Assembly (NCBI GenBank): GCA_007376145.1
Contig: VMFP01000007.1
Location: 1 to 54,070 of the forward strand
DNA length: 54,070 nucleotides
Direction: 5' to 3'
DNA from: Parcubacteria group bacterium Gr01-1014_38
Lineage (GTDB): Bacteria; Patescibacteriota; Andersenbacteria; UBA10190; CAIZMI01
Below, one piece after another: positions 1 through 54,070 of the stretch; positions within the stretch are counted from its first letter, which is position 1, and every line of letters begins with the position of its first letter. The position numbers were made by a program, and so were the translations under genes. The notes under the pieces are model-generated. The model saw only the letters and a list, made by a program, of their open reading frames with translations, had not been told where the DNA came from and made no database searches.

Positions 1-16
1 CCGCACCGACCATAAG

Positions 17-44
17 AAAAAGCGGCTTCCGTCTCGGAAGCCGC
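17..44 (-). terminator. Intrinsic terminator read on the minus strand, just beyond the left end of the CRISPR array
   Basis: A 9-bp stem GCGGCTTCC/GGAAGCCGC (22-30/36-44) closes a 5-nt loop. On the minus strand it is followed by a T5 run (A-run 17-21 on the plus strand). Confidence 0.55.
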
Positions 45-75
45 GGAAAGGACAACCATTGCTCCCCATCCTCGA

Positions 76-795
76 GTCACCACCTCCTCCCCCCGTCTGT
101 ATGGAGGTTCGGACGGCCGAAATCTCCTCGGTGAGTTGGATTAGCCCGTCACAACCTCCTCCCCCTCTGTACGGAGTTCGGGACTCTTGTCAAAACCCTG
201 TTGAACTTGCAGCCGTCACAACCTCCTCCCCCTCTGTACGGAGTTCGGGACTATACTCCGTGAGTACCTCGGCATGGATGCTCGTCGTCACAACCTCCTC
301 CCCCTCTGTACGGAGTTCGGGACGGAGGGACCAGCCGACCACCTCTCGTGTGAAGTCACAACCTCCTCCCCCTCTGTACGGAGTTCGGGACTCGGCCAGG
401 CAACGGGGTGTTCGACCATCAGTCACAACCTCCTCCCCCTCTGTACGGAGTTCGGGACGCAGAAGAATCCGCCCGGCCTTTCGACAGAGTCACAACCTCC
501 TCCCCCTCTGTACGGAGTTCGGGACTGGGATTGAAAAACGAAGAGGGATTGCAGGCGTCACAACCTCCTCCCCCTCTGTACGGAGTTCGGGACGGTCTCC
601 CACCGAAGAGGCTCATCGACACTGTCACAACCTCCTCCCCCTCTGTACGGAGTTCGGGACGGTCTGAAGTATTCGCGCAAGTTCCTCTAAGTCACAACCT
701 CCTCCCCCTCTGTACGGAGTTCGGGACACCGGGGAAACCGAGCCGATCAAGCTCGATGGTCACAACCTCCTCCCCCTCTGTACGGAGTTCGGGAC
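76..795. CRISPR. CRISPR array of 11 repeats (10 identical 37-nt repeats plus 1 decayed terminal repeat) and 10 unique spacers
   Basis: The repeat GTCACAACCTCCTCCCCCTCTGTACGGAGTTCGGGAC starts at 148, 215, 287, 355, 422, 489, 557, 624, 691 and 759. A decayed 39-nt copy lies at 76-114. Spacer lengths are 33, 30, 35, 31, 30, 30, 31, 30, 30 and 31 nt, with no two alike. The decayed left repeat and the minus-strand terminator at 17-44 suggest minus-strand transcription. Confidence 0.95.
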
Positions 796-1243
796 TATTC
801 CGTTTTTCCCTTTGGAGAGCGGTTTTCCGATGGGCGTTCTCCTGGAGAAGGGAGCAATACCTCGGGGGTGGTCTTCCGTGAGGATATTCCCCCTCTCGGC
901 CGCTCTCGGGACGTTTCCCAAACGAACAAACAATGGGGAGGCCAGGGGGTGAGTCCCCCTGGTTCGGCTTCGGGCCAGTGAGGGATCGTGTGAATGATCC
1001 CTCTCCTTCTCCGGAGGCGCCACGCTCTCCTTCAAAGAGAGCGCTTCACCTCCCTGGCCAACGCGCACGTGCACGAAGTCCCAGGGTCAATTCCGGGGTG
1101 CGCTTTGGGAGTGACAAGGCCTTGGGTACTAGCGGGTTGTCGAGGGAGCAGGGCAGGAGAGAGTGTACCCGTGAAGCGGGAGGCGTCAAGGGGGCCTCCA
1201 AGGTGACCGGCAGGAGGCCGTGATGATGCTTCGCCCCGGTTGC
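796..1243. other. ORF-poor structured intergenic region, a putative CRISPR leader and/or non-coding RNA, containing a half-copy of the repeat
   Basis: The A/T-richer segment 796-850 abuts the last repeat. Positions 888-912 match the 3' 25 nt of the repeat at 18/25 (blocks TCCCCCTCT and TCGGGAC). Perfect hairpins lie at 942-962 (8 bp), 980-1003 (8 bp) and 1023-1043 (7 bp). The only ORFs here overlap each other on opposite strands, and one runs into the last repeat. Confidence 0.4.
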
Positions 1244-1867
1244 TCACTGCCGACTCACCACTGCCTGGACGGGTTTGAAGGAGGGCCGATGGATCGGCGT
1301 GGGACCGAGCTTCTTTAGCGCCCGCTGGTGCGCTGGCGTGCCGTAACCCTTGTGTCCCGCGAAGCCGTAGCCCGGATATTGCTGGTCCAGTTCTGTCATG
1401 AGCGCATCACGGTGGACCTTCGCGACAATCGAAGCGGCGGCGATCGAGCGGACCTTCCGGTCTCCCTTGATCACCGCCTCGTGGTACCAGGGAAGATCGG
1501 GGATCTGGTACGCGTCGGTCAAGACGGCATCCGGCGGTGGCCGAAGCGCGGCGAGTGCACGGCGCATCGCTTCTACCGCGGCCCAGTGGAGATTTAAGGT
1601 TGCGATCTCGCGCGGGCTGGCATCACCCACCGCCCACGTGATGGCCGATCGCTGGATATGTTCCGCGAGCCGTACACGCTGAGGTTCGGTGAGGGTTTTA
1701 CTGTCGCGGACGAAATCAATGCGGATTTCCACTGGAAGGATGACCGCCGCGGCCACCACCGGTCCGGCCAAACACCCCATGCCCACCTCATCGACGCCGG
1801 CGACCAGCCGGAACCCGCGATTCCACAGCGTGCGTTCGAACCGGTAGGTTGTGCGAAGCGGACTCAT
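1244..1867 (-). CDS. rnhB: Ribonuclease HII
   Basis: 207-aa ORF with the motifs GVDEVGMGCLAGPVVAAAV, DSKTLT, IKGD, SIAAASIVAKV and GYGFAGHKGYGT, typical of RNase HII. Confidence 0.9.
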   Translation of the reverse strand: MSPLRTTYRFERTLWNRGFRLVAGVDEVGMGCLAGPVVAAAVILPVEIRIDFVRDSKTLTEPQRVRLAEHIQRSAITWAVGDASPREIATLNLHWAAVEAMRRALAALRPPPDAVLTDAYQIPDLPWYHEAVIKGDRKVRSIAAASIVAKVHRDALMTELDQQYPGYGFAGHKGYGTPAHQRALKKLGPTPIHRPSFKPVQAVVSRQ

Positions 1868-1899
1868 GGGAGCGCCATACCGTGCATCTCACTCGATCC

Positions 1900-2637
1900 T
1901 CACCACAAACGCTGCTGGGCGACGTGCGGTGTCGCTGGCGTGACGAGTCCGCCGTGCCCGGTTTTGCGGACTGCGTTGACGTGGAGGTGTGCCAGACGGC
2001 TTGGTTCCGGAAGTCGGTATCCGTGGGTCAACCGCAGAACCAGAGCGACCGCCGAGGGCAGATCAATCTTGTGACCGACAGAAATGTACAACGATTGTGT
2101 TCGCTCTTTGGTACGTACAATACGGCCGATTTCCTCTCCGCGATCGCGTAAGGGAACGAAATCCCCCATGTTCGGCCCAGGGTTGGCCTCGATCCCCACG
2201 AGGAGACTTTTGGCTACCCCGACGGTTGGGCGGTCCAGGAGGAGGCCCAGGTGGCAGGCAATGCCGAAACGGCGAGGGTGGGCCCACCCGTGACCATCAA
2301 CGAGGAAGGCGTCCGGCTCACTTTGGAGCTGCTGGAGGGCACCCACGACCGCCGGAAGCTCTCGAAAGGCCAGGAGGCCGGGAATATATGGGAATGATGT
2401 CGACTGCTGCGCAGCGGTGGTTTCGACAATCTCCGTCGGGTCATGTGCGCGACAGACGACGATCCCTGCGGTCAGCAGCGGATGTTCCTTTTCTGAAGAA
2501 ACATCAACGCCGGCAACAAGCTGAACGTTCTCCGCATCGAGCGGTGGTCCTTGGACCACCGATGTTGAAAGCCGTTCCTGGAGGCGAACGGTCTCCTCCG
2601 GCGTGATGTCCCATCCGTGCAACACTCGAATATCCAC
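1900..2637 (-). CDS. nfi: Endonuclease V (deoxyinosine 3' endonuclease)
   Basis: 245-aa ORF with VAGVDVS, YIPGLLAFRE and VDGHGWAHPRRFGIACHLG, matching the EndoV signature blocks. Confidence 0.9.
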   Translation of the reverse strand: MDIRVLHGWDITPEETVRLQERLSTSVVQGPPLDAENVQLVAGVDVSSEKEHPLLTAGIVVCRAHDPTEIVETTAAQQSTSFPYIPGLLAFRELPAVVGALQQLQSEPDAFLVDGHGWAHPRRFGIACHLGLLLDRPTVGVAKSLLVGIEANPGPNMGDFVPLRDRGEEIGRIVRTKERTQSLYISVGHKIDLPSAVALVLRLTHGYRLPEPSRLAHLHVNAVRKTGHGGLVTPATPHVAQQRLW

Positions 2638-2663
2638 GATCCTACGGTATCACGTCATGCATC

Positions 2664-2738
2664 TGGTGCCCCCAGCACGAATCGAACGTGCATCTGCCCC
2701 TTAGGACGGGGCTGCTCTGTCCGTTGAGCTATGGGGGC
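2664..2738 (-). tRNA. tRNA-Arg (anticodon CCU)
   Basis: The reverse complement folds as a cloverleaf: acceptor GCCCCCA/TGGGGGC, anticodon stem GCCCC/GGGGC with loop GTCCTAA, T-loop TTCGATT, encoded CCA. Confidence 0.85.
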
Positions 2739-2939
2739 GGAGGCAACGAGAACTGTTGCGACGCTAGTGTACGGAATGGCCCTTGACATGGCGAGTTCCG
2801 ATTCTCTAAAGAAGGGCGTATACTGGTGTCGACAGAAGTTCTGATTCGTCCACTACCGGTCCGCCGTTTCCGTTTTCTCCTCCTTAGTTCTTCCAGACGA
2901 GAACGGAATCGGAGGACCAGCCGCACGAGCTGGACGTTT

Positions 2940-2984
2940 CCTACATCTTGTGGTACGCTGTCCCTGAATACCACAATTGGTAGG
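2940..2984 (+). promoter_or_regulatory. Imperfect inverted repeat just upstream of nrdJ, either an operator or a 5'-UTR hairpin
   Basis: CCTACATCTTGTGGTA (2940-2955) matches the reverse complement of TACCACAATTGGTAGG (2969-2984) at 13/16, with a perfect 7-bp core TGTGGTA/TACCACA and a 13-nt spacer. It ends 15 nt before the nrdJ start. Confidence 0.35.
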
Positions 2985-2998
2985 AACCTCCTTCATTC

Positions 2999-5900
2999 TT
3001 GGAGCGAAGAACGAACATGACGCCACCAGTCTCTTGGTCGGAGACGCGAGCGACCGAGTCTCCCTCCGCGCCGACTTCTGTTTCTCTGCCTTCCAAAGAG
3101 CGAACAGAAACCCGCCGAAAAGGTCTTACTGTTCCACGACGTTTCACGACGCCCGGCGTTGACCCGTTGACGACCGTGCGGTGGGACAAACGCGTCTCAC
3201 GGATCCGCGATGAGTCCGGGAACGTCATTTTCGAACTCCGCGACATCGAGGTTCCCAGTTCCTGGAGCCAGGTGGCCACCGACGTTATGGTAAGCAAGTA
3301 CTTCCGCCGCGCCGGGGTTCCACAGCACCACCCCGATGGGACTCCGAAACTCCATCCCGACGACTCGCCGGTCCTCGGCGGCGAAACGTCTGCGCGACAA
3401 GCCATCCACCGGCTTGCCCTCGCCTGGCGCTGGTGGGGAGAGCAGTACGGATATTTCGCGACGCCACAGGATGCCGAGGCGTTTTTCGACGAGGTCACGT
3501 ACATGTTGGTGCACCAGATCGTCTCGCCGAATTCCCCGCAATGGTTCAACACCGGACTGAAGCTCGCCTACGGCATCAGCGGTCCTCCCCAAGGGCATTG
3601 GTACGTGGACCAGGAGACGCGGGAACTTCGGCAGTCGGAGGATGCGTATACTCGCGCGCAGGCGCACGCCTGTGGGCGCTGGGATACCAAACTCTTCACC
3701 GAGGAGGGCATCCTTAACCTGGGCGAGATCGTGGAGAAAAACCGCACGGGGCTTCGGGTGTTTGATGGGGAACGATGGGTGCGGACTCTTGCGGTGAAGA
3801 GCAATGGAGTCCGGAAGCTCTTCCGCGCGACTTTGAAGAATGGTCAGTACCTCGAATTCACGGATGACCATCTTGTTTGGGCGTCCGTGACTCCCCGCCG
3901 AATAGGCGGCCAGTGTGCCTGGGTTCCTCTCCGGGAGTGCCTCGGCCGTCGCGTTCAGGTTGTACGGGCTCCAGAGGGAGTGCGGGCGCGCGTCCCCGTT
4001 CGGACTGCCGAAGCAGCACTGGCGGGGTATCACATTGGAGACGGCTACACGGGGACGTACGACGGCATTACGCACTTCGGTGTCGCCACCGTCACGAACG
4101 ACGAGTTTGGGTACGCGACGCGGCTCTTCCGTGAGGTGTTTGGTGCCTACACGGTGACGGAGAAACCGCAGGTGAGTCCTCTCTACCGCATCGTGCGCCA
4201 TGACTTTACGCACACGCGCCCGTTTTCTGATCTATACGAGCTCGGGCGCGGGAGCCGAAACGTTGGGGTCCCCGATGTGATCTTTACCGCCCCGCGAAAG
4301 GTTCAGGCGGCGTTCCTTCAGGGGCTCTTCCAAGCCGATGGGTGCGTGCGCATTCGGAGACAAGGAAACTGGCGGGCTGGCAATATCTGTCTTACCACGG
4401 TTTCCGAGCGCCTCGCGCACGACGTCCAGACACTTCTTCTTGGGTTGAGTATCCACTCTCGAGTGAGCTTTGAACGCGACGACCGGCCTGGTCGTGCCGG
4501 TACGTATCAGGTCATCATTGCGTACGACTCGGAACGCCGCCGGTTCGCCGAGTTGATCGGTTTTCCCACTCATGAGAAGCAGGCGAAGTTGCGCCGCTTA
4601 AACGCGGAGGTCGTTGGTAAGGCGAAGGCTGCGATCTCCGAAGAGGAGGTGGTCTCCATCGAGCCGATCGGCGAGGAAGAGGTCTACGATATCCAGACGG
4701 AGAGTGGGAAGTTCCTCGCGAACGGAGTCGTTGTCCACAACTGTTTCATCCAATCGGTGAAGGACGCGATCCTGGGGGACGGGGGCATCATGGACCTCGT
4801 CGAGCGCGAGGCGCGCATCTTCAAGTATGGGTCGGGGACCGGGACGAACTTCTCCACGCTCCGCGCAGAGGGGGAGCCCGTCTCCGCAGGCGGGACTGCC
4901 TCCGGCCTCATGAGCTGGCTTCGGATCTACGATCGCGCCGCCGCCGCCGTCAAGAGCGGCGGCACCACCCGGCGTGCGGCGAAGATGGCCATTGTCAACA
5001 TTGATCACCCGGATATTGAGAAGTTCATTTGGTGGAAGGCCGACGAGGAAAAGAAGGTTGCGGCGCTGGTTACCGCCGGATACTCGAGTGACTTCAATGG
5101 CGAGGCCTACCAGACCGTTGCTGGGCAGAATTCCAACAATACTGTCCGCGTCACGAACGAATTCCTGCGGGCGGTAGAGAACGATGCGGATTGGCATCTC
5201 CGCTGGCGGACGGATCCGGACCACATCAGTAAGACGATCAAGGCGCGGGGGCTCTGGCGGGATATCGCCGAGGCGGCGTGGCAGAGTGCTGATCCGGGCG
5301 TCCAGTACGACACCACCATCCAGGAGTGGAATACCTGTCCGGCCTCCGGGCGCATCAACGCGACCAACCCCTGCTCCGAGTACGTCTTCCTCGATGAGAC
5401 GGCGTGCAACCTTGCCTCCATCAACTTCATGAAGTTCGTGGACTCCGAGACCGGTGCGTTCGACGTGGAGGGATACGTGCACACCATCCGTCTCTGGACG
5501 GCCGTTCTCGAGATCACCGTCGCCATGGCCCAGTTGCCCTCCAAGGACATCGCCCTCGGGACATACAACTTCCGGACGCTGGGGCTCGGGTATGCCAACC
5601 TCGGCACGCTGCTCATGGTCTGGGGCGTTCCGTACGACAGCCCGAAAGCCCGGGCGATTGCCGGAGCCCTCACGGCCATTCTCACGGGAGAATCCTACGC
5701 GATGTCCGCAGAGCTCGCGGCGATCCTTGAGCCCTTTCCCGAGTACGGAAAGAATCGCGAGCAGATGCTCCGGGTGATCCGGAACCATCGCCGCGCCGCC
5801 TACGATGCGCCGCCGGAGAAGTACGAAGGACTCTCGGTGAAACCCGTGGCCATTGACCAAGAGCTCTGCCCGGAGGGCTTGCGGAAAGTCGCCCACCGAG

Positions 5901-7429
5901 CATGGGACCGAGCGCTCGAGCTCGGCGAGAAATACGGGTACCGGAATGCGCAAGTGACGGTCATTGCTCCCACCGGCACCATCGGCCTCCAGATGGACTG
6001 CGATACCACGGGGGTGGAGCCGGATTTCGCGCTCGTGAAGTTCAAGAAGCTCGCCGGCGGCGGGTATTTCAAGATTGTGAACCAGTCGGTCCCGCGTGCG
6101 CTCAAGACGCTCGGGTACACGCCGGGAGAAATCGCGGATATCGTGCAGTACGTCACGGGGACTCTTTCCTTCAACAATGGGGTCCCCCACCTCAACCGAG
6201 ACACGCTGCTCGCCAAGGGATTCGCCGATGACGACCTCGGTCGTCTGGAGCAGCAGCTCCCCGGCGTCTTCCATCTCTCTATGGCGTTCACTCCCACCAT
6301 CTTCGGGGAAGAGCTGCTCCGTCGCCTCGAGCTCCAGGAGAAGGCGAAGGAGAGCCCAACCCTCAACATCCTCGGAGCACTCGGCTTTTCCCTTCAGCAG
6401 ATTGAAGAAGCCAACGAAGTCATCTGCGGCCGACAGACGGTCGAGGGCGCGCCGCACCTCAAGCCCGAGCACCTTCCCGTGTTCGACTGTGCGAACAAGT
6501 GCGGTCTGAAGGGCGTGCGGTTCATTCCCTACGACGGTCACGTGAACATGCTCGCTGCCGTCCAGCCCTTCGTCTCCGGCTCGATATCGAAGACCATCAA
6601 TATGCCGGCCGAGGCCACCGCGGAGGAGATCGAGCGGGTGTACTGGGAGGGATGGAGGCTCGGCCTGAAGGCGAACGCGCTCTACCGCGACGGGAGTAAG
6701 ATGAGCCAGCCGCTCTCCACGAAGTCCAGCGATGAGACTGCAGGCGTGCGGGTCGTGGAGAAAGTCGTCGAGAAAATTATCGAACGGCCCCGGCGGGTGA
6801 AGCTCCCGCGGGAACGCTCGGCCATGACGCGGAAGGTGAACCTGGCCGGAGAGGAATTCTATCTCACGGTGGGGCTCTACCCCGACGGGAAGCCGGGAGA
6901 ACTCTTCATTACCATGGGGAAGGAAGGCTCTTTCGCCTCCGGCTTGGCCGATGCGTTTGCGAAGATGGTGAGCTTGAGCCTCCAGTACGGCGTTCCCCTC
7001 GAGAATCTCATTCGCCAGCTCCGCCACATGCGGTTCTCGCCGGACGGGTTTACCGGCGACCCGGATATTCCGACGGCGAGCTCGGTCACAGACTTCTTGG
7101 CTCAATGGTTGCAGAAGACCTTCCCGAACGGCGTGCACACGGAGATGGGAAAGTTGCCATTGCCCAGCGGAAATAAGCAGCAGGCGCACATCTCTGCCAC
7201 GTCTCCCAGTATCACGGAGGACATGGAAGACGCGCTGGCGGCCCAGAACGGAGGCCCCGCTTCTCTGTCCCCGACGTCTGGCACGGTCGTGACCTTTGCG
7301 CCCAACCAGCCACTCCACGGGTACGGCTTCACCGGCGACAAGTGCTCTGACTGTGGCTCCCTCCGCATGGTGCAGAACGGCTCCTGCAAGAAGTGTCTGG
7401 ATTGCGGGACAACCACCGGATGCTCGTGA
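2999..7429 (+). CDS. nrdJ: Ribonucleoside-triphosphate/diphosphate reductase, class II (adenosylcobalamin-dependent), intein-containing precursor
   Basis: 1476-aa ORF. It has the N-terminal block GLTVPRRFTTPGVDP..VRWDKR, the active-site block ATNPCSEY and a C-terminal Cys-rich tail (CSDCGS...CKKCLDCG). The start may be 2999 or the ATG at 3017. Confidence 0.9.
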   Translation: MERRTNMTPPVSWSETRATESPSAPTSVSLPSKERTETRRKGLTVPRRFTTPGVDPLTTVRWDKRVSRIRDESGNVIFELRDIEVPSSWSQVATDVMVSKYFRRAGVPQHHPDGTPKLHPDDSPVLGGETSARQAIHRLALAWRWWGEQYGYFATPQDAEAFFDEVTYMLVHQIVSPNSPQWFNTGLKLAYGISGPPQGHWYVDQETRELRQSEDAYTRAQAHACGRWDTKLFTEEGILNLGEIVEKNRTGLRVFDGERWVRTLAVKSNGVRKLFRATLKNGQYLEFTDDHLVWASVTPRRIGGQCAWVPLRECLGRRVQVVRAPEGVRARVPVRTAEAALAGYHIGDGYTGTYDGITHFGVATVTNDEFGYATRLFREVFGAYTVTEKPQVSPLYRIVRHDFTHTRPFSDLYELGRGSRNVGVPDVIFTAPRKVQAAFLQGLFQADGCVRIRRQGNWRAGNICLTTVSERLAHDVQTLLLGLSIHSRVSFERDDRPGRAGTYQVIIAYDSERRRFAELIGFPTHEKQAKLRRLNAEVVGKAKAAISEEEVVSIEPIGEEEVYDIQTESGKFLANGVVVHNCFIQSVKDAILGDGGIMDLVEREARIFKYGSGTGTNFSTLRAEGEPVSAGGTASGLMSWLRIYDRAAAAVKSGGTTRRAAKMAIVNIDHPDIEKFIWWKADEEKKVAALVTAGYSSDFNGEAYQTVAGQNSNNTVRVTNEFLRAVENDADWHLRWRTDPDHISKTIKARGLWRDIAEAAWQSADPGVQYDTTIQEWNTCPASGRINATNPCSEYVFLDETACNLASINFMKFVDSETGAFDVEGYVHTIRLWTAVLEITVAMAQLPSKDIALGTYNFRTLGLGYANLGTLLMVWGVPYDSPKARAIAGALTAILTGESYAMSAELAAILEPFPEYGKNREQMLRVIRNHRRAAYDAPPEKYEGLSVKPVAIDQELCPEGLRKVAHRAWDRALELGEKYGYRNAQVTVIAPTGTIGLQMDCDTTGVEPDFALVKFKKLAGGGYFKIVNQSVPRALKTLGYTPGEIADIVQYVTGTLSFNNGVPHLNRDTLLAKGFADDDLGRLEQQLPGVFHLSMAFTPTIFGEELLRRLELQEKAKESPTLNILGALGFSLQQIEEANEVICGRQTVEGAPHLKPEHLPVFDCANKCGLKGVRFIPYDGHVNMLAAVQPFVSGSISKTINMPAEATAEEIERVYWEGWRLGLKANALYRDGSKMSQPLSTKSSDETAGVRVVEKVVEKIIERPRRVKLPRERSAMTRKVNLAGEEFYLTVGLYPDGKPGELFITMGKEGSFASGLADAFAKMVSLSLQYGVPLENLIRQLRHMRFSPDGFTGDPDIPTASSVTDFLAQWLQKTFPNGVHTEMGKLPLPSGNKQQAHISATSPSITEDMEDALAAQNGGPASLSPTSGTVVTFAPNQPLHGYGFTGDKCSDCGSLRMVQNGSCKKCLDCGTTTGCS
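3671..4741 (+). mobile_element. Intein with a LAGLIDADG homing-endonuclease domain inserted in nrdJ
   Basis: It begins at the Cys codon TGT at 3671, after ..AQAHA. It ends ..VVVHN (AAC 4739-4741) and is followed by the +1 Cys of CFIQSV. Two LAGLIDADG-like blocks are present (ALAGYHIGDGY, FLQGLFQADGCV). Length is 357 codons, in frame. Confidence 0.85.
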
Positions 7430-8079
7430 AGCGCCAGCGACGCAGAGAAACACACATCGCGAAGAGCGGCCCCGGAAGACGGGGCCGCCTTCGACCCCAA
7501 CCCCGAACATCAGACCGCGGGCTCACCATCGTCTACTATGGCGACGGGAAGGGGAAAACCACGGCGGCGCTCGGGGCGGTGCTCCGCGCGGTCGGTCAGG
7601 GGTGGCGGTGCGTTGTGGTCCAATTCATCAAAGGCTCCTGGCCGTCGAGCGAGCGGGTGGCCATTCCCCGGTACCTTCGTGACCATGTCACGATCGAAGC
7701 CGGTGGGAAAGGATTCGTCGGCATCCTTGACGATCGTCTCCCGCGCAGCGAGCACAAGAAGCAGGCACGTGTGCTGTTTCGGGAAGTCAGGCAGCGCTTC
7801 ACGCTCTGGGCACGGGCAGCCAAGCGACCAGAGCTCACCCCCCGTCCGCCGCAACTCGTGGTCCTCGATGAAATTCTTGATGCGGTGGAATTCGGCTTTC
7901 TCACGCAAGCAGAGGTGGTTCAGCTCATCAAAGCGAAGCCAGTATCTCTCCATCTGGTTCTCACCGGCCACAAGAAGTTTCCACGGATTCTCGCCGCCGC
8001 CGACCTCGTCACCCGCATGGTCAAAGAGAGACATCCCTACGATCAGGGATTCCTTGCGGTGCGGGGGTTGGATTATTAG
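7420..8079 (+). CDS. cobO: Cob(I)yrinic acid a,c-diamide / cob(I)alamin adenosyltransferase (CobO/CobA/BtuR family)
   Basis: It has the P-loop block IVYYGDGKGKTTAALG, VVLDE, and the C-terminal block LVLTGHKKFP..AADLVTRMVKERHPYDQG. The ATG at 7420 overlaps the nrdJ stop (7427-7429). An alternative ATG lies at 7393. The N-terminal ~35 aa are basic and non-conserved. Confidence 0.8.
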   Translation: MLVKRQRRRETHIAKSGPGRRGRLRPQPRTSDRGLTIVYYGDGKGKTTAALGAVLRAVGQGWRCVVVQFIKGSWPSSERVAIPRYLRDHVTIEAGGKGFVGILDDRLPRSEHKKQARVLFREVRQRFTLWARAAKRPELTPRPPQLVVLDEILDAVEFGFLTQAEVVQLIKAKPVSLHLVLTGHKKFPRILAAADLVTRMVKERHPYDQGFLAVRGLDY

Positions 8080-8990
8080 CGCTGCAGGCGAGTGTAGAGA
8101 TGCGCTGCGCCGCGGAGAGCCCCGTGCTCTGCGCGTGCCTGCTCAATTGGGAGATCTCGGTGCAGCTCGGGGAATGATGTCCGGGTCTGGATCGTTTGAC
8201 GCACCGTGTCGCGGAACAGAGAGAGTTTCATGGCGGGCACGAGAAACCCGCCGGTGTAGACGATTTTTTCGATTTTCGGGATGAGGTTCAGACGGTATGC
8301 CCAGGCCTTCCCGATTCCTTCCGCAACGTAGCGGTACAGCTCGACCGCCCATCGCTCACCATGCGTCACCGCTGCATCGGCGAGTGCATTGGGATGCGTC
8401 CCTTTGGGAATCGTGATCTTCTTCTGCTTCAGGATGAGCCGCACCCGCTCTTCCACTTGTCCGCCGGAGAAGTGAGCCTCATTACAGTCCTCCGCGTGTC
8501 CGAGGCCGCAGCGCCGACCCTCGAAGAGCCCGCTGGGCGTGTGGCCGGGTTCCGCAGCGACGATCTCGCCGTTGAGCAGCAGGGCTCCACCCCACCCCGT
8601 GGAGACCGTGTCCATGAAGGCCCATCGGCAGCCCTTCAGTGCTCCAGCGACCAGCTCGCCGGCGAGCGCTGCCTCCATATCGTTGAACAGCACGCAGGGC
8701 TTCCCCGTCGCACGATGAATCTCTGCGCCGAGGTCAAGAACGTTCTGCTTGATAAACGGGATGTTTGGAGAGGAGCGGACGCGCTGGTGGTTGAGGACAA
8801 CGCCTGCGATGGCGAGGGCGATTCCCTCGGTTTCCTGTGCGAGGGGCCGGAGCCATTGCAGAAATCCTTCCAGTGTTTGCGGCGTCGGATCATCCCGGAC
8901 CTCGCCCACGCGCTCCAGAGTTCCACCGGTGGAGGTCAGGACGGCGGCGCGCGCATGCGTTCCACCGATGTCCGCGGCCAGAATCTGCAT
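8076..8990 (-). CDS. ROK-family sugar kinase (glucokinase-like)
   Basis: The N-terminal block MQILAADIGGTHARAAV is the ATP-binding DxGGT motif, and a ROK-like block GHTPSG..RRCGLGHAEDC is present. Its stop overlaps the cobO stop convergently (TTAG). Confidence 0.75.
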   Translation of the reverse strand: MQILAADIGGTHARAAVLTSTGGTLERVGEVRDDPTPQTLEGFLQWLRPLAQETEGIALAIAGVVLNHQRVRSSPNIPFIKQNVLDLGAEIHRATGKPCVLFNDMEAALAGELVAGALKGCRWAFMDTVSTGWGGALLLNGEIVAAEPGHTPSGLFEGRRCGLGHAEDCNEAHFSGGQVEERVRLILKQKKITIPKGTHPNALADAAVTHGERWAVELYRYVAEGIGKAWAYRLNLIPKIEKIVYTGGFLVPAMKLSLFRDTVRQTIQTRTSFPELHRDLPIEQARAEHGALRGAAHLYTRLQR

Positions 8991-9073
8991 ATTCTCAGGG
9001 TATAGGGAACAGGGGGTGGGGTATAGGAACATGCGTCTTGGCCGAAACAGGCGCCTTCGGTATCCTATGCGAT

Positions 9074-9388
9074 GTGGTTGATGTCACTCCCGAGAATTTT
9101 GAAGCCGAGGTTTTGAAATCCGACAAGCCGGTGCTCTTGGAGTTCTGGGCCTCGTGGTGCGGCCCGTGTCACGTGATGAAACCCATTCTCGAAGAGCTTG
9201 CGGAAACGGAAAAAGAACGACTGAAAGTTGTTCGGGTGAGCGCAGAAGACCATCCGGAGTTCGCGAACCAGTATTCCGTCCTTGCGATTCCGACGTTCTT
9301 CCTGTTCCAGGCAGGGAATGTCGTCGGTCATCACATCGGCGCCATGTCCAAGGACCAAGTCGCGAAGTTCGCGGGCGTTTCCTCGTGA
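9074..9388 (+). CDS. trxA: Thioredoxin
   Basis: It carries the canonical WASWCGPCH active site and is 104 aa from the GTG at 9074. The track ORF extends further upstream, but there is no ATG close to the conserved N-terminus. Confidence 0.85.
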   Translation: MVDVTPENFEAEVLKSDKPVLLEFWASWCGPCHVMKPILEELAETEKERLKVVRVSAEDHPEFANQYSVLAIPTFFLFQAGNVVGHHIGAMSKDQVAKFAGVSS

Positions 9389-9473
9389 CTTTTTAAGATC
9401 CTGCGAGGGCATCAAGAGTCCCGCGACGAGAACCACCCCTACGGGTAACGTTTGTGAGAAGTACAATGAGACA

Positions 9474-10244
9474 ATGCGCGTGGTTTCATTGGCACCGAGC
9501 GCGACAGAAATTTCCTTCGCCCTCGGGTGTGGCGATCGGCTGATCGCCCGGACAGCATTCTGCGACTATCCGCCGGAAGCGCACCATGTCCCCGCGGTTG
9601 GCGGCTGGACGACGGCCAACGTTGAGTCCGTTGTTGCGCTCAAGCCCGATCTCGTACTCACCTCCACATTTCTTCAGGACAGCATTGTGGCGGAGCTGCG
9701 CGCACGAGAGCTGCAGGTCTGCCACACCGATCCGCGAACATTCCTGGATGTTTTAGAGACCTTTGAGACCATTGCTGGCGCTCTCGGCGTTCCCGAGCGT
9801 GGAAAAGAGCTCCGTGCGCACACCGAGGCAGAGCTTCGTGTCTACGTCCCGACCCCGATGCCGTCCTCCCCCACGGTGTACGCCGAAGAATGGCATGAAC
9901 CACCCATGGCCTCTGGGAATTGGGTTCCGGACCTTATCACGGCCGCTGGCGGGCAGTCCTTCCTTCCACCAGGGGAGCGGAGTCGGAAGGTCACGCTGAA
10001 CGAAGTCCAGCAGTTCGATCCCGATGTCGTCGTGCTGAATTACTGCGGGATGGAGCGTGTGAATCCCGACGCGCAGCGGTCGCTTCTCATGACGCGTCCG
10101 GGGTGGGACACTCTTCGCGCCGTGCGCGCTGCGCATGTGTTCGTCGTACCGGATTCACTGCTGAACCGGCCAGGCCCCCGGCTCGCTGCCGGAGTGCAGG
10201 CCATTCGCCAGGCGGTCGTGGCGGCTTACGCCATCACCTTGTAG
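9474..10244 (+). CDS. Periplasmic-binding-protein type 2 family, BtuF-like corrinoid/iron-chelate binding protein
   Basis: MRVVSLAPSATEISFALGCGDRLIARTAFCDYPPEA..VPAVGG..NVESVVALKPDLVLTS resembles the BtuF N-lobe. No signal peptide or lipobox is seen at the ATG at 9474. Confidence 0.7.
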   Translation: MRVVSLAPSATEISFALGCGDRLIARTAFCDYPPEAHHVPAVGGWTTANVESVVALKPDLVLTSTFLQDSIVAELRARELQVCHTDPRTFLDVLETFETIAGALGVPERGKELRAHTEAELRVYVPTPMPSSPTVYAEEWHEPPMASGNWVPDLITAAGGQSFLPPGERSRKVTLNEVQQFDPDVVVLNYCGMERVNPDAQRSLLMTRPGWDTLRAVRAAHVFVVPDSLLNRPGPRLAAGVQAIRQAVVAAYAITL

Positions 10245-10477
10245 ACAAGCGCTCCTTCTTTGATTTTCTGGTCCACCTTGATTCCGACGGCGTCCCCTTT
10301 TTTCGCGGAGTCAACGGATGCGTGCTCGATTTGCATCGAAGTCACTTCCTGATCAAACTCCTCCTCGCCCCGCTTGAATTTAATCGTGTCGCCAACCGCG
10401 AGCTTGCTGGCAAGCTCGACAATGGCCACACCAACCTTGTCGTAGAAGTGGACCACTTTTCCTACTTCGGTTTCCAT
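10226..10477 (-). CDS. Small EF-Tu domain-2-like beta-barrel protein (translation-factor-like)
   Basis: 83-aa ORF METEVGKVVHFYDKVGVAIVEL..GDTIKFKRGEE..QIEH..V..AKKGDAVGIKV, the pattern typical of stand-alone EF-Tu_D2-like proteins. Confidence 0.6.
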   Translation of the reverse strand: METEVGKVVHFYDKVGVAIVELASKLAVGDTIKFKRGEEEFDQEVTSMQIEHASVDSAKKGDAVGIKVDQKIKEGALVYKVMA

Positions 10478-10566
10478 GGCAGCGATGGCCTGCTACGGAT
10501 AAGTGCTCCTACCGTAGCGCGGTGGCGTCCACAGCGCAAGGGCAGCGATTTTCGTGATGTTTTCTC

Positions 10567-10641
10567 TGGTCGGGGACGAGGGAGTCGAACCCTCTGCCTC
10601 ACGGTCCCGAACCGTGCGTTCTACCGATGAACTAGTCCCCG
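10567..10641 (-). tRNA. tRNA-Pro (anticodon CGG)
   Basis: Reverse-complement cloverleaf: acceptor CGGGGAC/GTCCCCG, anticodon stem CACGG/CCGTG with loop TTCGGGA, T-loop TTCGACT, encoded CCA. Confidence 0.85.
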
Positions 10642-10645
10642 GACA

Positions 10646-10720
10646 TGGTGGACCCGGCGGGACTCGAACCCGCGATCTTTAGCATGCCATGCTAACGCTT
10701 TTCCTCTAAGCTACGGGCCC
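10646..10720 (-). tRNA. tRNA-Ala (anticodon GGC)
   Basis: Acceptor GGGCCCG/CGGGTCC with the G3:U70 alanine identity pair. The anticodon loop is ATGGCAT, and CCA is encoded. It lies 4 nt from tRNA-Pro. Confidence 0.85.
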
Positions 10721-10811
10721 TGAATGTGGAAAGTACCATGTCGGCGCAAAGCGCCCCCGCCGAGCGGCAAAGCCGCGAGGCAACATCCTCATCAAATCGC
10801 GAAAGTATCTT

Positions 10812-10825
10812 ATGGTGGACCCGGC
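10812..10825. repeat. Isolated copy of the tRNA-Ala 3' terminus (att-like direct repeat)
   Basis: ATGGTGGACCCGGC is identical to 10645-10658, the 3' end of tRNA-Ala(GGC). Its first 13 nt also match 12304-12316, the 3' end of tRNA-Ala(CGC). The flanks do not continue as a tRNA. Confidence 0.6.
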
Positions 10826-11064
10826 TGAACGTTCATCTAACCGGGCTGGTGCGCTTATGCCGTGATCCTACGTTGGCTGGGAAACAGACGCACCTCCTCC
10901 GCGAAGTGGGTTTCGCCGCATCAGCATGCCGGACGGTAAGGGGCGTGTAAAGATCACATGGCGGTCTCCGTGTTGACCTTCGTTCTCCTTCTTCCGTAGA
11001 GTGGTGAGGCTCTGTTACCTATTTCCCTCTGTTCGTTTCCAACCACGCAGCGGAAGGAGTCACT

Positions 11065-11832
11065 ATGGTTATTCCGATGACCCGGTACGTTCTCGGCCGG
11101 AGCGAGCGAGCCATATTCGGAGAGATATACTTCCCCAAGCGAGCGGCATACCAAAGCGCAATCTTCGAGGCGCTTCGTCACGGACACGACGAGCGCCTCG
11201 TGAAGAGATACCTGCGACGCAATGCTGGCCATCTCTTGGAAGAGCTCGGGCAGTTTCCGAGACTCTTTGACCCTCATTACTACGAGACCGCCACGCTGCA
11301 TAAGATGCCACCCACGGTTGCGGCGGCGTACGAACGATTCGACATGTATCACTCGTCCTTCAGGGGGTGGTCTGTGTACTCCGTTGACGGCGTGTTCTTC
11401 GATCGCGAAGGACAAATGTACGAGGAGGCAACGCAGGTTGTTCGCATGATGTTTCGTTTCGAGAGTTCATTTGCAGCTCAGGCGGAAGGTGCCGGGTGCT
11501 CGGACGTGCTGCGCAGCATGCTTTTCTGGGCGATCAGCCGGCAAGCGCGACTAGCTGACAATAAGCCCTGGAGCCCCGGTGAGCAGGCACGGTTCGTGGA
11601 AGAGCACGCGCCCTGGTCCAAACGGAAGCGAGCCTTCGTCCAGCGCTACTTTGCCGACATCATCAAGGAAGTCGCGAAGTGGATTGACGACGCTGGCCTC
11701 TTTGTCTTCGGCTATTTGATTCGCAAGTTCTCCGCGCAGGTTCTCATCGAGCGGCTCCGCGAAGAGGAGATTTGGGCAACGAGCCTCTTTAACCTGACCC
11801 TGAGCGTGGTCCGTCGCACGGAGCAGTCCTAA
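11065..11832 (+). CDS. Hypothetical protein (255 aa), no family recognised
   Basis: Long ORF with the Shine-Dalgarno sequence AAGGAG 7 nt upstream of the ATG. It is followed by a coupled small ORF and then an intrinsic terminator. Confidence 0.6.
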   Translation: MVIPMTRYVLGRSERAIFGEIYFPKRAAYQSAIFEALRHGHDERLVKRYLRRNAGHLLEELGQFPRLFDPHYYETATLHKMPPTVAAAYERFDMYHSSFRGWSVYSVDGVFFDREGQMYEEATQVVRMMFRFESSFAAQAEGAGCSDVLRSMLFWAISRQARLADNKPWSPGEQARFVEEHAPWSKRKRAFVQRYFADIIKEVAKWIDDAGLFVFGYLIRKFSAQVLIERLREEEIWATSLFNLTLSVVRRTEQS

Positions 11833-11851
11833 CACCCATTGAAAGGAGCAT

Positions 11852-12082
11852 ATGATGGTTTCTCCGCACATCGCAGAATTGGTCCGAGAAATCTTTGCCT
11901 GCTACGGCGAGGAGATCGAGTGCGAGGCAAAGAAAGATCCCGAAGCCTACCTCGTTTACCTTCTTACCGCCATCAAGGAAGAACTGCCGCATGTCTGGGC
12001 GACCCTGCAGTCCACGGTCGAGGAAGCGACGCTCCGGTACCACGAGGAGGCTACCAAAGGTCAGCGCCAGCGTGCTAAGTAA
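11852..12082 (+). CDS. Hypothetical small acidic protein (76 aa)
   Basis: AAAGGAG lies 6-9 nt upstream of the ATGATG start. The ORF begins 19 nt after the upstream ORF, and a terminator lies 10 nt downstream. Confidence 0.5.
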   Translation: MMVSPHIAELVREIFACYGEEIECEAKKDPEAYLVYLLTAIKEELPHVWATLQSTVEEATLRYHEEATKGQRQRAK

Positions 12083-12091
12083 CCCTGTTTG

Positions 12092-12121
12092 AGACCGGGC
12101 CATCGTGTCCGGTCTTTTTCT
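12092..12121 (+). terminator. Intrinsic terminator of the two-gene cassette
   Basis: Stem AGACCGG/CCGGTCT (12092-12098/12109-12115) followed by TTTTTCTTT. Confidence 0.6.
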
Positions 12122-12304
12122 TTGGCTATACGTACCGCCCGGACAAGTCCACCATCTGCCATGCTCCGATCGCGTCCCATGAACAGAGTCGGCGCGGTTC
12201 CATTCCTTCATTCGTGTCGAGCACTGTTCTCTGCCTGGTGATTGAACCGAACTTTTTGGCTTTACAGCGCGGGGAAACGGCGCTGGAGTACTGTTCTGTC
12301 TGAA

Positions 12305-12379
12305 TGGTGGACCCGGGGGGATTTGAACCCCCGACCCCGGCAATGCGAATGCCGTGCTCTACCACTGAGCTACGGGCCC
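12305..12379 (-). tRNA. tRNA-Ala (anticodon CGC)
   Basis: Acceptor GGGCCCG/CGGGTCC with G3:U70, anticodon stem CGGCA/TGCCG with loop TTCGCAT, T-loop TTCAAAT, encoded CCA. Confidence 0.85.
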
Positions 12380-12476
12380 TGGCATGCTGACAAGGAGCGG
12401 CCCCAGCGTAGCGTAAAGCAGTCGAGGTTTCCACTTGGCGTCGAGAGGAAGATAATGAGCACGAGGAACTTAAAGG

Positions 12477-13241
12477 ATGTCGAGTGCTCTGAAAAAAGTT
12501 CTCGGTATTGTCTTGATTCTGCTCGGCCTTCTTGCGCTGCTTACGCCGCTGACGCCGGGATCCTGGCTCATCATTGTCGGGGCGGAGCTCCTCGGCTTCC
12601 GACTTCTCTTTTTGGCACCGCTACGGAAGTGGTTTTCCAGGTTTCCATGGAGCGCACGGCCGTCCCCCACCCTCACGCTCGCAGGTGATCCGCGCACTCG
12701 CCGCCTGCTCTGGGGGGCCGGGCTGGCGTTCGGCATGGTGGTTTTCTTCGTACTTTTCGCGAGTTGGCGCGTTCGCCAGCAAACATCTCGGGCTTCGCCG
12801 GCTCCTTGGTTTCCACCAGTGATCAGCACGCTTTCCGCGGCGTGCCTCCTCGTTGGATCTCACGCCCTCACCGTGGAACTCGCACGAACACCATCGGAGC
12901 AGGCACGGGGATTGTCCGGTCGAGATACGCTCGGTCCTGACCGCGGGATGCTTTTTGTGTTCCCCACCAACGGCGAGCGCGTCTTCTGGATGAAAGATAC
13001 AAGAATCCCACTCGATTTTCTCTGGATTCGAGAGGGGAAGATTGTCGGGATTACCGCCAATGTCCAACCGGAACCGGGGGTGCCCGATGCCCTCCTCCGG
13101 AAGTACATCTCGCCCGGACCGGTGGACCAGGTTCTCGAGGTCAACGCGGGCTGGTCGGCGACGCATGACATTCGCGTGAGAGACCCCGTCCGCTTCCCCG
13201 ATGGCGAAGAAATGCCGGCCGAAGGAGGTGATCGCCGATGA
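12477..13241 (+). CDS. Membrane-anchored DUF192-domain protein
   Basis: The N-terminal segments are hydrophobic (VLGIVLILLGLLALLTPLTPGSWLIIVGAELLGF). The C-terminal block GLSGRDTLGPDRGMLFVFP..VFWMKDTRIPLDFLWI..GKIVGI is typical of DUF192. Confidence 0.7.
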   Translation: MSSALKKVLGIVLILLGLLALLTPLTPGSWLIIVGAELLGFRLLFLAPLRKWFSRFPWSARPSPTLTLAGDPRTRRLLWGAGLAFGMVVFFVLFASWRVRQQTSRASPAPWFPPVISTLSAACLLVGSHALTVELARTPSEQARGLSGRDTLGPDRGMLFVFPTNGERVFWMKDTRIPLDFLWIREGKIVGITANVQPEPGVPDALLRKYISPGPVDQVLEVNAGWSATHDIRVRDPVRFPDGEEMPAEGGDRR

Positions 13242-13426
13242 AGCCTGTCTACGTGTGCACTGGCGGGTGCGGCGGAAAGGTGTCCGCCGAAGACTATGCC
13301 GCTGGGAAGACCACCTGTGCAACCCCTGGATGCTCGAAGGAAGGCCTGCCGTTGGAATCTCGTCAGGAATGCGAGGAGTGTGGGGCAGTCATCTCGCTCG
13401 CCGAGGTCCCCATACACAAACACTGA
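13238..13426 (+). CDS. Small Cys-rich (zinc-ribbon-like) protein, 62 aa
   Basis: Its start overlaps the upstream stop as ATGA. It contains three Cys pairs: CTGGC, CATPGC and CEEC. Confidence 0.5.
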   Translation: MKPVYVCTGGCGGKVSAEDYAAGKTTCATPGCSKEGLPLESRQECEECGAVISLAEVPIHKH

Positions 13427-13463
13427 AGAGAAAAGCGTCCGTGAGCATCTCGGTTGATGTACC

Positions 13464-15032
13464 GTGGAGAGCATGCGTGGGGGAACCCAGCAGTTTCGGG
13501 ACTACCGTGAGCTTCTCTTCGCCGGGGCTCTCATGGTGTTCGTGTTCTCGTGGCCTCTCGACCGTCGGCACCTCGTTTTCACGGAATACTCGTTCATCAC
13601 CGGGGCCTACACGGAGGCGGGAACACTATCACTCTACGCGTCAGATCTCGCGTTCCTCATGCTCTGGGCCGCGTGGTGCTGGTACGCCATCCAAAGGCCG
13701 AAGGAAGCGGTCATTCCATGGAGTGTCTTCAGAGCCGGTTTAGCGTTACTTGCATGGTCAGTGTTCCGCGCTTTTCCGCTCGATGTTCCTATCGGAACAG
13801 GGTTCTCCACCCTCCTTGGCTGGTATGGATCAGCCCGCATCGGGCAGGGGCTCCTCATCGCGCTCATCGCGGCGCACGTCTGGCGGTCTCCAAACCTTCG
13901 GAGAGTCGTCCTCTGGACACTCGTGCTTTCCGGGATCTTCCAGGGCCTTCTCGGCATTGGACAGGTGCTCCGCGGTGGGGATTTTGGACTCCGGTTCCTA
14001 GGGGAACATCCCCTCTCACTCCAAACTCCCGGAGTTGCCAAGGTAGATATTAAAACATATAATGGATCATTAGACAATGTTCCTAAAGGAACATCTGCTG
14101 AAAGAACGGTGTCTAGGAAAGATGTTCCTTTAGGAACAAAGGTTCTGAGAGCATACGGAACATTCCCACATTCGAATGTTCTCGCATCTTTCATTCTGGG
14201 CTCACTTTTTGCTTCATATTTTCTGCATCGAGAGAAGCGTGGAACACGCGAAACATTTTGGAATCTTTTTCTCATAATCCCCTTTGTTCTTTCCTTAGGA
14301 TTACTTCTGACATTTTCTCGTTCTGGATGGCTGTCATTCCTACTCCTCATGGGAACATTGGGGGTATGTTTCTATAGGAACATCGAAAGGAACATCGAAA
14401 ATCAACGAAAAGCTCGATTCTTTTTTCTTTCGGTAACGCTCGGGATTCTCATTCCTTTATTGTTTTCTACGCTCCGTTCGGCTGCAATCGCGAGAATTTT
14501 CCCCGAAGAAACAGATACGTTTCTTCATGGAAGAACAGCTTCTTTCTACGATACTTTTAATGTTTTAGCAAGATCTCCGTTCTTTGGAGTTGGTACGGGT
14601 AATGGATTTATATCGTTAGTGCGAAACACTCGGAACATTGACAATAATAAAGAATATGTTATTTTATATACTCGGGAACCATGGAAATACCAATATCCGC
14701 ATAACGTGTTCCTCGTCATCCTCCTCGAGCTCGGCGCGGTGGGTGGTATCCTGTTTCTGGCGTTCTTGTACGAGGGGACGAAATTCTTCGTGCTGTCTTT
14801 TCGGCGTCAATCTCTCTTCGCACGCGTCCCGGTGGCTGGTGTCGTCTTGGCAATCCTGGCTGTGGCCGTCCTCGGTCTGACGGATCATTACCTGTGGACA
14901 GTTCAGCAGGGCCGCATTTTACTCTGGAGCCTCGTCGGTATCCTGTTCGGTACCATCTCACGGAAGCGGGAGGAGCCTTCTCCCGCCCCGAGAGAAGCCC
15001 CTTCCCCCCGCGCCTGGAGGGCGCCTGGCTGA
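13464..15032 (+). CDS. O-antigen ligase-like (Wzy_C family) polytopic membrane protein
   Basis: It has many hydrophobic segments and the motifs LLTFSRSGWLSFLLL, FFGVGTGNGF and YPHNVFLVILLELGAVGG, typical of the O-antigen ligase/polymerase family. Confidence 0.75.
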   Translation: MESMRGGTQQFRDYRELLFAGALMVFVFSWPLDRRHLVFTEYSFITGAYTEAGTLSLYASDLAFLMLWAAWCWYAIQRPKEAVIPWSVFRAGLALLAWSVFRAFPLDVPIGTGFSTLLGWYGSARIGQGLLIALIAAHVWRSPNLRRVVLWTLVLSGIFQGLLGIGQVLRGGDFGLRFLGEHPLSLQTPGVAKVDIKTYNGSLDNVPKGTSAERTVSRKDVPLGTKVLRAYGTFPHSNVLASFILGSLFASYFLHREKRGTRETFWNLFLIIPFVLSLGLLLTFSRSGWLSFLLLMGTLGVCFYRNIERNIENQRKARFFFLSVTLGILIPLLFSTLRSAAIARIFPEETDTFLHGRTASFYDTFNVLARSPFFGVGTGNGFISLVRNTRNIDNNKEYVILYTREPWKYQYPHNVFLVILLELGAVGGILFLAFLYEGTKFFVLSFRRQSLFARVPVAGVVLAILAVAVLGLTDHYLWTVQQGRILLWSLVGILFGTISRKREEPSPAPREAPSPRAWRAPG

Positions 15033-15226
15033 CCGGCATCACGGTGAACCGAAAATGAGGCGGACAAGCGCAGCCTCGATGGGCGAGAAGAATCGGAGGC
15101 GGAGGTGAGCGGTCCACAGTACAATGAGGATGATGAGAAGGAGGGCATGGAGCAGGACGGCAAGACGCGTATCACGCTGCGCGTGAGCGAGAAGTTCGTT
15201 CTGCCTATTGGTCATAGCACTACGAT

Positions 15227-17950
15227 ATGACTGAACTGCGTGCCGTGACAACATTGGATGATCGCAGTATGCTTCCGCACCGCATCTCTGCGCACGACGT
15301 TGCCACGCTCTTCCGAACTGACCTCGTCTCCGGCCTCGCAGAGGGAGAAGCTCAACGACGCGTAGGCGAGTACGGGAAAAATATCTTTGACCGTCGCGAG
15401 CACGTCTTGCTCCGGTCGCTGGTCCATCGTCTCACGGGTGGACTCACCCTCATTCTTCTTGCCGCAATCGGTATTTCCCTGGCGATCGGAGAAGTTGCTG
15501 ATGCGGCCATTATTGGGATTGTCGTCTTCTTCGATATTGCCGTCGGTTTGCTCTATGAATCTTACGCGCGGTATCGCATCGAACTGCTCCAGAAGCAGGT
15601 TCCCCGGCTGGCGGAAGTGGTTCGCGATGGTCAGCGGCAACTGCTTCCGGCAGAACAGCTCATCCCTGGAGATCTTGTCGTCCTTCGAGCGGGAGAACGA
15701 GTGCCGGCCGATATCCGGTTGTCCAAGGTGCAGGGAGTGCGCGTCGATGAAGCCGTGCTCACGGGAGAAGCCGGAGACGTGGCGAAGTTTGTGCACCCGA
15801 TTGAGACGCCCGTGGGACTCGCCGATCAACGCAACATGGTGTTTGCCGGGACGACCGTCACCTCCGGGCACGCCCAGGGGCTGGTCGTGGCGACGGGCGT
15901 GCGGAGCGTTCTTGGCTCGCTTGCGCGACGCGTGGTCGAGGCGGGCTGGCAAGCGACGCCGCTTGAGCACCAGCTCAAGCGCATCGGGCAGTTCCTCGGG
16001 ATGGGAATTCTGACGGCGGCGGCGGCCATTTTCTCTTTGGGTGTCTATCGCGGGGAGCACCCTGCGGACATGTTCCGCGCTGCGCTCACCCTCGCGGTCG
16101 CCGCGATTCCGGAAGATCTCACCTTCATTCTCACCATCGCCTTAGCGTTCGGTGCCACGCGGCTGCTCCGGCATCGAGCGGTGGTTCGGCATCTGACTGC
16201 GGCCGAAACACTCGGCGATGCGACGGTGGTCGTAACGGATAAGACCGGAACGCTCACCACCGGCGCGCTGAGCCTCCTCCGCGTTGAGGGAGTCGCGGAG
16301 AGTTGGGGGCCGACGACCTTTGGGAGCGCCGCAGAGCATTCGCTCCTCCGCCGCGCACTGATTGGAGCGGTTCTCGGTGAAGGGGCGGATAGCGGTGATT
16401 CTCCGCGCGGGTCAGCACTGGAACGGGCGCTTCGCGAGGGCGTGCGTGCCGCACACCTCGATCTTCCTGCGATTCGCCGTCTCTTCGCGCTCTTTTCCAC
16501 CCTGGCGTTTGATTCCAAGTACCGCTACCGCGCCTCGCTCTACAGCGACACGGACTCTCCAGACCCCATCCTCTTTGTCGTCGGAGCGCCAGAGGTTCTC
16601 CTTCCGAAGTGTTCGGGATTTTCGACCGGAGCGGAGTATCGCCCGCTGAGTGAGCAGGCACGGGGGGCCCTGCTGGGGCGGGTCGCCGACGCGGCATCGC
16701 GTGGCACCCGGGTTCTGGCCGTTTGCTCTCGGCACCTCGCGCGCGCCACGCGCACCGCGACGCATCACGACATCGCCCACTTGACCTTTCTTGCGCTCTT
16801 GCACTTCGAAGATCCCGTGCGGCCAGAGGCCGCGGACGCCGTTCGCGGTCTCCGGGCCGCCGGTGTCCGGGTGCTCTTGCTCACCGGCGATCACCGGGGG
16901 ACGGCCGAGGCGGTAGGTCGAGCCACCGGTGTTCTTCGGTCGGAAGGGACGGTGCTTGAAGGAGTGAACCTGGACACCCTGTCCGACCGACTGTTGGCGG
17001 ATCATCTGGTCAGCGCGGACATCGTGGCGCGGGTGGATCCGCTCCAAAAGGAGCGCATCATCACCGTCCTCCAGCAGCGGGGAGAGATTGTCGGGATGCT
17101 CGGCGATGGGATCAATGACGCCATTGCGCTGAGGCGAGCCGATCTGGGGATTGCCGTGACGAATGCGACCGACGTGGCGAAAGACGCGTCCGATCTCGTA
17201 CTCCTCGGTGGTGGCTTGTCTCCTTTGGCCGCCGCCGTGCGTGAAGGGCGTCGGATACGGGAAACCGTGCGAACCGTCCTTTTGTTTCTCTTCAGTACGA
17301 ATCTCACGGAAATCCTTGCGGTGGGTGTGACGTTGTTCCTCGGATTTCCTCTCCCGTTTCTTCCCGCGCAGCTCCTCTGGGTGAACGTGGTGTCCGATGG
17401 CACCGCCGATGTGGCGCTCGCCCTCGAACCGCCAGGCACGCGCCCGGGCGGTCCCACACCCGGGCGTCGGCGCGGGCTCTTCCAGAAACGCGACCTTGCC
17501 AGCATGCTCCTTACGGCACTCGCGATTGTCCCTCCGGTCCTCGTCACATACTTTTGGGTCTTGGAGCACACGGGAGATCTCACGCGCGCCCGGACCATGG
17601 CCTTCGCTGTCCTGGTTTCCACGCAGGTCCTTACGGCCTTTTCCTATCGTTCTTTGGAGACCTCGATGTTCCGGTTGTCGCCCGTCGGGAATCCGTGGCT
17701 TCTGCTTTCGACTGTCCTCTCTTTCGCATTGCTCGGGGCCGGAATCCACTGGGTTCCTCTAAGCACCCTCTTGGGCACCGTGCCGCTGTCCGCGTTTGAG
17801 TGGGGACTCGCGCTTGGCGTCTCCTTCCTCGGCGTGCTTGGCGTCGAAGCTCGGAAAGTGCTCATTCGGCTGTTTGGGCTGGAGGAACAACCATTCCCCG
17901 CGTGGACACCGCTCCGCGCGGCAGCGCCAAACAGCAGTCCACGACCCTAG
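15227..17950 (+). CDS. Cation-transporting P-type ATPase (type II-like, specificity unknown)
   Basis: 907-aa ORF with the DKTGTLT phosphorylation site, LLTGDH, GDGINDAIAL and the TM4 block PEDLT (in place of PEGL). Confidence 0.9.
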   Translation: MTELRAVTTLDDRSMLPHRISAHDVATLFRTDLVSGLAEGEAQRRVGEYGKNIFDRREHVLLRSLVHRLTGGLTLILLAAIGISLAIGEVADAAIIGIVVFFDIAVGLLYESYARYRIELLQKQVPRLAEVVRDGQRQLLPAEQLIPGDLVVLRAGERVPADIRLSKVQGVRVDEAVLTGEAGDVAKFVHPIETPVGLADQRNMVFAGTTVTSGHAQGLVVATGVRSVLGSLARRVVEAGWQATPLEHQLKRIGQFLGMGILTAAAAIFSLGVYRGEHPADMFRAALTLAVAAIPEDLTFILTIALAFGATRLLRHRAVVRHLTAAETLGDATVVVTDKTGTLTTGALSLLRVEGVAESWGPTTFGSAAEHSLLRRALIGAVLGEGADSGDSPRGSALERALREGVRAAHLDLPAIRRLFALFSTLAFDSKYRYRASLYSDTDSPDPILFVVGAPEVLLPKCSGFSTGAEYRPLSEQARGALLGRVADAASRGTRVLAVCSRHLARATRTATHHDIAHLTFLALLHFEDPVRPEAADAVRGLRAAGVRVLLLTGDHRGTAEAVGRATGVLRSEGTVLEGVNLDTLSDRLLADHLVSADIVARVDPLQKERIITVLQQRGEIVGMLGDGINDAIALRRADLGIAVTNATDVAKDASDLVLLGGGLSPLAAAVREGRRIRETVRTVLLFLFSTNLTEILAVGVTLFLGFPLPFLPAQLLWVNVVSDGTADVALALEPPGTRPGGPTPGRRRGLFQKRDLASMLLTALAIVPPVLVTYFWVLEHTGDLTRARTMAFAVLVSTQVLTAFSYRSLETSMFRLSPVGNPWLLLSTVLSFALLGAGIHWVPLSTLLGTVPLSAFEWGLALGVSFLGVLGVEARKVLIRLFGLEEQPFPAWTPLRAAAPNSSPRP

Positions 17951-17955
17951 CGGCG

Positions 17956-18315
17956 ATGGCACGCGAGCGGGAGACCGGCGCGGCAGGCGAACGTCTCGCC
18001 CGCCGCTTCCTGGAATCTCATGGGCTCATCTTCCGCGCGGCGAACGTTCGGTCACCGCTCGGCGAGATCGATTTGGTGATGGAAGACCCCAAGACAAAGG
18101 AACTCGTGTTTGTGGAGGTGAAAACCCGCCAAGGCACCGCCTTCGGAACACCAGAACAGTCCGTGACGGCGCGGAAACGCGCGAAACTCCGCGCGCTCGT
18201 GGCCTGGTACTGCCAGCGGGAGCGGTGGCGGGGCCAAGTCCGCGTTGACGTGGTGGGTGTCTTCAGTCGTCCCGGGCAAGCCCCGACGCTCAGCCACACG
18301 ACCTACGTGGGGTGA
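17956..18315 (+). CDS. yraN: YraN-family (UPF0102) endonuclease-like protein
   Basis: MARERETGAAGERLARRFLESHG..GEIDLVMED..LVFVEVKTR.. is the classic YraN pattern. The ATG at 17956 lies 6 nt after the ATPase stop. Confidence 0.8.
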   Translation: MARERETGAAGERLARRFLESHGLIFRAANVRSPLGEIDLVMEDPKTKELVFVEVKTRQGTAFGTPEQSVTARKRAKLRALVAWYCQRERWRGQVRVDVVGVFSRPGQAPTLSHTTYVG

Positions 18316-18323
18316 TGCGGTTC

Positions 18324-18353
18324 TTGACAGGCCACGGAGGTAGAAAATACTCT
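18324..18353 (+). promoter_or_regulatory. Sigma70-like promoter
   Basis: TTGACA (18324-18329), an 18-nt spacer, then TACTCT (18348-18353). Alternatively a 17-nt spacer and ATACTC. Confidence 0.45.
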
Positions 18354-18359
18354 GGGAGC

Positions 18360-18758
18360 ATCGTTGCTCTTTGGCATTGGCCTACCGGTGCCGCGGGTGC
18401 TGGCGCTGATGTGCCAGCCTTCACTGTGGTTTCGTAGGGGGAACTCCAGTAAGTCCGGACCGAGGAACCGGTAGGCCTGTTTGAAAGCAGGGGGCTAGGC
18501 GCGTGCGGGCGCAAGCTCCTGGGGCGTTGTGTAACGTCCCGAATCGGGAAGAGGATAGGATGAGGGTCCTGTTCTCCGAACTCTGATGCGTCCGTGTTGG
18601 CTTTGTTGGCTTTCACGGTCGCGGAAGAGGCACGCGTGCGCAGAGTGCGCACGGTGAAGCACCCTCCCGGTCTTGGCGCCGCAGGGGAGGGTACACCGCA
18701 CTTTGTATCATTCTTGTCCTTTATCCTGAGAAGGCGCACGTCCTCGTGCGCCTTTTTC
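18360..18758 (+). ncRNA. Candidate structured non-coding RNA (~400 nt), family unassigned
   Basis: The unit runs from the promoter at 18324 to the terminator at 18731-18760 and holds no credible ORF. A long-range 10-bp helix pairs GGCCTACCGG (18379-18388) with CCGGTAGGCC (18468-18477). Hairpins lie at 18399-18418, 18635-18653 and 18661-18692. Confidence 0.4.
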
Positions 18759-18760
18759 CT
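18731..18760 (+). terminator. Intrinsic terminator
   Basis: A 10-bp stem AAGGCGCACG/CGTGCGCCTT (18731-18740/18745-18754) with loop TCCT runs into TTTTT. Confidence 0.7.
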
Positions 18761-18889
18761 TCTTCAGAAGGGGTACGGGATCACCCTGAACGAGTACACG
18801 GGCTTGACAGGAGGATCGCCACTGCGTAGGATGGGAGTAGGCCGCCTGTTCTTTTTGGGCGGCGCTTTCGTACCCAAAAGAAACGATCG

Positions 18890-20161
18890 ATGCCAGACAA
18901 TAACTTCAGCCAGGCCATTGCACAGATTGCGGAGGAAAAAGGAATCCCACCCGAGAAGGTGGTGGAGACCATTGCGGCTGCCATTGCGGCTGCGTACCGC
19001 CGTGACTACGGCAAGCGCGCCCAAGATATTCGCGCGACGTTCGATCCCCAAACCGGCCGTGCGCGCATCTACAAGGTGATGACGGTCGTCGAGCCCCCAG
19101 TCGCGGAGAGCGGCGAACCGAAACTGGCCAATCCCGATGCGGGGTTCACGGTGGACGAAGCTCGGAAACACAAAAAAGACGCGGCGGTCGGCGAAGAAAT
19201 CTTTTTTGAGGTGACTCCGAGCGACCCCCGCTACGGGCGCATTGCCGCGCAGACGGCGAAGCAAGTCATCATCCAGCGGATCCGCGAAGCGGAACGGCAG
19301 TCCGTGTACGACGCGTTCAAAGGGAAAGAAGGTGCGATCGTCAACGGCACCATCCAGCGGATCGAGGGCGGAAACGTTTTTGTGGACCTTGGTCGCGCCA
19401 CGGGCATTCTGTTTCCTTCGGAACAGGTGCCGACCGAACACTACCGCTTAAACCAGCGTCTGAAAGTGTTCGTTCAGAAAGTGGAGATGACGAGCCGCGG
19501 AACCGACATTGTGCTGTCCCGTGCGCACCCCGGCATGCTCATGAAACTCTTCGAACTCGAGGTGCCGGAAATCTTCGCCGGCGTGGTGGAGATCATCGCC
19601 ATTGCCCGGGAACCCGGCGTCCGGTCGAAGATCGCGGTCGTGAGCCACCAGGACAGTGTGGACCCTGTCGGGAGCTGCATCGGGCAGCGGGGAACGCGGA
19701 TTCAGACCGTGATCTCCGAACTTTCTGGAGAGAAAATCGACGTGATTTCTTGGAATCAAGACCATGGACGGTTCATCGCGAATGCCTTGAGCCCCGCGAA
19801 AGTGGTCGCCGTGGACCTCCGCGAGGACGAGCACAAGGCCATCGTGCATGTGAAGGAGGACCAGTTGAGCTTGGCCATCGGAAAGCGGGGGCAGAATGTC
19901 CGGCTGGCGGCGAAGCTCGCCGGGTGGCGCATTGACATTGTGCGGACTGGTGAGACCGGCAAAGTCGAGGGAACGAGCGAAGCCGCCGTTCCTCCGGAAG
20001 AGACGGAAGCCCATCCCGACACTCCGGAGACTCCCGGGGCAGGGGAGCCGAGAGCCCCAGAAGCGGGGAAGCCCGAAGCCTCTGAATCTGCCGGCAGTCC
20101 TCCCCCCAGTGCGGGAGAAGGGAACGGCAAGGAGGCATTGCCCTCGGAAGCCAAGTCGTAG
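18890..20161 (+). CDS. nusA: Transcription termination/antitermination factor NusA with a Pro/Glu-rich C-terminal tail
   Basis: It has an S1 block ([28 protein letters not shown]) and KH blocks ([64 protein letters not shown]). Confidence 0.9.
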
Positions 20162-20204
20162 TACTCCAAGAGGGAATTCGTCGGCAGCGCGAAACTTTAA
20201 GTCT

Positions 20205-22289
20205 ATGTCTGTATCCCTCGAGTACTTTGCTCCGGGCGTCACGCTCCTCGCCCTGTTCTACGGCTGGGTTCTGTGGAGCCAGGTGCGTCGCCAAGGAATC
20301 GGAACGCCGGCGATGGAGAAGGTGGCCGCGGCCATCCGTGAAGGAGCACATGCCTTTTTGAAGCGCCAGTACCGGACGATCCTCGGGCTTTCCCTGGCGG
20401 TCGCGGCGGCGATCGTTGTCGCGTACGGTCTCCTCGGGGGAGGTGGCGGGTGGGTCGTGGGCGGACAGGTCGGAGGCGCGTTCGCCATCGGGGCGGTCCT
20501 CTCCGCGATCGCGGGAGTGGCGAGCATGGTCGTCGCGGTGCGCGCGAACGTGCGGACGGCGCACGCGGCAGCGTCGGGCTTAAACGCCGCGCTCACCACC
20601 GCCCTCCGCGCCGGAGCGGTCTCCGGCATTCTCATTGTTGCACTCTCCGTTCTCGGCGTGGCGGCGCTGTACCTCTTCTACCGGTTCCTCGGAGTGGATC
20701 CGTCGCGGATTCCCGCGCTGGTTGTCGGCTACGGCTTTGGGGCGAGCTTTGTGGCCTTGTTCGCCCAACTTGGGGGCGGCATCTACACGAAAGCCGCGGA
20801 CGTCGGTGCCGACCTCGTGGGGAAGCTGGAGGCGGGTATTCCGGAGGACGATCCGCGGAACCCTGCGGTCATCGCTGACCTCGTCGGCGACAACGTCGGG
20901 GATTGCGCGGGTCGTGGCGCAGACCTCTTCGAGAGCATCTCTGCCGAGAGCATCGGCGCGATGGTGCTCTCCGCGGCCCTCTTCCCGATTTTCGGAGTGA
21001 AAGGCGTCCTCTTTCCGTTGGTCCTGCACGCGCTCGGCCTCGTCGCGACCATACTCGGTCTCCAGATTGTCCGCGCGCGCGACGGGGAGCCGCCGATGCG
21101 CGCCCTCACCCGCGGCTTTTGGCTCACCACCGCCCTCGCGGTCGTCGCTCTCTTCTTCACCACCAAGCTGCTCTTGTCCGCGCAGGGCGTGGACACCCGC
21201 TGGCTGTTCGGCGCGGGACTCGTCGGGATTCTCACGGCCATCGCCTTCGTCTACATCACCGACTACTACACGGGGAAGCGGTATCGCCCAGTCCAGGCCA
21301 TCGCAAAATCCTCGCAGACGGGCCATGGGACGAACATCATCACCGGCATGGCGGTGGGGATGGAATCCACGGCGCTCCCGGTGATCGCCGTCTCGCTCGC
21401 GCTGCTGCTCTCCTTCGCGTTCGGGACGCGGGCGCTCGCTGGCGCCGAGGTGAGCACCGCGCTCGCCGGGCTCTACGGGACGGCGGTCGCCACCATGGGG
21501 ATGCTCGCCACGGTCGGCTACATCCTCGCGATGGACATGTACGGGCCGATTACCGACAACGCGGGGGGCATTGTGGAAATGAGTAACGCGCCGGAGAGCG
21601 CCCGCCGGGTGACGGATGAACTCGACGCCACGGGGAACACCACGAAGGCGATCACGAAGGGCTACGCCATCGGCTCTGCCGCCCTCGCGGCGTTCCTTCT
21701 CTTCTCCGCGTACCTCGAGGAGTCCGACATTGACGTCGTGGACCTGGCGCAGGTTCCGGTGTTCGTCGGCGCGCTCCTCGGCGCCATGGTCGTCTTCCTC
21801 TTCGCGTCGCTCGCCATCCGGGCGGTCGGTCGCGCCGCGAGCATCATTGTGGAAGAGGTGCGCCAGCAGTTCCGGTCGCGGCCGGGGATTCTGTCGGGAA
21901 CCGAACAGCCGGACTACGCGCGGGCGGTGGACATTGCCACAAAGGGCGCGCTCCGGAACATGGTGCTCCCAGGGCTCCTTGCCGTGGCGGCGCCCATTGT
22001 CGTCGGCCTGCTCCTCCGCGCGGAAGCAGTGGCCGGGTTCCTCATGGTCGGCACCATTGCCGGCGTGCTCCTTGCCGCAGTCTTAAACAACAGCGGCGCC
22101 GCCTGGGACAACGCGAAGAAGTTCATCGAGGCCGGCAACTACGGCGGGAAGAAGAGCCCGGCGCACCAAGCGGCCGTCACGGGAGACATGGTGGGCGATC
22201 CCTTCAAAGACACCGCGGGACCCTCGTTGCACGTCCTCATTAAACTCTTCTCGACGCTCACCCTGGCGCTGGCGGCGTTGTTCGTCTAG
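20205..22289 (+). CDS. hppA: Membrane-bound proton-translocating pyrophosphatase, K+-independent type
   Basis: The start [11 protein letters not shown].. is at ATG 20205, in frame within the longer track ORF. The motifs are [26 protein letters not shown] and [19 protein letters not shown] (Lys in GNTTKA indicates the K+-independent class). Confidence 0.9.
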
Positions 22290-22403
22290 TCGGTCACTCC
22301 TTGGGGGCTTGACAGAGGAACGGTGCGGTGGATAGGGCGCTTCGTCTATAGCGAAGGGTCGCGCAATGCGGAACAGTATGGGAAGGGAGGTGAAATACCA
22401 CCC

Positions 22404-22988
22404 ATGATTCGATTGATTACCAGCGGGCTCATCGTGTTCGGCGTGCTCGCTGCCGTTGCCGGTCTTTCGAGCGCGTTGTTCACCACGAATCCGGTGACGA
22501 TCAGCGGGAACACCTTCTCGACCGGGACTGCCGGGCTCGGAATCGCCCGGGATTGGGATGAGAAATATGAAGATAGTATTAAAGGCGAGATGTTTGATGA
22601 TCTGGTTCCCGGGGGGGATCCGGCGCATTCTGACTTCTGGTTGTGGAACCGCAGCACTGCCCCGATCGAACTCAATTTGCAGACCGAACTCCTGAAGATC
22701 ACTGCCCCCGACGATCTGAAGCAGGATCTCATGATTGCGTTCTCCTGCGATGTCGGCAATGACGGCCCCGGGGACAGAGATGGCTCTATTCCCGCGATGA
22801 GTCTCGCCGACTGGGAAAAGAAAGGCGTCATCGGAAAGCTTGGGATCCTCGGAGAGAACGGTCCCCCTGATGGCAAAGGAACGGACGAGGCACGGTGCAC
22901 GATGACCGCGAACCTCGACGAGAAGAGCAACGCCCAGGGAGAAACGGCCACGTTCGACGCGCAGTTCACCGGTGAGCAGAAGCTCTAA
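22404..22988 (+). CDS. TasA/camelysin-like secreted protein with a SipW-type signal peptide
   Basis: MIRLITSGLIVFGVLAAVAGLSSALFTTNPVTISGNTFSTGTAGL matches the SipW-cognate signal/N-terminal pattern (..F(T/S)..NTF.(A/T)GT..L). GGGAGGTGA lies upstream of the ATG at 22404. Confidence 0.65.
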   Translation: MIRLITSGLIVFGVLAAVAGLSSALFTTNPVTISGNTFSTGTAGLGIARDWDEKYEDSIKGEMFDDLVPGGDPAHSDFWLWNRSTAPIELNLQTELLKITAPDDLKQDLMIAFSCDVGNDGPGDRDGSIPAMSLADWEKKGVIGKLGILGENGPPDGKGTDEARCTMTANLDEKSNAQGETATFDAQFTGEQKL

Positions 22989-23081
22989 GACCGACGGATG
23001 GCTGGACATGAACGTGAGGACCGGGGAGATCTCGTACGGAGTCTGTTGTTCCTCCCGGTCCTCCGGACCGTGGTGCCAGCG

Positions 23082-23951
23082 ATGAGTCAACGGATTTTCT
23101 TGGGACAGCGTGTCGATAGCGTGCGCGCGATGCCGCCGAGGCTTCTCCCTCGCCGTCGGCCGGTCCGTGTTCCCCGCCGTGGCGCGCGCATCCTGCGCGG
23201 CGCGCTGCGACTGCTCGCCGCGGCGGTGATCACCACGGGAGGCACCATCGTGTTCGCGGTCACGCTGCAGGGCGCGCAGCTCTACACGGTGCTCTCCGGG
23301 AGCATGGAGCCGGCGATTTCCACGGGGTCGGTCGTCGTCGTTGCGCCTGCGCAGGGAAACCGCGCGCCGTACCAGAGCGGCGACGTCATCACCTTCCGCG
23401 CAGCGGGTGGCGGAGCGCCCGTCACCCACCGCGTGCTCGGCGTTCGCCACGATGCCGGGCGCGTGCGGTACCGCACGAAGGGCGATGCGAATCCGTCCCC
23501 CGATGCGCAGGAGGTCCTGCAGCAGAGCGTCGTGGGGAAGACCCTGGTGAGCGTTCCGTTCCTGGGGTACGTCCTCGTCGCCATGCGAACGCCGATCGGG
23601 TTTTTGTTCTTGATCCTCCTCCCGGCGACCCTCGTCATCCTCCATGAACTGAACGTGATGCGGGGAGCGTGGAAGGAACTCCGCCCGTCCCGCTTTGCGT
23701 CCGCGGGGGTTTTTGGAGCCGTCGCGCTCGCAGCGGGCGTCGCGATGACGACCAGCGGGCTGTTCTCGGACACCGTCGTGATGCGCTCGACCACGATCGC
23801 GGTGAAAGAAACACCACCCGCGCCCGCAGCACGGCGTGCAGAACCTTCCCCCAGTCAAACGCCGACGCCGACCGCGTCTCCCTGCGCCTTCGGTGACGGG
23901 GGGTGCGATCAGACGCAGACAACTCACGACGACGATCACGAGCACCGTTGA
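23082..23951 (+). CDS. sipW: Signal peptidase I, SipW/archaeal type
   Basis: Motifs are YTVLSGSMEPAISTGSVVVV, GDVITF, PVTHRV and RYRTKGDANPSPD, plus a C-terminal TM segment (IGFLFLILLPATLVILHEL). The start is uncertain (23082, or 22998 as in the track). Confidence 0.75.
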   Translation: MSQRIFLGQRVDSVRAMPPRLLPRRRPVRVPRRGARILRGALRLLAAAVITTGGTIVFAVTLQGAQLYTVLSGSMEPAISTGSVVVVAPAQGNRAPYQSGDVITFRAAGGGAPVTHRVLGVRHDAGRVRYRTKGDANPSPDAQEVLQQSVVGKTLVSVPFLGYVLVAMRTPIGFLFLILLPATLVILHELNVMRGAWKELRPSRFASAGVFGAVALAAGVAMTTSGLFSDTVVMRSTTIAVKETPPAPAARRAEPSPSQTPTPTASPCAFGDGGCDQTQTTHDDDHEHR

Positions 23952-24032
23952 CGCGGACGCGACTTCGAACCGCTCGTCCTTTGGGCTTGGAGGAACCGAG
24001 CCCCGCGCGTACGCGCCTGGTACACTGAAGGC

Positions 24033-25433
24033 GTGCGAGGGATGCGAGGAACGACCGGAGCGCTTGCGTTGCTTCTTTTCAGCGTGTTCGGGCTCTCGGC
24101 GTATGCGGGTGGCGGCGGACGTGTGCTTTCCGCGGAAGCGGTCGGCTTGGTGTATCCGTCAACGAACGGGAAGGACAAGCTCCCGGACGGATTTCTCATT
24201 CAGGCGCAGGGGAAGCCCGAGGTCTACGTGATCAGGGGCGGGAAGAAGAGCCCTCTCCACCGCCCCATCCTCGATCGCTGGCTGGCTGAAGCGCACTACT
24301 TCAAGCACGACGTGATCATTCAGTTTCCTGCCTCCGAGTTGGCGAAGTACCAAACTGCTTCACCGCGGAATACGTTCTTCATGGGGAGGATCCTTACCGC
24401 CGGGGGGCCCCGATACTTCATTGACGACCAGCTCCGGCGGCGGCCGATCTCCCCCGCCGTCCAAGCGGCGCTGAAGTACCCGTCGCGGATTCTCTACACC
24501 GTCCCGCAGGGGATTCTCGACGCGTTTCCGGAAGGACCCGCCATTACGCGCACCGATCGGCACCCCGGCGGGACGGTGATGTACCACGGCCCGTACCACG
24601 GCGGCACGGTGTACCTCATCCGCGGGGATGATACGAAGCACGAATTTCTCCAGGACTACATCTACGAAACCATGGGCTTTCCGTGGAGCAGCCAAATTCT
24701 TCCCGTGAGCGCCGAGGAACTTGCGCGGTACAAGCGGGGGGCGCATCTCTCGACCTACCCGGACGGGTGGATTGTGGGGAAGGACACTCTGTTGTACCTC
24801 ACGCAGGGCGGGAAGCTGCGCTGGATTTCCGGCAAGGCGATCTTCAATGCTCTGCAGTACAACCCGAAATACGTGCTGCGCGTGTTTCCCGAGTTCTTCA
24901 AGCAGTACGGCACGGGCGATCCCGTCACGGCGTTCAAGACCGTGACGGCAACCGTCTCCGGCGATTCCGTCCGCAATGCCTATGCTGCCGTGGGGCTGGC
25001 GGCTCCCGGAGCGACAGGCACCAGCGTCACGGGGTCCCTCCGTGTTCCGCCGGAGATTCGTCAGCTCATTACGAACGTCAACACGTTCTTTTTACAGATT
25101 TATGACCGGAATCCGACGCCGGAGGAAAATCGCTTCTGGGTGGACTATCTGTACAAAGGGGAGGCGCAGACCAAAGAAGAGTTCATCGAAGCGCTGAAAG
25201 ATGCGAAGGCCGGCGGACGTCGGCCCACGATTACCTCGCGGGATGCTGTGCTTCCTCCCGAACAGCTCCTCCGGTATGTGAATTTCCTTTTCCACTACGT
25301 CTTCGGACGATTCCCGGACGGCGATGAGAAAACCTTCTGGGACAATCGAGTGACCTCCGGTCTTCGGAAAACCATCACCGACCTCGGCGGCAACATGCAG
25401 TACCTGAAGGATCAGGGGATGACGAAGCGGTGA
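24033..25433 (+). CDS. Secreted hypothetical protein with C-terminal DUF4214-like repeats
   Basis: It has the signal peptide MRGMRGTTGALALLLFSVFGLSAYA. Two C-terminal blocks (FFLQIYDRNPTPEENRFWVDYL, FHYVFGRFPDGDEKTFWDNRV) resemble DUF4214. Confidence 0.6.
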   Translation: MRGMRGTTGALALLLFSVFGLSAYAGGGGRVLSAEAVGLVYPSTNGKDKLPDGFLIQAQGKPEVYVIRGGKKSPLHRPILDRWLAEAHYFKHDVIIQFPASELAKYQTASPRNTFFMGRILTAGGPRYFIDDQLRRRPISPAVQAALKYPSRILYTVPQGILDAFPEGPAITRTDRHPGGTVMYHGPYHGGTVYLIRGDDTKHEFLQDYIYETMGFPWSSQILPVSAEELARYKRGAHLSTYPDGWIVGKDTLLYLTQGGKLRWISGKAIFNALQYNPKYVLRVFPEFFKQYGTGDPVTAFKTVTATVSGDSVRNAYAAVGLAAPGATGTSVTGSLRVPPEIRQLITNVNTFFLQIYDRNPTPEENRFWVDYLYKGEAQTKEEFIEALKDAKAGGRRPTITSRDAVLPPEQLLRYVNFLFHYVFGRFPDGDEKTFWDNRVTSGLRKTITDLGGNMQYLKDQGMTKR

Positions 25434-25475
25434 ACTTGAATTTTTCGGCGCGCCAATGCAGGCTGTCTCGGTGAC

Positions 25476-26768
25476 ATGAAGGTTGCCGTCGAGAAGGCCC
25501 CGAAATCCCGGGTGCAACTCCGCGTGGAAGTACCGCCTGATGAGGTTCAACCGTTTCTCGAGCGTGCGGCGCGCGAGCTCTCCAAGGAGCACGCCCCGAA
25601 AGGCTTTCGGCCCGGAGCGGTTCCATTCGAGGTGATGCGGAGCGCCGTGGGCGATCAGGCGCTCGTCGAACGAGCACTGAAGGAGTTCGTTCCCCGCACC
25701 TACGTGCAAGTACTCCTCGACCACGAGGACCTTGAAGCAGTCGGACAGCCCGAGGTAAAGGTTGAAGCCGTCGCGTTGGAGACTCCCTGGGTCTACCTGG
25801 CGACCGTCGCCGTGATCCCCGAGGTGCAGCTCGGGACGTACCAGAGCATTCGCGCCGAGCGCCGCGCCGTGACCGTGGACGACGCTGAAGTGCAGCGAGA
25901 ACTCGAGCGGTTGCGGAAGCTGCGCGCGAGTTACCTCACCGTGCCCCGAGGCGCACAGAACGGCGATCGGGTGGACGTTACGGTTTCTGCCACCGTGGAG
26001 CAGACACCGCTGGATATCGGATCGCCCGAGAAGCACCCGCTCATTCTTGGGGAGAGTCACTTCGTGCCGGGATTCGAGCAGCATCTCCTCGGGATGCGTG
26101 AAGGTGAGCAGAAGACGTTCTCCCTCGCCTTTCCAGAGAATCATCATCAGTCGCAGCTCTGCGGGAAGACTGTGGAATTTACCGTGACCATGGGGACGGT
26201 CCAGCAGCGCGTGCTCCCTGCACTTGATGACGCGTTCGCCCGTGGGCTCGGGAAGTTCTCCGGTCTCCAGCAGCTCACAGAGCAATTCACGAAGAACCTG
26301 CGGGAGGAGAAGGAGGCCCGTGAGCAGGATCGGTTCCAGCAGGATCTCCTCCGAGAGGTGGTCGCGCAGGCGACGTACGGGGAATTCCCCGACGTGCTCG
26401 TGGAGCGGGAGCTGGACACCATGCTTGCAGAGCTCAAGGAAGGGATAGCCGACCTCGGTCTCTCTTTCGAGGTGTACTTGAGTCAATTGCGCAAGAGTCC
26501 GGCGGAGCTTAAGGTCCAGTGGCAGCCCCAAGCCCTCACGCGGCTCCGTGCGGGGTTGGCGCTCCGCGCCATCGCCAAAGCGGAGAAGATCGCCGCGACT
26601 GATGCGGAAATCCAGGAAGAGATCAACGGCGTGCTGAAGCAGTTTCCCAACCTCGAGGAAGCAAAGAAGCGCCTCGACCTCGATGCGCTGAGCGATCTCG
26701 CGGCCGGTACCGTGCGGAATCGGAAAGTCTTCACGTTCCTCGAAGGTCTTGCCAACCGGCGATCCTAA
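25476..26768 (+). CDS. tig: Trigger factor
   Basis: 430-aa ORF with the N-terminal block [28 protein letters not shown] and trigger-factor PPIase/C-domain organisation. It lies directly upstream of clpP. Confidence 0.85.
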
Positions 26769-26814
26769 GCGACGGACTGGACCCGGCACATACTCCCCCG
26801 CTATACTGTCTCCC

Positions 26815-27459
26815 ATGAGTCGACCTTCCCAAGGTTTTCCCCGGAATGATGACGACCGTGATCCCGGACTGTACCTTATCCCCACCGTCATTGAGAAAAG
26901 CCAATTCGGGGAGCGCGCCTACGATATCTACTCGCGTCTCTTAAAGGAGCGCATCATCTTCTTGGGCAGTCCCATCAGTGACGCAGTCGCGAATACCGTG
27001 ATTGCGCAGCTCGTGTTCCTCGATAATCAAGATCCCAAGCGTGACATCATGCTGTACATCAACTCCCCGGGCGGGGTCGTGACGGCTGGGCTCGCGATTT
27101 ACGACACGATGCAGTACGTGTCGTGCCATGTCTCCACCACCTGTGTGGGGATTGCCGCGAGCATGGCCGCGACGCTCCTCGCCGCCGGGGCGAAGGGGAA
27201 GCGCATCGCGTTGCCGAATTCCGAAGTGCTTCTCCATCAAGTCATGGGCGGCGCGGAGGGTCAAGCCACGGATGTCGAAATCTCCGCGAAGCATCTTCTC
27301 TCCATCAAGGAGCGCCTGAACAAAATCCTCGCAAAGCACACCGGGCAACCCATCGGCAAGATTGCCAAAGACACGGACCGCGACTTTTACCTGAGCGCGG
27401 AAGAAGCCAAAGAGTACGGCGTCGTTGACAAGATTGTCGTCCCGAAGAAAGGCGCGTGA
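26815..27459 (+). CDS. clpP: ATP-dependent Clp protease proteolytic subunit
   Basis: Motifs are [46 protein letters not shown] (catalytic Ser), LLHQ (His) and [10 protein letters not shown]. Confidence 0.92.
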
Positions 27460-27518
27460 GGAAGCGCCGGCGTGCGGCGTAAGCGAGGAGACCTCATTCT
27501 TTAGGTCCTGTCATTCCT

Positions 27519-29036
27519 ATGCCGTTCAACATCTTTCGGTCCCTGCGTCCGCGCTCCACGTCCCCTGAAGCGCCGGCGGTGCCAGCGGTGGCCTCCCGGG
27601 CGCGAACCACCGTGCGTCGTCCGGAGTCTCCGTCCCCCGACGCTGCGCACGTCGAAGCCCAGCGCATTCTTCTCGACGCCCAGCAGTCCGCACTCGAACT
27701 TCGGAAGCGTGTGGACGAAGAGATTCGTCGGGAGCGCGAACAGCTCCATTCACTGGAGCGCAAGCTTACCGAGCGGGAGGATCGGGTCTCTCAAAAACTC
27801 GAGGCGCTGGAGCAGAAGGCGCTGCGGCTCCAGGAGCGCGTCGCCGAGGTGAACGCCAAGCAAGCAGCGCTCAACGACGAGCGTCTCCGGTTGCAGCGGG
27901 AACTGGAGGACGTTGCCTCCTTGACCAAGCAGGAGGCCGCGGCCCGTGTTCTCGCCCTCGCGGAAGAAGAGGCGAAGGTGGACATCGTCCGCCGCGTGCG
28001 GAAACTCGAAGGGCAAGCGCAGGAAGATCTTGAGAAGAAAGCGCACCTCCTCCTCGCGTCGGTGATCCAGCGGTACGCGGCGCCCCACGTCGCAGAGAAC
28101 TCGACGACGGGCGTGCATCTCCCCAATGATGAGATCAAAGGGCGGATTATCGGAAAGGAGGGTCGGAACATCCGAGCGCTCGAAGCAGCGACGGGGTGCG
28201 ATATCATTGTGGATGAAACGCCGGGCACCATTGTGGTCTCGGGGTTCAACCCGCTCCGGAGGGAAGTCGCGAAGCGCGCTCTCGAGCGCCTCGTCGCCGA
28301 CGGGCGCATCCAGCCTGCGCGCATCGAGGAGGTCGTTGCGACCGTGAAGCAGGAGATTGCCGAGGAAATTCGCGCCGCGGGGGAAGAGGCCTGCTATGAC
28401 CTCGGCATCACCGACTTCCCCCCATCGCTCGTGCAGCTCATCGGCCGTCTCAAGTACCGCACGTCGTACGGGCAGAGTATTCTCCAGCACTCGTGGGAAG
28501 CCGCGCGCATTGGCGCGATGCTTGCGGAAGAGCTTGGTGCGGACGTGAACGTCGTGAAACGCGCGGTGCTCCTCCACGATGTCGGGAAAGCGGTGGATCA
28601 CGAAGTGGAGGGCACGCACGTCGAGATTGGCGAGGAAATCATGAAGAAGTACGGCGTTCCCGAGGCGGTGCGGAAGGCTGCTGCGGCCCACCACGAGGAG
28701 TACCCGTATGAGACGGTCGAAGCGATCATTGTGCAGGTCGCCGACGCGATTAGTGCCTCCCGGCCCGGTGCCCGTCGCGAGAGCTACGAGGAGTACGTGA
28801 AACGGCTTTCAGAGCTGGAAGAGATTGCCATCTCCTTTGACGGCGTCGAGAAAGCGTATGCGATCTCCGCCGGACGGGAAGTCCGGGTGTTCGTGGAGCC
28901 GAAGAGAGTGGATGACCTCCAGGCGGTGCGCCTCGCCCAGGGGATTGCGGCCAAGATCGAGCAGGAGCTGAAGTACCCCGGAGAGGTGAAAGTCAGCGTG
29001 ATCCGAGAGACACGCGCGGAAGCAACGGCGCGGTGA
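27519..29036 (+). CDS. rny: Ribonuclease Y
   Basis: It has a coiled-coil N-terminal half, a KH block (IKGRIIGKEGRNIRALE) and an HD block (LLHDVGKAVDHE). Confidence 0.9.
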   Translation: MPFNIFRSLRPRSTSPEAPAVPAVASRARTTVRRPESPSPDAAHVEAQRILLDAQQSALELRKRVDEEIRREREQLHSLERKLTEREDRVSQKLEALEQKALRLQERVAEVNAKQAALNDERLRLQRELEDVASLTKQEAAARVLALAEEEAKVDIVRRVRKLEGQAQEDLEKKAHLLLASVIQRYAAPHVAENSTTGVHLPNDEIKGRIIGKEGRNIRALEAATGCDIIVDETPGTIVVSGFNPLRREVAKRALERLVADGRIQPARIEEVVATVKQEIAEEIRAAGEEACYDLGITDFPPSLVQLIGRLKYRTSYGQSILQHSWEAARIGAMLAEELGADVNVVKRAVLLHDVGKAVDHEVEGTHVEIGEEIMKKYGVPEAVRKAAAAHHEEYPYETVEAIIVQVADAISASRPGARRESYEEYVKRLSELEEIAISFDGVEKAYAISAGREVRVFVEPKRVDDLQAVRLAQGIAAKIEQELKYPGEVKVSVIRETRAEATAR

Positions 29037-29054
29037 GTTCGGTATTTTAACCGC

Positions 29055-30272
29055 ATGGTGCGTATACCGTCGCGCTCCAGCGCCTCGTGGCACCGTCTCT
29101 TTACCGAAGATGCGAGTGCGAAAATCCTCGCACTCGCGCTTGCCTTTGTTCTCTGGATCGCCGTGACGTTCCTCGGCAGCCGGACGGTGACCGCGGAAGG
29201 AGTCACGGTGAGCGTGAGCAATCTCCGCGAGGACCTCGCGCTGGCTTCCCCACTCGAATCCGTGCGGGTGCGGATCCGTGCGCCCCGGACGGTGTTCCAA
29301 GAACGTGGACCGAGTGACCTCGTCCGCGCGTTCGTGGACCTGGCGGGGAGGGGTGTGGGAGCGCAGTCGGCGGAGGTCACGGTGGTCCCGGCGGATCCGC
29401 GGGTGAGTATCCTCGTGGTACTTCCCACTCGGATCAACTTCACACTTGATCCCATCGTTCAGCGATCGCTGCCTGTCAAAGTCATTCCGGAAGGCGCGCC
29501 CGCGTCGGGGTATCGAACGGGGGAAGCAAGCAGCGACCCCGCCACGGTGCAGGTCCGCGGCGCACTCGGTCGACTTCAAGCCACCCTGGCGATCGAGGCG
29601 GTGGTCCCCGTCCACGGGGCCACGGCGCCGTTCGACGGTGACGTGTCCCTCCGTCCGCCCGAGGGCTTGCACCCCCTCCTCGATCGTGTCCGCGTGAAAC
29701 TGGAGATCGTGCAGGCGGAAGAGACAAAGACGCTCGGCGTGCGCGTGGTGACGTCGGGGAGTCCTGCACCGGGATACTGGGTACGAGCCGTGACCACGGA
29801 TCCGGTCGTCGTCACCGTGCGGGGACCGCGCGGAGCGCTCGACCCTCGCTCCTTTATTGAGACAGTCCCACTCCGCCTCGATGGCGCGCGTGCTCCCCTC
29901 CAGCAGACGCTGGATCTCGTCTTGCCCGAAAACGTCACGGTCGTCGGAGGAGAGCCGAAGGTTCGGGTGCAGGCCGAGGTGGTTCCTCTCGAGGGGACAA
30001 GGGACGTGCGGGCCATGGTGCAAGTCAGCAGCGTTCCGGATGGACTCCGGGTCGCCACCGTGTCCCCCAACAGCGTACGGGTGATCGTGCAGGGAAGCGC
30101 AGACGCTCTCGCTCGCCTCCGCGACGGCGACGTCGTGTCCGTCGTCTCGGCAAGCGGCCGCGATGTCGGAACGTTCATCGTGCAAAGCCGGCGGGAAGAC
30201 GTGCGCGCGCCCGAGGATGTCCGGGCGGTGTCCGTGGAGAGCATGGAGATTTCCGTTACGCTGGAACGGTAG
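29055..30272 (+). CDS. YbbR-domain-containing protein (CdaR-like)
   Basis: It has an N-terminal anchor (AKILALALAFVLWIAVTF) followed by repeated YbbR-like beta modules. No cdaA is adjacent. Confidence 0.65.
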   Translation: MVRIPSRSSASWHRLFTEDASAKILALALAFVLWIAVTFLGSRTVTAEGVTVSVSNLREDLALASPLESVRVRIRAPRTVFQERGPSDLVRAFVDLAGRGVGAQSAEVTVVPADPRVSILVVLPTRINFTLDPIVQRSLPVKVIPEGAPASGYRTGEASSDPATVQVRGALGRLQATLAIEAVVPVHGATAPFDGDVSLRPPEGLHPLLDRVRVKLEIVQAEETKTLGVRVVTSGSPAPGYWVRAVTTDPVVVTVRGPRGALDPRSFIETVPLRLDGARAPLQQTLDLVLPENVTVVGGEPKVRVQAEVVPLEGTRDVRAMVQVSSVPDGLRVATVSPNSVRVIVQGSADALARLRDGDVVSVVSASGRDVGTFIVQSRREDVRAPEDVRAVSVESMEISVTLER

Positions 30273-30278
30273 CCAGCC

Positions 30279-31127
30279 ATGACAACGCCACGAATCGGGC
30301 TCCATATTTCTGGCGCGGGGGGCCTCGCGGACGCTCCCCTCCGTGCCAAGGCGCTTGGCTGCGAGTGCTTCCAGTTCTTTTCCCGCAGCCCTCGCGGCGG
30401 TGGAGCACCACCGATTTCCGCAGAGACGGCGAAACTCTTCCGTTCACGCTGCAAAACCTGGAAGCTTGAGTCGTACATCCATGCGCCGTACTACATCAAC
30501 TTCGCGTCGAGCAATAACCGCGTGTCGTTCGGTTCGGTGTCGGCCGTCCGCGAAGAGCTGGAACGCGGAACGCTCCTCGGGGCGACGTACGTGATGACCC
30601 ACCTCGGAAGTGCCTCCGATCTCGGGGAGAACGCGGCGCTTCGCCAAGCCATCGATCGGATCACGGCGATCTTCGATCCAAAGAAGGGCGGACCATACGC
30701 GACGCAGCTCCTCATCGAGATCTCTGCGGGCGCCGGTGGCATCATCGGCGATACCTTCGAGCACCTCGCGTTCATCCTCAAAGGGGTGGGACGACCCGAC
30801 CTCGGGATCTGTCTCGACACCTGTCACCTCTTCGCCTCTGGGTATGACCTTCGGACACCGACGGCGATTTCGGCGACCATGCGCGCGTTCAAGAAGCACA
30901 TCCCGCTTTCGCGCTTCCAGCTCGTGCACGCGAACGACTCCGCCCGCGACTTCGGTGAGCACAAAGACCGCCACACGGACATCGGCGATGGGCGCCTCGG
31001 CGTGGACACGTTCCGGTTTCTCCTCCGCCACCGCGATTTCCGCGGCCGGAATTTCGTCTTAGAAACGCCGGGGGCAGACGCGCGGCGGAGGAACGACGTC
31101 GCGCTCTTGAAGAAACTGCGCGGGTAA
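30279..31127 (+). CDS. nfo: Endonuclease IV (AP endonuclease)
   Basis: Motifs are IGLHIS, HAPYYINFAS, VMTHLGS, LLIEISAG, ICLDTCHLFASGYD and HANDS..G..KDRHTDIGDGRLG. Confidence 0.9.
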   Translation: MTTPRIGLHISGAGGLADAPLRAKALGCECFQFFSRSPRGGGAPPISAETAKLFRSRCKTWKLESYIHAPYYINFASSNNRVSFGSVSAVREELERGTLLGATYVMTHLGSASDLGENAALRQAIDRITAIFDPKKGGPYATQLLIEISAGAGGIIGDTFEHLAFILKGVGRPDLGICLDTCHLFASGYDLRTPTAISATMRAFKKHIPLSRFQLVHANDSARDFGEHKDRHTDIGDGRLGVDTFRFLLRHRDFRGRNFVLETPGADARRRNDVALLKKLRG

Positions 31128-31139
31128 CGTTCGGCACTG

Positions 31140-31796
31140 ATGACGCGCGATGAGAAGGCAAGGGAGCTTCAGAAAATCGCTGATGAGGTTGAGCTCTGCC
31201 AGCTGTGTCCACTCTACAAGACCGGTACGAGGGGGGTACCGGGAGAGGGGAACCCAGAGGCAGAGATTCTGTTCATCGGCGAAGGGCCCGGTCAGAAGGA
31301 AGACGAGCTGGGACGGCCATTCGTCGGGCCGGCTGGGCAGCTCCTGGAAGAGCTCCTCCGCCACGTTGGGCTGACGCGGAGCGATGTGTACATCGCCAAC
31401 GTCATCAAGCACCGGCCGCCGGGGAACCGCGATCCGCTTCCCGACGAGCTCGAAGCCTGCTGGCCGTACCTCCGCCGGCAGATTGAGGTGATCCAACCAA
31501 AGGTGATCGTGCTCCTCGGGCGGCACGCACTCGAGCGCTTCCTGCCGGGGAAATCCATCAGCCAGGTGCGGGGGAAAGCGTACCGCGTCGGGGGCATGGT
31601 CTACTTCGCGATGTACCACCCGGCAGCTGCGCTCTACCAAGGAAGTCTCCGAGACACCCTCTTCACAGACATGGAGAAACTCCCCGCGATCTTGAAGCAG
31701 ATCAAGCAGGGGGACGGGATTCCCGAGCTGGAGCAGCCGAAGAAACCTTCCGAAGCAGCATCATCGGAGGACAGTACGCAAGGACAACTCCTTTAA
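31140..31796 (+). CDS. udg: Uracil-DNA glycosylase, family 4
   Basis: Motifs are CQLCPLY..VPGEGNPEAEILFIGEGPGQKEDELGRPFVGPAGQLL and HPAAALY. Confidence 0.88.
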   Translation: MTRDEKARELQKIADEVELCQLCPLYKTGTRGVPGEGNPEAEILFIGEGPGQKEDELGRPFVGPAGQLLEELLRHVGLTRSDVYIANVIKHRPPGNRDPLPDELEACWPYLRRQIEVIQPKVIVLLGRHALERFLPGKSISQVRGKAYRVGGMVYFAMYHPAAALYQGSLRDTLFTDMEKLPAILKQIKQGDGIPELEQPKKPSEAASSEDSTQGQLL

Positions 31797-31829
31797 AAAA
31801 GAAAAACCCCAACTGCGCGGCAACTGGGG
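31794..31829 (-). terminator. Intrinsic terminator for the minus-strand HAD gene, between convergent genes
   Basis: A GC hairpin CCCCA..TGGGG (31807-31829) is followed on the minus strand by a long T-rich run (A-run 31794-31806 on the plus strand). Confidence 0.5.
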
Positions 31830-31839
31830 TCAGGGAACG

Positions 31840-32484
31840 TCAGTCAACGATGCCGGGGACATCGGCGATGGAGTCTACGATGGTCACGTGTGCTCCGAAA
31901 CGCTCGAAGTCTGCTCGGTTGGCTGCGCCGGTGAGGACACCAATGAAGCGGCATCCGACTTCCCTTGCCATATGGGCATCATCGGTGTGGTCGCTCACGA
32001 CGTATGCGGATCGGGGGTCTCGTAAGTTGAGCTTGTGGAGCACCGCGCGCAGCGAATCTGGGTGCGGCTTCGGCGGCGTCCCGTCTTCCGGCGTGTGAAT
32101 AACATCGAAGAGCGTGCGTGGAAGGTTTGCTTCTCGGAGCCGATCGTCCAAGCGCCCCGAAGGCCCACGGTTGGTGTGGAGGGCAGTCGCAAGACCTCGT
32201 GCACGTAGTGTTTCCACCGTCGCCCGCGCTCCCGGATACGGCGGGTAGCCGTCAGTACATTCTTGTTCGAGCACGCGCCAGTGTTCGTGAAACACTTCTA
32301 CGTCTGCATCGGGAAGCGCATCCGCAAGGAGAACGCGCCAGTATGTTCCCCACCGCCGACGCACGTACTCCCAGTCAGGTTCCTGACAGCCAAGCGTCGC
32401 GACAATCCGCTTCATGAGCGTGATACCTTGCGTGAGTGAGTCAATCAGTGTTCCGTCAAAATCCAAGACTGCGGCACGGATCAT
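31840..32484 (-). CDS. HAD-superfamily hydrolase (phosphatase-like)
   Basis: MIRAAVLDFDGTLIDS carries the DxDxT motif I. A later block, YVVSDHTDDAHMAREVG, is also present. Confidence 0.75.
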   Translation of the reverse strand: MIRAAVLDFDGTLIDSLTQGITLMKRIVATLGCQEPDWEYVRRRWGTYWRVLLADALPDADVEVFHEHWRVLEQECTDGYPPYPGARATVETLRARGLATALHTNRGPSGRLDDRLREANLPRTLFDVIHTPEDGTPPKPHPDSLRAVLHKLNLRDPRSAYVVSDHTDDAHMAREVGCRFIGVLTGAANRADFERFGAHVTIVDSIADVPGIVD

Positions 32485-32616
32485 TCGATCTTCTCCTTCG
32501 TGAGAAAAAGAGCAATGGGTCAGTCCCACCGTGTAGTGTACGGTTCAGGCACTCGCGGTCAACTTGGAATCACGTGGTTTGACGCTGATCAGTGGGCCGG
32601 TACACTGGTGTGTGAC

Positions 32617-32702
32617 GCGGCCGTGGCGGAACTCGGTATACGCGCATGGTTGAGGGCCATGTGGGGCAACCCGTGTGGGTTCAAATCCCACCGGCCGCAC
32701 CA
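32617..32702 (+). tRNA. tRNA-Leu (anticodon GAG)
   Basis: Acceptor GCGGCCG/CGGCCGC, anticodon stem CATGG/CCATG with loop TTGAGGG, a long variable arm, T-loop TTCAAAT, encoded CCA. Confidence 0.85.
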
Positions 32703-32766
32703 GAAATCCACATGAGAGACGAAGAAAGCGGACTCTCGCAGAGAGTCCGCAGGGATGGGAACTGTG

Positions 32767-33807
32767 CTACTTCACTTCTTCGACACGCCACGAGAGTTCC
32801 TGCCCAGCATAGAAGGGAACAATGCCGCCGATCTCTTCGGGAACGGTCCACTGGTCCTTGACAAAACGCAACTTCGGAGGAAAACCCGTCGCTGGTCCAC
32901 GTGGATGGTAGAATTGGACCGCGAAGTCGTAGACAAAGGACTCCAGTCGGTCCAGCGCATGGTGCCGCTCGAAGATCTCGACAAGGAGCGGCAGCGCCAC
33001 CGGCGCTGTGAAGATTCCGGCGCAGCAGTCGTAGAGCCGAGTCTTTCCCTCGCGCGGGTGCGGCGCGCTGTCGGATCCGAAAAAGAATTTTGGACAGCCG
33101 CTGATAGCAGCTTGGATCAGGGCGTCGCGGTCCGCAGGATCTTTCGCTACTGGCTTGCAGTAGTGGTTCGGGCACATGCGGTCCCCGCCGACATCGTCAT
33201 GCGTCAGGAGCAAGTGATGGGCGGTGACGGTGGCCGCAACCGTGTCGGGAAGTCTCAATACGGTCTCCACTGCCTCCACTGTCGTGATGTGCTCGAGGAC
33301 AATTCGGAGGTTGGGGAATGTCCGGGCGAGAAAGCAAAGAGTCCGCAGGAAGGCACGCTCACGATCGCGGCCTCGGATGTGCGTTCCGGGCATCTCGCCG
33401 TGGAGGCACAGAACGAGATTGTGTTTTTCCATTGCTGCAAAGACGTCGCGCAAGGCGAAGTAATCCTCGATGCCGTCTTCCGCGTTGTGTGTGAGGCCTT
33501 TCGGGTAGGCTTTCCCCGCCACTACATCCTTCATTTGTGCCAGCTCGGCGATGGAGTGCGGATCGGTGTCCGGAAGAATTTTGAATGTCATGAGAGGCTT
33601 GAAACCACTTCCGGGTCCACTCGCCGCGAGAATCTCCTGCTGGTAGCGCGAGACATCGTCGTTCGTGCGGATCGGGGGCGTCAGGTTCGGCATGACGAGT
33701 GCACGGGCAAAGTACCGGGCAGTGATCGGCGCAACCGTCTTGAGCATCTCGCCATCGCGAAGGTGCACATGCATGTCCCATGGCTTTTGGATCGTGAATT
33801 GGTCCAT
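32767..33807 (-). CDS. pyrC: Dihydroorotase (E. coli-type, class II)
   Basis: MDQFTIQKPWDMHVHLRDGEMLKTVAPITARYFARALVMPNLTPPIRT closely follows the PyrC N-terminus. The start is taken at the ATG at 33807. Confidence 0.88.
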   Translation of the reverse strand: MDQFTIQKPWDMHVHLRDGEMLKTVAPITARYFARALVMPNLTPPIRTNDDVSRYQQEILAASGPGSGFKPLMTFKILPDTDPHSIAELAQMKDVVAGKAYPKGLTHNAEDGIEDYFALRDVFAAMEKHNLVLCLHGEMPGTHIRGRDRERAFLRTLCFLARTFPNLRIVLEHITTVEAVETVLRLPDTVAATVTAHHLLLTHDDVGGDRMCPNHYCKPVAKDPADRDALIQAAISGCPKFFFGSDSAPHPREGKTRLYDCCAGIFTAPVALPLLVEIFERHHALDRLESFVYDFAVQFYHPRGPATGFPPKLRFVKDQWTVPEEIGGIVPFYAGQELSWRVEEVK

Positions 33808-33952
33808 TGGATCCCCTTTCGTGTCTGGAGGGTTCGGCAGAGAGCCACTTTGTGAGAGAACGCCGAAGCATCGTATGGGGTGCGGCGCCACCAGTCAATT
33901 GTGTGGTGGTTGGACGCAAGAGCGTGACCCTGGCATCATAGGGTGCGCCAGC

Positions 33953-34027
33953 GGGCACCTAGCTCAGTGGTAGAGCGTCTCGTTTACACCGAGAAGGTCG
34001 GGGGTTCGATACCCTCGGTGCCCACCA
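33953..34027 (+). tRNA. tRNA-Val (anticodon UAC)
   Basis: Acceptor GGGCACC/GGTGCCC, anticodon stem TCTCG/CGAGA with loop TTTACAC, T-loop TTCGATA, encoded CCA. Confidence 0.85.
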
Positions 34028-34146
34028 TGCGGTTCCGTCCGTTGCGCTTCATCCCGGTGTGCATGGTAGGATATCTATGCAGCGCTCGCTGTACCGATTT
34101 CGGTTTGGACCATCACAATCTGTGAACGAGAAAGGAGAAACGTCTC

Positions 34147-34650
34147 ATGCCCCAGGTAGTCGTGATTTTGGGGAGCGAAAGTGACAGAAAAGTTGTGGAC
34201 GAATCCCAGATGCCCACCCTTCTCGATGAGGTTGGCGTGTCTTGGGAGCTCTCCATCATTTCTGCGCATCGCAACCCGCAAGAACTCCAAGAATACTGTG
34301 CCGAGATGGAACGGCAGCATGCCATGATGTTCATTGGTGTTGCCGGAATGGCGGCGGCACTTCCCGGGGCGATCGCAGCGAATGTCGGCGCGCGTCTTCC
34401 GGTCATCGGCGTGCCGCTTATTTCCGATGTTCTCGACGCCCACGATGCCCTCTACTCCATGGTTCGCATGCCGCCCCACATGCCGGTAGCAGTCTGCGGA
34501 ATCGGCAAGTCTGGCCTGATCAATGCCGCGATGTTCGCGTGTCAGATCGTTGCGGCGCATCAGGAACCTATTCGCGCCGGCATGGAACGATACATCCAGA
34601 AGCACGCCAAACCCGCACAGGTTGCTGTGCAGAAAGGAAAAGTTTCATGA
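34147..34650 (+). CDS. purE: N5-carboxyaminoimidazole ribonucleotide mutase / AIR carboxylase (PurE)
   Basis: Motifs are VVVILGSESDRKVV, SIISAHRNP and GVAGMAAALPGAIA. Confidence 0.88.
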   Translation: MPQVVVILGSESDRKVVDESQMPTLLDEVGVSWELSIISAHRNPQELQEYCAEMERQHAMMFIGVAGMAAALPGAIAANVGARLPVIGVPLISDVLDAHDALYSMVRMPPHMPVAVCGIGKSGLINAAMFACQIVAAHQEPIRAGMERYIQKHAKPAQVAVQKGKVS

Positions 34651-35561
34651 AACAGACACACTCCCCATTTTCTCTTCGCCACGACGGGTTTCGCTCTGGA
34701 AAGGTTCGAGACATCTATACCTTCGGCGAGCGGCTCCTCATCGTCGCGACGGACCGGATCAGTGCGTACGACGAGATTCTGCCGACACTCATCCCTGACA
34801 AAGGGCGAGTGCTCACGGGACTCTCCGCCTTCTGGTTCTCGCGCCTTGGCACGCCGCACCACCTGATAGCGACGAATCTTGATGCGATGCAGGAGTTCGA
34901 CCACCGAATTGATTTTGGTGACTACCGGGAAGAGTACGAGGGTCGGTGCATGTTGGTGCGGAAGGCGAGGGTCTTCCCCATCGAATGTGTCGTGCGGGGC
35001 TACCTTGCCGGTTCCGGTTGGAAGGAGTACCGGCAGACCGGTGCCGTCTGCGGCATCACATTGCCGGAAGGTCTCCTCGAGAGCGCGAAGTTCCCCGAGC
35101 CGATCTATACGCCGGCGACGAAGGCACCCGAGGGTGAGCATGACGAGAACATCACATTCGAGCGCACCGTCGAAACCGTTGGAAGTGTAGGCGCCGAGGC
35201 GCTCCGCCGCTTAAGCCTCGAGATCTATCGAGATGGTGCGGCGTACGCGCTCGAGCGCGGTATCATCATCGCCGACACGAAGTTTGAGTTTGGTCTCGGT
35301 GACCATCCCCTCGCTGGCGCGTTCCTTGTGGACGAAGTGCTCACGCCGGATAGCTCCCGGTTTTGGCCGGAAGACCAGTACGAACCCGGCCGGCCGCAGC
35401 CCTCGTTCGACAAGCAGTTTGTGCGCGACTTCGTGAGCGGTCTTGGTTGGAACAAGAAACCTCCGGCTCCCTCGCTTCCTGAGGACATCGTAGCGAGGAC
35501 GCGAGAAAAGTACATCGAAGCGTACGAGCGTCTGACGCTACACGAATTCCCCTGGAAGTGA
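34647..35561 (+). CDS. purC: Phosphoribosylaminoimidazole-succinocarboxamide (SAICAR) synthase
   Basis: The ATG at 34647 overlaps the purE stop as ATGA. Motifs are SGKVRDIY, LLIVATDRISAYD, IPDKGRVLT and FWF. Confidence 0.88.
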   Translation: MKQTHSPFSLRHDGFRSGKVRDIYTFGERLLIVATDRISAYDEILPTLIPDKGRVLTGLSAFWFSRLGTPHHLIATNLDAMQEFDHRIDFGDYREEYEGRCMLVRKARVFPIECVVRGYLAGSGWKEYRQTGAVCGITLPEGLLESAKFPEPIYTPATKAPEGEHDENITFERTVETVGSVGAEALRRLSLEIYRDGAAYALERGIIIADTKFEFGLGDHPLAGAFLVDEVLTPDSSRFWPEDQYEPGRPQPSFDKQFVRDFVSGLGWNKKPPAPSLPEDIVARTREKYIEAYERLTLHEFPWK

Positions 35562-35598
35562 TACGGTCACGTTCCTTGCATCGCGCACTGAGTGCGCA

Positions 35599-35627
35599 CC
35601 CCAGCGTAACTGCTGGGGTTTTCTTTT
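35599..35627 (+). terminator. Intrinsic terminator after purC
   Basis: Stem CCCCAGC/GCTGGGG (35599-35605/35612-35618) followed by TTTTCTTTT. Confidence 0.65.
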
Positions 35628-35655
35628 CGCACAGAATGTCCGGTATGGTACGGGG

Positions 35656-36186
35656 GTGAAACTCCTCCGCGTTCCCCTTGCCCGCGAGCGACCCGGGCTC
35701 TGCGGCCCGTACACCTTGGCTGCGGTGCTCCGGTTTCACGGCGACCGGGCATCCCTCGCTATTCTCACGCGGCTCTGCCGGGCAACGCGGGCTCGCGGGA
35801 CGAGCCCGGAACGCCTCGCGGCGGCGGCACGCGCTCGAGGATTCCGCACGTGCGTGAAAGCGTGGGCGGATTTCGGTGACCTTGCTGCCGCTCTCCGCCG
35901 CGGGCTTCCGCCCATCGTGCTCTGGTTTTCCGGGGACGAGGGGCATTACTCCGCGGTGAGCGGACTGGATCGAACATCCGTCGCCCTTGCCGATCCGGAG
36001 CTCGGAAAGATTCGTCGGATGCCGCGGGACGTGTTCCGCCGCGTGTGGTTCGATTTCAGCACCAGTGGGCCGGAGAAAACCTCGCGGCTCTACGCCCGCT
36101 GGATGTTGGTTATTGAACCCAGAGAGGAGATACGCTATTCTACGGCCGCAGTCGCACATGCATCGGCCGGGGTAGCTCAGTGGTAG
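35656..36186 (+). CDS. Peptidase C39-like (papain-fold Cys protease) domain protein
   Basis: It starts at a GTG. It has the catalytic-Cys block GLCGPYTLAAVLRFHG and the His block DEGHYSAVSGLD. The 3' end overlaps tRNA-Phe by 21 nt. Confidence 0.6.
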   Translation: MKLLRVPLARERPGLCGPYTLAAVLRFHGDRASLAILTRLCRATRARGTSPERLAAAARARGFRTCVKAWADFGDLAAALRRGLPPIVLWFSGDEGHYSAVSGLDRTSVALADPELGKIRRMPRDVFRRVWFDFSTSGPEKTSRLYARWMLVIEPREEIRYSTAAVAHASAGVAQW

Positions 36187-36240
36187 AGCGCAGCCCTGAA
36201 GAGGCTGGCGTCGTCAGTTCGATTCTGACCCCCGGCACCA
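36166..36240 (+). tRNA. tRNA-Phe (anticodon GAA)
   Basis: GCCGGGGTAGCTCAGTGGTAGAGCGC.., anticodon stem CAGCC/GGCTG with loop CTGAAGA, T-loop TTCGATT, encoded CCA. Confidence 0.88.
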
Positions 36241-36247
36241 AGAGAAC

Positions 36248-36278
36248 AGAGCGGGAACAGTGCCCGCTCTGGTTTTTT
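36248..36278 (+). terminator. Intrinsic terminator after tRNA-Phe
   Basis: An 8-bp stem AGAGCGGG/CCCGCTCT followed by GGTTTTTT. Confidence 0.65.
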
Positions 36279-36402
36279 GGCTCACCGCGGCGGAGAAACG
36301 TCAGCAGGGTCCGCTGAAGGGAACAGCGGGAGAGTAGCGATGGAGCAGTGAACGCGGACGCAGCCCGTTGCCCGGCCCCCAAAGTTCCGGTACGCTCGTG
36401 GC

Positions 36403-36642
36403 ATGCCTTCAAGAACTTCAACAACGCGTGCACGGCGTCTCCTTTCCCTCCCCGTGAGTCTCGACCAGCTCGCGTTCACCATCGGGCAGCTCTCCGAAAA
36501 GGAACTCGAAGGTCTCGAACTCGCCTTTAAGCCGCGGGAACGGAAAGAGATTCTCCGCCGCCGCAAGACCGTCCGGGGCCTGGCGCGACGTGGGAAGACG
36601 CTTGCACTCGGGGATCTCCAGGCCGAGTTCACCAGCGCGTGA
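36403..36642 (+). CDS. Putative antitoxin of the RelE/ParE-type module (79 aa)
   Basis: It is a small ORF whose stop overlaps the toxin start as ATGA. The family is not recognisable from sequence alone. Confidence 0.55.
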   Translation: MPSRTSTTRARRLLSLPVSLDQLAFTIGQLSEKELEGLELAFKPRERKEILRRRKTVRGLARRGKTLALGDLQAEFTSA

Positions 36643-36932
36643 GCGGCTTCCGCCTCCTCTTCCATCCGGCGATCCGAAGGGACCTCCGAAAGCTCCCGAA
36701 GCAGACGGCGATCTATCTGGTACAGGAAGTATTCCCGGCCATTGCCGAGGATCCTTTCCGCGGTGTTCGGCTCAGCGGAGAACTCAAGGATCTCTGGAAA
36801 GTCGTCGCACACCACGGGGGCGTGAGCTACCGGATCGTCTACGAGCCCGACACGAGGGCAAGAACCATCTTCGTCCTCAGCGTGGGGGCGCGTGGCGGAT
36901 TCTACGAGCGCCTCCGTCGGCGCGTCGGATAA
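36639..36932 (+). CDS. Type II toxin, RelE/ParE family
   Basis: The 97-aa pattern FHPAIRRDLRKLPK..I...V...I..DPF.G..L.GELKDLWK.....YRIVYE.D...R.I.VL.VG.R is typical of RelE/ParE toxins. Confidence 0.75.
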   Translation: MSGFRLLFHPAIRRDLRKLPKQTAIYLVQEVFPAIAEDPFRGVRLSGELKDLWKVVAHHGGVSYRIVYEPDTRARTIFVLSVGARGGFYERLRRRVG

Positions 36933-37010
36933 GAGTCCTCTGGCCGGGGTGGTGCGCTTGTGGTTCGATCATCCTGCAGAGGCTGTACCCTGGCCCGCAT
37001 CCCGCATCAA

Positions 37011-37039
37011 TTGACGAAGTTTGTCAAGCTAGGTACGAT
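37011..37039 (+). promoter_or_regulatory. Sigma70-like promoter upstream of tRNA-Gly
   Basis: TTGACG (37011-37016), a 17-nt spacer, then TACGAT (37034-37039). Confidence 0.4.
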
Positions 37040-37099
37040 CGGACAGCAGCCGGAGGAGAGCATGCAAAGTTCGATTACCATCTCTCTCCCGGGGCACCA

Positions 37100-37174
37100 G
37101 CGGGAGTAGTTCATCGGCAGAACGCTTCCTTGCCAAGGAAGAGGCAGCGGGTTCAATTCCCGTCTCCCGCTCCA
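37100..37174 (+). tRNA. tRNA-Gly (anticodon GCC)
   Basis: Acceptor GCGGGAG/CTCCCGC, anticodon stem CTTCC/GGAAG with loop TTGCCAA, T-loop TTCAATT, U73 discriminator, encoded CCA. Confidence 0.88.
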
Positions 37175-37185
37175 AAAAGAAAAAT

Positions 37186-37209
37186 CCGGACCTCGTGTCC
37201 GGCTTTTTC
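37186..37209 (+). terminator. Intrinsic terminator after tRNA-Gly
   Basis: Stem CCGGAC/GTCCGG with loop CTCGT, followed by CTTTTTCTTTT. Confidence 0.65.
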
Positions 37210-37360
37210 TTTTGCGGGAGAAAGGGAATTGAAGGGTATGTTGAACGCGTGAACCACTTCGCGTTTTTCAAGAGGTGGAGGTGTTCGATACCAGTGGTCT
37301 TGACAGGAATCGGGTGGGATGCTAGGGTGCCACCTTTCGCCTCGGGTCTTTCCAGACGTG

Positions 37361-37975
37361 ATGCTTTTTGCATTTCTCCCCGATTTCATGCGCGCCTCTC
37401 CCAAGAGCCGCGGCTGGCTTTCGCGCGTGCTTCTCTCCGCGGAATTCCTGCCCGTGGTCGTGTTTCCGATGCCGGCCGTGGTGAACGAGTTCTTCCAGGG
37501 GCCGCTCGTGGCGGAATTGGCGGACGGCGTATCGCTGTCCTCTGATGGACGCGTCCTCGAAGACGTTTCGGACGGAGTGAAGCTCGCCACGATTGGCGGT
37601 GCGGCGCTGGTGAATCCCGCCTCTCCGGTCACGGCGGTGGGACGAGCGCCAATCCGGACCAACACGCGGCCCTCCGTCCCTGGGGGTGCGAAGTTCCGCG
37701 TCTTGGCAACCGCGTACTCGTCTACGTCAGACCAGACGGACGCAACGCCGTTCATCACCGCCTCGGGTACGCACGTGCACGATGGCACGACCGCAACGAA
37801 CTTCCTGCCCTTCGGGACCCACGTCCGGTTCCTGAACTATCGGCCGGAGAAAATCTTTACGGTGGAAGACCGGCACCACCCGCGGCTGTCCGACCGTGTG
37901 GATCTGTGGTTCGAACATCGCGCAGAGGCGCTGCGGTTTGGCAAGCGGGTGCTGGAGATGGAAATCGTTCCCTGA
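37361..37975 (+). CDS. 3D-domain (RlpA/MltA-like double-psi beta-barrel) cell-wall protein
   Basis: It has a hydrophobic N-terminus (LLSAEFLPVVVFPMPAVV) and the C-terminal block VLATAYSS..DQTDATPFITASGT.V.DG..A.NFLPFGT.V.......FTVEDR......VDLWF. Confidence 0.7.
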   Translation: MLFAFLPDFMRASPKSRGWLSRVLLSAEFLPVVVFPMPAVVNEFFQGPLVAELADGVSLSSDGRVLEDVSDGVKLATIGGAALVNPASPVTAVGRAPIRTNTRPSVPGGAKFRVLATAYSSTSDQTDATPFITASGTHVHDGTTATNFLPFGTHVRFLNYRPEKIFTVEDRHHPRLSDRVDLWFEHRAEALRFGKRVLEMEIVP

Positions 37976-38072
37976 ATCCCATGAAGAGAAAAATGCTCCG
38001 GTGAGCCTGGAGGGGAGGGTCATGTCCGAACCAGGAACTCACCGGGGTTCGCGGGGAGAGACAGGAAGGCAG

Positions 38073-38243
38073 TTAGAAGCGTTGGCCGCGGACGGCGCCA
38101 AAATGGATTTGGCGTGCCAGCTCCGTACTGATGCCTGATCGAAAGCATTCGACTTCGGGGATCGGTCGGGGCGCTTTCCCGGCACGTCGTTTCCCAATCC
38201 GCTTTCTCCGGGCAGGAGACGGAAATTTCTGCAGCTCTTTCAT
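38073..38243 (-). CDS. Possible small basic protein (56 aa)
   Basis: The minus-strand ATG at 38243 is preceded by AGGAGGA with 6-nt spacing. The product is MKELQKFPSPARRKRIGKRRAGKAPRP.., with no family recognised. Confidence 0.3.
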   Translation of the reverse strand: MKELQKFPSPARRKRIGKRRAGKAPRPIPEVECFRSGISTELARQIHFGAVRGQRF

Positions 38244-38372
38244 AGTCTTTCCTCCTGCGAAAAGAACCGGTGGGGACAGCGCTGGACGAGTTGGCAGGTG
38301 CCCCGCTTGGCTGGACTGTAGTGCTGTAGGGTTTCGGTGTAAAGGCCAAACCCACCCGGGGAGGATTGCCTC

Positions 38373-38464
38373 TGGTGCCAGGGGTGGGAGTCGAACCCAC
38401 ACGGTCCTTTTGACAGGACCAAGGGGTTTTAAGCCCCCTGCGTCTGCCATTCCGCCACCCTGGC
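38373..38464 (-). tRNA. tRNA-Leu (anticodon UAA)
   Basis: Acceptor GCCAGGG/CCCTGGC, anticodon loop CTTAAAA, a 21-nt variable arm, T-loop TTCGACT, encoded CCA. Confidence 0.85.
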
Positions 38465-38539
38465 TGGAGGCGACGGGCGGAATCGAACCGCCGTATAGGG
38501 CTTTTGCAGAGCCCTGCCTTACCACTTGGCTACGTCGCC
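38465..38539 (-). tRNA. tRNA-Cys (anticodon GCA)
   Basis: Acceptor GGCGACG/CGTCGCC, anticodon stem GGGCT/AGCCC with loop CTGCAAA, U73 discriminator, encoded CCA. It directly abuts tRNA-Leu. Confidence 0.85.
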
Positions 38540-38616
38540 GCGCCGCTCAGCATGACGAATTTCGACTGCAGTTTCAAGCAGCCGGCGTCCCGTGCTCGGG
38601 CTTGCCCCGCGTTCGC

Positions 38617-39156
38617 TTACGACGCTGATCCCGCTTTGGAGTCTCCTTGGGGCTCAACGTTCTCTTCCGTTTCTTCCGTCGCCTTCTTCTCCGCAGCTCC
38701 CTTTGCGGCTTTCTCCGTCGCCTCGCGCTCTTCCCGCGCTTTTCGCTCTGCGTCCTCCTTCGCGCGCCGTTTGGCTTCCCGCTCTGCCTCTACCCGGCGC
38801 ATGAGCCCCCGGTCTTCCTTCCGCCGTCGCTGCGCTTCCGCTTTCCGGAGGTAGGTGAGCTTCGCGCGGCGGACTTTCGTCGCCCGGAGCACCTCGACGT
38901 CCGTTACCAGGGGAGAGAACATCGGGAAGATCCGTTCGACCCCGATCCCGCCGGTCACGCGCCGTACCGTGAATGTTTTTCCTAATCCCGCTCCGCTGGT
39001 GGCCGTGACGATCCCTTCGTAGGTTTGTACGCGCTCTTTCCCTCCCTCCCGCAACCGCGTGTGCACGCGCACCTCAAAGCCGGCACGGAGAGCGAACGGC
39101 TCGCGTTCTTTCTTGCGTGCTTCGTAGCGGGAAAGGGGGTCGGATGCTTTCGCCAT
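38617..39156 (-). CDS. rplS: 50S ribosomal protein L19 with a long Lys/Glu/Arg-rich C-terminal extension
   Basis: The core is FEVRVHTRLREGGKERVQTYEGIVTA..GKTFTVRRV..GIGVERIFPMFSP....VEVL....VRRAKLTYLR. About 70 charged residues follow it. The start is 39156 or 39177. Confidence 0.85.
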   Translation of the reverse strand: MAKASDPLSRYEARKKEREPFALRAGFEVRVHTRLREGGKERVQTYEGIVTATSGAGLGKTFTVRRVTGGIGVERIFPMFSPLVTDVEVLRATKVRRAKLTYLRKAEAQRRRKEDRGLMRRVEAEREAKRRAKEDAERKAREEREATEKAAKGAAEKKATEETEENVEPQGDSKAGSAS

Positions 39157-39219
39157 CGCAAAGGAGAACCCTACCACGAGCCGGGTGCGCCCGCAAGCTC
39201 TGGAGCGCGCAGGATCGCG

Positions 39220-40167
39220 TTAGCGTACGACAGGTGGTGCGGTTGGCGACGGTGAGGGTCCCGCAACTGCCAAGGACGTGAGGGCCACGTCGAAGAGGGC
39301 GTTGTACTGCTTCGCTTCCCACACGGAGGCGAGCCCGGACCCCGTGAGGGTATAGATCTTCCCGTCTTTCACGAAGATGAGCTGCTTGTTGCGAAGGGTG
39401 AGCTGTGCTTCCCGGTACGTACCTCCCAAAATGTGTGCCGGCTCCCCACTCACGGTGCGCACCCGGGCGTCGTCGATGGACGTGTAGCCTTTGAGGAGTC
39501 GCGGGAGCGTGGCTTTCGTGCGCGCGACGGCTGCATCCAGCGTGACGCCCGCTTTCGGCGTCGCCCTGGCGACCACGAGGAGGTTCGGCGGGACGAGCGA
39601 TCCCTCGGGAGTCATATCCGGTGTCTGGCTCGTGAAGATGACGTCGGCTCCGAGCTTCCCTCCGGTGTCCGCTGCCCACCCCAGAGGTGGCGTGAGGCTG
39701 AACCCGTCCGCATGCACGTACGGCGTCGGCGTGGGAGTCGCCGTCGGAGTCGGAGACGGGAGCGCCGTTGGCGATACTTGGGAAGGAATCTCTTCTCGGA
39801 GTTCCCGCTGGTTCTGCCAGGTGAAGTAGAAGGCAGCTCCTCCCACTACCAGGATGAGAAAGCCGCCGAGGAGCGTCATGACCAGGCTCAAGCGTCCGCC
39901 GCCACGTGGTTCCTCCGGGACCGGCATCGGCGGGAGAGGCACGGGAGGCCGAGCGATCTTCGGCGGAGGACTCGGCGGAGTGAAGCCTTGGGGCGGAGAT
40001 GGAGGGAGCTGTGCCGGCGGCGGTGCAAGAGGGACTGGCGGTGTCTCCCGTGAAGGAGCCGGTGTCGGTCGTGGGGGAACTGGACCTGCGGGCCCGCGTG
40101 GAGAGAACCCCTGCGGTGGAGCCGGCGGCAGGGGGTTCAGGGGCGGTGGAGGTTGTGTTGGATCCAT
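39220..40167 (-). CDS. Proline-rich, single-pass membrane protein with an extracytoplasmic globular domain
   Basis: It has an N-terminal PPPP-rich region, one TM segment (LSLVMTLLGGFLILVVGGAAFYF) and a ~180-aa C-terminal domain. The start is uncertain (40167 or 40236). Confidence 0.55.
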   Translation of the reverse strand: MDPTQPPPPLNPLPPAPPQGFSPRGPAGPVPPRPTPAPSRETPPVPLAPPPAQLPPSPPQGFTPPSPPPKIARPPVPLPPMPVPEEPRGGGRLSLVMTLLGGFLILVVGGAAFYFTWQNQRELREEIPSQVSPTALPSPTPTATPTPTPYVHADGFSLTPPLGWAADTGGKLGADVIFTSQTPDMTPEGSLVPPNLLVVARATPKAGVTLDAAVARTKATLPRLLKGYTSIDDARVRTVSGEPAHILGGTYREAQLTLRNKQLIFVKDGKIYTLTGSGLASVWEAKQYNALFDVALTSLAVAGPSPSPTAPPVVR

Positions 40168-40205
40168 CGCTGTCTTGGTTGGTTCTCGCCTAGTATAGCA
40201 TGGGG

Positions 40206-41078
40206 CTAGTTCTGCGGGGCACGCGGTGTCCGCCACCGGTAGCCAAGGGGTGTTGGTCGGTCCGGCAAACCGCGGAGTCCGGCGAGGACCGCCGCGAGGT
40301 CGTCGGTGAGCGGACTGGTGAAGGTTCGCGTTTTCCCAAGGGGGAGTGTGACAGTGATCGTGTGGGCGTGGAGGAACTGCCGCGTGAGTCCTTGGGGTGT
40401 GCGGTGACGGGATTTTCGACCGTAGAGGGGATCGCCAACGACCTTCACACTCCCATGATCTTCGGGAACGATGCCATGAACGAGCGCGAGATATTCTTTT
40501 CGGACGCGGCGCCGCTGAAACTCGTTCTTCAAATGTTCGTACATCTCGGGCGTTCGAGCGACGAGGAGCACCCCCGACGTTTCCTTATCAAGGCGGTGCA
40601 CAATGCCTGCCCGCATCGCCTGCGGCGAAGCGCTGGCAGGCGGGCCCGGCCGCTGCGGGTCCTCCCCAACGTCCCGCAGACCCGGATACCGGACCACGAG
40701 CGCGTCAGCGAGCGACGGCTCCCGGCGCACGCCCGCGTGCACTGCCACACCCGCTGGCTTATTGAGAACGAGCAGTGAGGAATCTTCATGGAGAATATTG
40801 AGCGGCGGGAGTGCTTCGGTGACGACGCGGTGCTGTTCCGCTTCGGGAGGCCCCACGAGACGAATTTCGTGTCCGGTGCGCACCAGCGTGCTGGGCTTCA
40901 CCACGCGTTTGCCGGCAATGGTCACCGAGCCGTCCCGAATGGCGCGCTGCACTGCTCCTCGCGTCCACGTCGGCACGGCGTAGTCCAGGAGAAACACGTC
41001 CAAGCGGCGTCCGGACGCCTCCGCCGGAACCACGAGTGGTGTTCTGTCTCGTGCGCTCGTCGACGCCGCTACTTCCAT
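40206..41078 (-). CDS. rluD: RluA-family pseudouridine synthase (RluD-like) with an S4 domain
   Basis: It has an S4-like N-terminus (RLDVFLL..RGAVQRAIRDGSVTIAGKRV) and the catalytic block HRLDKETSGVLLVA. Confidence 0.85.
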   Translation of the reverse strand: MEVAASTSARDRTPLVVPAEASGRRLDVFLLDYAVPTWTRGAVQRAIRDGSVTIAGKRVVKPSTLVRTGHEIRLVGPPEAEQHRVVTEALPPLNILHEDSSLLVLNKPAGVAVHAGVRREPSLADALVVRYPGLRDVGEDPQRPGPPASASPQAMRAGIVHRLDKETSGVLLVARTPEMYEHLKNEFQRRRVRKEYLALVHGIVPEDHGSVKVVGDPLYGRKSRHRTPQGLTRQFLHAHTITVTLPLGKTRTFTSPLTDDLAAVLAGLRGLPDRPTPLGYRWRTPRAPQN

Positions 41079-41773
41079 AGATCAAGGCGCTCGGCACGGT
41101 GCTCATGCGGCGGATGGTCGTGCTGCGGCGTCCGCCGCGCGGTGCGCCCCACGAACCAGCCGAACGCGAAGCCGCCGATGTGCGCCCACCAGGCGACGCC
41201 GCCGGTCGCGGCACTCCCGAAGCCGAGCGAGCCGATCCCGCTGAAGAGCTGTCCGATGAACCAGAAGAGGAGCACGGCGCCCGCCGGGAGCGTGGTCGTG
41301 GTCCAGAACCCAAACGTCGGCAGAAGCGTGTCTACGCGGTGGCGGGGGAAGAGCACCCAGTACGCACCCAGAACGCCCGCGACAGCCCCTGAGGCGCCGA
41401 GCATGGGAATGGGGGATCCAACGGCGAAGAAGAACTGGATGAGGCCGGCGGTGGCGCCTGCGAGGAGGTAGAACGCCAGGAAGCGGAAGTGCCCGAAATG
41501 TCCTTCGACGTTGTCGCCGAAAATCCAGAGGTACCACATGTTGAAGAGAATGTGCGCGATGCCGGCGTGGAGGAACTGCGACGTGATGAACGGCATCAGA
41601 GACGCCAGGTCCGAAACATCGACAAGCGCCGGAATGAGCGCCCAGCGCTCGATGAATCGTTCGAGGCTCGGCGCCGTGAGTTCCTGGGAAAATACCCACA
41701 CATTCGCGGCGATGATCCCGATCGTCACGAACGGAAACCGGTGCGACCGTTCGTGGTCACGGATGGGAAACAT
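41069..41773 (-). CDS. Rhomboid-family intramembrane serine protease
   Basis: Motifs are FLHAGIAHILFNM and GASGAVAGVLGAY, with six hydrophobic segments. Confidence 0.85.
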   Translation of the reverse strand: MFPIRDHERSHRFPFVTIGIIAANVWVFSQELTAPSLERFIERWALIPALVDVSDLASLMPFITSQFLHAGIAHILFNMWYLWIFGDNVEGHFGHFRFLAFYLLAGATAGLIQFFFAVGSPIPMLGASGAVAGVLGAYWVLFPRHRVDTLLPTFGFWTTTTLPAGAVLLFWFIGQLFSGIGSLGFGSAATGGVAWWAHIGGFAFGWFVGRTARRTPQHDHPPHEHRAERLDLWK

Positions 41774-41806
41774 GAGAGTATTCTGACACGGATGCGTTCT
41801 CGGGCG

Positions 41807-41881
41807 TGGTGGGCGGCGAAGGGATCGAACCTTCGACCTTCACAATGTCAATGTGACGCTCTACCACTGAGCTAGCCGCCC
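41807..41881 (-). tRNA. tRNA-Val (anticodon GAC)
   Basis: Acceptor GGGCGGC/GCCGCCC, anticodon stem TCACA/TGTGA with loop TTGACAT, T-loop TTCGATC, encoded CCA. Confidence 0.85.
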
Positions 41882-41928
41882 ACGCTGGTTGGCTTCTTAC
41901 GGTACCGTAGAGCGAAGACGATGTCGAG

Positions 41929-42495
41929 ATGCGCCGCCGTTTGAAACGCTCCTTCTACGCGAGGCCGACGCTTATCGCCACTCGTGATCTCCTCGGGAAA
42001 TACCTCGTTCGGAAGATCGGGGGTGAACTCCGCGCGGGCAAGATTGTGGAGACGGAAGCGTACATCGGGCCTCTCGACCGCGCCTCTCATGCATACGGAG
42101 GGAAAGTAACCCCGCGGAATCGCGCCGAGTATCTCGTCGGTGGCCATGTGTACATCTACCTCGTCTACGGAATGTACTGGCAACTCAACATCTCCACGTC
42201 GCGCCCTGGGCGCCCCGAGTGCGTACTCCTCCGGGCCCTCGAGCCGGTGAGCGGCGATCCTCGCCTCGCGAACGGCCCGGGGAAACTCTGCCGCTGGATG
42301 AAGCTTGACGGCTCGCTCTACGGCGAGGATGTCACCCGTTCTTCCCGTGTGTGGGTGGAAGATCGAGGCGTGCGCGTGAATCCTAAGGCCATCGTCGCGG
42401 CTCCCCGTATTGGTATTGACTATGCCGGGCCTACCTGGGCACGGAAGCGCTGGCGGTTTTACCTCCGCGGCAATCCCGCGGTCTCGAAATCCTAG
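41929..42495 (+). CDS. mpg: DNA-3-methyladenine glycosylase (MPG/AAG family)
   Basis: Motifs are FYARPTLIATRDLLGKYLVR, GKIVETEAYIGPLDRASHAYGGK.TPRN and GGHVYIYLVYGMYWQLN. Confidence 0.88.
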   Translation: MRRRLKRSFYARPTLIATRDLLGKYLVRKIGGELRAGKIVETEAYIGPLDRASHAYGGKVTPRNRAEYLVGGHVYIYLVYGMYWQLNISTSRPGRPECVLLRALEPVSGDPRLANGPGKLCRWMKLDGSLYGEDVTRSSRVWVEDRGVRVNPKAIVAAPRIGIDYAGPTWARKRWRFYLRGNPAVSKS

Positions 42496-42568
42496 TGCTG
42501 GATTCTTTTGGTGCGGCGCGGCATAGTATACGCGCTCGCGAAACCGTTCCTTCTCATCAGTATTCTGC

Positions 42569-42643
42569 AGGCCGGTAGCTCAACGGCAGAGCAGCTGACT
42601 TATATTCAGCGTGTTGCAGGTTCGAATCCTGCCCGGCCTACCA
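42569..42643 (+). tRNA. tRNA-Ile (anticodon UAU)
   Basis: Acceptor AGGCCGG/CCGGCCT with A73 and CCA (the A1:U72 ..GGCCUACCA end is Ile-like). D arm GCTC/GAGC, anticodon stem GCTGA/TCAGC with loop CTTATAT, T-loop TTCGAAT. Confidence 0.8.
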
Positions 42644-42698
42644 CGTTGGGTGTCGTGACACCTTGCGACGGTTCACCAGTCCGCGTATACTTCCCCGC

Positions 42699-42932
42699 AT
42701 GAAGACAGAGCGCGTCCAGACGTACCTTGCCGTCTTCGGAGAAGAGGAAGATGGCGGCTATTCCGTGAGCGTCCCTGCCCTTCCCGGCTGCTTCTCACAG
42801 GGCGATACGTTCGAGGAGGCCCGCAAGAACATCGAAGAGGCCATCCGTCTCTACCTTGACGACGCTGACGAAGAGACCAAAACGTACCTCCGGTCTCGGC
42901 GCGGAGAGGTCGTGACGCCCGTCAGCGTGTAG
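42699..42932 (+). CDS. hicB: HicB-family antitoxin
   Basis: YLAVFGEEEDGGYSVSVPALPGCFSQGDTFEEARKNIEEAIRLYL is the classic HicB N-domain. Confidence 0.8.
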   Translation: MKTERVQTYLAVFGEEEDGGYSVSVPALPGCFSQGDTFEEARKNIEEAIRLYLDDADEETKTYLRSRRGEVVTPVSV

Positions 42933-42938
42933 CGTCCC

Positions 42939-43169
42939 GTGCCGCGCACACCGCAGGTGTCCGGCCGGGAGATGATCAAGGCGCTTCAGCGCGTCGGGTT
43001 TGCGGTGATGAGCCAGACCGGTTCGCACATCAAACTCCGGCGGTCCGTTGGCGGAGAGACGAAGACTGTGATTGTTCCCGATCACCGCGTCGTGCGCAAG
43101 GGAACGTTCCATAACATTCTCCGCCACGCACAAATCTCACTCGACGAGTTCTTGCGACTCCTGAAGTGA
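42939..43169 (+). CDS. hicA: HicA-family mRNA interferase toxin
   Basis: SGREMIKALQRVGFAVMSQTGSHIKLRR....TVIVPDH..V.KGTFHNILR is the HicA pattern. The ORF starts at a GTG. Confidence 0.8.
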   Translation: MPRTPQVSGREMIKALQRVGFAVMSQTGSHIKLRRSVGGETKTVIVPDHRVVRKGTFHNILRHAQISLDEFLRLLK

Positions 43170-43255
43170 AGACGAGGAATCCGCCGCACCGGGAGAGGTG
43201 TCGTGGGTAAAAAAAGAGTCCCCGTGTAGGGAACCCTCGCGGGTTAGGCGCTTGC

Positions 43256-43639
43256 CTATGTTGCCTGTTGTGAACAGAGTTCTGCACATAGAGCCGGATT
43301 AGCCATCGAGGATACAGCATCGTTGTCGGCTAAATGGAGAAAGTATCCCTCCGGGTTCCTCTCATGCGCGAAGAGCTTGAGTGCGACCCGTTGGAGGGAC
43401 GCGACCGCGTGAAGCGCGATGCGGCGCCAGCCTTCCAGGGGCACGTCTGCTCCTTCGCCCGGAAATGCATTCTTCGCGAGCTCCGCGAGTTCATCGAGGT
43501 GAGTCGAGCTTTCCTGACGCAGGAGGTGCCGGACAATCCGATGCGGGAGTTCCCACTCTTCTGGGAAGCTCTCCAGCACGGCCTCGAGGAACAGCTGGAA
43601 TCCCCTTGTTTCTCTGTCTGCTGCATTTAGGGAAGTCAT
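43256..43639 (-). CDS. Hypothetical protein (127 aa)
   Basis: Its start overlaps the upstream small ORF's stop as ATGA. It lies in a lower-G+C patch. No family was recognised. Confidence 0.45.
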   Translation of the reverse strand: MTSLNAADRETRGFQLFLEAVLESFPEEWELPHRIVRHLLRQESSTHLDELAELAKNAFPGEGADVPLEGWRRIALHAVASLQRVALKLFAHERNPEGYFLHLADNDAVSSMANPALCAELCSQQAT

Positions 43640-43818
43640 ACTCTGGTCTCCAATTGGTGATCTTGACCTAGGTCACCGCCATAGCGGCGGTCTCGGTACA
43701 CGAATGGACCATCGAGAAACGTACGTTGCTTGGCTCCATCGGGCAATGCTTCTTCATGCTGTGCCGAAGCGCACACGCCTTTCTTTGCTATCACGAGAAA
43801 CTGCTGAAGCGCGACCAT
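43636..43818 (-). CDS. Hypothetical small protein (60 aa)
   Basis: CGGAGG lies 5 nt upstream of the minus-strand ATG at 43818. It is translationally coupled to the 127-aa ORF. Confidence 0.4.
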   Translation of the reverse strand: MVALQQFLVIAKKGVCASAQHEEALPDGAKQRTFLDGPFVYRDRRYGGDLGQDHQLETRV

Positions 43819-44082
43819 TGATGCCTCCGTTTTCTAAAGGGCGGGAAAGAACGAAACCATATGCTGTCACGCGTTCTCTCAATCGTCAACGATCTCTTTT
43901 CTCGAAAACCTTCTAAGGCAGTCTTCCCACAGAGCGATCTGCTGGGCCGTCATCACGCGAGCCAGCCCCTTCACAAATTCGATGAGCGACCTTCTGAGTC
44001 TACCAGACCTTAACCATATCAGGGCTAGGAGCAAAAGCCATGAAATCAGTGTGAAGGCTCTGCGTCCAAGTGTTCAGCTCAC

Positions 44083-45912
44083 TCAGTCGGCATCCCGGGC
44101 CGCCCGTCGCACTTTTGCACGCTCCGTCGCGGTGAGAAGTTTCTTGCGGAGACGGAGGCTTTTTGGCGTAATTTCCAGAAACTCATTGTCTTCAAGAAAA
44201 TCCAGCGACTGCTCCAAGCTCATGATCGTTGGCGGCGTAAGCTGAATGGCCTCGTCGGATCCGGAGGCGCGCATATTCGACAACCTTTTCTCTTTCGTCA
44301 CGTTTACCTCAATATCTTCCTCACGCGAATTCAGGCCGACGATCATGCCCTCATAGACATCCGTTTGTGGGCCGATGAATGTTGACCCTCGGCCTTGCGC
44401 CACGTTCAGGCCGTACGCCACAGCTTTTCCGCTGTCGGAGGCGATGAGGACGCCGTTCCGAAGTCGCGGAAGTGCTGCACCCATCGGCTCGTATCGGAGG
44501 AACTGTGAGCTCATGAGCCCCGTGCCCCGTGAGAGTGTGAGTAGTTGGCTTCGGAAACCGAGAAGCCCGCGCGTGGGAATGATGAAGACGAGTCGCATGC
44601 TTCCGTCTGGATTGTCTGTCTGCGAGATCAGCACGCCACGGCGCTTGCCAACTTCTCCCATCACCGCGCCGCTGTATGACTTTTCGACATCAATGACGAG
44701 TTCCTCCAACGGTTCCATCTCTTGCCCCTCAATGCGCTTCATAATCACGCGCGGCTTGCCGACGTGGAATTCAAAGCCTTCGCGTCGCAGGTTTTCCAGA
44801 AAGACCGCGAGATGGAGTTCTCCTCGACCGGACAAAAGATGTTCGTTGCCGTCGCGCTCTTCGAAGCGAAGTGACACGTTCGTTTCGAGTTCTTTGAGAA
44901 TTCGGTCAAGAAGCTGTCGGCTTGTCACGAATTGTCCTTCGCGGCCCGCAAGGGGTGAGGTATTCGAACCAATCGACATCGTGACTGTTGGTTCCGCAAT
45001 CGCGATGGTGGGCAGCGCCTCCGGCGCGGACACATCCGCAATGGTGTCACCGATGTGAGCAGCGCTGATGCCCGTGAGCGCGACAATATCGCCTGCGTCT
45101 GCTGACGGAACTTCGATGCGCTTCAGCCCCTGGCTTACGTAGACTCGCTCAATACGTGCGTCTTCACGGCGACCGCTCTTTGTGAGAAGGGCCACGGCGC
45201 GCCCTGGCGTTGCGCGGCCGCGAGCGATGCGGCCGATCGCGTATTTCCCCTGAAAGTCATCCCAATCGAGCGTGGTGACGAGGAGTTGAAATGGTTTCTC
45301 TTTTTCCACGCGCGGCGCGGGCACATAGTGGAGCATTGCTTCAAAGAGCGGAGTAAGATCTGCGTGTTCCGTGGGGTTTTCTGGAAGTTTCGCCCATGCC
45401 TTTCCCTCGCGACCGATGGCGTAGTAGACGGGAAACTCGAGTTGTGTTTCGTGCGTCGCTACCTCCAAAAAGAGATCATGCGTCTCCGAGGTGACTTTCT
45501 CCACTTGCGCAGCGCGTTTATCAATTTTATTGATGACAACGATCAGCTGCAGCCCCAGTTCGAGCGCCTTTTTCAGAACGAACCGCGTCTGCGGCATCGG
45601 CCCCTCTTGCGCGTCAATGACGAGGAGCGCGCCGTCGGCCATGTTGAGGGTGCGTTCCACCTCACCACCGAAGTCCGCGTGTCCCGGCGTGTCGATGATA
45701 TTAATTTTGACATTCCTGTACGTGATCGCTGTGTTCTTGGCAAGAATCGTGATGCCGCGTTCCCGTTCCTGCTCGCTCGAATCGAGGATAAGCGTCTGCG
45801 CCATCGCCGCTTCGTTCTCTCGGAACGTTTTTGACTGCTTCAAGAGTCCATCAATAAGAGTCGTCTTGCCGTGGTCCACGTGTGCGATAATGGCAACGTT
45901 GCGGATGTCCAT
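44083..45912 (-). CDS. typA: Translational GTPase TypA/BipA
   Basis: Motifs are IRNVAIIAHVDHGKTTLIDGLL, DTPGHADFGGEVER and VINKIDK. The length is 609 aa. Confidence 0.92.
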   Translation of the reverse strand: MDIRNVAIIAHVDHGKTTLIDGLLKQSKTFRENEAAMAQTLILDSSEQERERGITILAKNTAITYRNVKINIIDTPGHADFGGEVERTLNMADGALLVIDAQEGPMPQTRFVLKKALELGLQLIVVINKIDKRAAQVEKVTSETHDLFLEVATHETQLEFPVYYAIGREGKAWAKLPENPTEHADLTPLFEAMLHYVPAPRVEKEKPFQLLVTTLDWDDFQGKYAIGRIARGRATPGRAVALLTKSGRREDARIERVYVSQGLKRIEVPSADAGDIVALTGISAAHIGDTIADVSAPEALPTIAIAEPTVTMSIGSNTSPLAGREGQFVTSRQLLDRILKELETNVSLRFEERDGNEHLLSGRGELHLAVFLENLRREGFEFHVGKPRVIMKRIEGQEMEPLEELVIDVEKSYSGAVMGEVGKRRGVLISQTDNPDGSMRLVFIIPTRGLLGFRSQLLTLSRGTGLMSSQFLRYEPMGAALPRLRNGVLIASDSGKAVAYGLNVAQGRGSTFIGPQTDVYEGMIVGLNSREEDIEVNVTKEKRLSNMRASGSDEAIQLTPPTIMSLEQSLDFLEDNEFLEITPKSLRLRKKLLTATERAKVRRAARDAD

Positions 45913-46054
45913 AGAGAAAGCGTCCCGCTGCTTGGGCGGAGGAGATTCTATGATAGCGATCGTATCATGTCAACCCCGCCTTTCTGTTCGAACGATGACC
46001 TGCTTGGTCTACCAGTGCAGGGACCGGCCGGCCGCTGGCCGCGCCTTTCGCTCG

Positions 46055-46447
46055 TTAGGACTTCGCGAGATACTTTTGCACTTCTCGGACGAGATCCTTC
46101 GGCAGCAAGTCCGCCTTCATGAGAAAACCCGTGGCGCCGAGCGTCCGCGCCTCTTTCGCGACTGCGTCGTACCCCGCGTTGCTTAAGGCCACGATAGCCC
46201 CGTTCGGCGTCTTCGGGCCCTCCTCCTTGAGCCCCTTCAGGAATCCGATCCCGTCGAGGTTCGGCATCATGAGGTCGAGGAGGATAAGGTCGTACCCGCC
46301 CTTCCGGGCTTTGGCCAGCCCCTCCAGGCCATCGTTCGCGGTGTCGAGCTCCATCCCCGCCTTCCCAAGGATGAGCGTGTACATCTGGCGGAGGTCCGCA
46401 TCGTCATCGATGAGGAGAATCCGCACAGGCGCAGATGGCGGTGCCAT
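46055..46447 (-). CDS. Stand-alone response-regulator receiver domain (CheY-like)
   Basis: Motifs are ILLIDDDADL, DLILLDLMMPNLDG, ALSNAG and FLMK. It is 130 aa with no output domain. Confidence 0.85.
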   Translation of the reverse strand: MAPPSAPVRILLIDDDADLRQMYTLILGKAGMELDTANDGLEGLAKARKGGYDLILLDLMMPNLDGIGFLKGLKEEGPKTPNGAIVALSNAGYDAVAKEARTLGATGFLMKADLLPKDLVREVQKYLAKS

Positions 46448-46459
46448 GGAGATCAGCGA

Positions 46460-47272
46460 TCAGTCGGCGTTCTTCTCGGTGTCGCGCGAGGTTCGTCCCA
46501 GCAGGACATTCTTCGTCGTTCCGCTCTCGAATTCCTTCACGATCGTGAAGAGGTCCTCGACGGCCTTCCGCATGCGCGGGAGCGTCTCCTGGTACTCCGG
46601 CTCGTTGAGCTTTCCCTCCGCGAGCAGGGCCAGGCCCTGTTTCACGTACGTGAGCGGCTGGCGGAGGACCACACCAACCCGGTTCACCTGGTTTCGGAGG
46701 ATGGCATCGAGGGAGGTGATACCGGAGGGCGGCTTCCCCTCGGCCTCAAGGATGAGGATCCCCTTCTTCTCCTGCTGGACCAAGAGGAAGCTCCGACGCA
46801 ACCCCATCGTGATGGGGATGACGGAGAGGAGCGAGAGGAGGGTGAGGAAGTCGTAGGTGGGGCTCACCTCGCCGATGGAGAAGGCGAAGAGCGTGATGAG
46901 GGCGAGCGTGAACGCCACGGCCACGCCCGGGGTGTACACGAAGCCGAGGGCGATCCCGAGGAGGTAGAGGGCGAAGAAGAACGGGGAGAAGAACCACCCG
47001 GTCGAGCCGACGAGCGAGAGCACGGCGAGGGTCCAGAGGAGGACCGTCACGGTCGGCCCCACGCGCGCGGAGAAGCGGAGCACGAGGAGCGCGCCCACGA
47101 GCACGAGGGCGAGGAACGGCGTGAGCCGGTTCACGCCGGGGAGGGAGGTCACGAGGAAGACCGCGACGGGGAGAAGAAAGTACACGAGAGGCAACGCGAT
47201 GCGCCGACGTCTGGCGGAGATCGGGTGTGTCGAGGAAACCATCGTGCGGTGGAGACCGTGAGGGCTCTGCAT
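46460..47272 (-). CDS. Polytopic membrane protein with a degenerate His-less DHp (HisKA-like) helix and no ATPase domain
   Basis: It has about 6 hydrophobic segments followed by LRNQVNRVGVVLRQPLTYVKQGLALL. This aligns to the HisKA block ..SHELRTPLT.. with His replaced by Val. The ORF ends ~60 aa later, without N/G1/G2 boxes. Confidence 0.55.
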   Translation of the reverse strand: MQSPHGLHRTMVSSTHPISARRRRIALPLVYFLLPVAVFLVTSLPGVNRLTPFLALVLVGALLVLRFSARVGPTVTVLLWTLAVLSLVGSTGWFFSPFFFALYLLGIALGFVYTPGVAVAFTLALITLFAFSIGEVSPTYDFLTLLSLLSVIPITMGLRRSFLLVQQEKKGILILEAEGKPPSGITSLDAILRNQVNRVGVVLRQPLTYVKQGLALLAEGKLNEPEYQETLPRMRKAVEDLFTIVKEFESGTTKNVLLGRTSRDTEKNAD

Positions 47273-47285
47273 GCAGTCTAGCACA

Positions 47286-50200
47286 TCACTCACCCGGCGT
47301 GGTGAAGCTGTAGTAGGCGTCGAACGCGTGCTGCCCCCGCAGATCCGTGGCGAGCACCTCGAAGAAGATCTTGGTGCCCCGCGGGAGGAGCCGGAGGACG
47401 AGGCGGTGGCGCGTGGTGAAGCTGTCCTCGAAGCGTTCCTCGCCGTAGAGCGGGGAAGGCCCAAAGTTCACCTTCCCCCGGGCGAGGCGGTTCGTCTGCC
47501 AGGTGACCACCGCGGAGGTCTTGGTCAGATCGGCGACGGACACGTCGGTGATCCGGAGCGGTTCCGCATAGACGCGGCGGGCGGTTTCGACGGCGCCGCG
47601 GACGAGGACGCTCGCCGCGCGGAGGCCGCGGCCCGCGGGGGCCACGAGGCGGGCCACCCGACGCTCGCTCTCCGTCGCGAGCGTCAGCCGCTCCTCGCGG
47701 GCGCGCACGAGAATCCCTCGAATTCGGGACCACAGCGTTGTGGTGGTGACGACGAGACGGCCGGTGACCTTGGGAATGAAACCGGAGAGATCGGAGAGCG
47801 CGGCGTCGCGACGCTCGGCCAGGGAGAGATCGGGCGGATCCGCCTTGCTCTGCCGCGCCAGCGTGCGGAGGGCGGCGAACTCCCGGGCGGAGAACCCAAA
47901 GAGGGAGGCGAGACGCGTCCGGACGGTCCGGATAGCGGTGCGCGCGGCGCTCCGGAGGGTTTTGGTGACCGAAGCAATCGTGGCGTCGAGACGCTCGAAC
48001 GCGCCTTGGGGAAGCAGGCGCTCGAGGAACTCCTGGAGGTTCCTCGCCTCCCGCAGCCGGCGGATCTTTGCGGCCTTCTCCAGCTCCTGGAGCTGGAGCG
48101 CCGTGGGTGTCCTGGAGGGAGTTTCCCCTCTCCGGATCCGCTCCGCGATGTCCTCGAGGGAGGGTGGCGGTTTGGCGAGGTCACTCGCGAGGGTCGGCGC
48201 GGTCGTGTCAATCGTGACGGTCCGTGCGGCGAGGGTGGCCTCGTTTCCGAACGCGTCCGCCGCCCAGAGCTTCACGGTGTACGTGCCGTCGGGAAGCGGG
48301 GAGAGGGGAGCGATGGTCGTGGAGACGGTGGCGGTCTTGGTGAGCGCGCGGTCATTGTCCTGATCCCATTCGGAAGCGAGCGTGGCATCCCGCTCGGCCA
48401 CCGCAGTCGATTCCCGCCCATACCAGAGCTCGTAGTGGCTGAAGTCCTCCTCGGCGACGGGAGTCCAGGAGGCGCGAAGCGTGCTGCCGGACGCGGCCAC
48501 CGAGAAGGACGTGAGACCCCGCGGGGCTTCGTCGTCGACTTGAAAGCGGGAGGAGGTCACCGCGGTGCCGTCAACGGTCGAGTCATTCGGGGTGACGCGG
48601 ACTCTCACGAGGGTCGGACGGGAATCGATCGCGCCGCCCCCGTTGTCGGCGTGCTTCGTGTTCCAGGCGACCGTGAGGAGGGCGTTCCCGCGGTTCGTGG
48701 GGATGCCGGTGAGCTGGTACGTCACGGTACTCCCGTTGCTCACGGTCACGTTCCCCGCGGTGGAGGAAGCCGAGGCGATGTACGCCTGCCGCCAGTTGCT
48801 CCCGTCGTCGAGGGAGTACTGGACCCGGAGGCGCGTCTGGTTGTTATCCGGGTCAGAGAGGAGTGTTTGGAAGGAGGCGTACCCGGAACCGTCGGTGGCT
48901 TGCGCGGGGGTCGTGAGGTTCGCGGCGGAGGGAGCGCTATTGAAGTTCCAGCCGGTGTTGTTCCCGGAGTCGGTGATGTTGAGGCCGGCCGTCGTGATGC
49001 CGGTGGCGTTCACGTTGTTGCTGTCCTTCACGTCGAGGTACTCGATGCTCCGCGTTCCTTGCGGATCGATCCGCCACTGCGTGCCGTCGGTGCTGCTGCG
49101 GAGGGAGAGGAGAGCCCCCGAAGCCCCTTTCGCCGTCCAGGTCCCAACGACGGTCTGCGTGCTCGATGCCCCGGAGGGAAAGGTGAGCGTGCGCGCCGTC
49201 GTGACCGTCTTCGAGAGGTTGTTGAACGTCGTCGCGCCGGAGAGCGTCTGATCGGTCCCGTCGAGGGTGACGGTCCCACTGTTATGCGTGAACGTCCCGC
49301 CGCTGTGCGTGAAGTTCCCGGAGACGGTCATGGTGCCGGAGGTGGCGGTGAGGGTCCCGGAGGAGATGGTCACCGCCCCGTTGATGTCGTGGGTCCCCGA
49401 GCCCCCAGTGAAGGTGCCGCCACCCACGGTGAGGGCGCCGACGGTCGTCGCGAGTGTGCCGGGTGAGAACGTGCCCGCGGTGACAGTGAGCGTGCCGTCG
49501 ACGTCAAGGGCATTCGTCGCGAGCGACAGGGTACCCGCGCTCTTGTTCACCGTGAGGTTCTGAAAGTCCTGGCCCGTGCCGGTGCCGCCGGTGGTGAGCG
49601 TCTGGGCTCCCGACCCGTCGAAGGTCACGGTGTTGCTCCCCGAGGTGTACGTCCCGCTGTTGCTCCAGTCCCCCGCAAGGGTGACGTTCTGCCCGTTGCT
49701 GTTTACGGTGCCCGCGGTGATCGTGAGGGTCCCGTTCACGTCGAGGGTGGCCGTGTGGATCCAGGAGCCGCCGGTCCCGTTGAACGTGAGGTGGTTGTAG
49801 CTGTTCCCGGCAACGAGGGAGGTGTACGAAGCCGCCCCGTCGTACGCGACGGTTCCCGAGTCCGTGTCGTTCGTGAAGCCGGTGAGGGTCTCCCCGCCGG
49901 TGAGGCGGAGCGTCGCGTTGTTCACAAAGCTCCCGCCGGTATTCGTCAGGTTCTGCCCATCGAGGTCAAAGGTGCCGGCAGTGAGCGTGAGGGTGCCACT
50001 CACGGTGACGGCGCCATTGGGCTCCCACACGCCTCCGCTCCCGTTGAAGGTGAGGTTGCTGTACGTGTTGCCCGCCGCGAGGGCGGTGGTGTATGAGGCG
50101 GTGCCGTCGTAGGTGACCGTAGAGCCGGAGGAAACCGTATCGATTGTGGAGACGGTCTCCCCGCCCTGGAGTTGCAGTGTCCCGGACGCACTTAAGGTGA

Positions 50201-51932
50201 AGACGTCGTTCACCGTGAGGTTGAACCCCGCGAGGTTCAGAGTCCCCGCGGTGACGGTGAGGTCTTGGCCGACGGCGCTTATATCCATGTTGGTTGCAAG
50301 CGTCACCGTCCCGGCGGTCTTGTTGATGGTGTAGGTGCCGTCGGGTTCGTTCCCGCCGTTGTTGGTGTACGTTTGCGCGGCAGTACCGGCAAAGGTCAGA
50401 GCGACATCTCCGCCGTCCGCCGTGGTGGCAATAGTAACGTTCCCGCGCGGTTCGAGCGCACCCGGGCCATTCAAAAAGCCATTCGTCTGCGTGAAGGTCC
50501 CGGCGACAATCAGCGTGTCTCCCGTCGCGATGTCCATGCCCGAGCCGGCCGTCGGGCAATTGATGGTCAAATTGTTCAGGGTCAAGCTGGTGACCACATT
50601 CACGGTTCCGGTTCGAACATTAATCCCACCATGATTGAAGAGTATTGTTCCACTGTTATGGTTGAAAGATCCTCCCGATATTGAAAAAATAGTTTCGTTA
50701 TTATCTGTCCCGATGGAGAATGTTCCGGAGGGGGCCGTAAAGGTCCCTCCCGACTGGGTGAACACCCCATTAAGATCAACCGTTCCCGCACCTCCCACAA
50801 AGGTGCCCGCCTGGATGGTGAGATTCCCTTCCACGATGGTCGTACCGGAGGTGGGTCCATTCAACGTGACATTCGCGGCATTGAGGGTGAGCGGGGTGAG
50901 GTTTCCCCCTCCTGTGATATTTATGGTCCGCGTACCAGCGCCGGTGATATTGATCAAACCGCTCGCGCCTCCAGCGTCTCCATTACTTCCGTCAAAAGCA
51001 CTGCTGTGCGTCATCCCGCCCTGCACCTCCACGGTTCCAGGACCGCCCAAATTACCTTCGGTGAGCGTTAAGGTGCCGACGACAACCAGGGTGTCCCCCG
51101 TTGCGACATCACAGCTGTCATTATTTCCGACCCCATTAATCGTGAGGTTATTCAGAGTAAGACTCGTCACCACGTCGATGGTTCCAAGCCTGTGTCCACC
51201 TCCACTGCCATGCGCACAGGTCACCGTCCCGCTGTTGTGGGTGAAGGTTCCCCCGGAGACGGTGAAGATGGTCTCCTGAATCCCCGTCCCGAAGGTCAGG
51301 GTACCGCTCGTGCTCGTAAACGTCCCGCCGCTCAACGTAAACTTCTGGAGCGTGATGGCAGAGTTCCCGCCGGAGAACGTCCCGGCGGCTTGGACGTAGT
51401 TGCTCGAGCCGACGGTGACCGTGATCCCGGCGTTCTGGGTCACCGTCCCGACGTACCCGAGGTTGAGGTCAATGCCGGCAACGCTCAAATTCGCGTCAAT
51501 CGCGGCGTTGTTATCACAGTCCGCGTCGAAGATCGCGACATCGGCCGAGCCGGGCGCGGCACCCGCGTCTCCCCCACCGCAGGCCGTGGGATTCGTCGTC
51601 TTCCAGTTGCTCGCGACGCTCGTGTTCCCTCCCGCCGCGCCGACCCAGTAGAGGCTCGCGGCGTGGGCAGAGCCTGCGAGCCCAAAACTCATGAGGACGA
51701 GCGCCGAACAGCGGAAGACCAACCGCAGCGGAACCGCGGGGTGCTTCCGCTCGCCGGAGACGCTCTGGGGGGAACCGAGGAGGGACGACATACCCTGGGC
51801 GCTGCTCTGAATGCTGGAACGGGCCATCGGAGCAGATGGCGTGTGTCGAGCGTCGTGCGCGCCACCAGCGACAGCACGAGCGAGATCTCCCCGCTTCGCA
51901 GACGATCCCCCCCCACTAGGAGGAGTTGACAT
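47286..51932 (-). CDS. Giant secreted/surface protein with beta-helix-type repeats and a C-terminal Fn3-like domain (about 1500 aa)
   Basis: It has a signal-like segment (LVFRCSALVLMSFGLAGSAHA) and hundreds of residues of G/T/N-rich repeats (SGGTFT.., TLTLNNLTIN.., GTLT(V/I)TAGT..). The C-terminal block is ITDVSVADLTKTSAVVTWQTN... The start may be 51932, 51827 or 51791. Confidence 0.75.
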   Translation of the reverse strand: MSTPPSGGGSSAKRGDLARAVAGGAHDARHTPSAPMARSSIQSSAQGMSSLLGSPQSVSGERKHPAVPLRLVFRCSALVLMSFGLAGSAHAASLYWVGAAGGNTSVASNWKTTNPTACGGGDAGAAPGSADVAIFDADCDNNAAIDANLSVAGIDLNLGYVGTVTQNAGITVTVGSSNYVQAAGTFSGGNSAITLQKFTLSGGTFTSTSGTLTFGTGIQETIFTVSGGTFTHNSGTVTCAHGSGGGHRLGTIDVVTSLTLNNLTINGVGNNDSCDVATGDTLVVVGTLTLTEGNLGGPGTVEVQGGMTHSSAFDGSNGDAGGASGLINITGAGTRTINITGGGNLTPLTLNAANVTLNGPTSGTTIVEGNLTIQAGTFVGGAGTVDLNGVFTQSGGTFTAPSGTFSIGTDNNETIFSISGGSFNHNSGTILFNHGGINVRTGTVNVVTSLTLNNLTINCPTAGSGMDIATGDTLIVAGTFTQTNGFLNGPGALEPRGNVTIATTADGGDVALTFAGTAAQTYTNNGGNEPDGTYTINKTAGTVTLATNMDISAVGQDLTVTAGTLNLAGFNLTVNDVFTLSASGTLQLQGGETVSTIDTVSSGSTVTYDGTASYTTALAAGNTYSNLTFNGSGGVWEPNGAVTVSGTLTLTAGTFDLDGQNLTNTGGSFVNNATLRLTGGETLTGFTNDTDSGTVAYDGAASYTSLVAGNSYNHLTFNGTGGSWIHTATLDVNGTLTITAGTVNSNGQNVTLAGDWSNSGTYTSGSNTVTFDGSGAQTLTTGGTGTGQDFQNLTVNKSAGTLSLATNALDVDGTLTVTAGTFSPGTLATTVGALTVGGGTFTGGSGTHDINGAVTISSGTLTATSGTMTVSGNFTHSGGTFTHNSGTVTLDGTDQTLSGATTFNNLSKTVTTARTLTFPSGASSTQTVVGTWTAKGASGALLSLRSSTDGTQWRIDPQGTRSIEYLDVKDSNNVNATGITTAGLNITDSGNNTGWNFNSAPSAANLTTPAQATDGSGYASFQTLLSDPDNNQTRLRVQYSLDDGSNWRQAYIASASSTAGNVTVSNGSTVTYQLTGIPTNRGNALLTVAWNTKHADNGGGAIDSRPTLVRVRVTPNDSTVDGTAVTSSRFQVDDEAPRGLTSFSVAASGSTLRASWTPVAEEDFSHYELWYGRESTAVAERDATLASEWDQDNDRALTKTATVSTTIAPLSPLPDGTYTVKLWAADAFGNEATLAARTVTIDTTAPTLASDLAKPPPSLEDIAERIRRGETPSRTPTALQLQELEKAAKIRRLREARNLQEFLERLLPQGAFERLDATIASVTKTLRSAARTAIRTVRTRLASLFGFSAREFAALRTLARQSKADPPDLSLAERRDAALSDLSGFIPKVTGRLVVTTTTLWSRIRGILVRAREERLTLATESERRVARLVAPAGRGLRAASVLVRGAVETARRVYAEPLRITDVSVADLTKTSAVVTWQTNRLARGKVNFGPSPLYGEERFEDSFTTRHRLVLRLLPRGTKIFFEVLATDLRGQHAFDAYYSFTTPGE

Positions 51933-52115
51933 CGTGTATGTTTATGTTGCTGTTTATGTTGTGGACAATCAATTGCGAGTGTACAGCGATCGGAGGTTCG
52001 GGTCAACGGTGATTCCCGAAGTTCATGAGCCGTGCCGAGAACCGCGGGGACGCAGGGCGGCGGTACCCGCGCTCGAGACGGTCGCTCGAAGGATCGTTTG
52101 TGGTTCTCTTAAGCC

Positions 52116-53123
52116 CTACCGTCGAGCGGGCGGAGTCGGTGCGCGGGGTGGCCCTGCTTGGTTCGGTTCACGCGGCGGTGGTGTCCGGGTCGGCAGAGGA
52201 CGACGCGGTGTCCGTGTTGGTCTCCCCTCCACGGGGACGGAGGGGATGAGCCGGAAGGAACGGAGGTAGAGGTTCCGGTCACAGGCGTCCCGGTCGGCCA
52301 CGCGGCCTCTCCGCCGGCAGGTGAAGGCATCGCGGGTCAGCCGGACCCCGATGGTGTGTCGTCCCTGGGAGAGGACGCCGACCGCTTTCTCCTCGTAGGT
52401 GTTGTCGCCCTTCGCCCACGTCACCGTGGCGAGGGCCCGCCCGTCGAGCGTGAAGGCGGCGGAGACCGGCTTGGGCGCATCGTGCTTGATCTCCGCGCGG
52501 AGGATGCACTGGGGGGCGGAACAGGTGACGGTCCACACGCCCCGCACCCGGGGGTGCGCGAGGAGGACCACCGGCACACGCTCGTCGAGGAACGAGGGGG
52601 AGGAGTACGAAGCGTCTCCCTCGAGGCGGACCGCATCGACCGCCGCGAGGGTCAGCGGGGACCCGAGGGGCCGGTACGCGACGGTGCGGGGGATCCGGAG
52701 GAACCGGCGCGGAACCCGCTCGCGCTCGACTTCACCGTCGCCACCGCCCCCGCCTCCCGCGCCGCCGCCACTGCCTCCCGCGCCGCCGCCACTGCCTCCA
52801 CCGCCTCCACCGCCACTCCCGATCTGCGGTGGCGGAGGTGGCGGGGGAGTTGCCACGGTGAAGAGCAGGTCGGTGGAGACGGCGAGGCCGCCCGTCGTCC
52901 GGGCGCTCACGCGGAGGGTATGGGGGCCAGGAGACAGGGCCGCGGGGCTGAGAATGCCGCGGAGGTCCACAGTGGATCCGGTCTGTCCGCTCGTCCAGGT
53001 CACGACACCGAGGAGGAACAGACACACTCCCAGCAGGCCGATGAGGAGCACCGCGCGCGGTGCGGGGGGAGGCAACGGGTTCATCCGGCCACCGAAGAGA
53101 CGAGGAGACAATCGGAACCGCAT
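52116..53123 (-). CDS. Membrane-anchored/secreted hypothetical protein with a poly-Pro/poly-Gly linker
   Basis: It has the N-terminal anchor MRFRLSPRLFGGRMNPLPPPAPRAVLLIGLLGVCLFLLGVV, an Ig-like segment, the linker PPPPPPPQIGSGGGGGGGSGGGAGGSGGGAGGGGGGDG, and then a ~200-aa domain. The ATG at 53123 lies 14 nt after the upstream stop. Confidence 0.6.
   Translation of the reverse strand: MRFRLSPRLFGGRMNPLPPPAPRAVLLIGLLGVCLFLLGVVTWTSGQTGSTVDLRGILSPAALSPGPHTLRVSARTTGGLAVSTDLLFTVATPPPPPPPQIGSGGGGGGGSGGGAGGSGGGAGGGGGGDGEVERERVPRRFLRIPRTVAYRPLGSPLTLAAVDAVRLEGDASYSSPSFLDERVPVVLLAHPRVRGVWTVTCSAPQCILRAEIKHDAPKPVSAAFTLDGRALATVTWAKGDNTYEEKAVGVLSQGRHTIGVRLTRDAFTCRRRGRVADRDACDRNLYLRSFRLIPSVPVEGRPTRTPRRPLPTRTPPPREPNQAGPPRAPTPPARR
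52752..52793. repeat. Perfect 21-bp tandem duplication inside the Gly-rich linker
   Basis: GCCTCCCGCGCCGCCGCCACT occurs at 52752-52772 and again at 52773-52793, followed by a partial third unit. Confidence 0.85.
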
Positions 53124-53136
53124 GGCGGAACGCACC

Positions 53137-54070
53137 CTACGGGCAGCTCGGATACGGGTAGGCGGCCTCGGTCTCGAACGGATCCTCATCGCGCGGGAAC
53201 GAGAGCGGGCGGCCGTCGAGGGCGAAGGAGGTGCAGGCGATGGGCACGCCGGGGGGGATCGAGAGCAGGGCGTGGATGGGCAGGGGCCGTGACGGATCCA
53301 CGTTCTGACCGGCAATCGGCGAGCGGTAGAGAAGGCCGGGCAGACCGAGGGCGACGGTCGTGAACGTGCTGTCACCGGAAACCGCAAGATTCCCCGCCGC
53401 GTCCCGGGATTTGACGCGGTAGTGATAGAGCGTCGTGGGAACCAGACCGCTAAGGGTAGCGCTGTGGCCGGTCACGAGGGCAGGGTTCGCCGGCGTGCTG
53501 CTCCCGTAGGTCGTGGTGAGGCCGTACTCCACCTGGGTGTCGCTCGGCTCATCGGTCGTCCAGGTGATTGTGGCTCCCGTGGAGGTGACGTTGGAGGAAG
53601 CCACCAGAGAGATCACCGGAGGGGTGGTGTCCGGCGCTCCAGGCGTCAAGGTGAAATCCACTTCCCCGGCTTGCGCGGCAAAGCGAAGCGTCCCTGTGGA
53701 GGTCGTAGTCTGGGTGAATGTCCGCAACACCGTGCCGGCACTATTCCGAGCAAGGACCGTATAGCCTCCCCCGGTCCCGGGCTCAAGGTCCGTCACCAGG
53801 TGATTGGCCAGCACGCTCGAGGTTTGATACCGCACCGTTCCGCCAACGCGTTCCGTATTTCCCACCAGCACGGCCCAGCCGCCTTGGGCCTGAATCTCCG
53901 CCCCTTGCAGCGCACCCGCCAGCACCGTGACGCTGCGCCGCGCGGAAGCGGCCGTCTGCGTCATCGGCGCTACTTCGAGCACATTCATCACGTAATCGAG
54001 ATTGCGATTGTTCGCCGTCGTCACGGTCAGACGGTGACTGGTCACCTGCCCGCGGCTGATCATCGGCGTC
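53137..54070 (-). CDS. Secreted Fn3-domain protein (N-terminus beyond the window edge)
   Basis: The ORF is open to the window end. It has the Fn3/PAP-N-like block TGATITWTTDEPSDTQVEYGLTTTYGSS..HSATLSGLVPTTLYHYRVKSRDAAGN. Confidence 0.65.
   Translation of the reverse strand, partial: TPMISRGQVTSHRLTVTTANNRNLDYVMNVLEVAPMTQTAASARRSVTVLAGALQGAEIQAQGGWAVLVGNTERVGGTVRYQTSSVLANHLVTDLEPGTGGGYTVLARNSAGTVLRTFTQTTTSTGTLRFAAQAGEVDFTLTPGAPDTTPPVISLVASSNVTSTGATITWTTDEPSDTQVEYGLTTTYGSSTPANPALVTGHSATLSGLVPTTLYHYRVKSRDAAGNLAVSGDSTFTTVALGLPGLLYRSPIAGQNVDPSRPLPIHALLSIPPGVPIACTSFALDGRPLSFPRDEDPFETEAAYPYPSCP

Follow-up and report, generated by a model that had tools for sequence, protein, structure and literature searches.

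A CRISPR array at a contig edge, probably belonging to a catalogued, apparently uncharacterised compact type V variant

The window, i.e., the whole stretch of DNA analysed, is a complete contig of 54,070 bp, and a CRISPR array begins 75 nt from its left end. The array and the short sequence between it and the contig end comprise the following features:

1..45, plus strand: apparent last codons or remnant of a short cas1 gene running off the contig end (DNA homology)
22..44, minus strand: predicted intrinsic terminator, GCGGCUUCCGAGACGGAAGCCGC + UUUUUCUUAU, which would end transcription of the array (terminator scan)
76..114, minus strand: decayed 39-nt repeat, the oldest, leader-distal, terminal copy
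115..795, minus strand: CRISPR array proper, with ten identical 37-nt repeats and ten 30-35-nt spacers
252..286, no strand assigned: spacer 3, with a protospacer in co-occurring DNA
459..488, no strand assigned: spacer 6, likewise with a protospacer in co-occurring DNA
759..795, minus strand: leader-proximal repeat, adjoining the conserved leader; presumed integration site of new spacers

The repeat GTCACAACCTCCTCCCCCTCTGTACGGAGTTCGGGAC occurs in ten exact copies (starts 148, 215, 287, 355, 422, 489, 557, 624, 691 and 759) and has no match in shuffled sequence. The ten spacers are all distinct and measure 33, 30, 35, 31, 30, 30, 31, 30, 30 and 31 nt. CRISPR arrays are generally recognised by several identical direct repeats of 23-55 nt with unique, similarly long spacers between them, and the array is a genuine one. 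The preliminary description of this DNA had listed the same identical repeats, decayed copy and unique spacers, all of which were recovered. The GGAGGTTCGGAC end of the decayed repeat matches a repeat variant in array B of a related locus, L008 (see below). In the transcribed (minus) sense, the repeat reads GUCCCGAACUCCGUACAGAGGGGGAGGAGGUUGUGAC, and its internal hairpin is as weak as previously noted, in either orientation (z ~0). Integration would take place at 759-795 given the polarity of the array, in which the identical repeats lie on this side and the decayed copy marks the opposite end.

Three spacers (185-214, 526-556 and 661-690) have a G+C content of 47-48%, close to the earlier estimate of about 47%; the argument that this betrays foreign origin is weak, however, since the remaining spacers have 54-65% and the window 62%. 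That some spacers derive from other genetic elements is indicated by spacers 3 and 6, which match non-array contigs from the metagenome runs X1 and X2. Spacer 3 is found in a 906-nt X1 contig without mismatches and in an 844-nt X2 contig with one mismatch, with non-repeat flanks, and spacer 6 is found in a 1675-nt X2 contig without mismatches, with identical flanks in X1. The sequencing depth of these protospacer contigs is near that of the host. No real match was obtained for five spacers, including these two, in IMG/VR, or for the whole array in phage and plasmid collections, and a lone 28-nt match from these searches is attributable to chance. The preliminary description had suggested using the spacers to look for protospacers, a PAM and self-targets. 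The 5' flanks of the two protospacers (minus sense ..ATCTT and ..GGCGC; plus sense ..AGCT and ..CGCC) share no consistent 5' PAM for a minus-sense guide (n = 2 protospacers), and the ten spacers have neither second copies nor self-targets elsewhere in the window. The array is apparently active, as signalled by its ten identical repeats, the two protospacers in X1/X2 and the lack of any spacer in common with sister arrays.

No complete cas gene was found in the window among ~40 ORFs scanned against Pfam, and a 599-aa unannotated ORF (25092-26891, minus strand), considered as a candidate effector, proved unrelated to the effector family described below. The right flank consists of the housekeeping genes reported earlier, namely rnhB, nfi, tRNA-Arg(CCT) and nrdJ. 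No cas gene is visible because the contig stops 75 nt to the left of the array; as the window is the entire contig, the missing gene reflects the position of the contig end rather than biology. Furthermore, the earlier statement that the visible flank carries no cas gene holds for complete genes but not for the outermost nucleotides: positions 1-45 align with the cas1 3' ends of three related loci (L008, L014 and L015) and with a cas1 remnant in a fourth (L009). Frame 2 of this segment reads ..RTDHKKKRL.., compared to cas1 C-termini ending in ..KKRLR.EAA*, and at the equivalent site in run X2 the sequence RLRREAADE* abuts a repeat directly. In the same sample (X1), a 2.7-kb contig (2,699 nt) of matching depth (9.8 versus ~10) overlaps window positions 1-93 and reaches 2.38 kb further to the left. 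Thus, a cas operon very probably lies immediately to the left of the contig end, which favours effectors beyond the window among the alternatives considered previously.

The nature of this operon is suggested by other contigs. The related loci L008 and L009 were found by searching protein databases with a spurious ORF that spans the array. Array A of L008 has the identical repeat, in reverse complement, beside a short cas1 gene, and array B of L008 and the array of L009 have close variants; in L009, the near-identical repeat directly follows the C-terminus of the effector family. No spacer is common to the arrays of the window, L008 and L009. The gene order effector, short cas1, array recurs in L011, L012/L013, L014 and L015, with a gene for a ~100-aa Arg-rich protein upstream in L011, L014 and L015. 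Related loci also have another array, in inverted orientation, on the upstream side of the operon. L008 has lost the effector and carries an inverted array in its place, and L009 has lost cas1. The system can therefore lose genes, and the genome from which the window derives could hold a remnant only, a caveat to the identification proposed below. The exact 30-nt repeat core had no match in GTDB representative genomes or JGI metagenomes, a second pattern built on the conserved repeat half had none among GTDB representatives, and the repeat string was not found in the literature. A degenerate pattern of the repeat ends gave three JGI matches, which we attribute to chance, since all are one single-copy, non-CRISPR sequence.

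It could be argued that the array serves an unrelated class 1 (type I/III) system encoded elsewhere in the genome, and that on other contigs it stands near cas1 and Cas12f-like genes by coincidence. Some type I/III repeats may be similar in having a length of 37 nt, spacers of 30-35 nt and an end like ..GUUGUGAC. However, six independent contigs have the repeat family next to the effector-cas1 operon or what remains of it, the stop codon is immediately followed by the array in L008, L014 and the X2 relative, and none of these contigs showed a class 1 gene, making a class 1 origin highly improbable. The preliminary description could not match the repeat to any Cas9, Cas12a or type I/III consensus, and rightly so: its associations place it in a rare type V variant with a Cas12f-like effector.

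The effector, found beside this repeat family in the related loci and not in the window, is a small protein of 564-608 aa. The PADLOC model PDLC01689 ('Cas12f, CAS-V-F effector') matches it over nearly its whole length (E-values of 5.8e-64 in L011, 3.8e-63 in L014, 3.8e-58 in L015, 6e-11 in L012 and 8.7e-9 for the L009 fragment) and is the best and sole strong match, with no Cas12c or Cas12d match listed. The family has no Pfam assignment, no single-sequence PDB match and no match among plasmids, phages or IMG/VR. Searched as a profile against the PDB, it retrieves Cas12f or TnpB-type chains only, weakly (E 0.2-1.4). In these weak alignments, the motif LG(I/V)H(F/W)G is placed opposite GVDLG of solved Cas12f, suggesting that the RuvC-I residue is His in 4/4 members. 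The canonical Asp-Glu-Asp triad would then be altered, with the RuvC-I Asp replaced by His and the RuvC-II Glu kept; four of the five members have an Asp that may be the RuvC-III residue (..DAEQA..). With the RuvC-II Glu kept and a candidate RuvC-III Asp at hand, a rearranged but active site is as possible as an inactive one. There is no zinc ribbon (CxxC..CxxC) of the kind that Cas12f carries between RuvC-II and RuvC-III: the proteins stop ~40 residues beyond the ..YKA..V..I.. motif, with no Cys pairs in that stretch.

The accompanying Cas1 is 252-296 aa long and lacks the N-terminal domain, so that Cas1 profiles match only from about position 80, and the catalytic residues E93, H158, D170 and E173 are invariant. 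The AlphaFold model (pLDDT 80) consists of helices throughout and has Cas1 structures as its best PDB matches. About 40 clusters of short Cas1 proteins form a distinct group, in which the named relatives belong to the Candidate Phyla Radiation (Uhrbacteria, Andersenbacteria). No Cas2, Cas4 or other cas gene was called in L011, L012/L013, L014 or L015. Accordingly, these loci have the attributes of Cas1-only adaptation, namely Cas1 without Cas2 or Cas4, shortened and with an intact active site.

Collectively, these results suggest that the array is a member of a catalogued, apparently uncharacterised type V variant. More specifically, it is probably the cas1-side one of two arrays flanking a rare, compact type V locus, the operon of which lies immediately to the left; the link between array and operon is made through other contigs with the same repeat family and leader. 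The preliminary description had regarded a standard cas operon at this position as the finding that would make the locus an ordinary one; an operon is very probably there, although not of a standard type. Alternatively, the array might be orphaned or decaying, with part or all of the adjacent type V operon deleted, the cas1 3' hairpin as its sole remainder, and the array served in trans by another copy of the system or not at all. Exactly this hairpin is what L009 retains after the loss of cas1, and L008 retains cas1 with an inverted array where the effector stood. In the window itself, the cas1-like frame differs from its homologues by a 2-nt indel, which lengthens the hairpin loop by 2 nt, and has no in-frame stop codon. 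Moreover, none of the rnhB neighbourhoods of relatives, identified through RNase HII, holds an array at the equivalent site, so the array locus looks like a recent, mobile-looking insertion. Against decay speak the same-sample contig of matching depth that continues to the left, the identity of the ten repeats and the near-perfect matches of two spacers (0-1 mismatches) to co-occurring DNA. In addition, the first 16 nt of the window are closer to the intact cas1 of L008 than to the L009 remnant. We therefore consider an orphaned array unlikely and an intact neighbouring type V operon the better reading.

To the right of the array, sequence comparison delineates a second set of features:

796..1161, minus strand: conserved structured leader of ~365 nt, predicted to be transcribed (homology and folding)
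876..912, no strand assigned: repeat-like element (pseudo-repeat) within the leader (repeat similarity)
942..962, minus strand: leader hairpin 1, CCAGGGGG-TGAGT-CCCCCTGG (covariation)
980..1003, minus strand: leader hairpin 2, GAGGGATC-loop-GATCCCTC (comparison of copies)
1162..1189, minus strand: promoter-like site TTGACG-16-TACACT, which would drive leader and array (promoter scan)

The flank of ~400 nt (796-1190) is common to three other arrays, with ~90% identity to both L008 flanks, and is recognisable in L009. Homology between the copies ends just upstream of the -35 hexamer, which is invariant; the -10 hexamer is TACACT or TAGACT (three copies). In every related array, it is the end nearest cas1 that carries the decayed repeats, and in the window the decayed 76-114 copy and the conserved flank mark opposite ends, as expected of CRISPR polarity. 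Seven loci (the window, L008, L009, L011, L012, L014 and L015) have a hairpin followed by a U-run on the strand opposite to cas1, and in the divergent L011 and L012 the stems differ in sequence. In the window, the scan places this terminator at 44-22, on the minus strand and to the left of the array, as had been claimed. The orientation of the decayed repeats towards cas1, the conserved opposite-strand terminator and the conserved flank ending at a promoter-like site all argue that the array is read from right to left. Together with the 3' half of the minus-sense repeat, which is invariant across repeat variants, they bear out the previously suggested leader at 796 onward. Folding energy, tried as a criterion for the strand, was dropped, as both strands fold equally well.

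The leader folds far better than shuffled sequences on both strands (z -3 to -6), and RNAalifold identified 11 pairs with compensatory changes. In L009, the stem of hairpin 1 is swapped for GGAGCC/GGCTCC around a similar loop, amounting to four compensatory pairs; hairpin 2 differs in its loop in array B of L008 and has its entire stem replaced by CGGGGG/CCCCCG in L009. Given that its stems covary, we regard the flank as a structured RNA, which may be a tracrRNA-like or omega-RNA-like scaffold. An Rfam search of window positions 1-1300, at the gathering score and at E<=5, returned nothing relevant. The pseudo-repeat, kept in 4/4 leader copies, shares ~20 of 37 positions with the repeat in direct orientation, with 71% over 888-918. 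Complementarity between leader and repeat, sought as a candidate anti-repeat with RNAduplex and a pairing-aware local alignment, did not surpass that of shuffles, except for L009 in one orientation. The conserved segment that follows the pseudo-repeat was considered as a fixed guide directed at the promoter of the operon, but no match to it emerged.

The pseudo-repeat has a part in a reading with the strands reversed, in which read-through from cas1 would produce plus-strand crRNAs and the right flank would be a convergent, minus-strand tracrRNA gene, its 5' stems followed by a 3' anti-repeat (912-876) pairing with the spacer-side end of the repeat, the usual Cas12 layout. The promoter-like site would suit such a tracrRNA, the element recurs in all four flank copies and, in L009, its complementarity to the opposite-sense (plus-sense) repeat exceeds that of all shuffles (score 47 versus a maximum of 43). 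In the window and L008, the score is no better than that of shuffles. Both protospacers have G-C-Y immediately 5' in the plus sense, but this match of two flanks is not significant. Furthermore, plus-strand crRNAs would have to be reconciled with an opposite-direction terminator between cas1 and the array in 7/7 loci, with decayed repeats that face cas1 and with a handle formed from the variable end of the repeat. Hence, the reversed arrangement appears rather improbable, and we retain minus-strand transcription.

Under minus-strand transcription, the pre-crRNA would start at the promoter-like site (1189-1162), run through the ~365-nt structured leader and then the array, and stop at the terminator at 44-22, inside the cas1 3' end. 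The operon, as known from the related loci, would supply the ~100-aa Arg-rich protein, the 564-608-aa Cas12f-like, TnpB-derived effector and the ~280-aa Cas1. The short Cas1 alone would insert 30-35-bp spacers at the leader-side repeat (759-795), and the crRNA handle, formed from the invariant 3' end of the repeat (..GGAGGUUGUGAC), would guide the Cas12f-like protein to matching DNA. With the RuvC-I Asp replaced by His and the zinc ribbon missing, the effector may act by target binding or silencing and not by cleavage of the ordinary kind. Taken further, these features would define an undescribed type V subtype, a tentative proposal that we consider more doubtful than not, in which a RuvC-altered binding effector is combined with a Cas2-free Cas1 that yields full-length spacers and with a cis-encoded scaffold leader. 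In such a subtype, the ~600-aa Cas12f-like protein would bind or silence through a rearranged RuvC site, a Cas1 without N-terminal domain or Cas2 would still measure 30-35-bp spacers, and the RNA encoded at 796-1161 ahead of each array, in one transcript with the crRNAs, would act like a tracrRNA or omega-RNA.

Compact Cas12-family proteins are sought as small genome-targeting tools, and the family provides the clearest record of TnpB nucleases becoming CRISPR effectors (PMC10691335, PMC12669027). The variant joins three traits rarely found together, an effector of about Cas12f size with an altered catalytic site, a Cas2-free Cas1 with spacers of normal length and two convergent arrays, each with a long structured RNA ahead of it. 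Production of 30-35-bp spacers by the short Cas1 alone would challenge the link between the lack of Cas2 and short spacers, and a leader that serves as scaffold RNA would represent a new way to supply one. Finally, the false ORF that gene callers predict across an 'orphan' array at the edge of a contig can serve as a protein-database query to assign the array to its system.

Among known systems, V-F (Cas12f/Cas14) resembles the variant in having a small effector, here one with a Cas12f profile match and PDB matches restricted to Cas12f and TnpB, and in the 37-nt repeat and the array downstream of the effector, the latter being the usual Cas12 order (PMC10691335). Unlike V-F, the effector carries a RuvC-I His and no C-terminal CxxC zinc ribbon, and the operon has an additional inverted array on its upstream side, with no convincing anti-repeat found. 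Archaeal Cas14a-c loci carry cas1, cas2 and cas4, whereas the shortened Cas1 is the sole adaptation gene here. The greater Cas12f branch mostly lacks adaptation genes (PMC10691335).

Cas1 as the only adaptation protein, or 'mini-integrase', is instead a property of V-C and V-D (Cas12c and Cas12d/CasY; PMC9419969, PMC10691335). The effectors nevertheless differ, that of the variant having ~600 aa and the Cas12f profile rather than those of Cas12c or Cas12d. Wright et al. in 2019 reportedly described V-C and V-D as having unusually short repeats and 17-19-bp spacers, compared to 37 nt and 30-35 nt, respectively, in the array studied here. A further likeness to V-D is that the short-Cas1 relatives belong to the Candidate Phyla Radiation, in which CasY occurs.

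In the replacement of a catalytic RuvC residue, the effector resembles the RuvC-altered binders V-M (Cas12m), V-C (Cas12c) and V-K (Cas12k) and the predicted V-O and V-P. RuvC inactivation has occurred repeatedly and independently in type V, with interference by transcription block (PMC12669027). Here, a change is shown for RuvC-I only, with the RuvC-II Glu kept and a possible RuvC-III Asp in 4/5 members; unlike V-K, no transposon genes are present.

TnpB with its omega-RNA differs from the variant in that the latter has a true multi-spacer array and Cas1, with no transposase or transposon ends, and in that the structured RNA lies beyond the array as seen from the effector gene. Nevertheless, both combine a small RuvC-fold protein with a long structured RNA encoded beside the guide region. 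The leader, in which a repeat-like element follows a structured scaffold, has the layout expected if arrays arose from omega-RNA, in line with the proposed scenario of CRISPR arrays originating from omega-RNA segments (PMC10691335).

The left end of the window carries a genuine CRISPR array. Its repeat, GTCACAACCTCCTCCCCCTCTGTACGGAGTTCGGGAC, is present in ten exact copies (at 148, 215, 287, 355, 422, 489, 557, 624, 691, and 759), with no matches in shuffled sequence, and the 10 spacers are 30 to 35 nt long, no two of them alike and none occurring a second time within the window. These elements, together with a decayed repeat copy, lie where the preliminary description had placed them. It had further regarded the low G+C content of several spacers as a sign of foreign origin. 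Three spacers do have a G+C content of 47% to 48%, but the others range from 54% to 65%, compared with 62% for the window, so that spacer composition is of little informative value. The housekeeping genes expected to the right were all found, and Pfam scans of approximately 40 ORFs detected nothing but housekeeping genes, with no Cas domain in the window, in agreement with the reported lack of a cas gene on the visible flank.

Features of the array and its surroundings in the window
44-22, minus strand: intrinsic terminator (terminator scan)
76-114: decayed repeat copy, 39 nt
876-912: repeat-like element in the leader, conserved in 4 of 4 copies
1244-1867, minus strand: rnhB, right flank
1900-2637, minus strand: nfi, right flank
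Right flank of the array: tRNA-Arg(CCT)
2999-7429, plus strand: nrdJ, class II (B12-dependent) ribonucleotide reductase with an intein (Pfam domains Ribonuc_red_2_N, LAGLIDADG_3, Intein_splicing, Ribonuc_red_lgC, and TSCPD)

Elsewhere in the window, the nrdJ intein includes a LAGLIDADG homing-endonuclease domain, and the nrdJ products of two relatives (L002 and L003; ~1,117 aa) lack both intein and endonuclease domains. Two minus-strand ORFs, of 599 aa (25092-26891) and 135 aa (26941-27348), match no Pfam family at thresholds as loose as E≤1 and may be real genes of unknown kind or false ORFs of GC-rich sequence; the former was considered as a Cas12f-like effector and ruled out, being unrelated to that family. 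A 1,548-aa ORF (47286-51932, minus strand) has only weak matches to Ig-like and fibronectin-type domains, with a 1,513-aa counterpart at the corresponding place on L001, a second assembly contig from this organism or one nearly identical to it. Twelve tRNA genes are dispersed over 10570-42640, with close pairs at 10570-10720 and 38376-38539.

Only one contig, 54,070 bp long, is recorded as encoding the window's RNase HII; the window is thus a complete contig, and the array starts 75 nt from its end. In the nearest RNase HII relatives (72% to 78% identity), the genes after rnhB are nusB, rnc, and smc, and no array adjoins it, indicating that the CRISPR locus is a lineage-specific insertion. Positions 1-45 align to the final cas1 codons of three related contigs (L008, L014, and L015) and to a cas1 remnant in a fourth (L009), with frame 2 reading RTDHKKKRL… where Cas1 family members have …KKRLR.EAA*; …RLRREAADE* directly precedes a repeat in run X2, a lake water metagenome containing relatives. 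In run X1, the groundwater metagenome from which the window originates, a contig of 2,699 nt (depth 9.8) spans window positions 1-93 (4 mismatches, 2 gaps) and extends 2,380 nt leftward. The hairpin loop at the left edge is 2 nt longer in the window, where the in-frame stop is absent; this cas1 end may reflect a genuine frameshift, an extended C-terminus, or a contig-end error. The window itself, then, holds the array and its terminator, the 3′-terminal bases of cas1, and a structured leader that bears a promoter-like site.

Scans for the repeat across GTDB representative genomes and JGI metagenomes yielded nothing or chance matches only. Gene callers place false ORFs across CRISPR arrays, and we used the window's own (59-667, plus strand) as a protein-database query, which matched two contigs: L008, from NCBI MAG GCA_964569135.1, and L009, from a JGI metagenome. 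L008 carries an 8-repeat array with the exact reverse complement of the window repeat and another array whose repeat is a closely similar form (…GGAGGTTCGGAC), the two arrays being mutually inverted on either side of a 279-aa cas1; beyond each array lie approximately 400 nt that share ~90% identity with window 796-1190. Run X1 contains, as loose ends, strings from the L008 spacers and flanks at a depth of 9.5, versus 10 for the window, and L008 may represent another locus from the organism of the window. The cas1/two-array unit, with its ~400-nt leader per array (L008 7975-10660), sits within the str operon, with fusA on one side and tuf on the other. In L009 (543-988), four successive repeats share a ~46-nt palindromic mid-repeat insertion, producing 83-nt units, and one spacer is present twice, as if a small hairpin element had entered one repeat and then spread through duplication.

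The L008 Cas1 aligns to Cas1 profiles only from approximately position 80 onward. This short form is not peculiar to a single contig, since all its homologues are 252 to 296 aa long and, when 1.84 billion representative proteins were searched with a profile, ~40 Cas1 clusters of 170 to 295 aa match from their own N-terminus; ordinary Cas1 proteins of 330 to 350 aa and fusion proteins rank only at E ~1e-39 and weaker. The active-site Glu, His, and Asp/Glu do not vary, the AlphaFold model (pLDDT 80) is all-helical with Cas1 structures as top PDB matches, and the named relatives belong to Candidatus Uhrbacteria and Andersenbacteria. Directly before the short cas1, on the same strand, four independent contigs (L011, L012/L013, L014, and L015) encode a protein of 564 to 608 aa that has no Pfam family and matches, over nearly its full length, PADLOC profile PDLC01689 ("Cas12f; CAS-V-F effector"; E = 5.8e-64, 3.8e-63, 3.8e-58, and 6e-11). 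L009 begins with the C-terminal 82 residues of this family (51% identity to L011), followed by an array with a near-identical repeat. Against the PDB, the family profile hits Cas12f or TnpB-type chains only, weakly (E 0.2-1.4); in these alignments, LG(I/V)H(F/W)G falls opposite GVDLG and G(I/V)E(R/N) opposite IQIE(N/D)L, suggesting that the RuvC-I residue is His and that the RuvC-II Glu is retained. No CxxC zinc ribbon is present in the effectors, which stop ~40 residues past a YKA motif. Directly upstream of the Cas12f-like gene lies a conserved Arg-rich protein of 89 to 102 aa (L011 7900-8169, L014 271-579, and L015 148-456), which matches no PADLOC family and, in Pfam, gives only a faint S15-like hit; it may be an accessory protein or regulator of the system. 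This small gene and the Cas12f-like gene have been lost from L008, and cas1 from L009; Cas2 and Cas4 are absent from these loci. L014 and L015 also contain, immediately upstream of the operon promoter, the terminal part of another array in inverted orientation that has a terminator of its own, pointing to a usual layout of array, operon, and second array, with both arrays facing the operon. Between the effector gene and cas1 lies another conserved intrinsic terminator (CCCCGYGTGGACAACCACRCGGGG plus a U-run; L009 270-315, L008 9812-9845), through which expression of cas1 may be attenuated; L008 now has this hairpin after array B.

Right-to-left (minus-strand) reading of the array from a leader at 796, as originally proposed, has the support of four independent lines of evidence. 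First, the decayed repeat is on the cas1 side in the window, both L008 arrays, L009, and L014. Second, the far-side flank is conserved, and homology stops just upstream of a minus-strand promoter-like site, TTGACG-16-TACACT, with an invariant −35 hexamer and TACACT or TAGACT as −10. Third, the minus-strand terminator noted beyond the decayed repeat was recovered by the scan, and a GC hairpin with a U-run occupies the cas1 3′ end, on the strand opposite cas1, in 7 of 7 loci; the stems of L011 and L012 differ in sequence and the L012 hairpin lies beyond the stop codon, which argues for conservation as a terminator rather than as coding sequence. Fourth, among repeat variants, the 3′ half in minus-sense orientation (…GGGGAGGAGGUUGUGAC) is invariant and the opposite end variable.

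Compared with shuffled sequence, the ~365 nt from the promoter-like site to the first repeat form much more stable folds (z −3 to −6), and they do so on either strand, so that folding energy does not assign the strand of the leader. Comparison with the diverged L009 copy, in which entire stems have been exchanged for other complementary sequences, marks the leader as a structured RNA: the stem AGGGGG/CCCCCT is replaced by GGAGCC/GGCTCC with a similar loop, and GAGGGATC/GATCCCTC by CGGGGG/CCCCCG; RNAalifold identifies compensatory changes in 11 pairs across 4 sequences, 3 of them mutually close. The repeat-like element would be an anti-repeat only if both RNAs came from opposite strands, and its pairing with the repeat scores above shuffles in L009, whereas in the window and in L008 it does not, making a tracrRNA-like or omega-RNA-like role for the leader possible but unproven. 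The leader region has no Rfam match. Window 1039-1104, a part of the leader, reaches 5 to 8 times the depth of the neighbouring genome in X2, and several diverged versions of 780-1190 occur in X1 and X2, indicative of many arrays with related leaders in these communities.

Judged from its sequence features, the array is probably active. Its ten repeats are identical, and no spacer is common to the arrays of the window, L008 (both), and L009. In the search for protospacers, a PAM, and self-targets suggested in the preliminary description, spacers 3 and 6 match other contigs of X1 and X2 (906, 844, and 1,675 nt; depth 8 to 13) with 0 to 1 mismatches and non-repeat flanks, suggesting that the array records encounters with DNA of the co-resident community. 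There were no further matches in IMG/VR (five spacers, including 3 and 6) or, for the whole array, in phage and plasmid collections. No consistent 5′ PAM for a minus-sense guide emerges from the two protospacers (…ATCTT and …GGCGC); their plus-sense flanks are both GCY, which at n = 2 is not significant.

The repeat had been described as unlike familiar subtypes, which would be accounted for if the array belongs to a rare and compact variant of type V, the effector being assigned by association. Judged by its effector, the system is of type V, with V-F (Cas12f) as the nearest labelled family, from which it differs in the noncanonical residue in place of the RuvC-I Asp, the absence of a zinc ribbon, and the adaptation module. 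Type V-C and V-D systems, by contrast, have short repeats and 17- to 19-bp spacers. Cas1 as the lone adaptation gene is their hallmark (PMC9419969, PMC10691335) and is shared by the loci described here, but their effectors are the large Cas12c or Cas12d. RuvC residues have been replaced many times in type V, some effectors silencing instead of cutting (PMC12669027), and TnpB has been captured by CRISPR arrays in ~50 inferred independent events, with adaptation genes gained at least 12 times (PMC10691335). Forty further V-U branches are listed in the same study (PMC10691335), and since an existing profile recognises the effector strongly, the family may well be one of them. We found no description of this family's architecture in the type V literature accessible to us; the architecture appears to be new, although profile libraries already include the effector family itself.

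Follow-up and report, generated by a model that had tools for sequence, protein, structure and literature searches.

A conserved folded RNA in the leader of a CRISPR array as a possible guide scaffold of a Cas12f-like system in candidate-phyla bacteria

Which function, if any, resides in the non-coding stretch that separates the CRISPR array at the start of this contig from the neighboring rnhB gene? The window, i.e., the whole contig of 54,070 nt, carries at 148..795 (−) an array of ten identical 37-nt repeats (GUCCCGAACUCCGUACAGAGGGGGAGGAGGUUGUGAC in crRNA sense) and nine spacers of 30–35 nt. At the left end of the array lies a decayed copy of the 37-nt repeat, the terminal and oldest one (76..112, −), and beyond it an intrinsic terminator marking the end of the array transcript (22..44, −), which consists of a 10-bp stem and then TTTTTCTTAT; the same terminator element was found after the arrays of the related loci L081, L091, L092, and L093. 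Minus-strand transcription of the array had initially been suggested, a direction that is supported by both the terminator (44..22, −) and the position of the decayed repeat on the left. Since decayed repeat and terminator are located at the cas1 end of every array, transcription is expected to proceed from the promoter through the leader into the repeats, which corresponds to the minus strand of the window. Positions 1–67 of the window align to the 3′ end of the L081 cas1 gene and its terminator (~80% DNA identity), and the peptide RTDHKKKRL at the contig start fits Cas1 C-termini of the form ...KKRLRSEAA*. The contig therefore begins within the final codons of a short cas1 gene (1..45, +) that is convergent with the array.

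Direct searches with the array and its neighbor gave few leads. The spacers had no match in the window or in the retrieved loci of relatives, and searches of viral contigs with two spacers, with the leader–repeat junction motif, and with the profile of the Cas12f-like family (both described below) returned nothing relevant. Exact 20-mers of the repeat were found neither in genome contigs nor in metagenome contigs, and a second metagenome scan with the repeat yielded only three chance matches in coding repeats. The exact RnhB sequence was not on record. The nearest rnhB loci belong to three MAGs labelled Candidatus Saccharibacteria (L001–L003; RnhB identity 64–78%), and their rnhB neighborhoods contain no array and no similarity to window positions 1–1300, which indicates that the array module is an insertion and renders rnhB synteny uninformative.

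Relatives of the locus were instead found by a protein search with spurious ORFs translated from the array. This search led to P0122, a miscalled ‘protein’ of another assembly that extends out of a homologous leader and into repeats that are likewise homologous, and from there to locus L081; homologues of the L081 Cas1 then led to the other loci. L081 contains two arrays of the same repeat family that converge on a lone cas1 gene, each with its own flank of ~450 nt. In total, homologous flanks were identified beside four related arrays (L081A, L081B, L093A, and L092A) in three other contigs; for L093A and L092A, Cas1 is ~50% identical, and repeats and G+C content differ from those of the window. 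All leader comparisons reported here cover only three to four independent lineages. The recurrent order of elements is leader → array A → terminator → promoter → ~100-aa gene → 564–611-aa gene → short cas1 → terminator ← array B ← leader, and most of the relatives’ contigs break inside arrays. Short Cas1 comprises 231–296 aa, and its Pfam and PADLOC matches begin at about profile position 80, so that the N-terminal domain appears to be missing. The short Cas1 family is rare, with eleven matches in an index of 5.8 billion proteins. Neither cas2 nor cas4 was present in any locus examined, i.e., the adaptation module consists of the short Cas1 alone and not of the Cas1 + Cas2 (+ Cas4) set of a type V-F system.

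In nine of ten family loci examined, a Cas12f-like protein is encoded together with the Cas1 relatives; the exception is L081, where no effector gene was present within ~10 kb on one side of the locus. These proteins of 564–611 aa match the PADLOC Cas12f model PDLC01689 over nearly the full profile length (E = 5.8e-64 and 3.8e-58, the former match spanning profile positions 12–461 of 471), and the family is hence already covered by a PADLOC Cas12f profile. Furthermore, the profile of the Cas12f-like family itself gave weak matches to the Cas12f structures 9nzo, 9nzr, and 9i8y. Judging from these matches, the effector is homologous to Cas12f in the loci of relatives, which does not extend to the window. 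The Asp of RuvC motif I is invariantly replaced by His (LGvHfG), the Glu of motif II is retained, and the proteins stop ~40 residues past the motif that precedes the Zn finger, with neither the Zn finger nor motif III. An intact RuvC D-E-D triad and a C-terminal Zn-finger/target-nucleic-acid-binding domain are accordingly absent from the relatives’ effector, and the motif I His together with the loss of Zn finger and motif III leads to the prediction that the proteins are nuclease-dead. The ~100-aa gene encodes a paralogue of ribosomal protein S15 in six of six loci (PF00312, E 1e-10 to 4e-2); in L093, the S15-like and cas12f-like genes are divergent and located upstream of the leader, as revealed by tblastn. 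We found no description of an S15-like gene in a Cas12f-type operon in the literature searched. The window encodes no effector, no S15-like gene, and no further cas1 homologue. By homology to these loci, its array is assigned to a rare miniature Cas12f-like system of candidate-phyla bacteria, the effector of which is seen in relatives only and not in the window.

Regarding the flank itself, a sigma-70-like promoter (TTGACG-16-TACACT; 1162..1189, −) with a predicted start near 1155 is conserved in L081A, L081B, and L093A, and L092A has a promoter-like site (TTGACA-17-TAGACA) at the start of its contig. Promoter-like sites thus occur at the same place in each homologous leader, and the array direction agrees in every locus. 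The site at 1189..1162 (−) is the single promoter-like site in window positions 1–2000 and lies ~390 nt from repeat 1. Leader homology begins at its −35 box, so that the predicted promoter marks the edge of conservation, and the conserved stretch extends over ~360 nt to the first repeat; the remaining positions up to the rnhB stop codon at 1244 form a non-conserved spacer (1196..1243) with no similarity to other leaders beyond the −35 box. Just 3′ of the predicted transcription start lies the motif CCCUCGACAAC (1136..1146, −), which recurs, identical or with one difference, in the 5′ UTR of the cas operon of L087, L090, and L091. At the opposite end, the leader–repeat junction motif (796..810, −; GGGAAAAACGGAAUA in sense orientation) is kept in L081B and L093A, shows one change in L081A, and is absent from L092A; GGAAAAACGGAAUA is common to the window and L093A. 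Alignment of the window with L081A and L081B revealed a mean column identity of 82%, which is higher inside the leader, and the upstream 250 nt are nearly invariant among these three closest copies. The flank adjoins the newest repeat, opposite the decayed repeat and the terminator, as do the flanks in L081, L093, and L092, and it is conserved beside arrays that share the repeat, including the junction. These comparisons support the initial annotation in placing a non-coding flank on the leader side of the array, and they firmly support the identification of 796–1195 as the array’s leader module, with a conserved putative promoter and a conserved folded RNA predicted on the crRNA strand.

The flank region folds better than shuffled sequences on both strands (z-scores of −4.2 and −3.4). 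Three perfect hairpins that had been noted at 942–962, 980–1003, and 1023–1043 are indeed present and correspond to H_E, H_C, and the inner stem of H_B in our nomenclature; beside related arrays, their positions are kept and their sequences changed, with compensatory substitutions. The helices H_A, H_B, H_C, H_E, and H_G appear in the same order in the leaders of the L093A and L092A lineages (H_C in two of three lineages), and L092A has counterparts of H_A, H_B, H_E, and H_G that differ in sequence. Stem-loop H_A (1063..1103, −) contains an asymmetric internal loop, A(C/U)(U/G)UCGU(N)CAC at 1069–1079, which is kept in three lineages, and its outer stem GCGCAC:GUGCGC is replaced by GGGCC:GGCCC in L092A. 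Pairing between the H_A loop (..GUCAC) and the 3′ end of the repeat (GUGAC) would comprise 5 nt in L092 and only 3–4 nt elsewhere. H_B (1013..1053, −; inner stem at 1023–1043) is a long hairpin interrupted by an internal loop; the hairpin sequence is unrelated across three lineages, and six pairs show compensatory changes. H_C (980..1003, −) is a hairpin of 8 bp, and L081B retains the stem with a different loop. H_E (942..962, −) is a perfect 8-bp hairpin followed by a U-rich linker; it measures 7–8 bp across the leaders and reads CAUGUGC/GCACAUG in L093A and CCUGCUGU/ACAGCAGG in L092A. The small hairpin H_G (877..899, −; consensus GGAGGAAUAUCC), the 5′ arm of which is a purine tract, is found in five of five leaders.

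The strand of the folded RNA was indicated by single helices. In five of five leaders, H_B folds better in sense (minus) than in antisense orientation, e.g., with −29.7 vs. −20.1 kcal/mol, and L093A has a different H_C stem with G·U pairs that folds only on the minus-equivalent strand (−9.0 vs. −4.3 kcal/mol). Both differences come from G·U pairs, which favor the minus strand, i.e., also the strand of the crRNAs, for the folded RNA; folding energies and z-scores of whole leaders did not separate the strands. As MAFFT and RNAalifold misaligned the distant leaders, a covariance model of H_A and H_B trained on the window, L081A, and L081B was used instead. The model found L093 at the right place (22.7 bits, E ≈ 0.003–0.006), missed L092, and found nothing else credible. 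In the resulting alignment, which comprises only four sequences and is fitted to the model itself, 96% of cells were paired and 6 pairs had double changes, a result matched by 1 of 500 shuffles, with slid controls reaching 0–1. No Rfam family matched at gathering or E-value thresholds. The leader thus encodes a conserved secondary structure of the kind expected for a scaffold, as its helices are kept through compensatory changes.

A further element of the leader is the motif AGGUAUU (856–862, −), which lies 67–68 nt upstream of repeat 1 in five of five leaders, a distance that equals one repeat–spacer unit. This exactly conserved spacing suggests a ruler at the DNA level as much as a function of the RNA. 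An inverted copy of the cognate repeat directly follows AGGUAUU; it is significant in three relatives and eroded in the window, where motif and copy together occupy 826..862 (−) with a pyrimidine tract, GCUCCCUUCUCC, at 844–855. The strongest copy is that of L092A, with 29 bp and −34.4 kcal/mol compared to −19.7 ± 3.8 for shuffles (P < 0.001) and −22 to −28 for non-cognate repeats. The inverted repeat of L081A comprises 26 bp, and its first 16 nt (P = 0.001) are the best 16-mer of that leader, which also applies to the first 16 nt in L081B (P = 0.007). In L093A, seven perfect pairs (UCCCUAU:AUAGGGA) track the leader’s own repeat with marginal significance (P = 0.07), and a possible anti-repeat in the L095 leader was not significant. 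For 826–862 (−) of the window, only the pyrimidine tract paired to GGGAGGAGG is left, which is no better than shuffles (P = 0.2–0.7), and among the three closest copies, no part of the leader is less conserved than the inverted-repeat segment. By comparison with the relatives, 826–862 (−) is the sole candidate for an anti-repeat-like element, and 888–912 is not. Whole-leader scans of both strands with RNAduplex and Smith–Waterman were uninformative because the G-rich repeat gives a high background.

From these features, we propose the following model. Transcription would start near 1155 from the sigma-70-type promoter (1189..1162, −), and the transcript would pass through ~360 nt of conserved multi-helix RNA (H_A, H_B, H_C, H_E, H_G, U-rich linker, and AGGUAUU) and then through the repeats, so that structured RNA and crRNAs would derive from the same strand. 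The scaffold body would be located upstream, and the inverted repeat copy at its 3′ end, one repeat–spacer unit before repeat 1, would base-pair with the 3′ half of the repeats, which is rich in purines. In relatives, the locus-encoded S15-like RNA-binding protein may bind the assembly. The function that we favor for the leader-derived 5′ RNA, at about even odds, is that of a tracrRNA-like scaffold serving the Cas12f-like effector that accompanies this Cas1 family. Since characterized members of the Cas12f family need a tracrRNA, a tracr-like RNA is plausible in kind. The scaffold role is further suggested by a repeat of only 37 nt, set against guides of ~200 nt (tracrRNA plus crRNA) for characterized Cas12f, by the S15-like RNA-binding partner encoded alongside, and by the complete L092 locus, where no further non-coding stretch of appreciable size is conserved among the loci of relatives. 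Cas12f1 is reported to function with a single RNA of ~200 nt (PMC12255294). We infer that this RNA is transcribed and then processed, that the effector binds it, and that the weak pairing remaining in the window suffices. More tentatively, and at somewhat less than even probability, the leader can be viewed as the gene for a large guide-scaffold RNA that is co-transcribed with the crRNAs and assembles with a nuclease-dead Cas12f-like protein and a dedicated S15 paralogue, which would constitute an uncharacterized type V system of candidate-phyla bacteria that is adaptive and binds DNA, its genes being flanked by two convergent arrays and its adaptation module being a short Cas1 without Cas2.

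Other readings of the flank account for parts of the same evidence. The absence of a gene in 796–1243, as initially annotated, was borne out: the only ORFs of more than 90 aa are 760..1074 (−), which enters the last repeat, and 933..1223 (+). That one of them encodes a small protein might be argued from the existence of these ORFs (104 and 96 aa) and from P0122, the similar ‘protein’ made by a gene caller in another assembly; however, P0122 partly consists of translated repeats, no Pfam domain was detected, and conservation follows the helices and not codons. Moreover, indels of 1, 3, 4, 6, and more nt separate the three homologous flank copies, and because these break the frame, no reading frame is kept and a coding function is ruled out. 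Indels, repeat-derived P0122, and helix-wise conservation effectively refute a small protein, the probability of which is close to nil. The initial annotation had also raised the possibility of a tracrRNA transcribed from the plus strand from ~880, with 888–912 (TCCCCCTCTCGGCCGCTCTCGGGAC) pairing with the minus-sense repeats through two short helices and the three hairpins serving as its 3′ tail. The underlying match could be reproduced (18/25 identities with the 3′-terminal 25 nt of the repeat, falling into a 9-nt and a 7-nt block). It is modestly, if marginally, above chance: in dinucleotide shuffles of 796–1243, this 25-mer gives P ≈ 0.007, and P is ≈ 0.02 when every 25-nt window of the repeat on both strands is admitted. 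Since the match is in direct orientation, RNA transcribed from the plus strand would have complementarity to the crRNA repeat. Against such a transcript, no promoter-like site was detected on the plus strand in 1–2000, the only site being the conserved one on the minus strand, and no plus-strand terminator follows the hairpins, which on the transcribed minus strand sit in the 5′ body of the RNA and not in a 3′ tail. The duplex of 888–912 with the repeat (−39.6) is equalled by 16% of shuffles, and the best plus-strand duplexes of L081A and L081B are at chance (P ≈ 0.5). Nor is the segment conserved as a repeat: in L081A and L081B it reads TTCCTCCTCCGGCCGCTCTCGGGGCG, which is not repeat-like, with the best matches (14–16/25) elsewhere, and where the repeats themselves have changed, in L093 and L092, it does not change with them. 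Its TCCCCCTCT block overlaps H_G, of which it forms one arm, and the G·U pairs favor the opposite strand. A plus-strand tracrRNA is thus very improbable. Of the proposed dependence on a tracrRNA, what stands is the kind of system, since the relatives’ Cas12f-like protein (E = 6e-64) points to type V and not to type I or III; the proposed strand and anti-repeat do not. The two repeat-like fragments, 888–912 (direct) and 826–855 (inverted), could also be neutral debris of old repeat–spacer units without present function, a view that agrees with the inverted fragment being in phase, one unit upstream, and decaying at different rates between copies. Yet the half-repeat begins 117 nt before repeat 1 and hence out of phase with the 67–68-nt unit, the upstream 250 nt have hardly changed in three copies, and the helices are kept with compensatory changes where repeats and G+C content differ, which makes debris improbable.

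A serious rival to the scaffold is an ordinary but unusually long leader, in which promoter, operator sites, Cas1 integration signals, and a 5′ UTR structured for stability, processing, or attenuation would act without any guide-scaffold role. Position, putative promoter, and conserved junction motif are those of a leader, AGGUAUU is placed exactly one repeat–spacer unit upstream, as an integration ruler would be, and the CCCTCGACAAC motif shared with the 5′ UTR of the cas operon suggests a common operator. The erosion of the anti-repeat in the window, where all ten repeats are identical, fits this reading as well, as do the window’s lack of a visible effector and a report of related nuclease-dead Cas12f proteins that work without a tracrRNA (PMC12259090). 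What an ordinary leader explains less readily is the fold: helices that covary over ~250 nt, with G·U pairs on one strand, indicate selection on a large RNA structure, which DNA sites or a simple UTR would not need. In addition, the cognate anti-repeat of L092A is very strong, and, as inferred from the characterized family, the 37-nt repeat alone would be short for a scaffold of the Cas12f/TnpB type. We therefore regard a regulatory or integration leader without scaffold function as possible, if on the unlikely side.

The proposed leader-embedded scaffold RNA shares features with several known systems without coinciding with any of them. As in canonical CRISPR leaders, the region lies opposite the decayed repeat, directs a putative promoter into the array, ends in an A-rich junction motif, and is conserved between arrays with the same repeat; unlike in these, the predicted promoter is ~390 nt away from repeat 1, and the intervening sequence encodes a covarying folded RNA that ends in an inverted repeat copy. 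Typical CRISPR leaders are not known to have either a covarying folded transcript or a terminal inverted repeat copy. The scoutRNA of Cas12c and Cas12d also originates from Cas1-only type V loci of candidate-phyla bacteria and is a structured helper RNA with very little repeat complementarity. The loci described here differ from those by 37-nt repeats, 30–35-nt spacers, a Cas12f-like effector, and a far longer RNA, and no short conserved anti-repeat is established for them. Closer in kind are the tracrRNAs of type V-F (Cas12f/Cas14) and other array-adjacent tracrRNAs, with which our system shares a Cas12f-like effector in relatives, a long multi-helix RNA directly beside the array, and, in relatives, an inverted repeat copy at the 3′ end of that RNA. 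Because it is located within the leader and 3′ of the single predicted promoter, this RNA would share a transcript with the array instead of being made separately like the type V-F tracrRNA. It is furthermore distinguished by its length of ~330–360 nt, by the weak anti-repeat in the window, by the lack of a terminator between scaffold and array, by an effector family in relatives without an intact RuvC site, and by the lack of sequence or Rfam similarity to known RNAs.

Two nuclease-dead relatives of Cas12 deserve a separate comparison. Cas12k of the type V-K CAST, a nuclease-inactive Cas12 relative, uses a large tracrRNA, and its complex includes host S15 as an integral member that contacts the tracrRNA (PMC9798831), which is reminiscent of the S15-like gene in the effector operon described here. 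In our loci, however, S15 is represented by a dedicated paralogue and not by the host ribosomal protein, transposition genes are absent, and a Cas1 and growing arrays are present. The CRISPR-associated dCas12f clades described together with the dCas12f–sigmaE systems have a C-terminal truncation that removes part of the RuvC site and are located near CRISPR arrays, as is the case here; they are reported to belong to Bacteroidetes, to lack a tracrRNA, and mostly to lack adaptation genes (PMC12259090). The present family, by contrast, is found in candidate-phyla bacteria and combines a short Cas1, two convergent arrays, and an S15-like gene. Leaders and tracrRNAs are known kinds of elements, and a tracr-like scaffold inside a long leader, with its apparent partners, would be a new variant.

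If the RNA is just a regulatory 5′ UTR, what remains of the finding is a well-conserved leader of unusual length. Should the leader RNA be the scaffold, a single transcription unit would comprise tracrRNA and leader, and such a unit would plausibly be intermediate between TnpB with its single omega-RNA and Cas12f with its split tracrRNA/crRNA. A naturally DNase-dead, still-adaptive Cas12f relative of ~600 aa from bacteria with tiny genomes would be a candidate for a compact programmable DNA binder; such use requires its guide RNA, for which the flank is the only candidate. Finally, the S15 paralogue in the effector operon would make the partnership of S15 and Cas12k a recurrent theme and not a curiosity of a single system.

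The Cas1 protein encoded on the related contig L081 (10803–11642(−)) and its homologues P0123–P0133 comprise 231–296 aa and lack the N-terminal domain, as judged from profile matches that begin near position 80. Such relatives are rare, with only 11 found in an index of 5.8 billion proteins, and cas2 is present in none of the Cas1-family loci. At the edge of the window, a frame matching the Cas1 C-terminus (RTDHKKKRL...) covers 1–667(+) without a stop codon within the window and continues through the array, giving rise to the miscalled 221-aa protein P0121. Compared to L081, the terminator loop in the window differs slightly in length, which puts the usual stop codon out of frame.

On L081, the module (9640–12660) consists only of leader, array, cas1, array, and leader, and is inserted in the str operon, with fusA and a response-regulator gene on one side and tuf on the other; no effector gene was found there on the visible 10 kb. 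The module adjoins rnhB in the window and has nusA nearby on contig L086, and thus occupies different chromosomal sites. In L093, a single cas1 is flanked by two arrays with clearly different repeats, i.e., GTCAAACTACTGAACCAGTGGATAGGGAGTGGTGAC (1472–1780) and, in sense, GGTGAAAACATCGAACCACTGGGTAGGTGTTGGTGAC (2733–3295), and the leader-proximal repeat of array A in L081 is the variant found throughout array B.

Directly past the position at which the leader transcript is predicted to begin, the window carries the motif (C)CCTCGACAA(C/T) (1136–1146(−)). It recurs in the 5' UTR of the operon formed by the S15-like and cas12f-like genes, 3' of a small hairpin (L087:~92–108, L090:~212–224, and L091:~184–196), and may represent an operator or RNA motif common to leader and operon. 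A terminator-like hairpin with a T-run (782–803(+)) is built from the last repeat, through its 3' end, together with the junction motif at the leader–repeat boundary. This hairpin, which is weaker in the L081A leader, could act as a stop for antisense read-through arriving from cas1.

Regarding the rest of the window, a 1476-aa ORF (2999–7429(+)) is ribonucleotide-reductase-like, and its inserted segment (...AHACGRWDT... to ...VVHNC), inspected by eye only, resembles an intein that carries a homing-endonuclease domain. Rfam identified twelve tRNA genes in the 54 kb (within 2667–42640), and the window also holds the kind of housekeeping genes expected in a small genome, among them those for H+-pyrophosphatase, trigger factor, RNase Y, and BipA. 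The closest RnhB relatives stem from MAGs labelled Saccharibacteria, yet the G+C content of the window is high. A 1548-aa ORF (47286–51932(−)) gave only weak matches to Ig-like domains, and no Pfam match was obtained for a 620-aa ORF (22083–23945(−)) that overlaps the gene for the pyrophosphatase; by tblastn, neither is similar to the cas12f-like proteins.

Every cas12f-like gene is preceded by a gene of ~90–123 aa encoding a paralogue of ribosomal protein S15 (L086:7900–8169, L087:148–456, L090:271–579, L091:243–557, L092:761–1132, and L093:669–1013(−)). All six matched PF00312, with E-values that range from 1e-10, which passes the Pfam cut-off, up to 4e-2. For Cas12k and its tracrRNA, the S15 of the host is an established cofactor (PMC9798831).

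The Cas12f-like effectors of the related loci (L086:8188–9945, L087:460–2277, L088:8264–9958, L090:584–2410, L091:571–2397, and L092:1142–2977) are predicted from their sequences to be nuclease-dead, because the Asp of RuvC motif I is invariantly replaced by His and the C-terminus ends ahead of the Zn finger and motif III; the Glu of motif II is kept. Despite this predicted state, they are accompanied by Cas1 and by arrays with varied spacers.
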